From assembly GCA_020184695.1 (NCBI GenBank), contig JAANOX010000002.1, forward strand, positions 186,001 to 250,000: a stretch of DNA of 64,000 bases, given 5' to 3'. Position numbers and translations under genes: made by a program. This document shows, in pieces, positions 1 to 64,000 of the stretch (the first letter of the stretch is position 1; each line of letters begins with the position of its first letter). Source of the DNA: Histomonas meleagridis 2922-C6/04-290x. Taxonomy: Eukaryota > Protista > Parabasalia. The notes below the pieces were generated by a model. The model was not told the DNA's origin. It made no database searches and saw only the letters and a list, made by a program, of their open reading frames with translations.

Positions 1-37
1 TAAACGCATACTTATTTTTATTTATTTCATAACAACA

Positions 38-3000
38 TCAGATTTCAAATGGGTGAAAAACGATTTCACCATTTTCTAACACTATGATGAAACAATTATT
101 TTCATCATTAAATTTCATTCCAACAATTTTACCGAATCCCACAAAAACCTTTTTAAACTGCAAATAAAATGCTTCTGCGACGAATACGTCACCTAATTCA
201 TTACTATATGCCACGTAATCTATTCCATGTTTATCTTTCCATGACATTAAATTAAAAACTTTTTCATTTATTTTTATTTTCCTTACGAACATTCCATTTA
301 TATTAAACAACTTCAAATAAATATTAAATTTATCATTTTCAAACACATTACATAAACAAATTACGAAACCAAAAGATTTTGTAATCAAAATATTATCTAA
401 AAAACAATTTTCATTATCGATGAAATAAAACGAATTATCTTTTTCAAGGTTAAAACGTATTAAGTCACCATTTTCACAACCAATTACACAACAATGGAAT
501 TCATTTGATATAGCGCTACATGTTATATCATCTCTAAAGAAGAATATATTATTAAAGCAATTATTTAAATCATTTATATCATATATATAAATGATTGATT
601 CTTTAGGATAAGTAATTACATATTTATCATTGGAAATTAACACTTTAAAATTATTAAAAATATTTTCATTAATTATTTGTTTCGAAGTTATTTGATTTTG
701 TTCATTAAATTTAAATAATTTTATTTTGTTTTCATTTGTATAAACTTTAATTTCATTTAATTCGTTATTAAAATTAACTTTAATAATTTTCTTGTTCTTA
801 ATTAACTTTAATTGTTTTTTATCAATTTTTATCTTTTTTTTGTTTTTGTTTTGTTGACAATGTTTAACTTGAAATAACATTTGAGGAATTTGTCCATTAT
901 AAATTTGTTTATGTCGAATTAATCTTCGCTCATTAATATCATTCATTCGTTCATCATTCCATACATTAAAATATAACGCGTTATCATAAACATTACGTTT
1001 TTCGATTGACTTTTGATCAACGCCAAATGTCAAATCGATCCAAAGTGGTAAATTCTTTGTTACGTAATCAGACTCAAGTGCTTTTCTCATTATATAAACA
1101 AATTCTATTGGCGAATTTGCCCATTTTGGAATTTGTTCTTTATTTATGAACTCAGGAAAACAATAAAACTCAGGAATTAATTCACTAAAGTTATATAAAT
1201 CAGTAGAAATCGAATAAAACAATTTTTCCATTGTATCGAATTTATATTTATTCTCAGTAAAATGTATTAATGAAAAAGGTTTTATATTCTTTAAATATGT
1301 ATATAATATATTAATAGGTAATAAGCCATAAGACATAAAATAACTATTCGTTGTCGAAAATTTTGTTAATTCATTATAAAATCGATCTAAAATTTTTCCT
1401 CTGTTCGGATTAATTGATCCAATGTTCTTATTAAAATCACGATAAATAGATTCATTATTTAAATCGATCTCTTTGGATGAATAATCAATTAATACCCATG
1501 GAAAGATTGGATATTGCATTGGTGAATTAAAACTTCGACCACTAAATTGATTTAATATTAATAAATAATCGAAATTCGAAATTTTCCCATTTTTCCATAA
1601 ATTTACAAAATGATTTAATTGGAATTTCTTCTTTTGATTTAAGAACTTAAAAATTTTTTTCCGAATATTTTCGGAATAAAATAATAAAAATAAAGTTTTG
1701 CCCGAATTAAATAATATTTCTAATGAAAGTTTACAATGTAAAAATGTTTTCTTACGGACAATGATTATATTTGTTATATAATAATCTTTTCGTTTATTTT
1801 GTTGTTCTTCTGATTTTAATGTTAACTTATTACTCTTTAATTGTAATATATAAGGAATTGATCCTTTCGGAGTAACTTTACAACAATGTATAATTTTATC
1901 ATCATGTTTTATATAATGAATAAATGGTTTCTCATCAGTAAAATGTATATATTTCTTTAGATATTTCGGATTCGTTCGATTCTTTGATATACTTTTTACT
2001 TTATTTTCATTATTAATGTTGATAATGTTCGATTTTTTATATTCATATTTCATTAATAAAGGCATTTGTTGATTACATAATATTGTGTCCCTAATTAAAT
2101 CATGTTTTATTTCATCGGAATAACAAATAAATCCTTTGGATGATATTGATCGATATAAATTATTCCATTTCTTATTATTTTGTTGATTAAATATTAACTT
2201 CTGTTTTGTGATCTTGTTTTGTATGTTTTCACAATTAAATGATGTATTAAATTGATATGTTTGAGGTAAACAATTAGTTAAAAATTCAATTGTTTTATCA
2301 TGTATTGGATATAATTCAGTATAAAAATCTTTGAACGATCGCGTAAACTTTTCAAATCCTTCGAAATTTTTAAAATTATTTTCTTCTTCATTAATATTTA
2401 TATTAATTTCATTTAATTTATTTATTTTTTTAATGTCATTATATAATATGATTAAATATTCATTAATATTTAAATTCATTATATCATTAATAGGAATCTT
2501 TTGTAATAAATTCATGAAAAATGTTTCATCAAATTGTAATATATAATGTAAAATTATTATTAAAAGTGTTAAACTATTTTTTTGATAAATTTTCTTCTCA
2601 ATTAATAATAAACAATATTTTTTAGCTAACTTTAAATCAATCCATTCTTTATTATTATTAATTCTTAGACCAAATTTTAATGTCATTTTAGTTAATTGTA
2701 AAGTTTTTAATTGGTTTAATATATTAATACAATTATCAGTTTCATTAAATGAAATTATATTTTGAATGTTTCTCATTTCAATGTTATTATTAAAAGGAGA
2801 ATTAATGAATTGTTCATATAAACATTCATTATAATATGGGTCAATATGAAAAAATATGAAATGTTTTAATAATGAAATATATTCATTATATTCATTTTCA
2901 GTATAATTTTCATTATTTTTTATTAAGATTTTAGTTAACATTAATAAAAATTCGGTTTTCATTTGATGAGGATTTCGATGATAAGAATTTGATACTATAT

Positions 3001-6000
3001 CCAAAAGTGAATATATTATTAACCATTGATTTTTAATTTTTAGTAAATATTTTAATATATTTTTACGTTCTATTTTAGAAGTCGAATTAATCATTTTAAT
3101 TAATATAAATAATGACCAATAACATTCTTTATATATATTATCTTGAAGTTTAAGTTCATTTATTATTTCATAGATATTATTATCATTCGTTTTCAAAAAA
3201 GTATAAAAACATAAATTATATAAATTATTATTATTACTTTCATTAATTAAATTAATGATATGTTTAAAGAATTTGGTATTAAATGATTCATTAGATATCA
3301 TTGACATTATAATATTTAAATGATTTTCTAATGATATATTAAATAAATTTCGTTTATGTAAATCTAAAACAATATCAATTGCTTTCATAATAACTTTCGA
3401 CGATTTTTTATATGTAAATAATTTATTATATAATGGAACGAGATCATTTTTCTTAGCAATTCGAGGTAAAAACTTTTGGCTATTTAATATATCACATAAT
3501 AATAAACAAATATTAATTTCAGGTACATAAAATATATAATTTAATAATAATAATAAATCATCAAATTTACAATAAATAATTCGTAAAATTTCACATATTA
3601 ATTTCATAAACTCAAATTTTATGTTTGGAATTGTTTGATAAAAGTTCATTATCTCATTTAAAAAAACTTTAAATGAAATCGTTTGATCTAATAAAAGTAA
3701 TTGTTGATAATTAGATAATATGTTTAATATATCATCTTTCCATAAATTAAAATTTAATAATATCGATTGAAACAATTGTGATTTAAGTTCAATGTTTTTA
3801 ATTATTTGAAACATTTCATAAAAATATTTATAAAGATCAAAATCTTTTTTAATGTTTTCAGTATTTAATAGAATAGTTAATATATAATTAAACCCATTAA
3901 TTCTTAAAAAATAATTTTCTGATTCATAATTTACTGAAAATATATTATTTAATATTAAAAAAACACTTTGATAATCAGTTAAAAATAATGGAATTATCGA
4001 TATTAATTGATGTGAAAATATATTAACAAAAGAATTTGTATTTTGTTCATCGAAATTTTTTATGATTTCAATGATTATATTTAAATATTTTTTATTATCA
4101 TTATATTTATATAAATATGAAATTGTATTTAATACAATTTGATTAGATGAAATCGTTTTAGTTATAAGTTTAAATAATATTATTAAACGATTATCATTTT
4201 TTTGTGTTATTCGTTCTAATAAATATTGATCTAATTTACATTTATGACAAGAAATTATATTTTCATGTGAAAATTCACATAATTTTATAATGAAATCAAT
4301 GACTTGCTCAAAAAATTCGGTGTTTTCAAAGATAACAAAAAATAAAATTAAAAAATTTTGTTGTTTTATAATAAATGTTGGCATTGTATAATTTTCGATT
4401 TCATTTCCGGATAAAATTTTCTCAATCGAATCAATCATTTCTTGAGTTGGATTAACTTTTTTACATTCATTTATTAATGTAATTATATCGAAAATAGAGA
4501 ATTTATATTGTGAAGAAAGTAATTCCAAAAATATGAAAATTCGATTAATCGAAAAATGCGCTTTTTGTAAAATCGATGAAATTATCATTTTAGAACTAAA
4601 CATATTAATAGTATCAGTATCAGTACAAATGAAATCGAGCAATTTATTATATAAAATGATAGAATCCTCATTAATTTGCTCAAAGACATTTTTAAAATAT
4701 TTAATAAAAGAAGTCGAATGAATTCTTTCTAAATATTTCTCAATGATTTTTAATACGAAATTTTGTAAATTCTCTTCGAAAAAGAATGAAAATAAACTTC
4801 TTATGAAATATTCGTTGTTAAAAAACATATATAAAATTTCATTATCTTTAAACAAATATGAAATAAAAGAAAATAATTCAATTCGAACATTTTCGACTTC
4901 TTTTTTACCTTCTAAATTTAACTTTTGATAATATAATAAAGAATTAACTATCACAGTAATAAAATCATTTGATTCTAATATAAAAGGTTTTAATTTGTCC
5001 AAATTTTTCATTATTCGTTTCGTTAAGTCAATTAATATTAATGGCGTCGAAATCGATTTCGATATTATATTAATAATTTCTTTTATACCATTTTTCATTA
5101 TGAATTTAAATGAAATTTCTCTTGCTGATTCAATACCAGAAGAAACATTTGTTACATAAGGCGAAAATATGATTTGATTAAATAACACATTCGTTAAATC
5201 GATTTTACAATTATTCATATCAATTTTAGTTATAAATATCAAAAAAACAATGTATAAATTAATAACGTTTTGATCATTCGAATGTTTTTGGATCCATTTA
5301 ATAAATATCTCAATGAAATAATCAATAAAATTCGGATTCTCATTTAATATTTCTGATATTTTATCGATTTTTTCTAATAACTCCGAGTCAATTAAAAAAT
5401 CCAAGTTTATGTTTGTTGAAGTTTTATGATATTTATTAATAATTATTTCATTATTAAATGTTTTTAATTTTTGAAATGTTTTAATCGGTTCAATTGGATA
5501 ATTAATTTGTGGATATATTATGGAATCATTTGTTATGTTTTGCGCAATAAATGGTTCCATGTTTTGTAACGCATCTGCAAATCCATTTCCAATAATTTGT
5601 ATTATAATGACTACAAAATCGGAACTCATTAATTGTATGATTTTACTTAATAAGATAATCGATGGTAAATATAAATTATAGAGATATGGAGATAAGGCGG
5701 AGCCAATGGACACTATTTCGCTTTGTGGAATTTTGTCATATGAATTACAAATGATGGTAGTAAGTGCCTCAAAAAAATTATCTGTATCTTCATATCGAAC
5801 TTCGATAAATCGCTTCATAAATAATGAAAAAACGGAATAATGCTCTTTGTTAATGTCTTTGGTGTTGATAAAAAAGGTTTGAAAAGGTTTAATGATTTTT
5901 GGTAACTCACTAAAATCTTCATATGATAAATAAAATGTTATTGAATAGATAAAGGCATCATTGACTATAGATGAATATTGAGATTGTTGAGCAAATAAAA

Positions 6001-6385
6001 GGGATTTCAAAATTATTTTTATGTACTCAACAGAACCCATCCTTTCACAATATAATATCCACGAAAGAAATGAATGCAATACTATTTGCGATATTATTTC
6101 TATTTCTTTTGGTGTACAATCTTTGATTTTGATTAAAAGTTTTAATGAATTAGGTTGAAATGCATATTTGAATTGGATAGAACTAGGAAGAGAAAAAGAA
6201 CGCGGATTTTTGGCAAAACTTGCTTTGATCGTTTCAATTTGTTTTTGTGAATAATTTGGAAATTGATTTGACTGATAAAAAGTTATTATTTCTTGCTTCT
6301 TAGTGAGCTTTTTGATATTGCTTATAGGTTTAATCTGTAAAATTGCAAGAAATGGTTCCTTTGAAAGGGCAAAAGCAAGGTTCAT
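38..6385 (-). CDS. BEACH-domain protein (PH-BEACH-WD40-like C-terminus)
   Basis: 2115-aa ORF with BEACH motifs ISNFDYLLILNQFSGRSFN, QYPIFPWVL, ELIPEFY, WIDLTFG, GQIPQMLF, followed by a beta-rich WD-like tail. Confidence 0.88.
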   Translation of the reverse strand: MNLAFALSKEPFLAILQIKPISNIKKLTKKQEIITFYQSNQFPNYSQKQIETIKASFAKNPRSFSLPSSIQFKYAFQPNSLKLLIKIKDCTPKEIEIISQIVLHSFLSWILYCERMGSVEYIKIILKSLLFAQQSQYSSIVNDAFIYSITFYLSYEDFSELPKIIKPFQTFFINTKDINKEHYSVFSLFMKRFIEVRYEDTDNFFEALTTIICNSYDKIPQSEIVSIGSALSPYLYNLYLPSIILLSKIIQLMSSDFVVIIIQIIGNGFADALQNMEPFIAQNITNDSIIYPQINYPIEPIKTFQKLKTFNNEIIINKYHKTSTNINLDFLIDSELLEKIDKISEILNENPNFIDYFIEIFIKWIQKHSNDQNVINLYIVFLIFITKIDMNNCKIDLTNVLFNQIIFSPYVTNVSSGIESAREISFKFIMKNGIKEIINIISKSISTPLILIDLTKRIMKNLDKLKPFILESNDFITVIVNSLLYYQKLNLEGKKEVENVRIELFSFISYLFKDNEILYMFFNNEYFIRSLFSFFFEENLQNFVLKIIEKYLERIHSTSFIKYFKNVFEQINEDSIILYNKLLDFICTDTDTINMFSSKMIISSILQKAHFSINRIFIFLELLSSQYKFSIFDIITLINECKKVNPTQEMIDSIEKILSGNEIENYTMPTFIIKQQNFLILFFVIFENTEFFEQVIDFIIKLCEFSHENIISCHKCKLDQYLLERITQKNDNRLIILFKLITKTISSNQIVLNTISYLYKYNDNKKYLNIIIEIIKNFDEQNTNSFVNIFSHQLISIIPLFLTDYQSVFLILNNIFSVNYESENYFLRINGFNYILTILLNTENIKKDFDLYKYFYEMFQIIKNIELKSQLFQSILLNFNLWKDDILNILSNYQQLLLLDQTISFKVFLNEIMNFYQTIPNIKFEFMKLICEILRIIYCKFDDLLLLLNYIFYVPEINICLLLCDILNSQKFLPRIAKKNDLVPLYNKLFTYKKSSKVIMKAIDIVLDLHKRNLFNISLENHLNIIMSMISNESFNTKFFKHIINLINESNNNNLYNLCFYTFLKTNDNNIYEIINELKLQDNIYKECYWSLFILIKMINSTSKIERKNILKYLLKIKNQWLIIYSLLDIVSNSYHRNPHQMKTEFLLMLTKILIKNNENYTENEYNEYISLLKHFIFFHIDPYYNECLYEQFINSPFNNNIEMRNIQNIISFNETDNCINILNQLKTLQLTKMTLKFGLRINNNKEWIDLKLAKKYCLLLIEKKIYQKNSLTLLIIILHYILQFDETFFMNLLQKIPINDIMNLNINEYLIILYNDIKKINKLNEINININEEENNFKNFEGFEKFTRSFKDFYTELYPIHDKTIEFLTNCLPQTYQFNTSFNCENIQNKITKQKLIFNQQNNKKWNNLYRSISSKGFICYSDEIKHDLIRDTILCNQQMPLLMKYEYKKSNIININNENKVKSISKNRTNPKYLKKYIHFTDEKPFIHYIKHDDKIIHCCKVTPKGSIPYILQLKSNKLTLKSEEQQNKRKDYYITNIIIVRKKTFLHCKLSLEILFNSGKTLFLLFYSENIRKKIFKFLNQKKKFQLNHFVNLWKNGKISNFDYLLILNQFSGRSFNSPMQYPIFPWVLIDYSSKEIDLNNESIYRDFNKNIGSINPNRGKILDRFYNELTKFSTTNSYFMSYGLLPINILYTYLKNIKPFSLIHFTENKYKFDTMEKLFYSISTDLYNFSELIPEFYCFPEFINKEQIPKWANSPIEFVYIMRKALESDYVTKNLPLWIDLTFGVDQKSIEKRNVYDNALYFNVWNDERMNDINERRLIRHKQIYNGQIPQMLFQVKHCQQNKNKKKIKIDKKQLKLIKNKKIIKVNFNNELNEIKVYTNENKIKLFKFNEQNQITSKQIINENIFNNFKVLISNDKYVITYPKESIIYIYDINDLNNCFNNIFFFRDDITCSAISNEFHCCVIGCENGDLIRFNLEKDNSFYFIDNENCFLDNILITKSFGFVICLCNVFENDKFNIYLKLFNINGMFVRKIKINEKVFNLMSWKDKHGIDYVAYSNELGDVFVAEAFYLQFKKVFVGFGKIVGMKFNDENNCFIIVLENGEIVFHPFEI

Positions 6386-6636
6386 CCGTCCTTTGGACCG
6401 TTAATTGTGAAGTGATATAAAAATGACGATAGCCAAAAAATTAATAAAGCACATTGAAAATAATGAAACGAGGGGTGTGAATATCTGTAAGCAATAGATG
6501 TCGTTTTACTCCATTATTTTTCAAGTAATTTTTTCAAAAAGTATGTCATATTAAGTCAGTTATGGCAAAAAAAATTTTGTCTTACAACAATTTGTACAGA
6601 ATCAAAATTAAAACTTAATTTCATATATTAAATTCA

Positions 6637-6637
<1 letters not shown>

Positions 6638-6664
<27 letters not shown>
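6638..6664. repeat. (TA)n microsatellite
   Basis: Pure TA run; a second run lies at about 15983-16005. Confidence 0.9.
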
Positions 6665-6667
<3 letters not shown>

Positions 6668-6994
6668 GAATTCGATCAAAATGAATTAAAAGTAATTAAT
6701 TGCTCATTACATATAAAAGTTTTCATATATTAAGTTGAGTTTTTTTTCTAAATTACTTTTTCATGTTTGAATCACCTAATCAAATAGAAATATGCTTTTT
6801 TTTGAATTAAAAGTTTGCTTTTCTCATAAAGTTACTATTTTTAACAATATTTAAAAGAATTATTATCTATTTGGGTCGACAAAATTCGAAAATGAGCCAT
6901 TCCTCACTTCAAAAATGAATTCAATAATAAAAAGATCATTTTTCACTGAAAAATATCGGTTATATTGAAAAGTCTATCGTCTAATATACTTTAT

Positions 6995-7795
6995 TTACAG
7001 GAAATATATTTCGTCTGTATTCCAAATGACGCCTGGCCAAGCGAAATCTGTTGCTTTCTTCTGAGTTGGGAGAAGCCTTTCTTTCCAAGTATTTCCAAAT
7101 GTTGAAAATAGGATGGAAAGTTTTTCGAGGCTAAATCTTCCTTTCACTTTTTGCACAATTGAAATATTTTGAGCTGAACCAATAAAGAAACTTAACCCTG
7201 CGAAGAACATTGCCCCCCCAAACATGAGAGAATAAATCAGCATCATAAGCGGCAAAATTTGACGGGGAAATTTGTATCTTGTGCATGTCGCTAAAGATGC
7301 TGGAAAAAGTGAAAAACAATAAATAGAACCATAAAAAAAGTTCAAAATAAATGCCTTAAAGTTCTTGTCTGCAATGCATTGTCCAGTAACACCGCAATGA
7401 TGATCATATCTTAAATGACATGCTTGACATATCTCACAGTGGTGTGATAATGGTGGAGCAGGTAGATTACAAACAGGACAAAGCGGAACTCTACGTAAGC
7501 AATCTGGAATGTCTCCTTGAAGAATTTCTCTAAGGACGCCTCTTGAAGCAAGATCATCATATGTGCGACCTGGATCTCCAAGAACTGTAACCCCCCAACA
7601 CCACAACCACATTGCATATGAAAAAATTGTAAAAATTGCATTGAAAATAAAGAGTGGATAATATGGTGAATTTTGAAATAGATACGGAAAGAAACAAATC
7701 ATATTAGGTACTAACAAAAAGAGTGATAATAATAACATGAATGCAGGTGGAAAAAATCGTATGCAGCCTTGAACAAGGCGCTGGATTGACGGCAT
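6995..7795 (-). CDS. DHHC palmitoyl S-acyltransferase
   Basis: Cys-rich domain CPVC...HHCEICQACHLRYDHHCGVTGQCI flanked by transmembrane segments. Confidence 0.92.
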   Translation of the reverse strand: MPSIQRLVQGCIRFFPPAFMLLLSLFLLVPNMICFFPYLFQNSPYYPLFIFNAIFTIFSYAMWLWCWGVTVLGDPGRTYDDLASRGVLREILQGDIPDCLRRVPLCPVCNLPAPPLSHHCEICQACHLRYDHHCGVTGQCIADKNFKAFILNFFYGSIYCFSLFPASLATCTRYKFPRQILPLMMLIYSLMFGGAMFFAGLSFFIGSAQNISIVQKVKGRFSLEKLSILFSTFGNTWKERLLPTQKKATDFAWPGVIWNTDEIYFL

Positions 7796-8495
7796 AAGAT
7801 ATGTTATGTGAAATTCGATAGAAATTTGGGGTGCTCTTTGATGTGCCCAGAATTTTTAAATTAATAAAAATGGGGAACCGTTTTTAGCTACAGACAAACC
7901 TTGTCGATTGCACTTGAAATTAATAATGAATTGGATTCCAATTATAAAATAAAAAATTATCACTGGTAAGTTTAATAGTTAATTCAACTGATCATTACTT
8001 ATTTTCATTCAAATCAAAAATGATTTCTTCAAGTGATTCCACTATTTACACAAATTGGCATGAAAAATCTTGATCTGATGGAAGTATGTGCGTTTCGCTT
8101 TGTGTATTTCCATGAGAAGGAATTTCTATAATAAATGATAATAAAGAAAAAAAGTTTAATGCTCAATAAGGCCACTTTTTATTATATAACCGTCAAAATA
8201 CACTGAAATGGTAGTCACTTTTTTATAAATAAAAATATTAATATCAAAATACAAAAATGCTGTCCCAATTTAAGTTTAACATAAAAATGGGTTTCACAGG
8301 TAAAAAATGGTTGTTTTGAAATGAACTCTAATTTTAATCAAGTGAAAATTAAAAATTGATTAAAATAATAAAGTGTGCTTTTCATATTAAACTGTATCAT
8401 TTTTATTCGAAAGAATTTATTTATCAAATTATATGTGAAATAAGCGGATGAACAAAATTTTTAAAATATGTTTTAAGGCTCAACAATTGCATTTT

Positions 8496-8738
8496 TTAGT
8501 TTCCTGTTTCGTCGTTAAATCTCAGCTGTTGGTTGGTTCGAAACATAGATTTGATTGACAAATTGAGCAGCTGATCGAATAACTCTTTAATTCCGGTTCA
8601 TTTACTTGATGACGTAAAAGCATGAAGCTTTGCACCAAACCTATTTATCATTTCTGCAGTCCTTTCAGTATTAATTAGGACGTAGCTTCCTTTGAATTCA
8701 GTATACGCTTTGAGATTTTGCATAAAAGTGAAAAACAT
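8496..8738 (-). pseudogene. Possible remnant of a Ras-superfamily GTPase C-terminal half
   Basis: Hand translation gives ...AEMINRFGAKLHAFTSSSK*TGIKELFDQLLNL..., resembling the G5/helix-5 region, with an internal TGA at 8598-8600. Confidence 0.4.
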
Positions 8739-8916
8739 GAACAATATATTAGATTTATTAATAAATTAATGTTATATTTGTATTTTAAAAAATATATAAA
8801 GTTTTAGTATTTGATCAATTGATTGTTCTTCATCTTAATTTTAAGGATTACATTCTGAACACAACTTTAAAATTTATAAAGATTTTAAAAAAGTTCACAA
8901 TCGAAATCCCAATTTT

Positions 8917-11343
8917 TTATAATTTAATAATTTGTTTTTCCGCATTTATAAAGATTCTTAGAGCTTCATGATGTTTCTCTGTTAATAATTGAATTGTTGG
9001 ATCGATAGATAAAATGAAATGACTAACATATTGAAGTAACAATGATAAATCCGGCAATTTTGCTTTTAACAAAAGGTATATTACCAAAGCGAAGAACTCG
9101 TCGTTATTCGGAGGTGAATTCCCTTTTTCAATTGCATAAACTTCTCTTAACATATCCAAACAATTCACGAAAATTTCTAAACGTTCCAGGGGCACCCCGA
9201 CGCTCATACCTCTCAATTCGAAAACCGTCGCATCAAAACAATTTGATACGGAAAATAATCTTTTTAAGATTGGCGATTCTTGTCTTTCTACGAATCGATT
9301 TAGCTTCTCATCGTAAGCATTTGATATCTCGGCATCCTTAGCTACTAAGTTAGGGAAACATTCCTTAAAATCTTGATAAGAAAGATTTGATAAGAAATAA
9401 CTATGAAGTTGTCTTGACATATCTGATAAGCTTTGAACTTCCACATCATTAACCTTAAAGAATTGGATCATTTCGACATTAATTTTTTCGAAGAATTGTA
9501 CCCATTCATCCGATCTCGAATTAAACAAATTCGTTTTATTTTCGAATTCAGTTTGAATTTGTTTATTTTTAGCCAAGAAATACTTCAAAATACTTTGTTG
9601 AGCAATTGGATCTAATTGTTTTGCAACGACTTGAATTGATTCCAAATCCGATGACAAATGGTAATGAATTTGTTGTTGTTGGAAAGACACTAATAATCTC
9701 TTTTTACAATTTGTATGTTCATTATTTAATATGTCGACAATTCTTTGAAGGATTTGTTGTTCATCGAATTGTTTTGATTGGAAAATGATTGCATCAGTTT
9801 TCGTAATTAATTCCAAATCATTCATTTCTTGTGCCTTTGTTTTGGTATAACTTAAGAAGCTCTTTAAATTATTTTGACCTGAGCAAGGAATTGAAGACAA
9901 ATAATTAATTAACAATGAAACAAAATTCGACATATTATCATTGATCGGTGTATCCGCATAATTATTAAATATCGGCAAAAGTATTTCCATGTTTTTATCG
10001 ATTGTCGATTTGATTATTTGATTAAATCGTGGCATCTTAAATGAAGAAAACCAAAAGTCCAAAAGTTTATCTGAATCTAAACTCGATGGGAAATTCAATA
10101 GTTGTAACAATTCATTCTTTTCATTCTGATCGTTGTCTATCAAATTAATTCCTTCGTTAACAATTTTCTGTATTAATAACGCATCATTTACAGAATACAT
10201 GATGAAATGTGAGTTGAAATCAAAGTATTTATGAATACTTTCTAACGTAATTCCTTCAAATGTCACGTCGACCGTTACGAGCTTTTCTAAGACAACTCGA
10301 GTTTTCAATGAGTTAAATTCCGGTAAATTTTCATTGAATTGCCTTTCTAAGTCATCCTGTGAAATTCCCCCCTTAAGTGACCACTTAAAAATTCGAGTCA
10401 AATTTGACAGGTGAACTGACCGTAAATCAAATGCTGTATCGGGAATTAAGCCAAAAAGTTTGGGGTTAAATAACGCTGGCAAAATTAACGAATCGTAAAA
10501 TAAGTATTCAATTAATTGATAAGCTTCGTCAGGTATAAGTGAACTCGAGATTTCGTACGACCGTTTAAAGAAGTATTTCAAATGTGGAGGCAAATATTTG
10601 ATGCCGGTGATAATACTTTCGACCATTTCAGTAACAATGCCAATCAAATGTTTGTAATACTGTATAGACTGTTCGGGTAACGATGATAAAAAAAAATCGT
10701 TCTCAAGAAAATGATTCATACACTTTCGTAACGAATGCTTAAGGAAGATTCGGGCATCTAAGATATGAAGATACTGACGAACAACATCGATAAGGAAATT
10801 GTTCCAAAAGAAACTCGATGAAATTGAGTTTGTGACTTTTATCTGATATTCAATAATGGATAGAACGGCATCTGTGTATGCAAGCTTTTGATCAATGCAC
10901 CATCCATAACCAAATAACGCTGGTAATGATGAGGAGGCAAAAAAGGAATATTCGGAACTCGATGGAACAAATGCCGACGGAATAACTTTCGGTTTACGGA
11001 AATAATGAACAGCGCATTTTAATATAACCGGAAGAAACCGGTCGTAGTTCTTCATGAAGTTGTTGATTTTAAGTGCGAAATCTGTTGGTATTTGAAGCGA
11101 TGTAGGAGATTCGGCAATTTTCCTCGTCTCGAGTTGACTTAGCGAAGAAGAAAGTGCCTGAACAGAGGCGTCAGGAATACGGGTGAGAGAAAACCATGTA
11201 AGTGAAAATTTCCGATATGAGGAAATTGTCTTCTTGATTAACGAAATAATTCGCGACTTTTGGTGCTGTATTTCTACTTTGAGCATTTCATCGAATTTGT
11301 TCTCTTGGATTATTTGTTCATGAACGGAATCGAATGAAATCAT
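8917..11343 (-). CDS. RasGAP-like plus VPS9 domain protein (GAPVD1/RME-6-like architecture)
   Basis: ILPALFNPKLFGL (RasGAP-like) in the middle; DEFFALVIYLLLKAKLPDL..LQYVSHF (VPS9) at the C-terminus. Confidence 0.75.
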   Translation of the reverse strand: MISFDSVHEQIIQENKFDEMLKVEIQHQKSRIISLIKKTISSYRKFSLTWFSLTRIPDASVQALSSSLSQLETRKIAESPTSLQIPTDFALKINNFMKNYDRFLPVILKCAVHYFRKPKVIPSAFVPSSSEYSFFASSSLPALFGYGWCIDQKLAYTDAVLSIIEYQIKVTNSISSSFFWNNFLIDVVRQYLHILDARIFLKHSLRKCMNHFLENDFFLSSLPEQSIQYYKHLIGIVTEMVESIITGIKYLPPHLKYFFKRSYEISSSLIPDEAYQLIEYLFYDSLILPALFNPKLFGLIPDTAFDLRSVHLSNLTRIFKWSLKGGISQDDLERQFNENLPEFNSLKTRVVLEKLVTVDVTFEGITLESIHKYFDFNSHFIMYSVNDALLIQKIVNEGINLIDNDQNEKNELLQLLNFPSSLDSDKLLDFWFSSFKMPRFNQIIKSTIDKNMEILLPIFNNYADTPINDNMSNFVSLLINYLSSIPCSGQNNLKSFLSYTKTKAQEMNDLELITKTDAIIFQSKQFDEQQILQRIVDILNNEHTNCKKRLLVSFQQQQIHYHLSSDLESIQVVAKQLDPIAQQSILKYFLAKNKQIQTEFENKTNLFNSRSDEWVQFFEKINVEMIQFFKVNDVEVQSLSDMSRQLHSYFLSNLSYQDFKECFPNLVAKDAEISNAYDEKLNRFVERQESPILKRLFSVSNCFDATVFELRGMSVGVPLERLEIFVNCLDMLREVYAIEKGNSPPNNDEFFALVIYLLLKAKLPDLSLLLQYVSHFILSIDPTIQLLTEKHHEALRIFINAEKQIIKL

Positions 11344-11569
11344 AAAGATACTATTTACCCATCAAAGGGTAAATAAACCGATTACTGGTGACCGTTATCA
11401 ACAAAAATAATTGTCACTTCAAATCAAAATTTTCTTTAGTAAATATCTAATAAAATGAATTTTAATGATTGTTATTAAAAGCATTAAATTTTTCATTGTT
11501 TTTGATCAAATGACTGAAATGAAATATAAAATTACATTTTCAAATTATGAACAGAAAGTTTAATTTGTG

Positions 11570-11660
11570 TTGTCAAACTTGCGAAATAACTTCATCTATA
11601 AGATCTTATTAGTCAAAATTTATTTTATGGATTTTCTCAACATGCACTTTATTTTCTTCA
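11570..11660 (+). repeat. 91-bp intergenic copy of an internal piece of the ankyrin gene at 14105-14195
   Basis: Ungapped high-identity direct match (e.g. AAGATCTTATT..GTC.AAATTTATTTTATGG.TTTTCTCAACATGCACTTTATTTT). Confidence 0.85.
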
Positions 11661-11823
11661 TTCAGATAAACAATAGGATGAAAATTGTACGTTAAAATTC
11701 ATTTTTCTTCTTATTTCTGCTTATTAAACACAAAACAAACAATTCATATAAATTGCGCTGTTCTGTATATAATCAAAAAAAAATTATTTGAATTTAACTT
11801 ATAATTTATTACATTTTGTTCAT

Positions 11824-13767
11824 TTAATCAACTTCTTCAACACGTGGTCCTGATGAGTGTCCACTATTTGCTGATGCTCCACTTCCTTCTTGCATGTTCG
11901 CGCCTGGCATTCCGCCTTGTGCGCCGCCTGCTGCATGTTGATAAGCAGATTGCATAATTGGCATCAGTTTGCCTTCGAGTTCCTTCTGCTTCGCTTCGAT
12001 TGTCGCGACGTCTGCATCTTGGTTAGACTCGATCCATGCAAGTGTGTCGTTGATTTCTCTGTTGATTGTGTCCTTATCTGATTGTGACAATGCGTTAGCG
12101 AACTGCTCTTGATTTAATGAGTTACGTACGCCGAAGCAGTATCCTTCGAGTGCGTTCTTCGCTTCCACTTTCTTACGCACTTCTTCATCTTGTGCTTTGT
12201 ATTTCTCTGCGTCTGCAACCATTTTATCGATATCTGCTTGTGAAAGACGTCCTTTCTCATTCTTAATCGTGATCTTCTTCACGTTACCTGTTGACTTATC
12301 TTGTGCCGAAACGTTCATAATACCATCTGCGTTAACATCGAATGTAACTTCAATCTGTGGCACGCCGCGTGGTGCTGGCGGAATGCCTGTTAAATCGAAT
12401 GTGCCAAGTAAGTTGTTGTCGCATGTTCGCGAACGTTCTCCTTCATAAACTTTGATTGTAACAGCGGGCTGATTATCTGAGAACGTTGTGAAGACATTTG
12501 ACTTCTTCGCTGGAATTGTCGTGTTACGTGGAATGAGCACAGTCATCATTCCGCCCGCTGTTTCGATACCTAATGAAAGTGGTGCAACATCTAACAATAA
12601 AATATCTTTCACTGTGTCTGATGTATCGCCTTTGATAATTGCCGCTTGTACTGCTGCGCCATATGCAACTGCTTCATCCGGATCAACACCACGGCATGGC
12701 TGCTTGCCATTGAAGAAGTCTTGTAACAATTGTTGGACACGTGGAATACGTGACGAACCTCCAACTAAAACTATATCGGTGACATCTGACTTCGACATGT
12801 TCGCATCCCTTAATACTTGTGCAACTGGATTCATTGTTGACCTGAAAAGTTCATCATTTAAGTTCTCAAACATTGCACGTGAAATGTTATCCATGAAATC
12901 ATGACCTTCATATAATGAATCGCAGACAATGGATGCGGATGTGGCTGTGGATAATGTTCGCTTAGCTCGTTCGCATGCTGTTCGTAATGTACGGAGTGCA
13001 CGTGGCGATTGTCTTAAATCACATTTGAACTTCTTCTGGAATCGATCTGCAAAGTAATTAACCATACGGTTATCGAAGTCTTCGCCGCCAAGATGTGTAT
13101 CGCCTGCTGTGGCACGAACTTCGAACATGCCGCCATCGATATCAAGTAATGAAACATCAAATGTACCGCCGCCGAGATCAAATATTAAAACATGACGCTC
13201 TTTATCAGATTTCTCATTTAGACCAAATGCAATTGCGGCAGCTGTTGGCTCATTAATAATACGTAATACATTTAATCCGGCAATGACGCCTGCATCTTTT
13301 GTGGCTTGACGTTGACCATCATTGAAATATGCTGGAACTGTAATAACTGCATCTTTGACTTTATCTGTAAGTTGACTTTCTGCAATTTCCTTCATTTTAC
13401 CTAAAACCATAGCTGAGATTTCTTCTGGATAAAATTGTTTTGTTTCACCTTTCCATTGGACTTGAATCCTTGGACGATCTGCTTCACCACGAACAACTTT
13501 AAATGGCCAATGTTGCATATCTTTTTGAACAACTGGATCACTAAATTTACGGCCAATCATACGCTTGGCATCAAATACTGTGTTTGTTGGATTCATGGCT
13601 GCTTGGTTCTTTGCGGCATCACCAACAAGTCGTTCATCTTCTGTAAATGCAACATAAGACGGTGTTGTACGATTACCCATATCATTTGCTATAATATCAA
13701 CACGATTGTGTCTGAAAACACCAACGCAACTGTATGTTGTACCTAAATCAATACCTATAGCTGACAT
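11824..13767 (-). CDS. HSP70: Cytosolic Hsp70
   Basis: [18 protein letters not shown]-terminal EEVD; Inr TCATT just upstream (13776-13780). Confidence 0.98.
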
Positions 13768-13896
13768 AATTAAAAAATGATCTTATGAATACATTTTTTG
13801 GTTGAGCATTTACTAATTCAATTTAAATTCGACCATTTAAAGTATTGAAATTATAAAGTTCAAAGTTCATCGGTTTTGGCATTTTTTGGTAAAGCA

Positions 13897-15663
13897 ATGG
13901 CATGTTCCAAAATGTTTGTTGAATGCGAAATATTCGAACCTCTTCTTAGCGTACAGACCGCCCTTCAAGATTTAACTTCTTCTACGCTTGATTATTCAAT
14001 TTTTTTGATATCTGACTTCATTTCTAAACATCCAGGAAACGAACTAGATGTTATTCGTTCAATATACAAGATATCAGAGACCAAGTACCACGAAATAGAG
14101 CAATTTGTCGAACTTGTTAAACAACTTCATCTAGAAGATCTTATTTGTCGAAATTTATTTTATGGTTTTTCTCAACATGCACTTTATTTTATTCAAGCTC
14201 TTATTCATTCCGGAATTGTAAGCCAATCTATTTATGACAAAGAACTTAAGAATCCAAATAAAAATTATCCAGAAATTTACAATCAAAAATTTCACCAAAA
14301 GGATGATTCCCATATAACACAAGTTTTATCTTCAATTATTGACAAAGATGATTCTGATTCACTTCAAGAATATTTATCATCGCCATCAATCTCTATTAAC
14401 TATGAATTTCCATCTATGCCACATCTAAACAATGTCACAAGTCCAATCAAATGGCAAGTAAGTCTTATAAATTATTCTGCATATCGTGGCATGTCAAAAT
14501 GCTTTAAATTTCTTTTACTTAATGGGGCCAAACTTATCACCGATGGCACCTTAACGTCAATGACATATGCAGTTTATGGCGGTAATCTCGAAATCATACA
14601 TATTCTCGAATCGCAAATTAAGATTCATCCCGAAGATATTTGTGGTGCAATTTATAACCATCACAGAGAAGTATTTGACTGGATAATAACTAATTTAGAT
14701 TGCGATGGAATAAGTAAAAAAATTGTTAACGTCTGTCTCCAAAGTGATTTTCTTTATGGACTTACGAAAGTTCAAACAGAAGTTTCGATTGATGAAATAT
14801 TTTATTCACTTGTAAAGCAAAATAACATTGAGTTTATGAAAGTACTTCTTAAAAATCATGGAAATGAAATCACACATATTCGAACTGTTAAAGGTTACAA
14901 CACAAAAATGAGCACTGTTTGTTATAGTGGGAACGTTGATATGTTTAAACTTTTATATGAACATTATTCAGATCAAATCGATATCGACTTAATTTTCGAC
15001 TCCGTAATTAAATCGCAAAATCTCGATTTTATAAAGTATTTTGTTAATGAGTTCCATCCTAATATGTCAGCAAAAGGAACTCAAGGTTATACTCCTATAT
15101 TAAGGGCATGTGAATTAAATGATTTTGATATCTTTGAGTATCTTTCTCAACAAAATGGTGTTGATTATACAATCACGAATGATTATGGTATGAATTGTCT
15201 TTTTTTGTGTTGTAAAAATGGTAACTTTGAGATTTTTAAGAAATTAATGGAAATTCCAAGTATTGATATTAATAAAGAAACATGTGATGGCTTTACTGAA
15301 ATAAATCCTTTGGGATGTGCAATGGAGAACAATAGAATAGAATTTGTAAAAATAATTTTAAATGATCCAAGAATAATCCCTAATATAAGAACTTGGTATA
15401 ATGCACAACATTTTAATTTTAAAAATAGTCATTTTGCAATTGCTTTACGATGTGAATCGCAAGAAATAATGGAATTGTTATTAAAACATCCTAAAATGAA
15501 AATAACTTTGGATGAAAAGAATATGGTGTTAAAAAGTTATCCGAAAATATCAAAAGAAATCATAGATAATGTAAAAATTCGAAATGTCGATAATTATGAC
15601 TTATTGGATTATTGTTATAATGAGGAAGAAGGTCCTCCTTTAATAGATATGGAAAACGAATAA
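13897..15663 (+). CDS. DUF3447-like/ankyrin repeat protein, uninterrupted
   Basis: SLINYSAYRGMSKCFKFLLLNGA...AVYGGNLEIIHIL followed by contiguous ankyrin repeats; first ATG at 13897 (ORF track begins at TTG 13876). Confidence 0.85.
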   Translation: MACSKMFVECEIFEPLLSVQTALQDLTSSTLDYSIFLISDFISKHPGNELDVIRSIYKISETKYHEIEQFVELVKQLHLEDLICRNLFYGFSQHALYFIQALIHSGIVSQSIYDKELKNPNKNYPEIYNQKFHQKDDSHITQVLSSIIDKDDSDSLQEYLSSPSISINYEFPSMPHLNNVTSPIKWQVSLINYSAYRGMSKCFKFLLLNGAKLITDGTLTSMTYAVYGGNLEIIHILESQIKIHPEDICGAIYNHHREVFDWIITNLDCDGISKKIVNVCLQSDFLYGLTKVQTEVSIDEIFYSLVKQNNIEFMKVLLKNHGNEITHIRTVKGYNTKMSTVCYSGNVDMFKLLYEHYSDQIDIDLIFDSVIKSQNLDFIKYFVNEFHPNMSAKGTQGYTPILRACELNDFDIFEYLSQQNGVDYTITNDYGMNCLFLCCKNGNFEIFKKLMEIPSIDINKETCDGFTEINPLGCAMENNRIEFVKIILNDPRIIPNIRTWYNAQHFNFKNSHFAIALRCESQEIMELLLKHPKMKITLDEKNMVLKSYPKISKEIIDNVKIRNVDNYDLLDYCYNEEEGPPLIDMENE

Positions 15664-16268
15664 TTGTAAATTTTAACATTCGTTTGATTTTTGTTTTTAT
15701 AATAAAATTATTTTGTTTTTATTAAATTTTATCTTTAGTATAAATACTTGAAATTTGATGTTAGGAATTGAAATAATTAGAAATTATGTGTATAAGCTTT
15801 TTTCGTAGATAAACTTTTAATTAAATTTATAAAATTATTTCGTTTATTATGTATTGGTATATATACATTCTTTAGATAATTAGAAACCATCATGTTTTTA
15901 TAATAAAGTGGTTTTTTTATTATGATTCATTTAAATACTTTATCATGATATTGATGTTATATCCCAAATTATTATTTTCTTTTATATATATATATATATA
16001 TATATGAATTGATTTTATGTTTAATTAAATTAATCTCATCTATTTAAAATTAAATCAAGTTTACAAAAAACTAATTTAAATAATTTCTTCTAACAAGATT
16101 TCGCTTAAGAGCAAACAATTTTATTTTCAAAAGATTATCTCCATTATCAAGCATATACCCAAACACAATTTTCAAAATTTAGAATATATATAGTTCATGA
16201 AAGATTTTAATTTATTATCAATAGTTTAGTTTAATTATTTGTGTACAATATTAAATTCTATATTCATT

Positions 16269-18228
16269 TTATTTATTAATTTTTTGATTATCTGCTATAG
16301 CAGATTCAATATTAAATCTTTTTAATAAATTTCAAAAATTATTATGAAACATCAAATTATTGTAACAATTTTTATATATAACAAATAAATATCTATTGAA
16401 GTGGCATCAATTCCTTCATGCTCAAGAAGTAGTTTTACTATATCTCTGTGATCATAGAATGCTGCTTTCATAAGTGCTGTATAAAATTGTATAAATAATT
16501 TCCAAATATTATATTTAAATAAAAAATCATTAAAACAAATTTTATATAAAATAAACAAACATCTTTAGCATTGACATCAATTTCTTTTTGTTTAAGAAGT
16601 AATTTTACAATTTCTGTGTTACCTTTATAAGATGCATAAAATAATGCGTTCCAAAATATATTACACAATTTCCAAACATTAAATAAAAATTTTTAATTAT
16701 TTCAAAAAACTTTAATTAAAATAAAAAAATATCAACATCATTGATATTAATTTCCTTATTATCAAGAAGCAATTTAACTATATCTATATTTTTTTCATAA
16801 GATGCCATCATGAGTGCTGTTTTAAATAATTTAAATGATTTCCAAATATTATTTTTAAATAGAAAATTTCAAAAATAAATTCTAAATAAAACAAAGAAAT
16901 ATTTTTAGCATTAACATCAATTCCTCCTTGTTTAAGAAGTAATTTAACTATTTCTTTATGGCTATTTTCAGATGCACTCATAAGTGCTGTTCTAAATTTT
17001 GTGAATAATTTCCAAACATCATTTAAAAATATTATAAAATCGTAAAAATAAACATCAAATAAAACAAATAAAAATCTTTAGAATTAATATCAACTCCATC
17101 TTGCTTCAAAACATATTTAACAAGTTCAATATTTCCTGATTCTGAGGCAAAAACGATTATGTTTGTTGGGATTTGATTATATTCAAGAAAGTGTCTTGTT
17201 AGAAACAAATTTCCAATTTTTGCTGTTTCATTTATAACAAATTTATCAATTTTCATTCCTTCTTCTTCCAAAAACAAAAGAATTTCATAATTACTATTAT
17301 TGACACAAAAATAAAACAAATTTTCGTTTAATTTCTCTAATTTATTTTCATAAATGTATTTAAAGATATCATTTTGATGAAACTTAATTGCAGTTTCATA
17401 TGCGCTTTTGAAAGATGAATGATTTTGTTCACAAAAATGAATTATCTCTAAATTTCCACCTGCAATTGCATATTTGCCTGCATTAAATGTATTTGCTCCA
17501 TTCATAAGTAAATATTTAAAACATTTAACTGATCCAAAAAATGCTGCATATTTAATTAAAGAGATAACTTTCTGATTAATGAATGAACATCTTTCATAAA
17601 GTGATGGTTTTATTGTTTGATTAAAATCAAAATCACTTTGTGATGATATTTCTTGAAGTTTTTCGATTTCATCATTTCGAATTATTTTTGCAATTTCATT
17701 TGGATTATGTCCTTCTTTAACATATTTCTTATGTAGTTCCCAATCATTCTTTTTCAAATCTTCATAGTTTTTGATAAAATAATTGTAAAATAGATTGTTG
17801 GAATACTTATCTTTGTTTTCTTCTTTTGTATCATAATGTACAAAATATAATAATTTAAAATTTTCGATAATATTTATATCAATTAAATTATTTTCAAGCA
17901 TTTTATTAATGATATAATATGTTTCTTGTGTATTAATTTTACGTATATAATCTAAAAATATTTCAATGATTTTTGGATAATTTTTATCGAGTTCTTCTTC
18001 TTTTGTTTGAATTATTTTCAAATAATCCAAATATATATTATCTATATTCTTTTGTGAGTAAAACACACAGTATATCAAACTACTTAGTAGAAGATTAAAT
18101 GAATATGGATAATTTGAATCAAATAATTTCATGGTTTGCTGAATTGAAGAATCAAAATATTCCTCCTTTAAATTAAATATAACGTGATAAAGTGTCTTAA
18201 GTATATCCATGTAATTTGATTGAAACAT
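16269..18228 (-). CDS. DUF3447-like/ankyrin gene A, spacer-interrupted (5 cores, 5 spacers, short terminal segment)
   Basis: N-terminal ORF 18228-17032; ankyrin cores start at 17163, 16990, 16820, 16650, 16480; terminal IESAIADNQKINK* from 16310; spacers 83, 80, 80, 80, 80 nt. Confidence 0.7.
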
Positions 18229-18604
18229 GGAATTCGCTTGGAAATACGTGTTTTAACTTTTACCTATTCAAAATTTTAACAGTCGTGTCAAAATGTTAAA
18301 CGGAATTTCGTTACAGTTTAAATTCCGGTGAAAATTAATAAAATATCCACAATAAGCATAAAGAATTGAGATAAACACACATAATAAATTACTCTTTATT
18401 ATTTATTCATAATATTGATTTTATATTCACATGATGAATAAGTTGACATATATTTAAAAACAAATGTTTTGAGTTTATTCAATAGTACTTTTCTAGGAAA
18501 GTCAATTTCCATATTCTTGCTAAACAGGGAAATAAATTGAGCTAGTAATTGCAGAATTCATTTTTCGTTCACAAGAAGAAAAATGCGGCGGTTATCAACT
18601 GAAA

Positions 18605-20152
18605 ATGTGTCAAAAATCAAAAGAAAAAGAAAAAATGAATTTTAAGGTACAGCTTGGACTTGGAAATAATAATTGGTTTGATACAACCCTAAGAGTTTGC
18701 CAAAAAGAAAGTGAAATATATCTTGAATTTGGTGAGCCTGACTCAGATCCAATCATCTCAGATCGATTCTATTCTTTTAATCAAATTGAAGTTAGCGAAT
18801 CACGTATTATACTTTGTGGTTCTACAACACGGACGATTCGTTTTCAAAATGGAAGAGACCTTTCTAATGTTTGGCTATTTCTTCAAAAATTTATTTCATT
18901 CCCTACAGTACGTGGCCCAAACGAAATGTTTTCAATTTCTCCAAAAGCAAATACCGAAAACAACCAAGAATCAGAAAATAGGATTCCTTTATCACCTTTA
19001 ATTTTAAAACGAAATAAAGAATTTGAAAGGAATTGCACAATACCTGAAATTGAAACAGAGGCCAAAATCGATTTTGCTAATTCTTCATCGATCTCATTTT
19101 TATCATCAATTCAAACAGAAGTCACACGCACTCGGTTAAAATCCATTTTAACAGAAGAAGCAAAAACTCTTAATCCATCATACCTTTTCTCCACACTCAA
19201 ATTCACCAAAAAATCATATGCACAATTATTCGAAACAAAATTAATCACTGGAGATTTTCAAATTCTTCTCGCTGACTTCAAGAAACTTCATTCTCAATGG
19301 AAGAATCTTCTTGAAGATCAATGGAAAAATAATTCAAAACTCCGAAAATATGTAGCTGACCTTGAAAATGCAATCGAGAGCAGTAACATCCAATCCGAAA
19401 CGATGCGACTTGTTCTCCATGACTCATTAGTTTCGTGTATGTATTTTTATGGGGAAGTTCAACAACGATAGAAAAGTGACGATCCACTTTTGAATCAAAC
19501 CGTTCTATCGTCGAGACTTTTCCAATTTAGAAAATCCTAACCCACAGTATATTTCCTTCGTTCTAAATTCACTCTCACTCCTCTTTTGTTCCAACTAAGT
19601 ACCATCTTTTTGCAAACATATTTTGTTGGCGCAGTTAATTCTAATAAAATCATATCACAAGATGGAACCGAGAAAACCTTTGAAGAAGCATGCGCAATGG
19701 TATTCTACTCCATCCAAAACTTCTACAATGTTTTCCTTGAGGTTGCATCTAAGGATTACATATTTCCAGATTTCACATATGTTCTCAATATTATTAAACA
19801 ACGCATTATGCCTCACTCCCCTGAAATATCGCACTTCATCACTGCAAATAACATCCAAAATGGCGAATTTTTGGAAAAGCAATATCTTGAATCGTTCATC
19901 TTCCAACGTTCACTAGAGGACGCACAAACAATGATTGCTGCGCTTTTGCTCTTTGATAAGCCGCAAAACTTCATGACAATGTTTGTAGCGACGGTGATTG
20001 CCGAACTTGATAATCGCATTGGCGACAACTCTCATACACAGCCGGAAACATTTAAGCAAATTATGCAGTCTGAGGTGAAGGAAATAAGCTTCCAGTTGTT
20101 GTTTTTCAATGTCGATAGACTGATTATATTCTTCCAAGCAAATCCGAAATAA
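18605..20152 (+). CDS. Two-exon hypothetical protein (possibly degenerate TBC/RabGAP-like)
   Basis: Removing intron 19437-19547 joins ORFs 18605-19471 and 19586-20152 in frame (...HDSLVS-LYFLRSKFTLTPLLFQL...). Confidence 0.75.
19437..19547 (+). other. Canonical trichomonad spliceosomal intron (111 nt)
   Basis: 5' GTATGT; 3' CCTAACCCACAG matches the fused branch/acceptor consensus ACTAACACACAG at 10/12 positions with identical spacing; contains an in-frame TAG; splicing restores the ORF. Confidence 0.88.
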
Positions 20153-20482
20153 AATAGTTTTTTAAGCATTTTTGAGACAAAGATATCTTCAAATTGGATC
20201 TCGCTTTCTATTTTTATATTTTTAAACTATGTACATCTGATTTTGGAAAAAATTCTTTTCAATATCTTTCATCCAATTATATCATCGAACGCCACAATAA
20301 CAGAAGTTGTGAAGAATAAAATGATGTGTTGTGAATAGAACCTTGCAATGTGCAATGAGATCAGATTAAATTTTTGAAACCATTTAATTTACAATAGATA
20401 TTTGTCACATTGACAAAAATAATTTCAAAAATTTAGGAATAAGTGTATTAAACGCTATTTTTTATTCATTTGATTCCGATGT

Positions 20483-21286
20483 TTAAATTGTCACTTTTCT
20501 TGTCGGCCGTTTAAAGTTATGATCCTCAAAAAAGATTGCAGGAGCAAAAGGAATGGATGTGTTTGTTCGAATCTTCCAGCGTTCTTTGATTAATCCCACC
20601 GAACTAGAATCCAAAGCATCATTCATTTCTTTGGAATAATAAAAGTCATCTGAAGTAAATGAAACATTTCCAAAAATTTCAGGAGAATGTTCTATGAGAA
20701 TTGTGACAACTTTGTTTTGCATTGGGCTTTCGAGCAATATTGTTTGTTTATCTGCTATTTCGGATGCAAGAATATTTGGAGCAATACAAATTGCAAGATT
20801 TCCATATGTCATTTTGTTAACTTCAGAGTTTTCCCCAATTTCATGAAGGAAGTCCATTAGATATGCAAGCGTTTTGTAGCGACTTGGTGATAAATCTAAA
20901 CATATTTTTTTGATTCGTTCAAGGACAATTTCTTGATCTGGAATGTTACCGACAGCAACAATAAGGTCATAAAGTTCATATGTCATCAATGGATCTTTCT
21001 TTGCGATTTCTCTTAGATAACTTTTTAATGCGCAAGCAACTTCGATTTGGTTATAACAAGACCAATCTTTTACATGCAAAGTATCAATTTCATTCAATAA
21101 TCTGCTAATATTAACTGATGAACCACTTAATCGAAAGATACCGGGAACATTTTTTGCATCAAGTTCTCTTAACCTTTCAATCAGGAGTTTCATTACATAT
21201 GGAATCTTATCTCCATATTCATTAAAAGTCATTTGTAAATAATGTGGTCTTTCTTGCTTTTCTGCTTTTTCTTGTCCTGCTTTCAT
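20483..21286 (-). CDS. RhoGAP domain protein
   Basis: IPYVMKLLIE, GIFRLSGS, ACALKSYLREI, NKMTYGNLAICIAPNIL. Confidence 0.92.
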   Translation of the reverse strand: MKAGQEKAEKQERPHYLQMTFNEYGDKIPYVMKLLIERLRELDAKNVPGIFRLSGSSVNISRLLNEIDTLHVKDWSCYNQIEVACALKSYLREIAKKDPLMTYELYDLIVAVGNIPDQEIVLERIKKICLDLSPSRYKTLAYLMDFLHEIGENSEVNKMTYGNLAICIAPNILASEIADKQTILLESPMQNKVVTILIEHSPEIFGNVSFTSDDFYYSKEMNDALDSSSVGLIKERWKIRTNTSIPFAPAIFFEDHNFKRPTRKVTI

Positions 21287-21334
21287 TCGAATGGTTCAAT
21301 TTTAAAAACGGTTTTTTACCGTCAAATATCAAAA
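21287..21334. promoter_or_regulatory. 48-bp bidirectional promoter with M3-like motifs
   Basis: Divergent ATGs at 21286 (-) and 21335 (+); AACGGTTT at 21307-21314 matches trichomonad M3 (RRCGGTTK); inverted ACGGT/ACCGT pair. Confidence 0.55.
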
Positions 21335-24300
21335 ATGGAAAATTCTCCAAAAAAGAATGTTAATCAAAAAAGCAAAGAACATTTAAATATATTAATACAG
21401 TTTGAACAAATTATTTTAAGTTTGGTAAACGAAAATATTGAAAAATCTGCTCAATCAATGATCAATTTATTTAATAATAAGTATCAATATTCATATAAAA
21501 ATATTATTTGTAGACTTATTTATTCTTCTTTTGTTTCAAGGTTAAAAGATTTTAATATTTATTTTGATTTCATGAAGTTAATTGAACAAAAATGTAAAAG
21601 TTCAGATGAAAATAAAATTATAAATTTATTTATAAAATATATTCTTAAGAAAAATTCACAAGAATCATATTATCTTTTAGCGCAAATAGCTGAATCTAAT
21701 TTAATTGATCCTGAAATCATTAAAAATAAATCTTTACATTTTGCTCATTACAATAAAAAATTTTTCATCTTGGAATTTTTTGAATTTTATAATGATTTTA
21801 TGGATAACCTTGAAAAGCTTAAAAAGGATAATTGGAAATTTCACAAACAATTATTAAAAGAAGGAGTGAATCCAAATGAAATAGCAAAAATAATTCGAAA
21901 TGATGAAATCGAAAAATTTCAAGAAATATCATCACAACCAAAATTTGAGTTTAATCAAACAATAAAACCATCGCTTTATGAAAGGAGTTCTTTTATTAAC
22001 AATGATATTGTTACATTAATTGATTATGCAGCATTTTTTGGGTCAATCAAATGTTTTAAATATTTATTATTAAATGATGTAGATGTAGAAAATGCAGGTA
22101 AATATGCAATTGCAGGCGGAAATCTTGAGATAATTCATTTATGTGAACAAAATCATTCATCATTTGAAGATGCATATGAAACTGCAATTAAATATCATCG
22201 AAATGATATCTTTAAATATCTTTATGAAGACTTATGTTTGAAATGCGATGATTTAATTGATTTGGCAGAAAAATGTATTTTATATGATTCATATAAAATT
22301 TTATCATATTTAGAAGAAAAAGAACTAAAAATTAATAGTTCAATAATTTATTCTTTAGTAGGAAATGGAAATTTAATGCTCACTAAACATTATATTAAAA
22401 CAAATCAATTTCCTGAAAATATCGTAATCTCAGCAGTAAAATCTAGAAATATTGATCTTGTTAAATATTTTATTGATAAAAAAGGTTTTGATATTAATGC
22501 ACGTGATTTTCTTTTCTTATGTTTTTTGTTTAATTCGAGAATTTTATGAAATTTTTTTTAATTATTTCAAACACCACTTATTACTGCTACTAAAGATGGT
22601 AATGTTCAACTTGTTAAATTTCTTCTTGATAAAAAAGAAATAAAAATTAATATGAAAGAAATTTATTTATCTTGTTTAAAATATGTTATTAATATTTCAT
22701 GTTTCAAAATGTGATTTGGATTTTAATAAAACTATTTAATTCTGCTCTTATATATGCAGTTGAAAATGGAAATATTGAAATTGTTAATTTGTTTCTTCAA
22801 CAAAAAGAAATTGATGTGAATTTGAAAGGTATTAATTTATATTATTTAGAGACTATTTTTAATGTTTGGTATTTCTTATTGAATTTTGAAATTTCTTTCA
22901 TATAAATTGTAATGCTCTTATTATTGCATCAGAAAATAATCATGTTGAAATTGTTAAGATACTTCTTGGAAAAGAAGGAATTAAAGTTAACTCTAAATCT
23001 GTATCTAGAATTAATTTTATTTTTATTTTGATATTTTTCTGTTAAATAAAAATATTTGGATTTTACAAGAAACATTTGAAACAGCACTTATGAATGCATC
23101 TAAAAATGGTCAAAAAGAGATAGTTAAATTACTTCTTGAACAAAAAGGAATTGATATTAATGCTAAAAATAAAGTTTATGTTAATAATTTGATGTTTGCA
23201 AATTATATTTGGAAATTATTTAAATTATTTAATACAGCACTTATGATGTCATTTAATGAAGGTAATAATGAAATAGTAAAATTACTTCTTGAACAAAAAG
23301 GAATTGATATTAATGCTAAAAATAAAGTTTATTTTAATAATTTGATGTTTGAAATTTATATTTGGAAATTATTCTGTATATTTAATACAATACTTATGGA
23401 AGCATCTTCAAATGGTTATACAGAAATAGGAAAATTGCTTCTTGAACAAGAAGAAATTGATATTAATGCTCAAGATATTTATTTTTTTTGTTTGATATTT
23501 TTCTTAAATTTTTAATGTTTCATGATAATATTTGGAAATTATTTAAATTATTGCAAACAGCACTTATGAAAGCATCTTCGAATGGTCATGTGGATATAGT
23601 TAAATTACTTCTTGAACAAAAAGGAATTGATATTAATGCTAAAAATAAAGTTTATTTTAATAATTTGATGTTTGCAAATTATATTTGGAAATTATTTAAA
23701 TTATTTAATACAGCACTTATGATGTCATTTAATGAAGGTAATATTGAAATAGTAAAATTACTTCTTGAACAAAAAGGAATTGATATTAATGCTAAAAATA
23801 AAGTTTATTTTAATAATTTGATGTTTGAAATTTATATTTGGAAATTATTCTGTATATTTAATACAGTACTTATTTATGCATCTCAAAAAGGTCATATAGA
23901 AATAGTTAAATTGCTTCTTGAACAAGAAGAAATTGACATTAATGCTAAAGATAAAATAAATTTAAATAATTTTATATTTCAAAATAATATTTGGAAATAA
24001 TTTAAAATATTTTGGACAGCACTTACTTGGGCATCTAAAAATGGTCATACAGAAATAGTAAAATTACTTCTTGAACAAGAAGGAATTGATATTAATGCTA
24101 AAGATATTTATTTGTTTTATTTAAAATTTATTTTCATAATTTATTATTTCAAAATAATATTTGGAAATTATTTAAATTATTTGAAACAGCACTTATGTGG
24201 GCATCTTCGAATGGTCATGTGGATATAGTTAAATTACTTCTTATACAAGAAGGAATTGATATTAATACAAGTAATGTTTATATATTTTATTTAATGTTTC

Positions 24301-24949
24301 TTAAAATAATTTGATATTTTTCAATAATTTTTGGGAAAAACATAAAATATTTTATACAGCGCTTATGTTTGCAGCCAACTATAGTCACACAGAGGTAATT
24401 AAATTACTTCTTGAACAAAAAGATATTGATATTAATGCCAGAGATATTTGATTGTTTTATTTAAATTTTATTTTCATAATTTAATGTTTTAAATCAATAT
24501 TTGGAGATTATTAAAAATATTTAGCACAGCACTAATTTGGGCATCTAAAAATCGTAATATAGAAATAATCAAGTTACTTCTAGAAAAAGAGGGAATCAAT
24601 ATTAATATACAAGGTTTTTGTTTTCTTTATTTATTGTTTATTTTATAAATTTAATGTTTTTCTATAATTTTTGGAAAAAATTTAATATATTTAATACAGC
24701 ACTTATTTATGCTGTTAAAAATGGCAATACAAAAATAGTTAAATTACTTCTTGAACAAAAAGGAATTAATTTAAATGCTAAAGATATTTATTTGTTATAT
24801 TCAAGGTTTATCATAAAACTTTATTAATGTTTGGTATTTATGTTTAGAATTCATGAAAATTATTTGAAACAGCATTAGGTCATGCATGTCAAGCCGGTTT
24901 CGAGAAAATATCGAAATTAATTCGTGATAAAATTGATACATATGGATAA
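21335..24949 (+). CDS. DUF3447-like/ankyrin gene B, spacer-interrupted (15 cores, 15 spacers, C-cap repeat)
   Basis: N-terminal ORF to 22549; cores at 22418, 22571, 22741, 22911, 23081, 23234, 23387, 23557, 23710, 23863, 24016, 24186, 24356, 24526, 24696; terminal TALGHACQAGFEKISKLIRDKIDTYG* from 24869. Confidence 0.75.
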
Positions 24950-25330
24950 AAAGTAAACATTAAAATTTAAATTTTTTTTTAAGCAATATATAAATTTATT
25001 ACATATATATATACCTAATTAATTATGAAAACAATCAGTTTTTAAAGTAATTATTCAAATCTAATCATAAAGAAATTCATAAAATTTTTAGTTTCTTAAT
25101 CAAATTTTACAGAACAAACTATTTCTTAAAATTTTTTTATTTTCAAAGTTTTATTCTCTGTAACTATTTTAATAAATTGTACTTATCAAAAAAAGGAAAT
25201 ATTTTTATTTTCTTCATATCAAAAATCTGAATATCAAACAACTGATTTTTTATTCACCCATTCAAATTTTGATTCAGGCATTGAAAAAATTGAATTCTTT
25301 ACGATGATCCAGAATTCAGCAATTTTTTAG

Positions 25331-26521
25331 ATGAATTTATGGCATCCCATTGAAGAATCCGATCCACTCTTTGGGATCTTATATGGATTAGTTCGGCCGA
25401 TGTCATTTGACGAATTTCAAACACATTATCATTATATAAAAATTATTCATCAATCAAAAAACTCAACAGTGCGTTTAGCTAAACATGTTGAAACAGGTCA
25501 AAACGTTATAATGAAAACGATTTATAAATCAAAATTAACTAATCCTAAACAAGTTAGTGCATTAGTTCGCGAAATTCAAATACTCAAATTCTTTGATGAA
25601 AACAGACACATAACAGAACTTTATGACGTTCTCGATGTTATTGACGGAATATATCTTATTCTAGAATACGCTGAAGGCGGTGACTTATTTTCATATATCT
25701 CATCAAAAAAAACTCTTCATGAGTTCGAAGTTAAGCGATTTTTCCACTCAATAGTTAAATCAGTCTCAATTATGCACAACAATGGTTATGTTCACAGGGA
25801 TTTAAAACTCGAAAATATTCTTTTGGATATTAATGGGAGAGTGATGTTGGCTGATTTCGGATGTTCACGTGAGTTTAAAGAAGGTGAATATACGTCATCG
25901 CTTTGCGGTACTGTACAATATGAAGCACCAGAAGTTCTTCTATGTAATAGTTATGATGCAACAAAAGTTGATTCATGGTCACTTGGTATTATTTTGTACG
26001 TGTTGTTCTTTCGTTGTTTCCCGTTTGACGCAACCTCAGTTTGTGAAGCATTGGATCAATTTTCAAGAGAAATTTGTATACCTGATAATTGTAATATCTC
26101 AAAGTCGGCTCGTAATGTGCTTATTGGACTCCTATGTAATGACCCAAATAGACGTATGAAAGTGGTGGACGTATTGCAACACGATTGGCTAAAAAAAATT
26201 AGTTCGTCACATTGTGATGAATTAAAAAAGAACAGAATTAAGCAAGCAGCATTGAGGTCATTACAAGAGAGAAATACAAAAAATATGGATGCAAATAAAT
26301 TGGTTGCATATAGAATAATGAAGAGAATGTATCAACTAGGAAAAATGGCAATAACTGTAATGGCGCCTCAAAGAAGAGAGAGTGAGCTAGGAAGAATAAA
26401 TACTCCAAAGGCAAGAGCAAGAGAACACAGATCAATGTTGATATTTAGACCAATGTCAACAAACATCGCGCAAAGAAAAATACTTGATTCGCTTGTACCT
26501 CCTGCAAAGATTGTATTGTAA
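25331..26521 (+). CDS. CAMK-group Ser/Thr protein kinase
   Basis: HRDLKLEN, ADFG, GTVQYEAPE, DSWSLG; Gly-rich loop degenerate. Confidence 0.9.
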   Translation: MNLWHPIEESDPLFGILYGLVRPMSFDEFQTHYHYIKIIHQSKNSTVRLAKHVETGQNVIMKTIYKSKLTNPKQVSALVREIQILKFFDENRHITELYDVLDVIDGIYLILEYAEGGDLFSYISSKKTLHEFEVKRFFHSIVKSVSIMHNNGYVHRDLKLENILLDINGRVMLADFGCSREFKEGEYTSSLCGTVQYEAPEVLLCNSYDATKVDSWSLGIILYVLFFRCFPFDATSVCEALDQFSREICIPDNCNISKSARNVLIGLLCNDPNRRMKVVDVLQHDWLKKISSSHCDELKKNRIKQAALRSLQERNTKNMDANKLVAYRIMKRMYQLGKMAITVMAPQRRESELGRINTPKARAREHRSMLIFRPMSTNIAQRKILDSLVPPAKIVL

Positions 26522-26755
26522 ATGTTTGTTTTTTGATGAAAATTTTCGATTGCTGTTGAAATCCTGAATTTTGTCACTTTTCACAGTTGGTTCTGACACT
26601 TTTACATTTGGTCAGAAATGAATTGAATGGTTATAAAATAACTTTTTATAAGACAAGGCCGAAAAAATTGAATAGTTCAAAAACCGAAAAGTTTCGACGG
26701 TTGAATAAAATCAATAGAAAAAAAATTTGACAAAGTTTGTTACGGTTATTCAGGG

Positions 26756-27127
26756 ATGGATACATCCGTTTTAGATCCTGAAGATTACCCAAGGCTGCCC
26801 CCAGTTTACAGAGTATACAGAAAATCACCAATTGGAGAGGCATTGATTGAAATTTTAGAAGAATTAAAGAGTGATAGGATGGTAAATGAAAAAAATGTTG
26901 AATTATTTTTAACACAATTTGATCGAGCAATGACCCAGCACATCAACGACCTCCCACCAGAAAACTTCACAATTTCTGTAGGGACCACAGTTAATTTCAA
27001 GTTTATATATAATTATTATCACATAAATATGGAGCCAGCAGTTATAGAATTTAATGACAGAACCTTCACATGTAAAAGCTTAGAGATCTTTGCGACTAAA
27101 GGAAAGCAAAGAGAATCTTCAAAATGA
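26756..27127 (+). CDS. TFIIA small (gamma) subunit
   Basis: YRVYRKSPIGEALIEILEEL...FLTQFDRAM resembles TFIIA-gamma YxLYRxxTLGxxLxExLDEL...LxQFDKA; size 123 aa fits. Confidence 0.7.
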   Translation: MDTSVLDPEDYPRLPPVYRVYRKSPIGEALIEILEELKSDRMVNEKNVELFLTQFDRAMTQHINDLPPENFTISVGTTVNFKFIYNYYHINMEPAVIEFNDRTFTCKSLEIFATKGKQRESSK

Positions 27128-27375
27128 ATAAAAGTAAATGTCAACATCTTAATAATGAACTTTTCTCTTCGTTCTATGAAGTCTCTTTTTTATCTACTAT
27201 TTTGCTTTAATTCATCTGTGTGATCGACAAATACTTGTACCAGAATTTTCACGTTCAGAATTGAATTTTTTCATCGGTCTTGATACGTCGAATCCGTTCA
27301 AAATAAAATAACCGCAACTGTTTGTGAGAATCCTGCACATAAATTCAATACGAAGCAACAAACATTTGAAAAGCG

Positions 27376-28470
27376 ATGAACAAAATCTGCGGAAGGTACA
27401 TAGTTGAGCGAGTAATTGGCGCAGGTTCTTTTTCTGTGGTCAAACAGGTTATGGATATACAAACTGGTGATCATTTTGCTTGCAAAATTTTCGAAATCTC
27501 AAATTTTGGTAACTCTATGGTAATGTCTCAGTTCGAAAATGAGGTTCGTATACTTCAACAAATCCAGCACGATGGCGTTGTAAAGCTTTATGGACTCTAC
27601 AAAGATTCATCATTTTATTATCTCATTATGGAGTTATGTCCAAATGGTGAGCTCTTTGACTATATTGTACAAAACCAAAGGCTTTCAGAGCTAGAAACAA
27701 AGTACTATCTTCGACAAATGCTTGAAGCTTTACAATACATCCATTCAATTGGCATAGTTCATCGCGATATCAAGCCTGAAAATCTTTTAATCGATGCTTA
27801 CGGTAAAATTAAGATCAGTGACTTCGGGCTTTCACGTTTTGTTGACTCAAAAGGATTAGCTGATACTCCATGTGGTTCCATTTGTTATGCTTCTCCAGAA
27901 TGTATCCGTGGAAAAGTTTACGATGGACGTAAGAGTGACATTTGGAGCGTTGGAGTTGTTACATACGCTATGTTAACAGGAGTTCTTCCATGGACAAAAT
28001 CCAACCAAACACAGCTTATCGAACAAATAATGAACGCCGACTTCGTTGTTCCACAGTTTGTCAGCGAAGATGCCCGAAATTTAATCATACGTCTTCTTGA
28101 TCCTGATCCAGATAAGCGTATTACTATTTCACAAGCTCTTCAACACAACTTTATCACATCAGCTCCAAACCATAAGTCATATAAAACATATTCCAAGTCA
28201 CTTCCAATCAGTTTGAAGTACATTGATCGATTCTTTGGAAGGGATAAATCAGAGATAATAATCGAAGAAAAAGAGCTCAGTAGGTCATATTCATCCGTAA
28301 AGAGAGGTTTTGAGACTACGGTGAAGGATATTGAACCTAAAAAGGAAAGAAATACAGCTAGAGAAACCGGAAAGAGACTTGTTTTCCGTGTGCAACCTTT
28401 ACCGTTTCAGGGCGTAGATCGCGGTGAAAACATCCAAAAACGAATAACTTTACCGAGGGTCAATAGATGA
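27376..28470 (+). CDS. CAMK-group (SNF1/CIPK-like) protein kinase
   Basis: GAGSFS, HRDIKPEN, SDFG, GSICYASPE, DIWSVG. Confidence 0.93.
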   Translation: MNKICGRYIVERVIGAGSFSVVKQVMDIQTGDHFACKIFEISNFGNSMVMSQFENEVRILQQIQHDGVVKLYGLYKDSSFYYLIMELCPNGELFDYIVQNQRLSELETKYYLRQMLEALQYIHSIGIVHRDIKPENLLIDAYGKIKISDFGLSRFVDSKGLADTPCGSICYASPECIRGKVYDGRKSDIWSVGVVTYAMLTGVLPWTKSNQTQLIEQIMNADFVVPQFVSEDARNLIIRLLDPDPDKRITISQALQHNFITSAPNHKSYKTYSKSLPISLKYIDRFFGRDKSEIIIEEKELSRSYSSVKRGFETTVKDIEPKKERNTARETGKRLVFRVQPLPFQGVDRGENIQKRITLPRVNR

Positions 28471-29920
28471 AAGTTATTGTTTTTGGTTGCGTAAATATTT
28501 TGTAGTAAAGGAAAGAATGAAAAAAGTCTTGAATGTAAAGAGTTACAGAGTGTTTATTCCTGTTAAAAACAGATTTTTATCGTTAGCGATCCCATCCTGT
28601 CAAATTTTATGCTTGGGTTTACGTTGGGATTGAAAAGTGCAATGTCAAATAGAATTCACTGAAAAAATAAAAAATAAACCAAGCAAAAGAAAAAAATGAA
28701 TGTGATGATAACTTGTTTGACAAATTGGAAGATAAAGATCATTCTGAATACAATAGATCAACGAATTGAGACACGGTTTTACCTTATTTGGAATTGGAAT
28801 TTTTTGATTAAAATATATAACTATGAGCCAGACAGAATGCAAAATGGATAAGATATTTTGCAAAATATTGCAATGGAAGCAAATTGATTCAAAACTGCCC
28901 AAATGATAAAGTTTTGAATATATTCAAAAGTGTTGTGATAATTTGGTTTTTTCAATGTGCACTCAATCTTGATCTAACCGTTGGGATTACCCGAAGAATT
29001 TTGATTCAAATAAATTTTACAACATGTCACTCTTTTGGCAAAAATTGAAAACGATGTCAAAACCCTAAAGGAATTATCGTCAATTTTAGAAACAACTAAA
29101 AAATCGCCATGTGTCATAAAACTGAGAATATTGGTGCTATTGCGAAAAAATATCAAAGATTGAAAATATTACAATGATGCATTGATTATAATTATTTTTA
29201 CATTACAATCATCTTAATAAGAATAAATCACATTTAAGTGTTTTTCTTTTGACACAAAAGTATCATGCATCCTATCGTGTAAAAACCGTAAAATGGTGTT
29301 TGGGGTCTTCATTTTAACGGTGCTTAGGACGGGGTACCCTGGAAAGCATTTTTTCAATTGAATTTAATCATACTAAAATTGTAACAATTTTTACAATTAG
29401 TGGTGTATACCATTACTCACAATTATATTTTTTTAGCAAATTCTATTTTCATGTTCCCTCTAATTTATATAGATATATAAACAACTTTCATTATCAATCA
29501 AAAATAAAGAAACAAAAAATAATGATGTATCAATAAACTTTCTACTTAGGAAAAAAAATAAATATATTTAAATTTAAAAATATTTTAAATACTGATATTT
29601 TGTATATACGTATATGTTAAATAATATTTAAATAATATTAAAATTTTACCTTTTTCCAGTTTCATGACGGCCGTTTAGTGTTTTTTGAGGTTGTTTTGGA
29701 GATGATTCATTCTCAGATGAAAATTGAGTTTCTTTCATAACTATGAAGTCACTCAAAAACAAGTTTTAAAGTTTTGGGAGAGTTGTACTCCAACTTTATA
29801 TTCATCTTTTCGAGTTTCCGTTACTGGTTCAGAAAGTTTTGGCACTTTTGCACAAACACAAGTACAGTGCAAACAAATTCGGAAGATATCCCTCTTTTCA
29901 TTCAACCAACGCCTCCAAAT

Positions 29921-30868
29921 ATGAACATTAATTACATGAGGCAGAATATTTCTGTTTTAGATATATCAAGCCTTAAAGCACCACTTTATTTATATCAACC
30001 AGATGTCCAACCAACTCCTGAAGGAGGCATTGTCAAAGAACCCGAACCAAACCTACGAAAGACCAAAGACAAATTCTTAATTGTCAACAAAGACTTTGCA
30101 AAAAGTCCAGATGAACAAAGTTGGTATTTATATACTAGTGACAATAGAGTATTCAAAGGCACTCCTGACACTTTCAAAGGAGCCATTATTACACGAGATG
30201 AGCAAGGTTTTCATCTTTCCTTTATTGATAATTCCATCAAGTTTTCACCAGAACTTAATCTTGATGCCAAGAAAGGACTCGACATTGACACCATTCAGAA
30301 CAACCAACGTCGTGATCGTGAACATCGAGAAAGAATGATGCAAAGTGAATACAAATTTCTTCTTGACCCGATCAAGAAAGATCAAGAAGAACGTGAGCGC
30401 AATAAAAAAGCGCTTGCTAAAGGTTCTGATTCTGATGCCGATGTTTCAGATGAATTCGATGATGACGATGAAGGACTTGGCGATCTTTTCGATGATATTC
30501 CTGAAGTTTCTGATAACGAAAATCTTCTCGACTCAGATCTTTCCTCGGACAATGGCGAAGAGGAAGAAAAGAAAGAGAACAAACGAAAAGCGGAGGCTGA
30601 AGAGCGTCGACGTTTACAGGCAGGTCCACAAGAATCAAACGAAGACATCGTCGACAGTATCTATGGCCCACCAGTAATCAAAGAGGACGAAGTGGTGAGG
30701 TTCATAATCGAAATTGGGCCTGTAACAAAAGATCAATTGCTGCATAAGTTTAAGTCAAAATTAAAGACGGATAAACAAAAAATTGCGTTTAAGGAAATTG
30801 TGACAAAAAGATTAAGAATTATTAAAATACATGGAAAGACTCACTTCAACCTAAAGAAAAATAACTAA
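29921..30868 (+). CDS. TFIIF large subunit (RAP74/Tfg1-like); start uncertain
   Basis: DEQSWYLYTSDNRVFKG (cf. RAP74 EDQPW...KFKG), acidic linker, C-terminal winged helix EDEVVRFI..GPVTKDQLLHKFK...KTHFNLK; frame is open upstream to TTG 29774. Confidence 0.7.
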   Translation: MNINYMRQNISVLDISSLKAPLYLYQPDVQPTPEGGIVKEPEPNLRKTKDKFLIVNKDFAKSPDEQSWYLYTSDNRVFKGTPDTFKGAIITRDEQGFHLSFIDNSIKFSPELNLDAKKGLDIDTIQNNQRRDREHRERMMQSEYKFLLDPIKKDQEERERNKKALAKGSDSDADVSDEFDDDDEGLGDLFDDIPEVSDNENLLDSDLSSDNGEEEEKKENKRKAEAEERRRLQAGPQESNEDIVDSIYGPPVIKEDEVVRFIIEIGPVTKDQLLHKFKSKLKTDKQKIAFKEIVTKRLRIIKIHGKTHFNLKKNN

Positions 30869-31319
30869 AATTTAAAAATAATATTTTTTTTATTATCGCA
30901 TTTTTTCAAAAATTATTTCAACATGATTTCTTGTAAATTTAAAATCACTTAAATATTTAATTAAATTATTCTGGTATAAACAAATTCATTAAATATTAAT
31001 CTCAAAATGGTGATATTGATATGATAAAAATATGAATATAAAACATACATAATGTTGTAATTATAAAAATATCACTCTCAAGTCTAAAGATGATGAATCA
31101 CAAGAAATTTGGAAAAATTAATGTTCACTTTTTTTTTTTTCATTATTATAAGCTATAGCTTAAAATTTACATATCAATCGTAATTACGTTGAATTCAAAT
31201 ATCTTATACAAAAAAAGTTATCGTTCAAATAAAAAGTCACATAAACTATACAAAAAATTACATGTAATTCATGAATTTGTGCTCAACAGTGTGTGCATGT
31301 CTAAGTTATAAACTTCCAG

Positions 31320-32140
31320 GCGTCAGCTAAAAAAGTATTGGAATTATTCGATTCAAATTGTTCACATTTAATATTATTACAAGTTACTTAGTTTATAATG
31401 CATTTTCATCACGAAAGCAAGAATTTGATATATACTTTGATATTTTAAAAACAACTCCAAACGAAAGAAGAAGAAATTAATCAAAATATTGTTAAACTAA
31501 TATCAATTTTTATCAAATGTATATCTACAATGAACGCACAAAATTCATATTATTTAATTGAGAAAACGATTGAACAAAATTTAATTGATAAAAATATCAC
31601 TAAAAATATTCATTCAAAATATTTCTCTCATTATAAAACAGAAGAAGAAAACAAATACCAAACTCATATGGAACTTGGGTTTAATGGAAATGAGGATATG
31701 CTCAAAAAGAATGATTGGGAGCTTCATAAGAAGGACATAATCCAAATGAAAATACAAAAATAATTAAAAATGATGAAATCGAAAAACTTCAAGAAATATC
31801 ATCACAAAATGATTTTTATTTTAATCAAACAATAAAACCATCACTTTACGAAAGATATTCATTTATTAACCAAAGGAATGTTACATTAATTGATTATGCA
31901 GCATTTTTTTCTTCAGTTAAATGTTCTAAATATTTACTTATGAATGGTGCAAATGGATTTAATGCAAGTAAATATGCAGTTGCAGGTGGAAATGAAGAAA
32001 TTATTCGATATTGATCGTGTTTTTTCTGATTTATTCTCATAAAGATATTTAAAGATATCATTTTGATGAAATTTAATTGCTGTTTTATATGCATCTTTAA
32101 ATGATGAATAATTTTGTTCACACAAATGAATGATTTGATA
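31320..32140 (+). pseudogene. Decayed DUF3447/ankyrin family copy with inverted 3' piece
   Basis: Plus strand: frameshifted ...NDEIEKLQEISSQ...DYAAFFSSVKC...AGGNEEII; the continuation IIHLCEQNYSSFKDAYKTAIKFHQNDIFKYLYENK lies on the minus strand at about 32135-32022. Confidence 0.8.
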
Positions 32141-32410
32141 CTGTTTCACATGGATCATTTAAATCGTGTACATCTTCGTCATATCTACTGTCTAATTCGA
32201 TGTCATTATCATCGAAACTTTGCGTTTCATCTGTTTTAATATTTCGACGTCTTAAGTTCTTATTCACTTATTTGCGCGCATTACGTAAAAGTTTCTCTTC
32301 GTTAGGTGGGAAACATTCAGTAACTTTCTCTATACCAAACATTGATATGCATTTCTCTATTAATTTATGTCCTTTGCCTTTAATTTCCCAATTTGTCTTT
32401 TTACTAGAGT
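32140..32410 (-). pseudogene. RRP12-like C-terminal fragment
   Basis: KGHKLIEKCISMFGIEKVTECFPPNEEKLLRNARK*VNKNLRRR resembles the RRP12 pattern KVKxLLERLIRKFG...FPEEDxKLLxNIRK; internal TAA at 32268-32270. Confidence 0.5.
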
Positions 32411-32916
32411 TGGATATGGCGTTGGAACAGAAGAGTGTTCCCCAAAGTGATAACATAAAATATGAAGATGAAGATAGTGAAGCAAAGAATGAAAAAGCGA
32501 ATACATTTATTGAAGGAATGTCAAGTAAAAACATTGAAGAAGATCCTTTCTCAGATGATTTTAAAGATGAAAAATTTAATGTTCAAATCTAATTTGAACA
32601 AATGAAAATTAGTAAAAATAGTAAAATGGTAATTTTTTATTAAAAATGTGCAATTATGAAACCAAAGCTTTAAGCTAAAGAATGAAAATATCAGCTCAGA
32701 TTCCATTCTGTAGCATATTTCGTTTATTTTCAAAAATCCGTTTCAATAGGAAATTCTATTAACGATAACTGATTTTCAGAACAATAATACCGTTTACTGC
32801 TTTGAATTCTCTATCGGTTGTCTACGGATTAAGTAAAGCTTTTATCGTACTTTTCAATATACTATTCAAATGGATGACGACAAACATAGTCAATCGGATG
32901 TTTGGCCTTTCTACAT

Positions 32917-33489
32917 ATGACGAGCCACAACTTCGGCCGTACTTTCAAGAAACCAATGCGTCCATATGAAAAGGAACGTATTCACCGTGAACTTAAGGTT
33001 GTCGGTGAATACGGCCTTAAGAACAAACGCGAACTTTGGAGGGTAAATTATACTCTTGCAAAAATCCGCAAAGCTGCACGTAACCTTCTCATGCTTCCAG
33101 AAAACGACACAAAACGTATTTTTGAAGGTGCTGCCCTCCTTCGTCGTCTCACACGTCTTGGTGTTCTTGATGAAACAAAGCAGAAACTCGATTATGTACT
33201 TTCACTCACACCAAACGATCTTCTTGATCGCCGTCTTCAAACGCAAGTTCATAAAGCTGCACTTGCCAAATCAATTCACCATGCTCGTACATTGATAAAT
33301 CATCGTCATATTGCAGTTGAAAACCAACTTGTCAACCAACCACAATTTCTTGTTTGGAAGGAATCTGAGCGAAATATTCGCTACGCTGATAATTCTGTTA
33401 TGACAACTGAAAAGGCTGGACGTAAGAGGAGAATGAGAGCTAAAGATGCTGCTAAGAAACAAGGAAAGGGTGATGACTTCTCTGAGTAA
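32917..33489 (+). CDS. RPS9: 40S ribosomal protein S9 (uS4)
   Basis: [49 protein letters not shown]; ATG at 32917, CCTTT (M5) at 32906-32910. Confidence 0.97.
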
Positions 33490-33742
33490 ACAAATCTGAT
33501 TACGTTTGATTTTTGAATTACTATTTTAAAAATGTTGTTTCTTGTGAGATTTTCCCTGAGAAAACACGAACAACTCTTCATTTATTCTTTTTTATATGAA
33601 GTAATTTGAGTTCAAAGCTTTCACTAAGTGAATCACTGTTTCATTGTGACATCACACTAAAGCAAATGTAAACTATACAATTATTGAGAGTTTCCGTTTA
33701 CAATTAAAAATTCTGAAGCGTACGTTAGCTATTACAAGAGCG

Positions 33743-36286
33743 ATGTCTGATAGTTCACCACTTTCAACACCAATTCATTCAGAATCAGAATATTCAGAAT
33801 CAGATTCTGATGTACAATCAACACGAATTGGCGACAATTTTGAAAGTGAGCCTGAGGGCGAAGATTTGGCAGATACAGTTCGAACAGATTATAGAGCAAT
33901 TCCAGAACTTGATACATATGAAGATGCTGGATTGGATACTGCAACGTATGAACAAATGTCTGCTGAGGATCGCTTAAATGCAGAACTTGAAATTCGTAGA
34001 AGAAATCAAACAATGCGTGGTCCAGCAGATCTTGGATGGGACTCTGACGATGAAATGTCAATTATTGGAAGAAGAAACAGAATAAGACAAAGAGCTCGTG
34101 ATGGAGATCTTGATCCATTAAATGAATTATTCAAAGTCGATAATGATAATCCAGTTATTCTTCAAGACGTTACAGGGCCGCTTACACAATATCTCGAAAG
34201 ACCAGAAATTCGTCATGAAATTGCACGCAGATTTCATGATTTTTTAATTAATTACAAAAGTGGTGACGGCGAGCCATTATACATTAACAGAATCAAACAA
34301 ATGGCTTCTCAAAACAGAATTAGCTTTGAGGTTTCATATGTTCATTTAGCTCAACATACGCCAATTATTGGAATTTGGCTTGGAGATGCACCAACTCAAA
34401 TATTAGAAATTTTGGATGATGCAGCTTTTGCACTTGTTACTAACAATGCACTTTTCCCTGAATTTACAAGAATTTCTCCAGAAATACATGTTCGTATATC
34501 TGATCTTCAAATTGTAGATGAGCTTCGGAACTTACGTCAGATACATCTTAATGCACTTATCAAAACTCGTGGTGTTGTTACAAAACGTACATCAGTTTTT
34601 CCACAACTTCGAATCGTTAAATGGAAATGTTCTAGATGTGGTAACACAATTGGTCCATTTCCGGTAACAGATGAAAAACCAGTTCCACCTAATTATTGCC
34701 CTGTTTGCACAGCTAAAAGCGGATTTACAATAGATACAGCATCGACCGTTTACAGAAATTATCAAAGAATTACAATTCAAGAGCCTCCAGGCTCAGTACA
34801 ACCAGGTCGTTTACCACGTACCAAGGAAGTTGTTTTATATGCAGACTTAGCAGATTGTTGTCGACCAGGTGAAGAAGTTGAAATCACAGGAATTTACAAA
34901 CACATGATGGACATTCGTCGTCAAGGCTTTCCAGTATTTTCCACAATGATTGAAGCTAATCATGTTTCTCGTAGTGGTGATTCATATTCAGCAATATCAA
35001 TTACTAAAGAAGAAGAGCAACAAATCATTGAACTTTCAAAACAACCAGACATTTCAAAGACAATTTTCGAATCTATTGCACCCTCAATCTTTGGACATGA
35101 AAATATCAAAGCGGCGATAGCACTTTCTTTATTTGGAGGCCGTCGGAAAGACTTCAGAGATCGCCATAACATCAGAGGCGACATAAACGTTCTCCTTTTG
35201 GGGGACCCCGGAACTGCCAAATCGCAATTTCTGAAATATGCCGAATCTATTGCGCCACGTGCAGTATTCACAACAGGCAAAGGTGCATCTGCTGTTGGAC
35301 TTACAGCGTCAGTCCATTTAGAACATTCGACAGGTGAATGGACGTTAGAAGGCGGAGCATTAGTTTTAGCAGATGGCGGCGTCTGTTTAATTGACGAGTT
35401 CGACAAGATGAGTGATAAAGATCGCACGTCAATTCATGAAGCTATGGAACAACAATCAATCTCAATCTCAAAAGCTGGCATTGTCACAACATTATTAGCA
35501 CGCTGCTCGGTCATTGCAGCATGTAATCCCATCCATGGGCGCTATGATGGGTCATTATCCTTTTCACAAAATTCGGGTTTATCGGAACCGATTTTATCAC
35601 GTTTCGATGTTTTATGTGTTGTTAAAGATGTTGTAGATTCGATACTTGATGCGAAATTAGCTGATTACGTCATTAAATCACATCAAGGCGAAACACATCA
35701 AAACGGGTTAGACGAAGAAATATTGCGGAAGTACATTGCATATGCGCGAAAGAATGTTCAGCCGAAACTAAGTGATATCGATAACCAGAAACTTGTTTCG
35801 TTATATAATGAGTTGAGAGAAGAAAGTGAAAAAGGTGGCGGAGCAAGAATTACTGTTCGACATTTGGAATCGATCATTCGACTTGCTGAAGCACACGCGA
35901 GACTTCACTTGAGGAATAATGTGATTGAGTCCGATGTGAATTTTGCGATTTCGTTGATATTGGAATCATTTGTTTCGACTGAGAAATATGCGAATAAGAA
36001 ATACTTGGAAAAGAAATTCAGTAGATATTTGGTATACGGAAGGGATAGAAATGATTTGCTGTTACATGTGATACATACAATGGTGAGAGAAAGAATCGCG
36101 TTCATGAACTTGAGAAGAAGCGGGATTGAGTATGAGGATAAAACGAGAAAAATAGTGATAAAGAAAAGTGATTTCGAGGCAAGGGCAAAAGACATCGGAG
36201 TGAACGATTTCCATACGTTTTATCAATCTCAAAAGTTTAGAAATGATTTCATGCAAACAGATACAGAAATTATACGTGAAGCTTAA
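33743..36286 (+). CDS. MCM2: DNA replication licensing factor MCM2
   Basis: N-terminal DYRAIPELDTYE...LD, Zn finger CSRC...CPVC, GDPGTAKSQ, IDEFDKM, SRFD. Confidence 0.96.
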   Translation: MSDSSPLSTPIHSESEYSESDSDVQSTRIGDNFESEPEGEDLADTVRTDYRAIPELDTYEDAGLDTATYEQMSAEDRLNAELEIRRRNQTMRGPADLGWDSDDEMSIIGRRNRIRQRARDGDLDPLNELFKVDNDNPVILQDVTGPLTQYLERPEIRHEIARRFHDFLINYKSGDGEPLYINRIKQMASQNRISFEVSYVHLAQHTPIIGIWLGDAPTQILEILDDAAFALVTNNALFPEFTRISPEIHVRISDLQIVDELRNLRQIHLNALIKTRGVVTKRTSVFPQLRIVKWKCSRCGNTIGPFPVTDEKPVPPNYCPVCTAKSGFTIDTASTVYRNYQRITIQEPPGSVQPGRLPRTKEVVLYADLADCCRPGEEVEITGIYKHMMDIRRQGFPVFSTMIEANHVSRSGDSYSAISITKEEEQQIIELSKQPDISKTIFESIAPSIFGHENIKAAIALSLFGGRRKDFRDRHNIRGDINVLLLGDPGTAKSQFLKYAESIAPRAVFTTGKGASAVGLTASVHLEHSTGEWTLEGGALVLADGGVCLIDEFDKMSDKDRTSIHEAMEQQSISISKAGIVTTLLARCSVIAACNPIHGRYDGSLSFSQNSGLSEPILSRFDVLCVVKDVVDSILDAKLADYVIKSHQGETHQNGLDEEILRKYIAYARKNVQPKLSDIDNQKLVSLYNELREESEKGGGARITVRHLESIIRLAEAHARLHLRNNVIESDVNFAISLILESFVSTEKYANKKYLEKKFSRYLVYGRDRNDLLLHVIHTMVRERIAFMNLRRSGIEYEDKTRKIVIKKSDFEARAKDIGVNDFHTFYQSQKFRNDFMQTDTEIIREA

Positions 36287-36873
36287 ATAAAATTATTTTT
36301 TTTGATAATTTTGTAATAATATGATTTATGGTGACTTAGAAAAAGATGAAAGAACACAATACAAAGCTTCAACGTTGAAGCTTAAAATCGATTTTTTAAT
36401 GTGCTTGTGATTATCTTATTCTTTCCAAAAAAATTTTGGATAAATTGGGTTATCCTTAGCAATGTATTGATGTTACGCCTTATAAACAATTTTTTGGTAG
36501 TATCATTTTGCTAAGGTTTCAGTCATTCACATCTAAGTGAATCTTATTAATTCCAAATCAATGGTATAATTAATTATAAGAAAGAAAAAGTCAATCTTTG
36601 TCTCAAAAACGTATAGCCTCAATGACCTAAAGAAGTGTTAGTTCAATAATTGTTTTCTTTCCTTTTAAGAAACCCACAAGATAACCGAATCAACCCAGCC
36701 AAATAACTGATTCAAATTTGAATAATTCTTTGGTGAGTTGAACACAAATTCAATCCGATTGAATATTCAATTGAAATTGAGTGGGAAATTGTCCGGGGAT
36801 ATTGAAAACTCAGATTTAAACGTATATTCTTATGAAAAATTGAATACTTTCAGTTCAGCTCCCAAAGCGCTCC

Positions 36874-37479
36874 ATGAACTTTGCTCAGAGGGGGAATCAA
36901 ATAATCACAGTTCCACCTCACACACATGTTATGCGAACATCTAAAGCACCAATAAAATCTAAGTTCAGCCTTCAAGAAGATGCAAAATTATTATCTTTAG
37001 TTTTGGAACATGGAACAAAGAATTGGATTCAAATCTCTCAACTCATGGGTACTAGAAATCCTAGACAATGCAGAGAAAGGTGGAATAATTACATAAATCC
37101 TGATTTAAGGAAAGATCCTTGGACTCCTGAAGAAGATAAAATCCTTGAGGAGAAATATGCAGAGATAGGACCAAAGTGGAATAAGCTTGCTCGATTTTTT
37201 GAAAATCGATCTGATAATAGTATTCGTAATCGTTGGATGATGATTTCAAGACATCGTTCAGTAGCAACAAACCCAAACAACACAAATAATGTTGAGCCTG
37301 TATCACGTGCTAAGAGTTGTAAGCCACAATTGCCGACAAGTCCAGAAACAATCAAAGTTGTTTCATCAAATTTGGGAGATTTCAAATCTTTTGAAGAACC
37401 CTTTATCTTTAACACTGAATTTGACTTTACTTTCGAAGAAAAAAGGTTTGACGCTTGGGAGAATTTTTCATTCTTCTAA
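36874..37479 (+). CDS. R2R3 Myb transcription factor
   Basis: KFSLQEDAKLL...RNPRQCRERWNNYINPDLRKDPWTPEED...RSDNSIRNRW. Confidence 0.93.
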   Translation: MNFAQRGNQIITVPPHTHVMRTSKAPIKSKFSLQEDAKLLSLVLEHGTKNWIQISQLMGTRNPRQCRERWNNYINPDLRKDPWTPEEDKILEEKYAEIGPKWNKLARFFENRSDNSIRNRWMMISRHRSVATNPNNTNNVEPVSRAKSCKPQLPTSPETIKVVSSNLGDFKSFEEPFIFNTEFDFTFEEKRFDAWENFSFF

Positions 37480-38413
37480 AAAATTTTAAGTTTTGATTTT
37501 TTTCACACTCTGAATTCCATTCAAATATTGAATACATGGAGATTTTACGATAGGTTTAGATCGCTTTTATTTGTGTGCGAAGAGTTAACTCTTTAAGTGT
37601 GTATTCGCTTATTAATATTATATTTTTAATCGTTAAATATGATGTCATTCGTTTTGAAAATAAATTTGGTGATTTTTTCAAAATTAATTTTTGTTGATAT
37701 AATCGAAAAATCAAAAACTCGACATGTTAACTTTATCCATTTATAGGAATTGTTGATATATCTTCGTAAAGTACATTCAAGATAATAATAATTTATGTCG
37801 TAAGCTGTTCGATATGAAGTGATTTTTACAACAAGTTTCGAAATGCTCCATGAACAAAGTTCATATAAATACTGTATAATGGCATTTACTACAGTAATAA
37901 GTTTGTTGTATGGTTTCATTGATGAAGAAAAAGAATATGAATTTAGTCAAATTTTTTGTCAGTATCACAAAAAGTCATATTTTGAAACTTTATTTCAGAA
38001 AAAACTACCTATTTAAATGCGGCATTTTTTTCTTGGAACATGCAAAATGATAAAAAACTTCATATTTTCACATCCAATAAATGAACAAATTCGTGAACAA
38101 CTTTTTTTGATTATTCGCACTAAATCTTTATGTATATATACAATATCAATTCCTTTTAGTTCATAAGCGTAAACATTTAACTGAAGAAAAATTGGTACAT
38201 AATTAATTAAATAGACATTTTTCTGATTAACAAATGAGCATCTTTTATACAGTGCTGGTATTATTGTTTGATTAAAATCAAAATTTCTGATTTTTTTTTT
38301 TTTGAGAAGATAATTGATTTAAAGACCTTTATTTAAATAAATATGAATTAGTGATAAACATCTTCTTTATTCATCAAAAAAAGGGTGGGGCAGAACTTTT
38401 TGCATCCTATAGT

Positions 38414-41047
38414 TCACGCAATAACACACGTGTTCCTTTTCTGACGAATTAAACTCACTATTTCTGTATGACCATTTTCAGATGCTTTCATAAGTGCTGT
38501 TCTAAATAATTCAAATAACTTCCAAATATTATTTTGAAATTTCAAATTATTAAAATAAATTTTAAATAAAATAAATAAATATCTTTAGCATCAATATCAA
38601 TTCCTTTTTGTTCAAGAAGTAATTTAACTATTTCTGTATGACCATATCGAGATGCCCATATAAGTGCTGTATTAAATATTTTAAATAGTTTCCAAATATT
38701 ATTTTGAAATTTCAAATTATTAAAATTAATTTTAAATAAAACAAATAAATATCCTTAGCATTAATATCAATTCCTTCTTGTTCAAGAAGTAATTTAACTA
38801 TTTCTGTACGACCATTTGAAGATGCTTTCATAAGTGCTGTTTGAAATAATTTAAATAATTTCCAAATATTATTTTGAAATATAAAATTTTTAAAATAAAT
38901 TTCACTTTTAGCATTAATATCAATTCCTTCTTGTTCTAGAAGTAATTTAACTATTTCTGTACGACCATTTGAAGATGCCAAAATAAGTGCTGTTACAAAT
39001 AATTTAAATAATTTCCAAATATTATTTTGAAATATAAAATTTTTAAAATAAATTTCACTTTTAGCATTAATATCAATTCCTTCTTGTTCTAGAAGCAATT
39101 TAACTATTTCTGTACGACCATTTGAAGATGCTTTCATAAGTGCTGTTTGAAATAATTTAAATAATTTCCAAATATTATTTTGAAATATAAAATTTTTAAA
39201 ATAAATTTCATTTTTAGCATTAATATCAATTCCTTCTTGTTCTAGAAGTAATTTAACTATTTCTGTACGACCATTTGAAGATGCCAAAATAAGTGCTGTA
39301 TCAAATAATTTAAATAATTTCCAAATATTATTTTGAAATAATAAATTATTAAAATAAATTCTTAATAAAACAAATAAATATCTTTATCATTAATATTTAT
39401 TCCTTTTTGTTCAAGAAGTAATTTAACTATTTCTATATGACCATTTTCAGATGCTCTAATAAGTGCTGTTTCAAATAATATATATAATTTCCAAATATTA
39501 TTTTGAAATAAGAAATTATTAAAACAAATATTAAATAAAATAAATAAATATTTTTGGCATTTATTTCAATTCCCTCTTGTTCTAGAAGCAATTTAACAAT
39601 TTCTGTGTGGCCACCAAAAGATGCAAACATAAATGTTGTAAAAAATAATTTAAATAATTTTCCTTTTATATTTTAAAACATAAAAATAATAAAATAATTA
39701 TTTTGTAAAACATGTAAATATTTTTTCCATTAATATCAATTCCTTCTTGTTTAAGCAGTAGTTTAACTACTTCTAAATTATGTTCAATAGAAGCAATCAT
39801 AAGTGCTGTATTAAATATTTTGCGTAATTTCCAAATCTATTTTTGAAATAATAAATTGTTAAAATAAGCTTTTTATAAAATATAAAAATATTTTTTGCAT
39901 TGATATTGATTCCGTTTTGTTCCAAAACATATTTAATAAGTTCAATATTACCTGATTCTGTACTAAAAATTAATATATTTTGTGGAATTTTTATATTTCG
40001 AAGAAAATGCTTAGTAAGATATAAGTTTCCAATCTTTGCTGTTTCATTAATAATATTGTTATTAATTGCCATTCCTTCTTCTAATAAAAATGCGAAAATT
40101 TCATAAGCAAAAAACTTCATACATTTTTCCCCTAAGAATTTTAAAGTATTAATTTCTTCAATTTTATTTTCATAAATATAATGAAAAATTTGGTTTTTAT
40201 GGAATTTAATTGCTGTTTCATATGCGCCAACAAATGATGAATGATTTTGTTCACATAAATGAATAATTTCTACATTTCCACCTGCAATTGCATATTTACC
40301 TGTATTTTCTACTTTTGCGCCATTCATAAGTAAATATTTAAAACATTTGATTGAAGAAAAAAATGCTGCATAATCAATTAATGAAACATTTCCTGTATTA
40401 ATAAATGAACATCTTTCATAAAGTGATGGTTTAATTCTTTGATTAAAATTAAAATTATTTTGTGATGATATTTCTTGAAATTTTTCGATTTCATCATTTC
40501 GAATTATTTTCGCAATATCATTTGGATTATGTCCTTCTTTAATTAATTGTTTGTGAACTTCAAAATTATTCCTTGAGAGTTCTTCATAATTCTTAAGAAA
40601 AGTATAACATAAGTGATCTTTTTTTATTCTTGTTTTGTTTTCTTTTTCTGTTTTATAGTGTGCAAAAAATTTTGACTGAATATTTTTAGTGATATTTTTA
40701 TGTAACAGATTCTTTTCAATCATTTCCTCAATAAGATAATAAGCCTCTTGTGATTTAATTTCAGAAATATAGGTTTGAAAAAAATCAATGATGTAATTAA
40801 TATTTTTGTTCTTTTCTTCTTCAGCTTGAATTGCTTGTAAATAATTTATATAAATAGAACTTTCTTTATTTTGTGAAATAAATGCAAAGTAAACTAAATT
40901 ACATATAATAAAATTAAATGAATACGAAAAATTGGAATCAAATAATTTCATAGTTTGATGAACTGACCATACAATATTTTCCTTAGTTAAATTAAATATT
41001 AATTGTTCAATTGAGACAAGTATCTTCAAATTATTTTCATCATCCAT
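38414..41047 (-). CDS. DUF3447-like/ankyrin gene C, spacer-interrupted (9 cores, 9 spacers, C-cap repeat)
   Basis: ATG at 41047; cores at 39979, 39809, 39639, 39469, 39299, 39146, 38993, 38840, 38670; terminal TALMKASENGHTEIVSLIRQKRNTCVIA* from 38500. Confidence 0.75.
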
Positions 41048-41399
41048 AATATGATTGACACTTTTATATGAACGCAAAAAGTTCTAATTGAGATAAAATT
41101 AGCAAATGCCCACAAGAAAAATGGGGCACTCCATACCAAACTCGCCTTAAAATTAAAAATGGTTGCATGATTTTTTTTAGAAATATCATTTTTCTAAAGG
41201 GCCGTTGCAATTCAGAATATGCCATCCTTTACATCCAAGTTCTGTTTATGGGGTTCTTCGCCAAAAATAAGCGTCGTTGAAAATTTGAAAGTACTCATTC
41301 AAAATATTGTTTGATTTACTTGTGCGACAGAAAAAAACAATAAACACTTTGTAAAAATAATGAACATTTAACCAAAAAAAAGACTTTTATGAAGTGAAA

Positions 41400-41714
41400 T
41401 TACCATGTTGGTTCAGCATGCTTCTTCTTCTTGTCAACCATCCATTCGAACTTCCTAAGACGACCAAGACAATACATTGAAGATTTCTTGCATTGTTGGC
41501 ATGTGAAACGAAGGCTGATCTTCTTTGATGTCTTCTTGCTACGACGGAGGAATGGTTTAACACGACCTACAAAACCCTCTTGCTTACGATCATATCTACG
41601 ACGACCTAAAGCAACTTTACGTTCTTCACCTCGGCTAGCTTGGGTTACCTTAACAGTGGTGTGCTTCTTGCAAAACTTGCAGAAGAATTTCTTAGTCTTT
41701 GGGTAATGCACCAT
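41400..41714 (-). CDS. RPL36A: 60S ribosomal protein L36a/L44 (eL42)
   Basis: MVHYPKTKKFFCKFCKKH...GRRRYDRKQEG...KTSKKISLRFTC..C; true ATG at 41714. Confidence 0.95.
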   Translation of the reverse strand: MVHYPKTKKFFCKFCKKHTTVKVTQASRGEERKVALGRRRYDRKQEGFVGRVKPFLRRSKKTSKKISLRFTCQQCKKSSMYCLGRLRKFEWMVDKKKKHAEPTW

Positions 41715-41715
41715 C

Positions 41716-41766
41716 TGCGGAAAGGAACGGCCAAACCGTAAACAACCGCTTCCAAGGTAAAGGCCG
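41716..41766 (-). promoter_or_regulatory. M3+M5-type core promoter of RPL36A
   Basis: Minus-strand AGCGGTTG (41743-41750), TACGGTTT (41733-41740), and CCTTT (41721-41725) just upstream of the ATG. Confidence 0.6.
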
Positions 41767-42592
41767 TTTAATTTTACCAAAATGCAATTGCACTAAATAA
41801 AAGTGTAGACATCTTTTTAACATTTCTTTCTGTTTATATCATCTTTTAGAAAAAACAATCAAGTCTTGAAATAGGAGTTTACATGTGTAAAATGAAAACA
41901 TTAAAATTTGCAGTTGATGTCAAAACATTTCCAAAACACTCATTGAACAAATGGGCCAAACTCCAAGTAATTATCATAAATGAACTTTTACAACTATTAA
42001 ATAATGAAATAAATCAACAAATTTGCACACCTTCTGTTGGAAATTCAAGTTGATTCATTTGTATTCATATCGATTTGAATTTATTATTTTAGCTGGAGAT
42101 TAGATTTTTAATAATTGCGCTATTTTTTACTAAATCATGATATCAGAAATATTAAAAAACATAGTTTTACACTAACCATATCCAATTAAACTTTAAAGCA
42201 ACACCTGTACACAAAGAGAAAATCATTTTATTCAAGAAATTACACTTTTATGAAATTTAGTTGATGATTTAAAAAAAATATAAACACAATAAAAAAGGTA
42301 TTTTTAAGAGCAATCCAACAAAATCATTAATGCTTTCTTTAAAATCTCTCTTTCCTATGAAAAATTGGAATTTTTTTCATGGGAAGAATGTTCTTCCAAA
42401 AATAATAAAAAATTAAAACAACTTACTATTTTTTATTCTCGATGAAAAAAATTGTATCATCAATTATGAGATTTTAGTTGTCCTAATTTGGGGTTTCTAA
42501 ATCTTGTTTTTATTCAGAAAAATGTTTATTTCCGTTCGTTAATTTTTTTAACTTTTTGTTTGCAATAATTTTAAACGGAAGTTAAACAGAAA

Positions 42593-43504
42593 ATGTGCGA
42601 AGTGCCCCCTGCGAACAACCCAATAGCACCCACTCGGAACCGTAGTCGTGGAGGATCTACAAGCAAAAACCAAAAGTGGTCACCAGAAGAGGATGCTTTG
42701 CTGCGTGAAATTGTTTCTTCTCAACAAAGCATAAATTGGAAATCTGCAGAAGCACGCTTTCCAGGGAAAACTTCTCAACAAATCTTCGAAAGGTGGACCA
42801 AGGTTCTTGATCCAAAACTAACAAAAGGTTCTTGGACCAGACAAGAAGATGAAATAATCATCAATTTCGTAGCTGCTAATGGGTGTAAAACATGGACTAA
42901 GCTTGCTTCATTGCTTCCAGGACGAATTGGAAAGCAATGTCGTGAGAGATGGTTTAACCATCTTGATCCGAACATAAGCAGAAGCCCATGGACACCAGAG
43001 GAAGACAGGATTTTGTATAAACTTCACAAAGAATATGGAAACCATTGGTCTAAGATATCACAGCACATGCCTACAAGGACAGATAACATGATAAAGAACA
43101 GATGGTATTCTGTTCTCTCAAAGAAGTCTCCTCCTCCCTCAGAGGAACAGACGCCCATTAGTACCAATGAAAACACAAATGAAGTGGCCAAAGAAGAATA
43201 TGTTCTTCCAAAACCAATTGAAGAACCAGTCACAGAACAAAAGCCAAGCTGGATGCAAACCACCGCAACACCATTTTCAATGACACCATTCCAAGGAACA
43301 CCATTGGGATCAATTTCGCCAATGATATCATGTTCACCATTTGCTCTGTTTTCGCCATGTGCAAAGCCGACATCATACTTTAGCCCATGGCAAACAGAGA
43401 CGCCAACAAAGAACGTGTTTATGTCGCCTACAAAACAAAAAAATTCACCGCCATCGTTATCGGAGAATCGAATCGAACTTATGAATCTCCTTGTACACCA
43501 ATGA
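42593..43504 (+). CDS. Three-repeat Myb transcription factor
   Basis: Three Myb repeats: KWSPEED, SWTRQED, PWTPEED; GKQCRERW; S/T-P-rich tail. Confidence 0.93.
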   Translation: MCEVPPANNPIAPTRNRSRGGSTSKNQKWSPEEDALLREIVSSQQSINWKSAEARFPGKTSQQIFERWTKVLDPKLTKGSWTRQEDEIIINFVAANGCKTWTKLASLLPGRIGKQCRERWFNHLDPNISRSPWTPEEDRILYKLHKEYGNHWSKISQHMPTRTDNMIKNRWYSVLSKKSPPPSEEQTPISTNENTNEVAKEEYVLPKPIEEPVTEQKPSWMQTTATPFSMTPFQGTPLGSISPMISCSPFALFSPCAKPTSYFSPWQTETPTKNVFMSPTKQKNSPPSLSENRIELMNLLVHQ

Positions 43505-43920
43505 ATAAATATGTCTTGTTGCAACTAAGTATTTGTTTTGTACGTTGTGCTACATGAAATCTAAAAAATGTTTCCGAATTTTTAATAGTAAAAATGCTTT
43601 AATGACACCAAGTACTTATTTAGAGATATTATGCTGAAGTAAATTATTCGTGCTTTAGTTTCATGGGAAACTTAGTTCAATAAGAAAGTTAAGAAAAAAG
43701 CATCTTATAGTATCAATTTCAATAGAAAACAATCGTTTGCTATTCAATTGCCAGTCAATTTCCCTATCGGCCAGATACTTCGCATCAGAAGGAATGTAAT
43801 TTTTTAACAGAAATTTGTTTTAAAAGTATATTTGATTTAAAATTTAAAATCACATTAATGTAAAAAGATCATAGAGAAAAATTTTAAGTTGTATTACAAA
43901 GCAAAGTTAACGCATAAAAT

Positions 43921-45363
43921 CTATTCTTTATTATGTAAAATATCAAATATTTGAGTTACTGAAGGGTCATTAATGAATTTATTGGCCTCTGCTTGAATAT
44001 CTTCGTTCTCAGCGGATTCTGCCATTTCGTTTATCGTATCAAATATTCCATTTTCCTCCATCTTCATCATAATTTCTTCGTTACCATGGTAAACAGCGAA
44101 AGAAGCAATTACAAGAAACATACCAATCAGTTTACAGCATAGAGTTTGGTTTGGCGATTGAAGAAAAGCAGATGCATCTTCAATGAAATTATTATCTACC
44201 AATTTTACAACAACATCGTTTTGATGAGATAAAAGCAGTGGTTGGAAAGCCATTAAAGCTGCTTCTTTACCTTCATAGTTTTCAGTACAAAAACAGATGC
44301 ATGCAAAATCAATTGCATCAGAACCACCATCTAATTCTACCAGCGAAGGCCTAATCTCAAAAAGCTTTAAAACCAATTTAAATAATGCTTTCTTGACAAT
44401 TTTATTGTCAACTTCGAAAATTGGTAAAACAAATTCCCACGAAAAAGTGCCAAAAATTAAATCGAAAATTTCGAAATCGTTTGTAGACAAAAAGAAGCAA
44501 AAAAGCAAAATTAATGATTCTTGAGATGAGCTGTCACTATCGGCGATTGTAGAAAAAAGCACAGGAATATTAATTATTTGGAAAAAATATCGATAAAAAT
44601 CAGCACCAAGAGAACAAAATGCATGAGCAACAATACACAGCTCATCATGGTAAGCAGCGCTTGTTGACTCTGGAATGGTTTTAAGTATTTCACCAACAAT
44701 TCCGATATCATTCAAATTATATTCTAAAGTTTCTTCACTAAATAGAAGAAAAATGATTCTTAATATATAGCTTTTTGATATGGGATTGGATTCTATCATA
44801 AAACATTTAGTTAAAGCTTCGTAAAATTGAAATTCGTTTAAAAGAGAAACTATTTCGGAGAAATTGCATAAAAGTAAAATAAGAGCTTTAAACGAATATT
44901 CCCTGAATTGAATATCTGTGCGACTATCAACGGCAAAATAGAAAAGAGAAAATAAAATATCTTGTGATTGCCATTGTTGAGGTAAAGAACCATATTTAAT
45001 TATCCAAGTACGAATGATCTTTGCAATGTATGATAATATGTATATCTTTTTTTCCGTGTGGAAAAGTTCAAAAATAACATTTGGAATATCATTCTGAATT
45101 AAAATTTCAATGTCGTTTTTTGATGACTCCTTAAGGAATGAATGAAAAGAAAATAATATCTGTTCCTTAATTTTGTCATCAAATTGTAAAATCGCAAGAA
45201 TCTGCGGAATAATAATTTCAACAGGAACTGTGACTTGTTCATTCGTTTTTTTTTCTTTTTCTTCTTCGGTTGCCAAGGAAAACATGTTTTTTTTATATCT
45301 TTTGAGAGGTAAGATTTTGTACCCAATGTTCATATTTTCTCTCCCAACAAGAAAAAGTGACAT
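43921..45363 (-). CDS. ARM/HEAT-repeat alpha-helical protein
   Basis: 480-aa Leu/Ile-rich helical ORF with an importin-alpha-like tail (GIFDTINEMAESAENEDIQAEA); start codon uncertain. Confidence 0.55.
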   Translation of the reverse strand: MSLFLVGRENMNIGYKILPLKRYKKNMFSLATEEEKEKKTNEQVTVPVEIIIPQILAILQFDDKIKEQILFSFHSFLKESSKNDIEILIQNDIPNVIFELFHTEKKIYILSYIAKIIRTWIIKYGSLPQQWQSQDILFSLFYFAVDSRTDIQFREYSFKALILLLCNFSEIVSLLNEFQFYEALTKCFMIESNPISKSYILRIIFLLFSEETLEYNLNDIGIVGEILKTIPESTSAAYHDELCIVAHAFCSLGADFYRYFFQIINIPVLFSTIADSDSSSQESLILLFCFFLSTNDFEIFDLIFGTFSWEFVLPIFEVDNKIVKKALFKLVLKLFEIRPSLVELDGGSDAIDFACICFCTENYEGKEAALMAFQPLLLSHQNDVVVKLVDNNFIEDASAFLQSPNQTLCCKLIGMFLVIASFAVYHGNEEIMMKMEENGIFDTINEMAESAENEDIQAEANKFINDPSVTQIFDILHNKE

Positions 45364-45789
45364 AAATTAACGTTCTTTTGTACCTAACGTGCATTTGCAC
45401 TAATGACCATTTAAGATCCAGGATATCATATGATTTTTAATAGTTGAAGGGTTTTGATTTGGAATTCCAAAATAAATAATGCAGTTGTTATTTGATTCAT
45501 TCTTTCACATAGGACATTTAAAAAAATATAAATAGTTATTTTACTACATGAAATTACCCTTTTTCCGATCAAAAATCAAACAAATCGGGAAATACGATAC
45601 ATTCAAGTCCTTACAAATTTTGATCGTTCATTTTTGATTTTCCAAAAAAAGTGAAATTTAGAACTTAACGAAAAAAAATTTAAAATTTGTTTGCATTTCT
45701 GGAAATATTCAAACAAAAGCTAATTAAATTCTGTGTGTAACTTTATAAACTATATTGTTCATTGAGTTGAAGTGGATCATTTGTTTTCT

Positions 45790-46022
45790 TCCTCTATGTC
45801 GAGGTTTTCAAAAAAATCATTACATTTAACAAAAGCTTTTTATGATATCATTTGTAGGTTCGAAAGCAGTAATCATTCCATGTGCTATAAGTGCAAATAA
45901 AATTGACGTTCAAGAACGTGCTGTTAAAAGTGAAGAAGGAAAAGCACTTGCAGAACAAAGTTGAAGTTGAATCTAAAGTTTCAAAACGCAATAATAAAAA
46001 AGAAGTATGCAATATTTACTGA
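45790..46022 (+). pseudogene. Ras-like GTPase remnant
   Basis: IPCAISANKIDVQERAVKSEEGKALAEQS* (NKxD at 45896-45907), then after a +1 shift VESKVSKRNNKKEVCNIY* (CaaX-like end). Confidence 0.65.
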
Positions 46023-46819
46023 AATTTTCATCATAAAAATTACTTGTTGCTCTACGAAATGCTTTTATTTTAAGTCATTTTACTCGAGTAAAATGGTTAT
46101 GTCATCAATTTAATTTAATGTAGAAAATAAATGGAAATGTATATCATTACTAAAATCAAAATTAATACTAATTATTATCTATAATATTTAAGTGATATTA
46201 ATATAAGAATTTAAAATTACCGCTTTTATGAATGTAAGTTAGAAAATCGTCATTGATACTAATAAATGATGTTTCTTTTGTTTTATATGATAATAATTAA
46301 TTTAATATTTTAATAATAAATTTTATTACATATTGAAATTGATAAAATCCAAGAGCAAAATGAACCAAATACCCAAAAATTCCATGGAAAATTATATATA
46401 TTGAACTTATTATGAGTCAGATACAATTCTGATAGTATATTTTCAAATCTATTTTAAAATACATCAGAGTTATTTAGTACTTTTATAATAATTTGATTGT
46501 AAATTTTATATTTTTTACATGAAATTAAGATATCGTACCAATCACATAACTAAAGCCATTTAATTTATATTAATTTAGATAAATCATAAGATATGATTAA
46601 ATTACATCTATGAGAACCAACAATTTAAAACCAAGAAAATCTATGTAAATTGAAAGAAAAAAATGCTAAAGATTAGAGAATTTTAAAAAATTAGATATAA
46701 TTTAAATTGATTTAACATTATTTTGTTATTGTTATATAATACTATTTTTTTTTTTATAATGCACTTATCATCGATTTTCTTACGAACTAAATAATATAAT
46801 TGCTGCGAGTTTGTCCTTT

Positions 46820-47029
46820 TCAAAAGATATAAATATAAATTATTTGACATATGATAAGTTTAAATGGAAACGGAAATTGATGATTTTCAAATACTAATAT
46901 TGATTCAACTGCTTTTGGAATATTATTTTCATTCATTTCAAAAATAAGCTTTTTTATTTGTTGTAATACTTCTATAGTATCCTTAGTTTTTCCTTTGGTT
47001 TGTACTTCGTGCGAAATATTTCCTCCCAA
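46820..47029 (-). pseudogene. 5' fragment of the DUF3447/ankyrin family
   Basis: EVLQQIKKLIFEMNENNIPKAVESI...FKLIICQIIY aligns with the N-termini of genes A, B and C; ends after 69 codons. Confidence 0.6.
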
Positions 47030-47510
47030 TGAAAAAAATTATAATGAACGATTACTAATAACAATTTGAGTTCATATGAAATTCTTTTTAAAGTATGAAA
47101 AATCATCTTCATTATTCATTCTATTCTGACTAAACAAAATCTGACTCAATTTTTTAACTGATTCATATAAAAAGTAACAAAACAACATTATTATTAGAAG
47201 AAAATATAGTGATACATTATAAAATGTGTAATCATTTACATGTCACAAAAAAATTTTTTTCGGCTGTTATATGTAGTGGATAATTTTGAATAGTATTACA
47301 CAAACAGTAAGTTAAAATTTTAATTTTCATTTTGAAAAATAAATTCATTAACATGTTATCAGTTTACGTGTAACGGATTTGTGAATGTTTTAATCGTACA
47401 TATTGTTTTCATGGGTTACATCGTTCTTAACAAAATTTGAATATAAACTCAGGGTAACCCACAATGTCGGTTTGATTGGCTATTGAAAAAGTCAAATCGT
47501 TTACAAAGCA

Positions 47511-48635
47511 ATGCCTGAAGTTTCATTTCTCAGGAAGGTAGTTATTCTAACAATCTTCTTTACATGCGGAGCATTTAGTGCTCTTCTTACAAACCTTATT
47601 TATAGCACTTCAACATACGGATTCCATCATGTCAACAAAAAATTTGAAAAACCATGGTTCCAAGGATGGGCCATGTTTCTTGGTATGACTCTTCTTATCT
47701 TTGACACACGCTTTATCCGAGGATGTAAATGTCCATCATATGTCATAGGTGGTACAGTTCGAGGATGGGGTCTGTTTCGTGTTGTTTCCATTCCTGCTTT
47801 ATGTGATCTTTTTGCCACAGTTCTTCAAAACATTGCCTTCCTTTATCTTACTCCATCCATTTGGCAAATGATGCGTGGTTCAATTTTACTTTTCACGGCT
47901 CTTTTTGCCATCTTCTACCGCCACAAGAAGTTATCATGGGTTGATTGGTTTGGTGTTGTTACCACAATTGTAGGTATTACAATTGTTGGTCTTAGTTCCA
48001 TTCTCTCCGAAACTAAAGCCGTTGAATCCTCCACTGGGATGAAGCTCTTAGCCATGCTTTTGATTGTCATTGCGCAAGCACTTCAAGCCTTCCAAACCAT
48101 TGTTGAAGAAGAATTGCTTCACGATGTCGATGCCACGGAAAGTGAAGTTGTCTCATATGAAGGTATTTGGGGTCTTTTCTTCAGCACATTCATCACCATG
48201 CCCATTGCTAACATATTACCTGAAAGTGTCAGTGGCATTTATGAGAATTCACTTGAGAGTTTCTACATGTTATCCCATTCATGGCAACTTGTTTTGCTTA
48301 CCATTGCATATGTTGTTGTTATTGTTGGGTATAACTGGTCCGGAATGATTGTTACGTCATTCTCATCTGCTATTCATAGGAATATCTATGAGGCACTTCG
48401 TTCGATAGCTGTTTGGGCATTGTCTGTGATTGTGTACTATTTGTTCCCGAATAGCGGCGCTGGCGAAAAGCTCAAGTTGATGTCGTTGGTGCAGTTGTTG
48501 GGATTCGCGATATCGATACTTGGATCATTCATTTATAATCGGGTGCTCAAGTTCCCATGTTATAATTATGAGGCCGACGAAGCGATGAATCAGCAAACAA
48601 ATGATAATAATGGTGAATACACTAAAATTAATTGA
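47511..48635 (+). CDS. SLC35F6-like DMT-superfamily transporter
   Basis: About 10 TM helices; KPWFQGWAMFLGM, PALCDLFAT, SIWQMMRGS, IVEEELL, VSYEGIWG. Confidence 0.85.
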   Translation: MPEVSFLRKVVILTIFFTCGAFSALLTNLIYSTSTYGFHHVNKKFEKPWFQGWAMFLGMTLLIFDTRFIRGCKCPSYVIGGTVRGWGLFRVVSIPALCDLFATVLQNIAFLYLTPSIWQMMRGSILLFTALFAIFYRHKKLSWVDWFGVVTTIVGITIVGLSSILSETKAVESSTGMKLLAMLLIVIAQALQAFQTIVEEELLHDVDATESEVVSYEGIWGLFFSTFITMPIANILPESVSGIYENSLESFYMLSHSWQLVLLTIAYVVVIVGYNWSGMIVTSFSSAIHRNIYEALRSIAVWALSVIVYYLFPNSGAGEKLKLMSLVQLLGFAISILGSFIYNRVLKFPCYNYEADEAMNQQTNDNNGEYTKIN

Positions 48636-48803
48636 AAATGAATAAAATAAACACTTTGAAATGTGATTTAGTTTCTCTGCTTGAATAAATATATTAAAAT
48701 TTATATTTGTTTGTCTTTTTGATATAGAAGTGCGATTTGAAATCAAAGATTAGCTATATTTCCAATATAAATTAGAACATTTATTCTGAAAAAAATCATT
48801 GAT

Positions 48804-49330
48804 TTATGATATCAAACATATCTCTTGGGGTTTTGTCACCATTTCTGGAACATCTTCTTTATGTTTAATCTCTTGTGGAATGTCCTGCGGATATTTGTTT
48901 TTGATCATCATTTTCAATAATGTTTCAAATGCTTCTTGGGCCCCTTCCCCAGATTCTTATCAACAACCCTTCTATTTCAGACAAAGTTACATCATGTTCA
49001 AGATCACTTTTATTTGCACATACAACAAATGGAACATTCTTTAAATCGGGTCTCACTTATCTAATTTTTTAATTACATTGTTTAGACCTATAAAGGAATA
49101 TTTATCATCAAATGATCCTACAATTAAATACCCATCAGCTGTCGTCAAATTTGAAATAGGTGAGAAATTAAATTTTTCAAATCAAAATGTTGTATTCTTT
49201 TCGAATAAAGAGCTTATACATCTCCAACATCCGTTATGTGTGGGTATACTTTCTTTAAGAAAGAAATCGTCCAAAGATCAGCTAATGCCGTAATACAAAA
49301 AGATTTTTGTCTTCCATTTCCTCATTTTGA
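48804..49330 (-). pseudogene. Ras-like GTPase remnant
   Basis: Minus-strand pieces ADGYLIVGSFDDKYSF, VPFVVCANKSDLE (NKSD at 49014-49003), SGEGAQEAFETLLK...EICLIS* (CaaX), separated by stops and frameshifts. Confidence 0.65.
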
Positions 49331-49404
49331 ACTCACTCAAATTTGAATCATTAACCGAAATGGCAAAATATTCACATCAAACAACGATAAAACTCACAAA
49401 AAAT

Positions 49405-50877
49405 TTATGCATCAACAGATGCTTTGCAAAAGGGGCATCGATGCGTCTTCAAAATGGACTTCAAACAGTTCTGATGTAGCATATGTCCACATGGAAGTAC
49501 TGAATAAACATATTCATCGCCAAACTCAAGTCTTCTGCTGCAGTACGCACAACACTTCTGTTCAATGTACTCTGCGGGCGTAAGCGAACGCGAATTGAAT
49601 ACCATAACGCCGGGCGATTGCTGTCTGCTGCGCTGCTGTGCGTTATCAGTTTCTCTGTTACTTCTTTGGTTTGGATTTACATTACCATTTTGCGTCTGCT
49701 GATAACTGTTATAGTTTTGTTGGGTACTTCTTTGATTTGTATTTGTATTTGCGTATTGGGAATGCTGATTGTAACTAAAGTTTCTGCTTGTATTCACATG
49801 CGGCTGCTGGAAATCGTTTCTGCCATTTGGTGATTGGCTACTTCTGTAGTTAGTGTTTGCGCTGTTGTACTGCGACTGCTGATAATTGTTGTAACTTCTG
49901 TTGTTTGGATTTGCATTGGAATATTGCGATTGTTGGTAATTGTTATAGTTTTGTTGTCCGCTTCTTTGGTTTGGATTTGTGTTTTGTTGATTGTAACGAA
50001 AGTCTTGCGATTGGTAATTTCTATTTGCGTTTGAATGTGGTTGTTGGAAATTGTCCTGCGATTGATATTGACGACCATTTCTGTTGTTTTGCGATTGGTG
50101 GAATTGATTGTTTCGATTGTTTTGTGCTTGTTGATAATTGTTATTTCGATTTTGCGATTGTTGGAAATTATTCCTGTTGCTTTGGGTTTGTTGGTAATTG
50201 TTGTTTCTGCTTTGAGATTGCTGATAATTGTTTCGATTGTTTTGTGCTTGTTGATAAATATTCTGATTAGTGTAATTTTGATTATTTTGATAATGGCTCC
50301 GATTCGGTGGCGGAGGTGAAGGTGGAGGTGGGCGATACTGTTGTTGTTGCTGCCGCTGGTTTCTGTTAGTTTGTTGTTGCGGTTGTGGATTTGAATTCGG
50401 ACGAGGCGGAGGATTATTTTGATTTGTTGATTGACTTGAGGAACCAGCAGGACGGAATTCTGTTCTACATATTGGACATGAATGCTTTTGACTTAACCAG
50501 GGTATTAAACATTCTTTATGAAAAATATGCCCACATGGTAAAGTCGTGTATTCAACATTAAATTCAAATGGCTCTAAACAAATTACACATTCCATTTTTT
50601 CTACATATTCAGATGGAGTGATTTTACGAGTACTTAGTTTTTCTTCTGGTTTTAACTTTTCTTTAAGATCAGGATTTGATTCGGCCATTCGTCTTGAGCG
50701 TTCACTAGGCCCTCTTTGTTCAGCAGTAGCCCAGTTAAAGATTGGTGAAAGATTTTCCCAAAAATTGTCTTCATCAATATCAGGAGCATTATGATGATAA
50801 TTAAAATCTGATTGTATCCCATCAAAGATCCTTACGAATGGATCAAAGATTTCCGAGAAGATATTCATTGTTTGCAA
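49405..50877 (-). CDS. Double RING-finger protein with long N/Q-rich linker
   Basis: CVICLE...LPCGHIFHKECL...CPICR and CAYC...LPCGHMLHQNCL...CPFCK flank about 270 aa of N/Q/S/Y/R low complexity. Confidence 0.85.
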   Translation of the reverse strand: MQTMNIFSEIFDPFVRIFDGIQSDFNYHHNAPDIDEDNFWENLSPIFNWATAEQRGPSERSRRMAESNPDLKEKLKPEEKLSTRKITPSEYVEKMECVICLEPFEFNVEYTTLPCGHIFHKECLIPWLSQKHSCPICRTEFRPAGSSSQSTNQNNPPPRPNSNPQPQQQTNRNQRQQQQQYRPPPPSPPPPNRSHYQNNQNYTNQNIYQQAQNNRNNYQQSQSRNNNYQQTQSNRNNFQQSQNRNNNYQQAQNNRNNQFHQSQNNRNGRQYQSQDNFQQPHSNANRNYQSQDFRYNQQNTNPNQRSGQQNYNNYQQSQYSNANPNNRSYNNYQQSQYNSANTNYRSSQSPNGRNDFQQPHVNTSRNFSYNQHSQYANTNTNQRSTQQNYNSYQQTQNGNVNPNQRSNRETDNAQQRSRQQSPGVMVFNSRSLTPAEYIEQKCCAYCSRRLEFGDEYVYSVLPCGHMLHQNCLKSILKTHRCPFCKASVDA

Positions 50878-50984
50878 GTAATTGGCAAATTTTTTTTACG
50901 ATTAAAATGCTTTTAAAAACCATAATTAGACACTGATTACTAATGTTTATGCATAAATAATAATGAATTATTGTATGAATGAAA

Positions 50985-51057
50985 GGGACTCTAGCTCACC
51001 TGGGAGAGCACACGACTGAAGATCGTGAGGTACGTGGTTCGAGTCCGCGGAGTCCCA
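50985..51057 (+). tRNA. tRNA-Phe (GAA)
   Basis: GGGACTC/GAGTCCC acceptor stem, anticodon arm CACGA-CTGAAGA-TCGTG (GAA at 51018-51020), GGTTCGAGTCC T-arm, 73 nt, followed by a T-run. Confidence 0.96.
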
Positions 51058-51452
51058 TTTTTTACCCTTTTTCCTCCTCTGTTAAACAGTTTGCAGCTCT
51101 TCTATATTTTTTTATTTTCTCTCGAACATGAATATACATTATGAAAAACTGTCTACTTTCATACAACTCCGATGAATTTCTTGGAATAAAATATACCTTG
51201 ATTCTCGCATCAGAAGGTTTGCTACCGAAAATACAGAAGATTTGAACTTTTACAATTGTACCAATTGGAATTTAGTAAAAACGATATATTCTTCAAAAAG
51301 GCATTGTAAGTGAAATACAATGATATTCTTTCATATTTATTCATTGACCTTGGTAGACTGCTGTGAAAAACTTGTAGACCGACAACAAAATTTTCGATAA
51401 ATCATAAAATTTGATATCGTTCATTAGTCAATCGAAATCTTACAAGCATGTA

Positions 51453-51604
51453 ATACTTTTTATAGCTGAAAAAAGCTTCTGCGAGTGACACTCTTCTCGA
51501 TGCAAACAGTTTTTCACTGCAGTTTCTGTACATATCCATATACTTTTTATAGCTGAAAAAAGCTTCTGCGAATGACACTCTTCTTGATGCAAACAGTTTT
51601 TCAC
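51453..51604. repeat. Two 65-bp direct repeats, period 87 bp
   Basis: 51453-51517 and 51540-51604, 2 mismatches, 22-bp unique middle. Confidence 0.9.
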
Positions 51605-51638
51605 ATATTTATTTCAATAAATTTCTTTATTTATTAAA

Positions 51639-54020
51639 TCACATCGGCCTAATTCCCAAGCCCATTTTCCTTTGCATTCTTTCGATTGCCGTAAACTTAC
51701 CCTGATCGTAAATAGTTTCTGCTATCTTCAGCTCGTTATTCATTACTTCTTGAGTTGCGTCCACTTCTGCTATTTCTCTATCCTCATCTTCCTTCGATAT
51801 TTCTGTGACTTCAGCGTTATTTGTCACTCTATTAAACCTTGCGACAGCCAAATTCTTTTGTGACAACATTTCGGTGAATGTTTCCTTCGTTCCATGTAAT
51901 CTTTCGAACTGTTCATACTTCTCCCAAAACTCTTTACACTTCTCAGGGTCAGCGAATTGGCTTCCATGTATATATATGAATCTTGCTCTTTCATATTCAG
52001 TCAATTTCGTTTCAAGTGCTGCATATCTTTCACTCCATTTTGCTGCTCTTAAATCAGTGAATTTATGAATTGCATATTCATAAATTTCTCTTGATTTAGC
52101 AACGCCATATAATTTACACGCAGAAGTTATCCATGTGTTAAACATATCTTCTTCATTCTTATCATCGATTTGGTTTATAGCTCTTCGATATATTTCCATT
52201 GCATGTCGAATAAGTCCATAATCTTCTTCGAATTTAGCATATAATATATATAATGGAAATGATTCCTTCTTAGGCGCATCTTTTAATGCATCTTCAAATA
52301 AATCCCGAGTTAATTCCCGACGTGTACCTTTGTAACGTGATATGAATTTATATAAATAACGTAACCATAAGTTACCACATGTCGGCCAACCAGATGATGA
52401 TATACCACGTTCAAAGACTCGAAACATTTCTTCGTAATGATTATTCTCTTCAAGGAATTGTGCATATGCTAATATATGTCTTTGTGTTGCTGAACGACTC
52501 TTTAAACATTTCTCAAATAACTCTTTGATACTTGATTCTGATCCTAAATTCCATTCGACGTCGATTGCAAATGACCATAAATTCGATGATCCAATTGCTC
52601 CGTCAATTCGATTATCATTTATAGCATTTAATAATATTTCACGTGAATGAGTTTCTTTTTGATTAAGTAATTCTAATTCCGCATAATATTGATAAATGCC
52701 AACAATATCTGACTTCAATAATGATTCATCTTGTAATGAATATTCTAATACTATATATGGATCATCTAAAAGTTTCGATAAGTTAATCCATAAGTCACAA
52801 TATCGACCATCAAATGCTTTACGTGGTTCAACTGTTTCGATTGCTTCTTCCATTATTTTGATTTGTCCTAATTGTTCTGATAATTGTTCAACTTGTTCCC
52901 ATAACTTATGACGTGTTTTGGGCTCATATTCATATGGATGATCTAAATATAATGTAGTTCGTTCGACCCATAATGATATGTTGTTCTTATCATGACGAAT
53001 AAGTGTAGCATTAAGTAATATCGGTCGTCGTGCTAATAAATCTTCAAGTTTCGCATAAAACATTTGCATACTTTTGCTATGTAATGGGATATTATATAAT
53101 AATTGTGATGCACCTTCAAAGACATTAGCAAAATCATGTGCTGTAGTGGTACTATTTAATGCATCTTCAAAGGTTTGAATGGCATCTGCAAATCGACCTA
53201 ATCGTGCATAATGTTCTCCAATTAATACCCAAACATTACCTGTTTCAATGATAAAATCTTTGCAGCCATCACGTAATAATTTCTCAGCATTAGGAACAGT
53301 GGGATCTGAACCAATAACACTCGCTAATTGTTCCCACCAATAAAATTTGGGACGATTATTAAGCGATCGAAAGTTTGGATCGTTCAATAGTTGTGTTAAA
53401 AAATAGGCCGCACTTTTGGTGGCCTTTTCTGATATAAAATACTCACATGCATCTTCAATATGTTCGGGATGGAGCTGTAGAAATCGTCGATATGCATCAT
53501 CGGCTGTAGATATAGAATGTAAATTTCGAACTATTGGAAGATAACATTCCCAAAGTCGATCATGTTGTGTAATTGGAAGTGATTGAAGTGCACGATTCAT
53601 TGTACGCCTTAAAAGTGTGACTTGATGTTGTTTTCCAAGAAATGTTAAATAATCGAGCCAAAGTCGTGGACAGGTCCAAAGATTAAGTAGGGCTCTTTCA
53701 TAAACACCATTGGCTTTGCGCATGGATTCTTCATGATCTGAAAGAAATTGAAGTGAATATGAAGAACGTGTATCACAATAATCAATCCAAATCTTATAAG
53801 AACGTGGGAAATCAGCTACTGCTCTCTCATAGAAAATCCAAAGCTTTTGAGTACTATCAAGTAATTCTTCAATGCTACAATTACCGTTCATGTTAAGATA
53901 CATTTGTTTTTTAATGTCAATATATTGAAGCCATATACGAATAAAGCTTGTCCTCCTTTCACCAAGTGAATTTTGTATGAGTTCTTGTTCATATGAAACA
54001 TCTGTCACTTGGATTTCCAT
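51639..54020 (-). CDS. SYF1: Pre-mRNA splicing factor SYF1/XAB2 (HAT repeats)
   Basis: ERAVADFPRSYKIW, ERAL...CPRLWLDYL, LRRTMNRALQSLPITQHDRLW, LYAKFEEDYGLIRHAM, ERARFIYIHGSQFADP. Confidence 0.93.
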   Translation of the reverse strand: MEIQVTDVSYEQELIQNSLGERRTSFIRIWLQYIDIKKQMYLNMNGNCSIEELLDSTQKLWIFYERAVADFPRSYKIWIDYCDTRSSYSLQFLSDHEESMRKANGVYERALLNLWTCPRLWLDYLTFLGKQHQVTLLRRTMNRALQSLPITQHDRLWECYLPIVRNLHSISTADDAYRRFLQLHPEHIEDACEYFISEKATKSAAYFLTQLLNDPNFRSLNNRPKFYWWEQLASVIGSDPTVPNAEKLLRDGCKDFIIETGNVWVLIGEHYARLGRFADAIQTFEDALNSTTTAHDFANVFEGASQLLYNIPLHSKSMQMFYAKLEDLLARRPILLNATLIRHDKNNISLWVERTTLYLDHPYEYEPKTRHKLWEQVEQLSEQLGQIKIMEEAIETVEPRKAFDGRYCDLWINLSKLLDDPYIVLEYSLQDESLLKSDIVGIYQYYAELELLNQKETHSREILLNAINDNRIDGAIGSSNLWSFAIDVEWNLGSESSIKELFEKCLKSRSATQRHILAYAQFLEENNHYEEMFRVFERGISSSGWPTCGNLWLRYLYKFISRYKGTRRELTRDLFEDALKDAPKKESFPLYILYAKFEEDYGLIRHAMEIYRRAINQIDDKNEEDMFNTWITSACKLYGVAKSREIYEYAIHKFTDLRAAKWSERYAALETKLTEYERARFIYIHGSQFADPEKCKEFWEKYEQFERLHGTKETFTEMLSQKNLAVARFNRVTNNAEVTEISKEDEDREIAEVDATQEVMNNELKIAETIYDQGKFTAIERMQRKMGLGIRPM

Positions 54021-54430
54021 TTTTTTGTAATTTTTTCCCGTTCAAACAGACTTTCTTAAATATTTGGTGATCAAAAATCACCTAAAAAGTCAAATGACAA
54101 AATATGGGTAATTTTGATCGTTAAACAAAAAATTCAGTCAATTTTTTCCGTTATTATATCATCCAAAAGATGGCAATCTTTAATGAAGAAGGAGAAGAAA
54201 GAAGTGGTAAACTTAGTTTATGGCTTTACTTCATGGTTTGTTTTAGCTTAATTGATTATTGTAAGTCAATAATGATTTGTTTTTTTACTCTTGAATTTAA
54301 TTTTTAGTTGGAAAGATATAAATGCCTAAATGTTTTGATTTTTTTCAAAACAAAAACTGCCAGATTTTGGAAAACGAACTTTTTCTATGTTAATATAGAC
54401 TCTTTATCTACAAGTTCACAAGTAAAGTTG

Positions 54431-55456
54431 ATGGAAAAAAATGATCTGATCGAAATCGCTAACAACATTTTACTCCTTTCTGGTCAAAATAAAGTACCAA
54501 TTAGAATTTCTGGAAAACAAATTCTCGATTTAATTGAAACAACATCAAATGTATTAATGAATGAACCACCAGTTCTTAAACTCGAAGGGAGATTTACAGT
54601 TGTTGGCGATTTGCATGGTAATTGCTTATCTCTTGTTTATATTTTAAACAAATATGGACTTCCACCAGATACATCATACCTTTTTTTAGGGGACTATGTT
54701 GATCGTGGAAACCATTCTTGCGAACTTTTAATTCTTCTTTATTCACTCAAAGCACTTTTCCCAAATAACATTTATTTATTAAGAGGAAACCATGAATTTT
54801 TGTCAGTTTGCTCGCAATACGGATTTTCGAGTGAGTGCTGTAAAAAGTTCAATGAACATGTATTCCTTTCTTTTGTACAAAGTTTTCAATTTTTGCCAAT
54901 ATCTGCCATTGTTAACAATCAAATATTTTGTGTTCACGGAGGAATATCAGAACAAATAAAATCTTTTGATGACATCAACAAAATATCAAAGGTTCAAATT
55001 GAAAATCCAAATTTGGATTCAATTGAATCAGATTTATTATGGAGTGATCCTTCAATTGATGTTGATGAATATGGTGTTAGCATTAGAGGTGTTGGACATG
55101 TATTTGGGGCTGAAGCGTTAGATAATTTTTTGAAGATATGTAATTTTACAAGAGTAATTAGAGCACATGAATTTTGTGAACTTGGATATGAAACAATGTT
55201 TGGAGCTGATCAGAAAATTGTTACTGTATTTAGCTCATATGATTATTGTGGACAATATAATAGTGCGGGAATTGTTAGAATAGATGAAAATAATGAAATC
55301 GATTTTGATTGTTTTGCTCCTTTGGATGTAAAACAATCTATGAAAAATAGAATGAAATTAATTAACTATCAATTAATACCAAAGATTAATCCGATAGTTG
55401 GTGATGAAATATTGCACCTTGATAAGTGCTTCAAATCAGAACTAATAGAAATTTAA
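54431..55456 (+). CDS. PPP-family Ser/Thr protein phosphatase
   Basis: GDLHG, GDYVDRG, LRGNHE, HGG, DLLWSDP, RAHE; first ATG at 54431. Confidence 0.93.
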   Translation: MEKNDLIEIANNILLLSGQNKVPIRISGKQILDLIETTSNVLMNEPPVLKLEGRFTVVGDLHGNCLSLVYILNKYGLPPDTSYLFLGDYVDRGNHSCELLILLYSLKALFPNNIYLLRGNHEFLSVCSQYGFSSECCKKFNEHVFLSFVQSFQFLPISAIVNNQIFCVHGGISEQIKSFDDINKISKVQIENPNLDSIESDLLWSDPSIDVDEYGVSIRGVGHVFGAEALDNFLKICNFTRVIRAHEFCELGYETMFGADQKIVTVFSSYDYCGQYNSAGIVRIDENNEIDFDCFAPLDVKQSMKNRMKLINYQLIPKINPIVGDEILHLDKCFKSELIEI

Positions 55457-55590
55457 TATGTAAAATTTTACTTTAAAATTTATTGGTTTAATGACGAACG
55501 TTAAAATATTAACGGTCGGAAAACTATAAAACATCGAAAACATAAAGTAATAACATAATTATGGAAAGTAATAAGTTTACATAAATAGAA

Positions 55591-55992
55591 TTACTCTTCC
55601 TTCTTCTTGGTTTGACCGAGAAGAACTTTATGGATATGTGGTACAACACCTGCAGATGCAATTGTAATGTTGGAAAGAAGTTGATTTAATTCTTCATCAT
55701 TGCGAATTGCAAGCATGATATGACGTGGTGAAATTCTTGTCTTCTTATTATCACGAGCTGCATTTCCAGCAAGTTCAAGAACTTCAACTGTAAGATATTC
55801 AAGAACTGCTGCCATGAAGACTGGAGCGCCTGCACCAACACGATCTCCATAACGACCTTCACGAAGGAAACGATGAAGACGACCTACTGGGAATTGAAGT
55901 CCTGCACGACTTGATCTTGTCTTTGGATGAGCACGTTCTCCATCAACTGCTGTCTTTGTAGCTGTTTTCTTAACACCTTTCTTAGCTGGCAT
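55591..55992 (-). CDS. H2A: Histone H2A
   Basis: [40 protein letters not shown]. Confidence 0.98.
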
Positions 55993-56296
55993 GAAAAATA
56001 ATGATTTCTTGTTTCATTCAAAAAAACAAGCGCATTTCATTCTCACAAATAATGTGGGAGCAAAACGACAATAAATAATAGCGGGGTTAAAAAAACTATA
56101 TCCATAAAAATTTTAGGGGAACAAAATGACATTATTTTTGAGAGAATTTAATTTAATTTTTTCTATATAATTTAAGGGGCTCATGACGACATTAATATTC
56201 ATTGAATATTCTAAATACAAAAACTGTTGTATCAAAACGACATTTCTAATTTTTGAACACTTTTGGAGGTAAAAATGAACTATTCATTTTCAATAA

Positions 56297-56684
56297 ATGT
56301 CTACTAAGAAACCAGCCTCAAAGACCCCAACAGAAAAGAAGCCAGCTGTTGAAGGAGAAGCCCCAGCTGAAACCGAAAAGGAAAAGAAGCAACGTCATAA
56401 GAAGAGGAACGAATCTTTCTCATCTTACATCTTTAAGGTCCTCAAGCAAGTTCATCCAGATATTGGTATTTCTAACAAAGCTATGTTGGTTATGAACAAC
56501 GTTTGTTACAGATATTTTCGAACGTATTGCACGTGAAGGTGCTCGTCTTGTTGATATGAACGATCGTAACACACTCGGATCACGTGAAATTCAAACAGCT
56601 GTTCGTCTTGTTCTTCCAGGAGATCTTGCTAAGCATGCTGTTTCCGAAGGTGGTAAAGCTGTTGCTAAGTTTAATGCAGAGTAA
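56297..56684 (+). CDS. H2B: Histone H2B with a single-base frameshift near 56498-56501
   Basis: [21 protein letters not shown]...MNN, then one extra base, then [13 protein letters not shown]...[23 protein letters not shown]...* (388 nt = 3n+1). Confidence 0.9.
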
Positions 56685-56738
56685 ATAATATGTTTCTCTC
56701 TATTTAACGTCTGTTTTGTAAAATATTCAAATTCAAAA

Positions 56739-57920
56739 ATGTTTTTTTGGCTTTTCCTTCTCTTTTTTAAATGGAAAAACCAAAGTATTGCAGTAGGAAT
56801 ATGGGCAGGTAAAGAGACAATTTCAGGTAGGGTAAAAGCACAAGCTCAAACATGGATGAAGTTTTGGGATAGAGTTTTCGTTTTTACTGATTTCGTAAAA
56901 GATGAAGAAATTACAATGATTAACCAAGAAGCTTACCCTTGCAATGTTACTATTATTCAACTTGGTGATCTTGCTGAACATCTTGATGGAACGGAATGGA
57001 CAAATAGGTGGTATCATGCACAACCACGTTTTCTTCCCGCAATGGCATCTCTTTATGAACATAACCAAGATCACCAATGGTTTCTTTTTGGTGATGATGA
57101 TACTTATATTTTTAGACCAGGAATTGAGCGCAAAGCTTCAACATTTGATTATAATAACTTAATTGCATCAGGGAAGATATGGAGTTCATGGAACCATATT
57201 ACAAAAGATATTCCACCCTATTCAACTGATCGTCTATTTATGCAAGGTGGTGCTGGTGTTTTACTTTCACACGAACTCATGAAACAACTTACACCTCAGC
57301 TTCGTAATTGTAGTTTTGGTTTTAATGATCCAGATTTTGCAGGTTCGATGCGATTTTCTGTTTGTGCCGAGCGTTTCTTCGGCCAAAAAAAATGGTCAGC
57401 TTCCGACGAAGGAATCCTCCGTAATTGGGACAAAGGATTTCATTCTTCCCCACCCGACGAAGAAATTCAATCGAAATTAATCGTTGAGCCGGTTGGAACG
57501 TTTCACCGAATTCAGCCCAAAATGTTTAATTCACTTTTCCAAGCACATGCAGCATTTTATACTAATGCTAAAGGAGAAAAATACATTTATGATCTTGGAA
57601 TATTTGCTTTCCAAAAGTATAAAATAATGCTTGGAAGAATTGGTAATGAGTTTGAATGGAGATTTGGTTATTGGATTGGCGTTGAAGATGCATTAAGAGG
57701 ATTTATTATGGCTGAAAGTAACTGGGAAGCAGTTGTAGAAAATGGAATTTTAGTTGGATTCAAACAAAAATACACAGGTAAAGTTACCGTTCATTTAAGG
57801 TGCGACGAAAGTGTTCCAGATAATAAAACATTCTTTTCACACTTTAACGATGATATGGGATCGGAACCAGTGATGATTGCTTCATGCAAAGAAATTCCTG
57901 TTGTTACAATCAGTAAATAG
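56739..57920 (+). CDS. GT31/Fringe-like glycosyltransferase
   Basis: N-terminal hydrophobic anchor, QTW, WFLFGDDDTY (DxD), GGAGVLLS. Confidence 0.75.
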   Translation: MFFWLFLLFFKWKNQSIAVGIWAGKETISGRVKAQAQTWMKFWDRVFVFTDFVKDEEITMINQEAYPCNVTIIQLGDLAEHLDGTEWTNRWYHAQPRFLPAMASLYEHNQDHQWFLFGDDDTYIFRPGIERKASTFDYNNLIASGKIWSSWNHITKDIPPYSTDRLFMQGGAGVLLSHELMKQLTPQLRNCSFGFNDPDFAGSMRFSVCAERFFGQKKWSASDEGILRNWDKGFHSSPPDEEIQSKLIVEPVGTFHRIQPKMFNSLFQAHAAFYTNAKGEKYIYDLGIFAFQKYKIMLGRIGNEFEWRFGYWIGVEDALRGFIMAESNWEAVVENGILVGFKQKYTGKVTVHLRCDESVPDNKTFFSHFNDDMGSEPVMIASCKEIPVVTISK

Positions 57921-58850
57921 AATGTTTGTTTTGAAATGATTTAAAAAAAAGATTTTTAAAATGTAAAATACATAGATATATTAAAATCAGTGATAAAAAA
58001 AATATGGTTTTTGATGATTTATTAATGATTACATAAAATTCATATGTTTCATTAATCAAATTAAGTTATTTTTAATGCTTGAGAATTTTGCAAAACACAA
58101 AATTTAATTAATACTACATTTTTACATATTCATTAGATCTTCCCTTTAGTATTTTGAAAAAAAATTATTAATCCATATTTAATCATCTTGTGAATAATAT
58201 ATAAATTGCTATTAAATCCATTAAATAACATTGAAATAGTCAATCTTCTAATGTTTGGTTTTTCATTAAAATTATAAATACTTTTATGTTTGGTGCATTA
58301 ATTAAATTGCAATATTTTCAAATGTTGTAACTTAACATAAACTCTATGGTAGTGATGAAATCTTTGTTAATGTAGTGTAATGTTAAAATTCAGAAGCTTT
58401 AATGGATATTATGTATTGACTGTATCAAATTACCAATCAACTTAAATTTGTAAGTTTGAATTTCAATTAGAAAATTCTAAATTTCTTAAATAGTATGCCT
58501 AATAAGAATGTATAATATGTATCGTTGAATCATTTTAAAATGATTCATGAAAAATCAAAATAAATTAATCACCGTTAAAACAAAAGCAAAATGATTTATT
58601 CATATCTAATAATTTACTAAAAATTTAAACAATGGAGATATCCAGATAAATCACAGATAGCTTTTGAGCCATAAATTAAATTCAGAACAAACCGTTGACA
58701 TCATCTTCATGAAAATTGCATTGATATCTGGTCATCAATTTTGATTTTTGAAAGGTTTGTCAGATGCAAATTGTCCTGAAATTGAATGCAAACGGTCATC
58801 ACCAGCAGCAAAAGTCACATCACCTTAACCCTCACTTCACATTTATCTTA

Positions 58851-59981
58851 ATGGCTGAAGACGAAGTTCAAACATTAGTTATTGATAATGGTTCCGGTAT
58901 GTGCAAGGCTGGTTTCGCTGGTGATGAAGCACCACGCTCAGTTTTCCCATCCATTGTTGGTCGTCCAAAGTATGTCCAAACAATCGCAGGTGGTCAAAAC
59001 AAGGATACATATGTTGGTGATGAAGCATGCGCTAAGGCAGGTATCCTTATCCTCAAGTACCCAATTGAGCACGGTATCGTTACCAACTGGGACGATATGG
59101 AAAAGATCTGGCACCACACCTTCTACAACGAATTACGTGTTGACCCAGCTGAACATCCAGTTCTTCTTACAGAAGCCCCAATGAACCCAAAGGCTAACCG
59201 TGAAAAGATGATCCAACTCCAATTCGAAACATTCAACGTTCCAGCATTCTATGTTGCTATCCAAGCCGTTCTCTCCCTTTACTCATCAGGTCGTACAACC
59301 GGTATCGTTTTCGATGCAGGTGATGGTGTTTCCCACACAGTTCCAATCTACGAAGGTTACGCCCTTCCACACGCCATCATGCGTATCAACCTCGCCGGTC
59401 GTGATCTCACAGCCTACCTCCAAAAGATCCTCAACGAACGTGGTTACACCTTCACAACATCCGCCGAAAAGGAAATTGTTCGTGATATCAAGGAGAAGCA
59501 CGCATATGTTGCACTTGATTTCGACGAAGAAATGAACAAGGCCGCCACAACATCCGAATGCGACATCTCATACACACTTCCAGATGGCAACGTCATCACC
59601 ATCGCCAACGAGCGCTTCAGGTGCCCAGAACTTCTTTTCAAGCCACACTTCAATGGCTTCGAATTCGAAGGTATCGACCAAACCCTCTTCAACTCCATCA
59701 TGGCATGCGATATCGATGTCCGTAAGGATCTATACGCTAACATTGTTCTCTCTGGTGGTACCACAATGTTCGAAGGTCTCCCAGAACGTATGGAGAAGGA
59801 AATGGTCCGCCTCGCACCACCAACAATGAAGATCAAAGTCGTCGCTCCACCAGAACGTAAGTACGCAGTTTGGATCGGTGGCTCCATCCTTGCCTCCCTT
59901 GCCACATTCCCACAAATGGTTATCACACGTGACGAATACAACGAAGCTGGTCCAGGAATTGTCCACCGCAAGTGCTTCTAA
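58851..59981 (+). CDS. ACT: Actin
   Basis: [29 protein letters not shown]...IVHRKCF; Inr TCACT at 58832-58836. Confidence 0.99.
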
Positions 59982-60601
59982 ACAACATGAATTGTCAATT
60001 TTTTGTTTATTCTCTGTAGGATGACTTTATTTGATATCCAAACTTTTTCTCAGCTTCATTAAACCTATTTAGAAATCGCATGTTAGTGTATTAACAATTA
60101 GAATTTTAATTTATTGAATTAGCTCATAAATTGCGTATTGTGTTGGTATTTGCTTTTGATCTTTAAATACTCTATTGATTTCATTCGCATAATTATGTTA
60201 CTATAGTAGAATATGTTTTGGGAAAGTTTTTCAGTGTTGTACCAAACAGCGAATATTATTTTGCAATTTCAAATTTTTGATATAACTCTTAAAGATTTTC
60301 ATTAATGCTCTGAATTGGTGTACGCGAAGTCATTTTGAAAGTGTTATTGTTTGTTCTAATAATATTAATCAAGCCACTTGAAGATTTTGATGTTGTTTTG
60401 TGACTTGTTTATAATAAGTAATACAGCAAAATCGTGAAAACTTGTGAATTATTATTCTATTACATGCAATCGCAGAAAACCTTCTTAATGATTATGTTTA
60501 ACAGCATTAGAATTTATTACTAAATGTGAAAGGTTATACCCAATAAAAACATTTTAAAATAAATATTATGTGTTTATTATTCTGTTCGATGATTACTGTT
60601 C

Positions 60602-61190
60602 TTATGCAATAATACACCTACTTTTCTGACGAATCAAGTTCTCTATTTCTGTGTGGCCATATTCAGATGCATACCTAAGAGCTGTATAAAATATTTAATA
60701 TAATTTCCAAATATTATTTTGAAATATGAAATTATTAAAATAAATCCAAAATAAAACAAATAAATATTTTTAGCATTAATATCAATTTCTTCTTGTTCAA
60801 GAAGTAATTTAACGATTTCTGTATGACCATTATAAGATGCCCAAATAAGTGCTGTTTCAAATAATTTAAATATTTTCCAAATATCATTTTGAAACATTAT
60901 ATCATTATAACAAACAATGTTTTTGGCATTAATATTTATTCCTTGTTCTAAAATATATTTAACAAGTTCTATATTTCCTATTTCCGTAGAGAAAACTAAA
61001 ATGTTTTTTGGTATTTGATACGTTTGAAGAAAGTATTTAACAAGATATAAATTTCCAATTCTTGCTGCTTCATTAATCACTTTGTCATTTATTTTCATTC
61101 CTTCATTCATTAAAAATGATAAAATTTCATAATTCCCACATTCAATACAAGAACAGTTCAAATTATTTATATTTTCATTTAGTTCTTTGT
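60602..61190 (-). pseudogene. DUF3447/ankyrin gene D: 5' part decayed, 3' spacer-interrupted part intact
   Basis: Cores at 61005 and 60855, spacers 63 and 80 nt, terminal TALRYASEYGHTEIENLIRQKSRCIIA* from 60685; TGA at 61192-61194 upstream and no intact N-terminus. Confidence 0.65.
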
Positions 61191-61501
61191 TTCACCTTTT
61201 ATTAATTGGTACTGAATCAATTGCAATTATTTTACGCGAAAGATAATTGTTTTAAAAGCTGCCTCATATTCAACCTTTCACATAATTGTTGATATGATGC
61301 GATCACAAAGAATTTAATTATTTGATCAAAAATTATAAATTTTTATAAAAATTAAAATTTCTTTATAAATTTGTTTTTTCAAGAGTTTTTGATAATTTGA
61401 AAGAAAGTTTAATTCTTTAACAATTAATACAACAATTTTTCTTGAAGAGCTTAAAATCATCAAAAACCGTTAAAAGAATTGGGGTACCCCTGAATCATAA
61501 A

Positions 61502-64000
61502 ATGACATCAGTCCGCCTTTGTGAAGGGAATGGACAATTTTATTATTTAGTAGTAAGCATTAATTCACCTGCATCAGCATCGCCACTTAGTTATTCACCT
61601 CCTCCAACAACTTATCTTTTTTCAATTGACACAAATTCTGGTTACATATATAATAGTGGAATACCAAATGTTGACTTATTCCCTTCACTTGAAAAAGCGT
61701 GCAATTTTATCGAAAGTATTTTTCCAAATTCTAAATGGACTGATTTAGGAATTGTATTAATAGGAGCAACAATAATTAACAATCAACTTGTCATTGCAAC
61801 TGCTTCTGATGTTGAAGTGTGCGCAGTTCTTTTTGGAAAAATGATATTTAAAATTAATTCTGTAAAGTATAAATCAATTGAAATTCAAAGTCTTTCTCAA
61901 TCTGATGATCAGACAGATATTTTATCGTTTCCATTGAGTGAAAATCATTTCTTTTGTAATGATATTGATTTAAACGATATATTCCCATATCCCCCACATC
62001 AAATATCAATATCACAATTTTGTTGGAATGCTCGTTGGCTTGAGCCTTTTGTTAATACTGGCTGTTTACAAGCTTGTATTACTATATATCAAGGAGCAGC
62101 ATTTTCGTTAAATATTGATAAAACATCCAAAACTAACATTACATATATCCTAAAACGTTCTGTTTCTAATCCAGGAACACGATATGCAGCTCGTGGAATA
62201 AATTCTAATGTTGATCCTGCTAATGAATGTGAATGTACCTTAATTTTCAAAAACAACGATACTTATTCCTCTTGTTCTTGGAGGCGTGGTAGTTCACCTG
62301 TTAAATGGAAAACCATTTTAAACAGCTCATTTAGTTCTGCTAAGCATATAGTTGAAGAAGGTTCGTTCGAACAGACCCCTCAATATTTTTCAAAGCTTTT
62401 TGATCGTTTTTCCATAGAAAAAATTCATGTTGTTTCATTACTTCATGATGATCAAGAGCATGGTGAATATGATTTATTAAGTTCATATCGTGAAGGCGTT
62501 AAGAAGACGTCTGAAATTATCCAAAACAAGACCATTGAATTTCATCAATTTGATATTAATAAGTATTTAAAAACCGATGAAAAAAATGTATTAAATATTT
62601 TTCTTCATGAAATCAAATCGGACATAAATTCCACCACATTTACTATATTAGATACGACCACATATAATATCACGTCGACACAAAACATATTATTTCGCTT
62701 TAATTGCGCTGATTCATTAGATCGAACGAACTTAGCGACTTTTTATTATGCGTTAATCATCACATCGAAGTATTCATATGACAACAAACTCTTCCAACGA
62801 AATCACACTCAAAATGATTGGACGAATCCGATTGAATATTTATCGCAAAATGTCATTGATTTCCTCGGTAACATATTTATTATCTCTGGCGACATTGTGT
62901 CATTATTATACACTAACACATGCGCAATTAAGACGAGTTACATCCGCCAGTTATTAAGTAATAACATCAACAACAAAAACGACATTACGATATCATTACA
63001 AAGGCGTTTTAGTAATGTTTTTTCAGATCCGCAACGACAAAAAGTCATTGAACAATGGACAAATGTTAAGAAGGTCAAAAACAAGTTTATCCTTGATGAC
63101 ATTCATATTATAAGTTTTCCTTGTATATGGACAAACAAATATATTAATGTAATATCGAACTTAAATCAAAAGTTTTTATGTAATAACGAAAAGAATGAGT
63201 TATGTTTAATGTTTGTTGAATATTTTTTGGTTTCTTCTTTGTGTATTTATTTGGTTCCTCAAAAGGATAAAAATGTTTATATATGTTTAACTGTTTATTG
63301 TGGTAATTCATTAAATGAATTGAAGAAGTTCATTAAAATTAAATTACCAAATGTGAATAAAGCAAATTATGTGAAATATGATTTGGATCAATTACGAAAT
63401 GTTTCGTTAATTCCTTTAAATCCTTTTGCATTCGAACCTTGTAAATTTATAAAGTTAAAATTCGAAGCAAATAAAAACGAATTCGGAATTGGTAATGTGA
63501 AAATAGAAGTGAAAAAACCGAATTTAACAAATGATAAATTTAAATTTTATATAAAGAAAAATGATTTAAATGAAAATGTGTTAAAGAAATTGAATGAAAA
63601 AGTTATAAAAAATAATGAAAATATTATGTTAAACAATTTGGAAAAATTGGAATTGTTTAGAATTAAATATGGAATTACTCAAAAGATATTTAATAATATG
63701 TTAATTAACTTAAACTTAAATCCTTATTTCTTTAGTTTAAAGGCTCAATTATTAAGTTATAAGTTAAATAACTCATTATGCCCTTTATGTAATAAACCTT
63801 TTGATGAAAATAACACACGTATATATTATAAATTCCATCCAACATTCCCTAATTTAATCATTAAAGAAGAATTAGAGTCAACAAAAACATTTCCAATTTG
63901 CTCAAATTGCGCTTTTGTTATCGAATCAAACAGCATCAAAGTTACTTCACTAGTGAATAATAACCGTTGTGTCAAAATTAACCGTCGCTTGGAAAAGAGA
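61502..64000 (+). CDS. SAC-domain phosphoinositide phosphatase (SAC9-like), partial (runs off the window)
   Basis: ATG at 61502; PGTRYAARG..NECEC, WRRGSSPVKW, RFNCADSLDRTN (CX5RT at about 62705) and the last codons were spot-checked in one frame; absent from the ORF track, probably because no stop lies inside the window. Confidence 0.85.
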   Translation, partial: MTSVRLCEGNGQFYYLVVSINSPASASPLSYSPPPTTYLFSIDTNSGYIYNSGIPNVDLFPSLEKACNFIESIFPNSKWTDLGIVLIGATIINNQLVIATASDVEVCAVLFGKMIFKINSVKYKSIEIQSLSQSDDQTDILSFPLSENHFFCNDIDLNDIFPYPPHQISISQFCWNARWLEPFVNTGCLQACITIYQGAAFSLNIDKTSKTNITYILKRSVSNPGTRYAARGINSNVDPANECECTLIFKNNDTYSSCSWRRGSSPVKWKTILNSSFSSAKHIVEEGSFEQTPQYFSKLFDRFSIEKIHVVSLLHDDQEHGEYDLLSSYREGVKKTSEIIQNKTIEFHQFDINKYLKTDEKNVLNIFLHEIKSDINSTTFTILDTTTYNITSTQNILFRFNCADSLDRTNLATFYYALIITSKYSYDNKLFQRNHTQNDWTNPIEYLSQNVIDFLGNIFIISGDIVSLLYTNTCAIKTSYIRQLLSNNINNKNDITISLQRRFSNVFSDPQRQKVIEQWTNVKKVKNKFILDDIHIISFPCIWTNKYINVISNLNQKFLCNNEKNELCLMFVEYFLVSSLCIYLVPQKDKNVYICLTVYCGNSLNELKKFIKIKLPNVNKANYVKYDLDQLRNVSLIPLNPFAFEPCKFIKLKFEANKNEFGIGNVKIEVKKPNLTNDKFKFYIKKNDLNENVLKKLNEKVIKNNENIMLNNLEKLELFRIKYGITQKIFNNMLINLNLNPYFFSLKAQLLSYKLNNSLCPLCNKPFDENNTRIYYKFHPTFPNLIIKEELESTKTFPICSNCAFVIESNSIKVTSLVNNNRCVKINRRLEKR

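Follow-up and report, generated by a model that had tools for sequence, protein, structure and literature searches.

The window analysed here, a stretch of 64,000 nucleotides of Histomonas meleagridis, contains four genes of one ankyrin family, named A to D (Table 1). Gene B consists of 16 ankyrin cores of 30 codons and 15 AT-rich spacers; the cores were located by their IVKLLLEQ codons, which served as anchors. The original prediction had described this alternating design with the same number of spacers, but it counted 15 cores. It had also placed every insertion directly after the D/N codon, but in the 63-nt type of spacer the first break comes one codon later. Core-to-core periods in gene B are 153, 170 or 173 nt only, and the spacers are 63 nt (six), 80 nt (eight) or 83 nt (one) long. 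As predicted, nine of the 15 are not divisible by 3, and neither relevant frame is free of stops in 24276-24355 and 24446-24525. With exactly 17 nt added at its 5' end, the 63-nt type becomes the 80-nt type. The cores were rightly said to be free of stops and frameshifts: none was found in 450 core codons, whereas all 2000 sequences made by shuffling the core letters have at least one in-frame stop. Mean identity among the cores is 74% (minimum 61%); identity of the spacers is 65%, and the insert length is nonetheless exactly preserved.

Gene B matches the Pfam profiles DUF3447 (1.3e-09, residues 256-322) and Ank in its N-terminal part, and the array ORF 23090-23512 matches Ank at 1.8e-20. A protein look-up with 22100-22507 gave one match, a metagenome paralogue (P0001) whose contig (L001) ends before the array. 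It could be argued that the arrays are decaying pseudogenes and that their regularity is left over from recent duplication. Some units, with a 476-nt period at 87% identity, are recent duplicates, and dN/dS among the cores is only about 0.8. However, the divergent units 1-4 retain the exact geometry, the 450 core codons lack any stop, gene B is transcribed and processed, and metagenome relatives at 70-80% DNA identity keep the geometry. Decay can thus hardly be credited.

A PWM parse divides every spacer into three or four inserts of exactly 17 nt which alternate with single kept codons. In gene B the split between inserts and kept codons comes from this parse, and the outer edges of spacers 1-3 come from RNA contigs. 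The inserts have the consensus RTTTa...ATTT, are all at phase 0 and consist of 59% T with only 8% C+G (G 5%, C 3%). They stand in tandem at a pitch of 20 nt with 3-nt exons between them. All 31 parsed spacers (15 in gene B, 16 in genes A, C and D) are 63, 80 or 83 nt long, that is 3x17+12, 4x17+12 or 4x17+15. Insert length is invariant: 110 of the 110 inserts modelled in the four genes are 17 nt, which falls in the length class of ultra-short spliceosomal introns (15-17 nt). No kept codon is a stop. Taken in order, the kept codons give x-x-Gly-x, as in KDGN or KIGE, which is the canonical ankyrin loop with its conserved Gly, and the 17+3 parse places GGN at the Gly position in 26 of 31 loops. 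Loops B1, B3 and B15 are atypical; the split of spacer 15, with a loop that has no Gly, is the least certain of the gene B set. Over 28 spacers, the maxima of column entropy coincide exactly with the kept codons (offset 17 of 20) and are seen at all four triplets; across the 17|3 borders the value climbs from some 0.2 bits to 1.9 bits. The 17-nt difference between spacer types, the position of the Gly codon and this pattern of variability suggest where the inner boundaries of the inserts lie.

Removal of 54 inserts from gene B leaves a single ORF without an internal stop. In this spliced model the mature CDS is 2697 nt, or 898 codons plus a stop, and holds 15 repeats of 34 residues. One peptide predicted across the loops is ...INAKNKDGNTALM..., and a read-through translation would include ...VYFNNLMF...IWKLFKLF.... 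When Pfam Ank is aligned to the read-through ORF, the alignment starts only at profile position 3, and it is kept codons 2 and 3 that encode the absent 'D-G'. About four loop residues had been thought to be missing; under the model of three to four 17-nt inserts the single kept codons supply them.

Table 1. Features of the four ankyrin genes in the window, with the parse of the gene B spacers
Feature	Position	Strand	17-nt inserts	Kept codons or loop	Remarks
Gene A	16200..18228	-	16		4 parsed spacers: 83, 80, 80, 80 nt
Gene B	21335..24949	+			Spliced model stop-free; Pfam DUF3447 + Ank
First exon, uninterrupted	21335..22510	+			DUF3447 domain, core 1, first kept codon; RNA contigs 21366-21898, 21920-22038, 22199-22510, gapless, 0 mismatches
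Spacer 1, 63 nt	22508..22570	+	22511-22527, 22528-22544, 22551-22567	TTT, TAT-GAA, CAA	Best parse; C-I-C-I-C-I-C split is the alternative
Spacer 2, 80 nt	22661..22740	+	22661-77, 22681-97, 22701-17, 22721-37	AAA, CAT, GGA, AAT (K-H-G-N)	
Spacer 3, 80 nt	22831..22910	+	22831-47, 22851-67, 22871-87, 22891-907	AGA, GGT, GAA, TGT	
Spacer 4, 80 nt	23001..23080	+	23001-17, 23021-37, 23041-57, 23061-77	Y-S-G-E	
Spacers 5-10	23171..24015	+		KDGN x4, DNGQ, KYGW	63-nt type: 5, 6, 8, 9, 10; 80-nt type: 7
Spacer 5		+	23174-90, 23194-210, 23214-30		Parse
Spacer 6		+	23327-43, 23347-63, 23367-83		Parse
Spacer 7		+	23477-93, 23497-513, 23517-33, 23537-53		Parse
Spacer 8		+	23650-66, 23670-86, 23690-706		Parse
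Spacer 9		+	23803-19, 23823-39, 23843-59		Parse
Spacer 10		+	23956-72, 23976-92, 23996-24012		Parse
Spacers 11-14, 80 nt each	24106..24695	+			Parse
Spacer 11		+	24106-22, 24126-42, 24146-62, 24166-82	KIGE	
Spacer 12		+	24276-92, 24296-312, 24316-32, 24336-52	NDGY	
Spacer 13		+	24446-62, 24466-82, 24486-502, 24506-22	KNGS	
Spacer 14		+	24616-32, 24636-52, 24656-72, 24676-92	INGN	
Spacer 15, 83 nt	24786..24868	+	24786-802, 24806-22, 24829-45, 24849-65	5 kept codons	
C-terminal capping repeat	24869-24949	+			ORF ends at TAA 24947-24949
Gene C	38411..41077	-	33		9 spacers (80 nt x6, 63 nt x3)
Gene D, partly modelled (without N-terminal part)	60596..61161	-	7		Spacers 63 + 80 nt; C-cap end

Genes A (16391-17163), C (38411-39979) and D (60596-61005), all on the minus strand, show this design too, as had been proposed. 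Gene A has a fifth spacer before the C-cap, seen by eye, with about four further inserts, and gene C becomes one ORF of 700 residues when its 33 inserts are removed. Four position-specific classes of insert are common to all units, to all four genes and to metagenome contigs from several ENA assemblies (L002-L011), which bears out the proposal that the element was amplified together with the repeat unit. Spacer lengths in the metagenome contigs are 43, 63, 66, 80, 83 and 100 nt, all of the form 17n+3m; two further spacers, of 62 and 81 nt, break this rule. The flanking genes of these contigs have no homologue in the window. Conservation between the window and the metagenome contigs is lowest in the kept codons (0.50), as compared to 0.78 in the inserts and 0.74 in third codon positions. 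The inserts thus vary like third codon positions, yet their length is constant, and length and ends are the only parts that look constrained. Selection on the insert interiors was considered and rejected, as conservation there, corrected for composition, does not exceed that of third codon positions. When the window was scanned with the insert PWM for frame restoration, 17-nt inserts came up in the four arrays only and in none of the non-ankyrin genes of the window; so far they are confined to ankyrin arrays, mostly to the repeat loops.

The RNA evidence consists of assembled contigs, not raw reads, of four runs of one study which are putatively labelled as RNA (X1-X4). These contigs match gene B without a mismatch over 22199-22510, 22568-22661, 22738-22831 and 22908-23000, a contig-to-locus identity of 100% over about 590 nt, and the matched pieces are separated by 6, 8 and 8 letters. 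At spacer 1 (X1-X4) 51 nt (3x17) are missing, and 68 nt (4x17) are missing at both spacer 2 and spacer 3 (the latter in X1, X2 and X4); 12 nt remain in place of each spacer. The gap letters agree with the numbers predicted by the model, 1-nt chance extensions included, and the outer boundaries of the removed stretches are fixed to 0-1 nt. RNA contig depth is 0 in the intergenic stretch 24999-25100. In X4 the match ends at 23000, the end of core 4. Another X4 contig matches 24523-24614 only, with no mismatch. This match runs from the last kept codon of spacer 13 to within 1 nt of the end of core 14, and beyond it, at either end, the contig no longer follows the genome. In units 5-15 the RNA signal of gene B is swamped by paralogue contigs. 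Loose contig ends at 23174 and 23799 continue x-x-GGA-x-ACA-GCA-CTT and are mostly paralogue transcripts, which read directly ...KD-x-x-GGA-x-TAL. In an abundant class of contigs with a joint 24105->24162, 3x17 nt are lost and the fourth insert is kept; this class may be an intermediate or a paralogue. The RNA runs contain 0.39-0.51 of the gene B words, below the insert-free ceiling of 0.585.

It should be noted here that 6-8 letters with no match on either side part the contig pieces, which implies more than one cut per spacer. The whole spacer, originally taken as the removed unit, is therefore given up, and what stands of the predicted non-canonical removal is that the inserts show no spliceosomal signal, are absent from RNA contigs and are present in DNA runs. 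At spacers 1-3 the RNA contigs indicate that the region is transcribed and the inserts are not retained, with 51, 68 and 68 nt gone. Since the letters between the contig pieces are not displayed, the inner cuts of gene B are those we infer and not ones read from RNA. The spacers could be partitioned differently, for example into two larger introns (34+17 or 34+34 nt) around a micro-exon of 6-9 nt. The contigs give only the number of letters between pieces (6 or 8) and not their identity, and spacer 1 parses best with two adjoining 17-mers, effectively 34 nt. But exactly one 17-mer separates the 63- from the 80-nt type, metagenome spacers of 43, 66 and 100 nt show steps of 17 and/or 3, and the entropy maxima occur at all four triplets. 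Paralogue transcripts go on ...AAA-G|AT-GGA...; this encodes the K-D-G expected from the single-codon parse instead of F-G, and one contig lacks 3x17 nt yet has insert 4. Such a partition is improbable.

The inserts could also be kept in the mRNA and dealt with at translation, by bypass or else as coupled mini-ORFs of one repeat each whose stop and start codons overlap. One of the six 63-nt spacers has an in-frame stop and five have none, and gene callers pass through such spacers when applied to related metagenome contigs; however, the 80-nt spacers shift the frame and bear stops, and exact-match RNA contigs lack the inserts. This possibility is extremely improbable, and the ribosomal bypass raised originally is unnecessary because the inserts are already absent from the RNA. 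As a class, the translational bypass element was rejected on the 51, 68 and 68 nt that are gone from the exact-match contigs at spacers 1-3.

The inserts are present in DNA. Two DNA runs from two samples (X6, X7) contain 0.87-0.88 of the 31-mers of the array against an insert-free ceiling of 0.41. Ciliate IES elements are missing from bulk (somatic) DNA; germline-limited DNA of this type was rejected on that share of 31-mers and on the metagenome DNA contigs with inserts. A related view would derive the transcripts from insert-free DNA, such as retro-copies or a somatically processed form, with the insert-bearing loci never processed as RNA. The array word share in DNA is indeed 0.87-0.88 and not 1.0. 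But the insert-bearing copies are under selection, with stop-free cores, a fixed insert length, stop-free kept codons and a conserved Gly, and the spliced contig is identical to the gene B locus over about 590 nt. Low-depth unspliced paralogue contigs (for example 24100-24196) occur in the RNA runs as well, which could be pre-mRNA or equally DNA carry-over into the libraries. Insert-free templates are very improbable, and excision is probably at the level of RNA.

How the inserts would be recognized is a separate matter. Among 95 distinct inserts, in all allowed registers, there is one single canonical end pair (GT..AG, GC..AG or AT..AC); the modelled register has AT..TT (36), AA..TT (20), GT..TT (18) and TT..TT (6) as ends, and no AC end occurs. 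The statements of the original prediction on signals were reproduced: CTAAC is found in none of the 15 gene B spacers, AG is wholly missing from seven of them, and ACAG does not precede four of the cores. The 15 spacers with their flanks fold differently and no more stably than shuffles (mean z -0.5). Several known classes were tried and rejected. The U2-type intron of trichomonads has a 5' GT (GTAYGT), a 3' AG and a branch ACTAAC near the 3' end (ACTAACACACAG); among the inserts a canonical end pair turns up only once, the gene B spacers lack CTAAC, and ACTAACACACAG is absent from the window even with one mismatch allowed. U12-type introns have AT...AC ends, a conserved 5' ATATCC and a TCCTTAAC branch site, and do not agree with inserts that show no AC end in the modelled register and 8% C+G. 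Introns removed by tRNA-type endonucleases have a conserved bulge-helix-bulge fold at both cut sites, and here the spacer folds are inconsistent and the inserts almost pure A/U. IRE1-type introns (HAC1/XBP1) carry twin stem-loops with CNGNNGN loops at the cut sites, and such loops do not form in inserts with so little G and C. The whole spacer as one intron, GT-AG or other, also fails, as the frame is restored with canonical ends in no register. Finally, the motif alone was rejected as removal signal. Lookalikes with PWM scores of 8-15 occur in uninterrupted ORFs and in exon stretches retained in RNA; those at 21400-21416 and 21624-21640 of the N-terminal exon stay in the RNA contigs, and therefore the motif by itself is not the signal.

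Our data indicate that pieces of fixed length, 17 nt each, are excised from RNA in an intron-like manner by an unfamiliar mechanism, and that gene B is an expressed DUF3447/ankyrin gene of a parabasalid with 898 codons; we give this explanation as a whole a probability of about 0.8. The ankyrin loop would be written codon by codon, with three to four U-rich 17-nt inserts (R-U-U-U-a...A-U-U-U) between the kept x-x-Gly-x. The inserts would be transcribed and then cut individually from the RNA, which is what would make them intron-like, and their excision would rebuild canonical 34-residue repeats. A module of four inserts is probably ancestral to the repeat family and spreads by repeat duplication, and the 63- and 80-nt types would arise when, now and then, one 17-nt piece is lost or gained exactly. 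With GT-AG, AT-AC, branch site and fold all missing, and the motif insufficient, an excision-ligation activity that measures length and also reads context is favoured. Such an activity could be spliceosomal, in a strongly derived mode, or belong to an endonuclease-ligase pathway of its own, with roughly even odds. It could be that the normal spliceosome removes the inserts as extreme tiny introns with non-canonical ends, as in Stentor or Mikrocytos (15-17 nt). Introns of such length and with a very narrow size range are known (PMC10245619), and T. vaginalis has short T-rich introns of 23-25 nt (PMC12316389). Against this stand the single canonical end pair among the 95 inserts, the absence of CTAAC and ACTAACACACAG described above, and a downstream exon of just 3 nt. 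The odds of this view are a little short of even, and they are not to be added to those of the other alternatives because it is a sub-case of our explanation that concerns mechanism only. Equally tentative is the stronger proposal of a new RNA-processing pathway in Histomonas-like parabasalids, in which a non-spliceosomal, length-measuring activity, guided by context outside the insert as well, would excise U-rich 17-nt pieces and ligate exons down to one codon. This excision pathway may be common to more than one species.

If the excision is true, it would represent an intron-like element outside all described classes, fixed at 17 nt, with no GT-AG, branch site or fold, and so crowded that only single codons are left as exons. 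It would raise the question of how a U-rich piece of 17 nt is distinguished from identical-looking pieces left in neighbouring exons, whether a spliceosome without canonical signals or another nuclear cut-and-join system acts on mRNA, and how such elements originate and are lost with single-nucleotide precision. The published description of the genome reports introns to be scarce, at most one per gene (PMC8529796), and therefore the large ankyrin family of this poultry parasite is likely to be truncated or mistranslated in current gene models.

No known intron type resembles the 17-nt inserts, and the searchable literature yielded no description of them; nothing was found on 17-nt introns outside Mikrocytos, on Histomonas splicing or on tandem single-codon exons. 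Ultra-short spliceosomal introns have been described in Mikrocytos mackini (16-17 nt), heterotrich ciliates (15-16 nt) and the chlorarachniophyte nucleomorph (18-21 nt) (PMC10245619). The inserts are similar to these in their tight size class of about 17 nt and in being part of the DNA but not of the mRNA. However, those introns have conserved sequences and lie singly in ordinary exons (PMC10245619), whereas the inserts have RT/AA...TT ends, no branch motif and a tandem arrangement. Type B introns of T. vaginalis are spliceosomal, 23-25 nt long, with a CTAA branch-site element near the 3' end, and number 24 in the genome (PMC12316389). They share with the inserts the parabasalid phylum, a T-rich interior and a very short length, but the 17-mers lack their signals and 110 occur in four genes of the window. 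In animals and plants, 3-nt micro-exons lie between common GT-AG introns that are far longer. Such exons of one codon exist and are precisely joined (PMC8042270, PMC8831610). Single-codon exons are found here too, but up to four in succession and 17 nt apart. Non-conventional euglenid introns, of variable length and with paired ends, and the non-canonical introns of Fritillaria, with ends of AG-AC or AG-AT type, are both removed from nuclear pre-mRNA and lack GT-AG ends. The inserts likewise have no GT-AG ends but differ from both in a fixed length of 17 nt, U-rich ends and no pairing seen. Bypass elements, as in T4 gene 60 and the mitochondrial 'byps' of Magnusiomyces, are kept in the mRNA. 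Like the inserts, they are short non-coding stretches in ORFs which do not appear in the protein; unlike them, the 17-nt pieces are already missing from the RNA contigs.

Sixteen ankyrin cores, units of 30 codons, are found at 22418-24958 of gene B, a DUF3447/ankyrin gene, when they are anchored on IVKLLLEQ, their most conserved codons, and the distance between successive anchors is 153, 170 or 173 nt only. With 30-codon cores assumed, the 15 AT-rich spacers between them measure 63 nt (six), 80 nt (eight) or 83 nt (one), and nine of the 15 are not divisible by three. There is no stop in the 450 core codons, while shuffling these letters 2000 times produced at least one stop each time. Genes A, C and D, which lie on the minus strand of the window, share this core and spacer design. 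The original prediction, which had described gene B as intact cores alternating with frame-breaking spacers, was thus correct. Pfam assigns DUF3447 and ankyrin to the N-terminal part of gene B and ankyrin repeats to its array. The window has a GC content of 29.5%, and its ankyrins belong to the trichomonad DUF3447 type. Another ORF of the window contains a tandem repeat of 30 and 60 nt (see the table).

The original prediction had overlooked that spacer lengths are quantised: with exactly 17 nt added at its 5' end, the 63-nt type becomes the 80-nt type. Every spacer was parsed as alternating 17-mers (inserts) and triplets (kept codons), such that 63 = 3x17+12, 80 = 4x17+12 and 83 = 4x17+15. 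The resulting loops read, for example, K-D-G-N, K-I-G-E or N-D-G-Y, and in 26 of the 31 spacers of genes A-D the site of the glycine in the ankyrin loop is occupied by GGN. The Pfam Ank profile aligns to the read-through translation from its position 3 only, and kept codons 2 and 3 provide the 'D-G' that this alignment lacks. When the 54 modelled inserts, 918 nt in all, are removed, gene B (21335-24949) becomes a single ORF of 898 codons with 15 repeats of 34 residues and a C-terminal cap; gene C minus 33 inserts becomes a single ORF of 700 residues. In 28 aligned spacers, the columns vary most at the kept triplets, which corresponds to offset 17 out of 20 possible offsets; variability climbs from about 0.2 bits to 1.9 bits across the 17|3 borders, and the Gly triplet is almost invariant. 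This pattern is an independent check of the parse.

The RNA evidence consists of assembled contigs, not reads, from four RNA-labelled runs of one study. These runs hold 0.39-0.51 of the 31-mers of gene B, under a ceiling of 0.585 if no 31-mer is allowed to touch an insert. DNA runs dated 2021 (two samples, two runs each) hold 0.87-0.88 of the array words, the maximum without inserts being 0.41. When contigs were mapped to 21200-25100, each RNA run had a zero-mismatch contig on gene B (see the table), with 6, 8 and 8 contig letters between successive pieces. The pieces end and restart at the points predicted by the model, including one-letter chance extensions at 22661 and 22831. Since letters are present between the pieces, every such spacer must be cut more than once. 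Another exact contig is confined, within 1 nt, to core 14 and the kept codon immediately before it, the last one of spacer 13. Depth is zero at intergenic 24999-25100, so the RNA libraries are not simply DNA.

Positions in the window of RNA contig pieces and of other features
Feature	Positions	Strand	Remark
Zero-mismatch RNA contig piece	22199-22510	+	
Zero-mismatch RNA contig piece	22568-22661	+	
Zero-mismatch RNA contig piece	22738-22831	+	
Zero-mismatch RNA contig piece	22908-23000	+	run X4
Second exact RNA contig	24523-24614		
Insert lookalike, gene B N-terminal exon	21400-21416	+	PWM score 9.5
Insert lookalike, gene B N-terminal exon	21624-21640	+	PWM score 11.4
Uninterrupted DUF3447/ankyrin ORF	13876-15663	+	595 residues
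Uninterrupted long ORF	38-6385	-	2115 codons
DNA match to DUF3447 N-terminal region of L001	31723-32001	+	
Tandem repeat	50077-50264		within ORF 49405-50877 (-)

Contigs that keep spacers do occur in the RNA runs, at low depth and with 7-13 mismatches to gene B, which marks them as paralogues (pre-mRNA or contaminating DNA). Loose ends and inter-piece letters, mostly of paralogue transcripts, read ...KD, x-x-GGA-x, ACA-GCA-CTT, a four-codon loop. We infer the inner cut sites in the gene B spacers; units 5-15 are swamped by paralogue contigs. In an abundant contig class of run X1 (depth about 4300), 24105 is linked to 24162 through five contig letters; on balance 51 nt (3x17) are missing, and the fourth insert (24166-24182) is retained. 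This class fits modular removal and could be a processing intermediate, or it may stem from a paralogue. Taking anatomy and RNA-level removal together, fixed-length mini-introns excised from RNA are the most likely explanation, with a probability of roughly 80%. The original interpretation is partly right: non-canonical removal is supported, and so is amplification of the removed element along with the repeat, but the unit removed is the 17-nt piece and not the whole spacer. Ribosomal bypass, also proposed, is unneeded, since only 12 nt remain in the RNA form at spacers that measure 63, 80 and 80 nt in the genome.

With the read-through ORF 23090-23512 as query, a protein search found about 40 ENA metagenome proteins of ~55-64% identity, in which the same 51-residue unit is translated by read-through. 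Ten of the corresponding contigs (L002-L011), whose assemblies follow three naming schemes, were examined; they are colinear with the window arrays at 70-80% DNA identity and may come from a second species or be further family members of the same species. Among 25 distinct metagenome spacers, 23 are 43, 63, 66, 80, 83 or 100 nt long, all 17n+3m with 3-5 kept codons; the exceptions (L005:1919-1980, 62 nt; L010:1083-1163, 81 nt) could result from assembly errors at low coverage, from pseudogenes or from misplaced core ends. The 43-nt spacer L004:446-488 parses into two inserts and three kept codons (K-G-I); compared with the 63-nt type it lacks one insert and one codon. Each of the four insert positions has its own consensus, and these match class for class between window and contigs, which indicates that the four-insert module predates the divergence of the two sets. 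Conservation between them is lowest for kept codons (0.50), with 0.78 for inserts and 0.74 for third codon positions. As judged from these alignments, inserts resemble third positions once composition is allowed for, so that interior substitutions look nearly neutral with length and ends being held. A metagenome paralogue of the N-terminal domain, L001:526-1411, lies in several frames (ORFs 526-723, 805-972 and 935-1411); no recognisable 17-nt inserts occur at its frame breaks, which are likely frameshifts or assembly errors. The window region with 72% DNA identity to the DUF3447 N-terminal part of L001 suggests, by likeness of sequence, a further family member or fragment outside genes A-D.

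T makes up 59% and A 33% of the 110 17-mers modelled in the window, the consensus of which is R-T-T-T-a...A-T-T-T; in the modelled register, their ends are AT..TT, AA..TT or GT..TT. The boundaries of 32 of the 95 distinct inserts cannot slide at all, and over all allowed registers only one of the 95 has a canonical end pair (GT..AG, GC..AG or AT..AC). CTAAC is absent from all 15 gene B spacers and AG from seven of them; the trichomonad branch motif was not found in the whole window, nor any common or unusually stable RNA fold in the spacers (mean z -0.5). A PWM derived from the inserts found no frame-restoring site in the window outside the four arrays. By the same PWM, uninterrupted ORFs totalling 35 kb contain 29 sense-strand lookalikes. 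Two lookalikes in the N-terminal exon of gene B, with scores around the true-insert median of 10.1, are kept intact in RNA contigs; motif and length are thus not the whole signal. The 2115-codon ORF, of 17-22% GC, carries 15 sense-strand lookalikes. In the 595-residue ORF the ankyrin repeats follow one another without interruption, which shows that 17-nt inserts are not a feature of all ankyrin genes in the window.

According to the genome paper, introns are scarce and no gene has more than one; ankyrins are not mentioned there (PMC8529796). By size, the closest known elements are spliceosomal introns, of 16-17 nt in Mikrocytos, 15-16 nt in heterotrich ciliates and 18-21 nt in the chlorarachniophyte nucleomorph (PMC10245619). 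Within the phylum, the closest are T. vaginalis introns of type B, which measure 23-25 nt and contain a CTAA branch-site element (PMC12316389). Single-codon exons exist in animals and plants (PMC8042270, PMC8831610). No description of such a system emerged from a literature search that covered introns of 17 nt, splicing in Histomonas and exons of a single codon. The single-codon exons of animals and plants are flanked by long canonical introns, and in none of these systems are non-canonical ends, a fixed length of 17 nt and tandem 3-nt exons combined.
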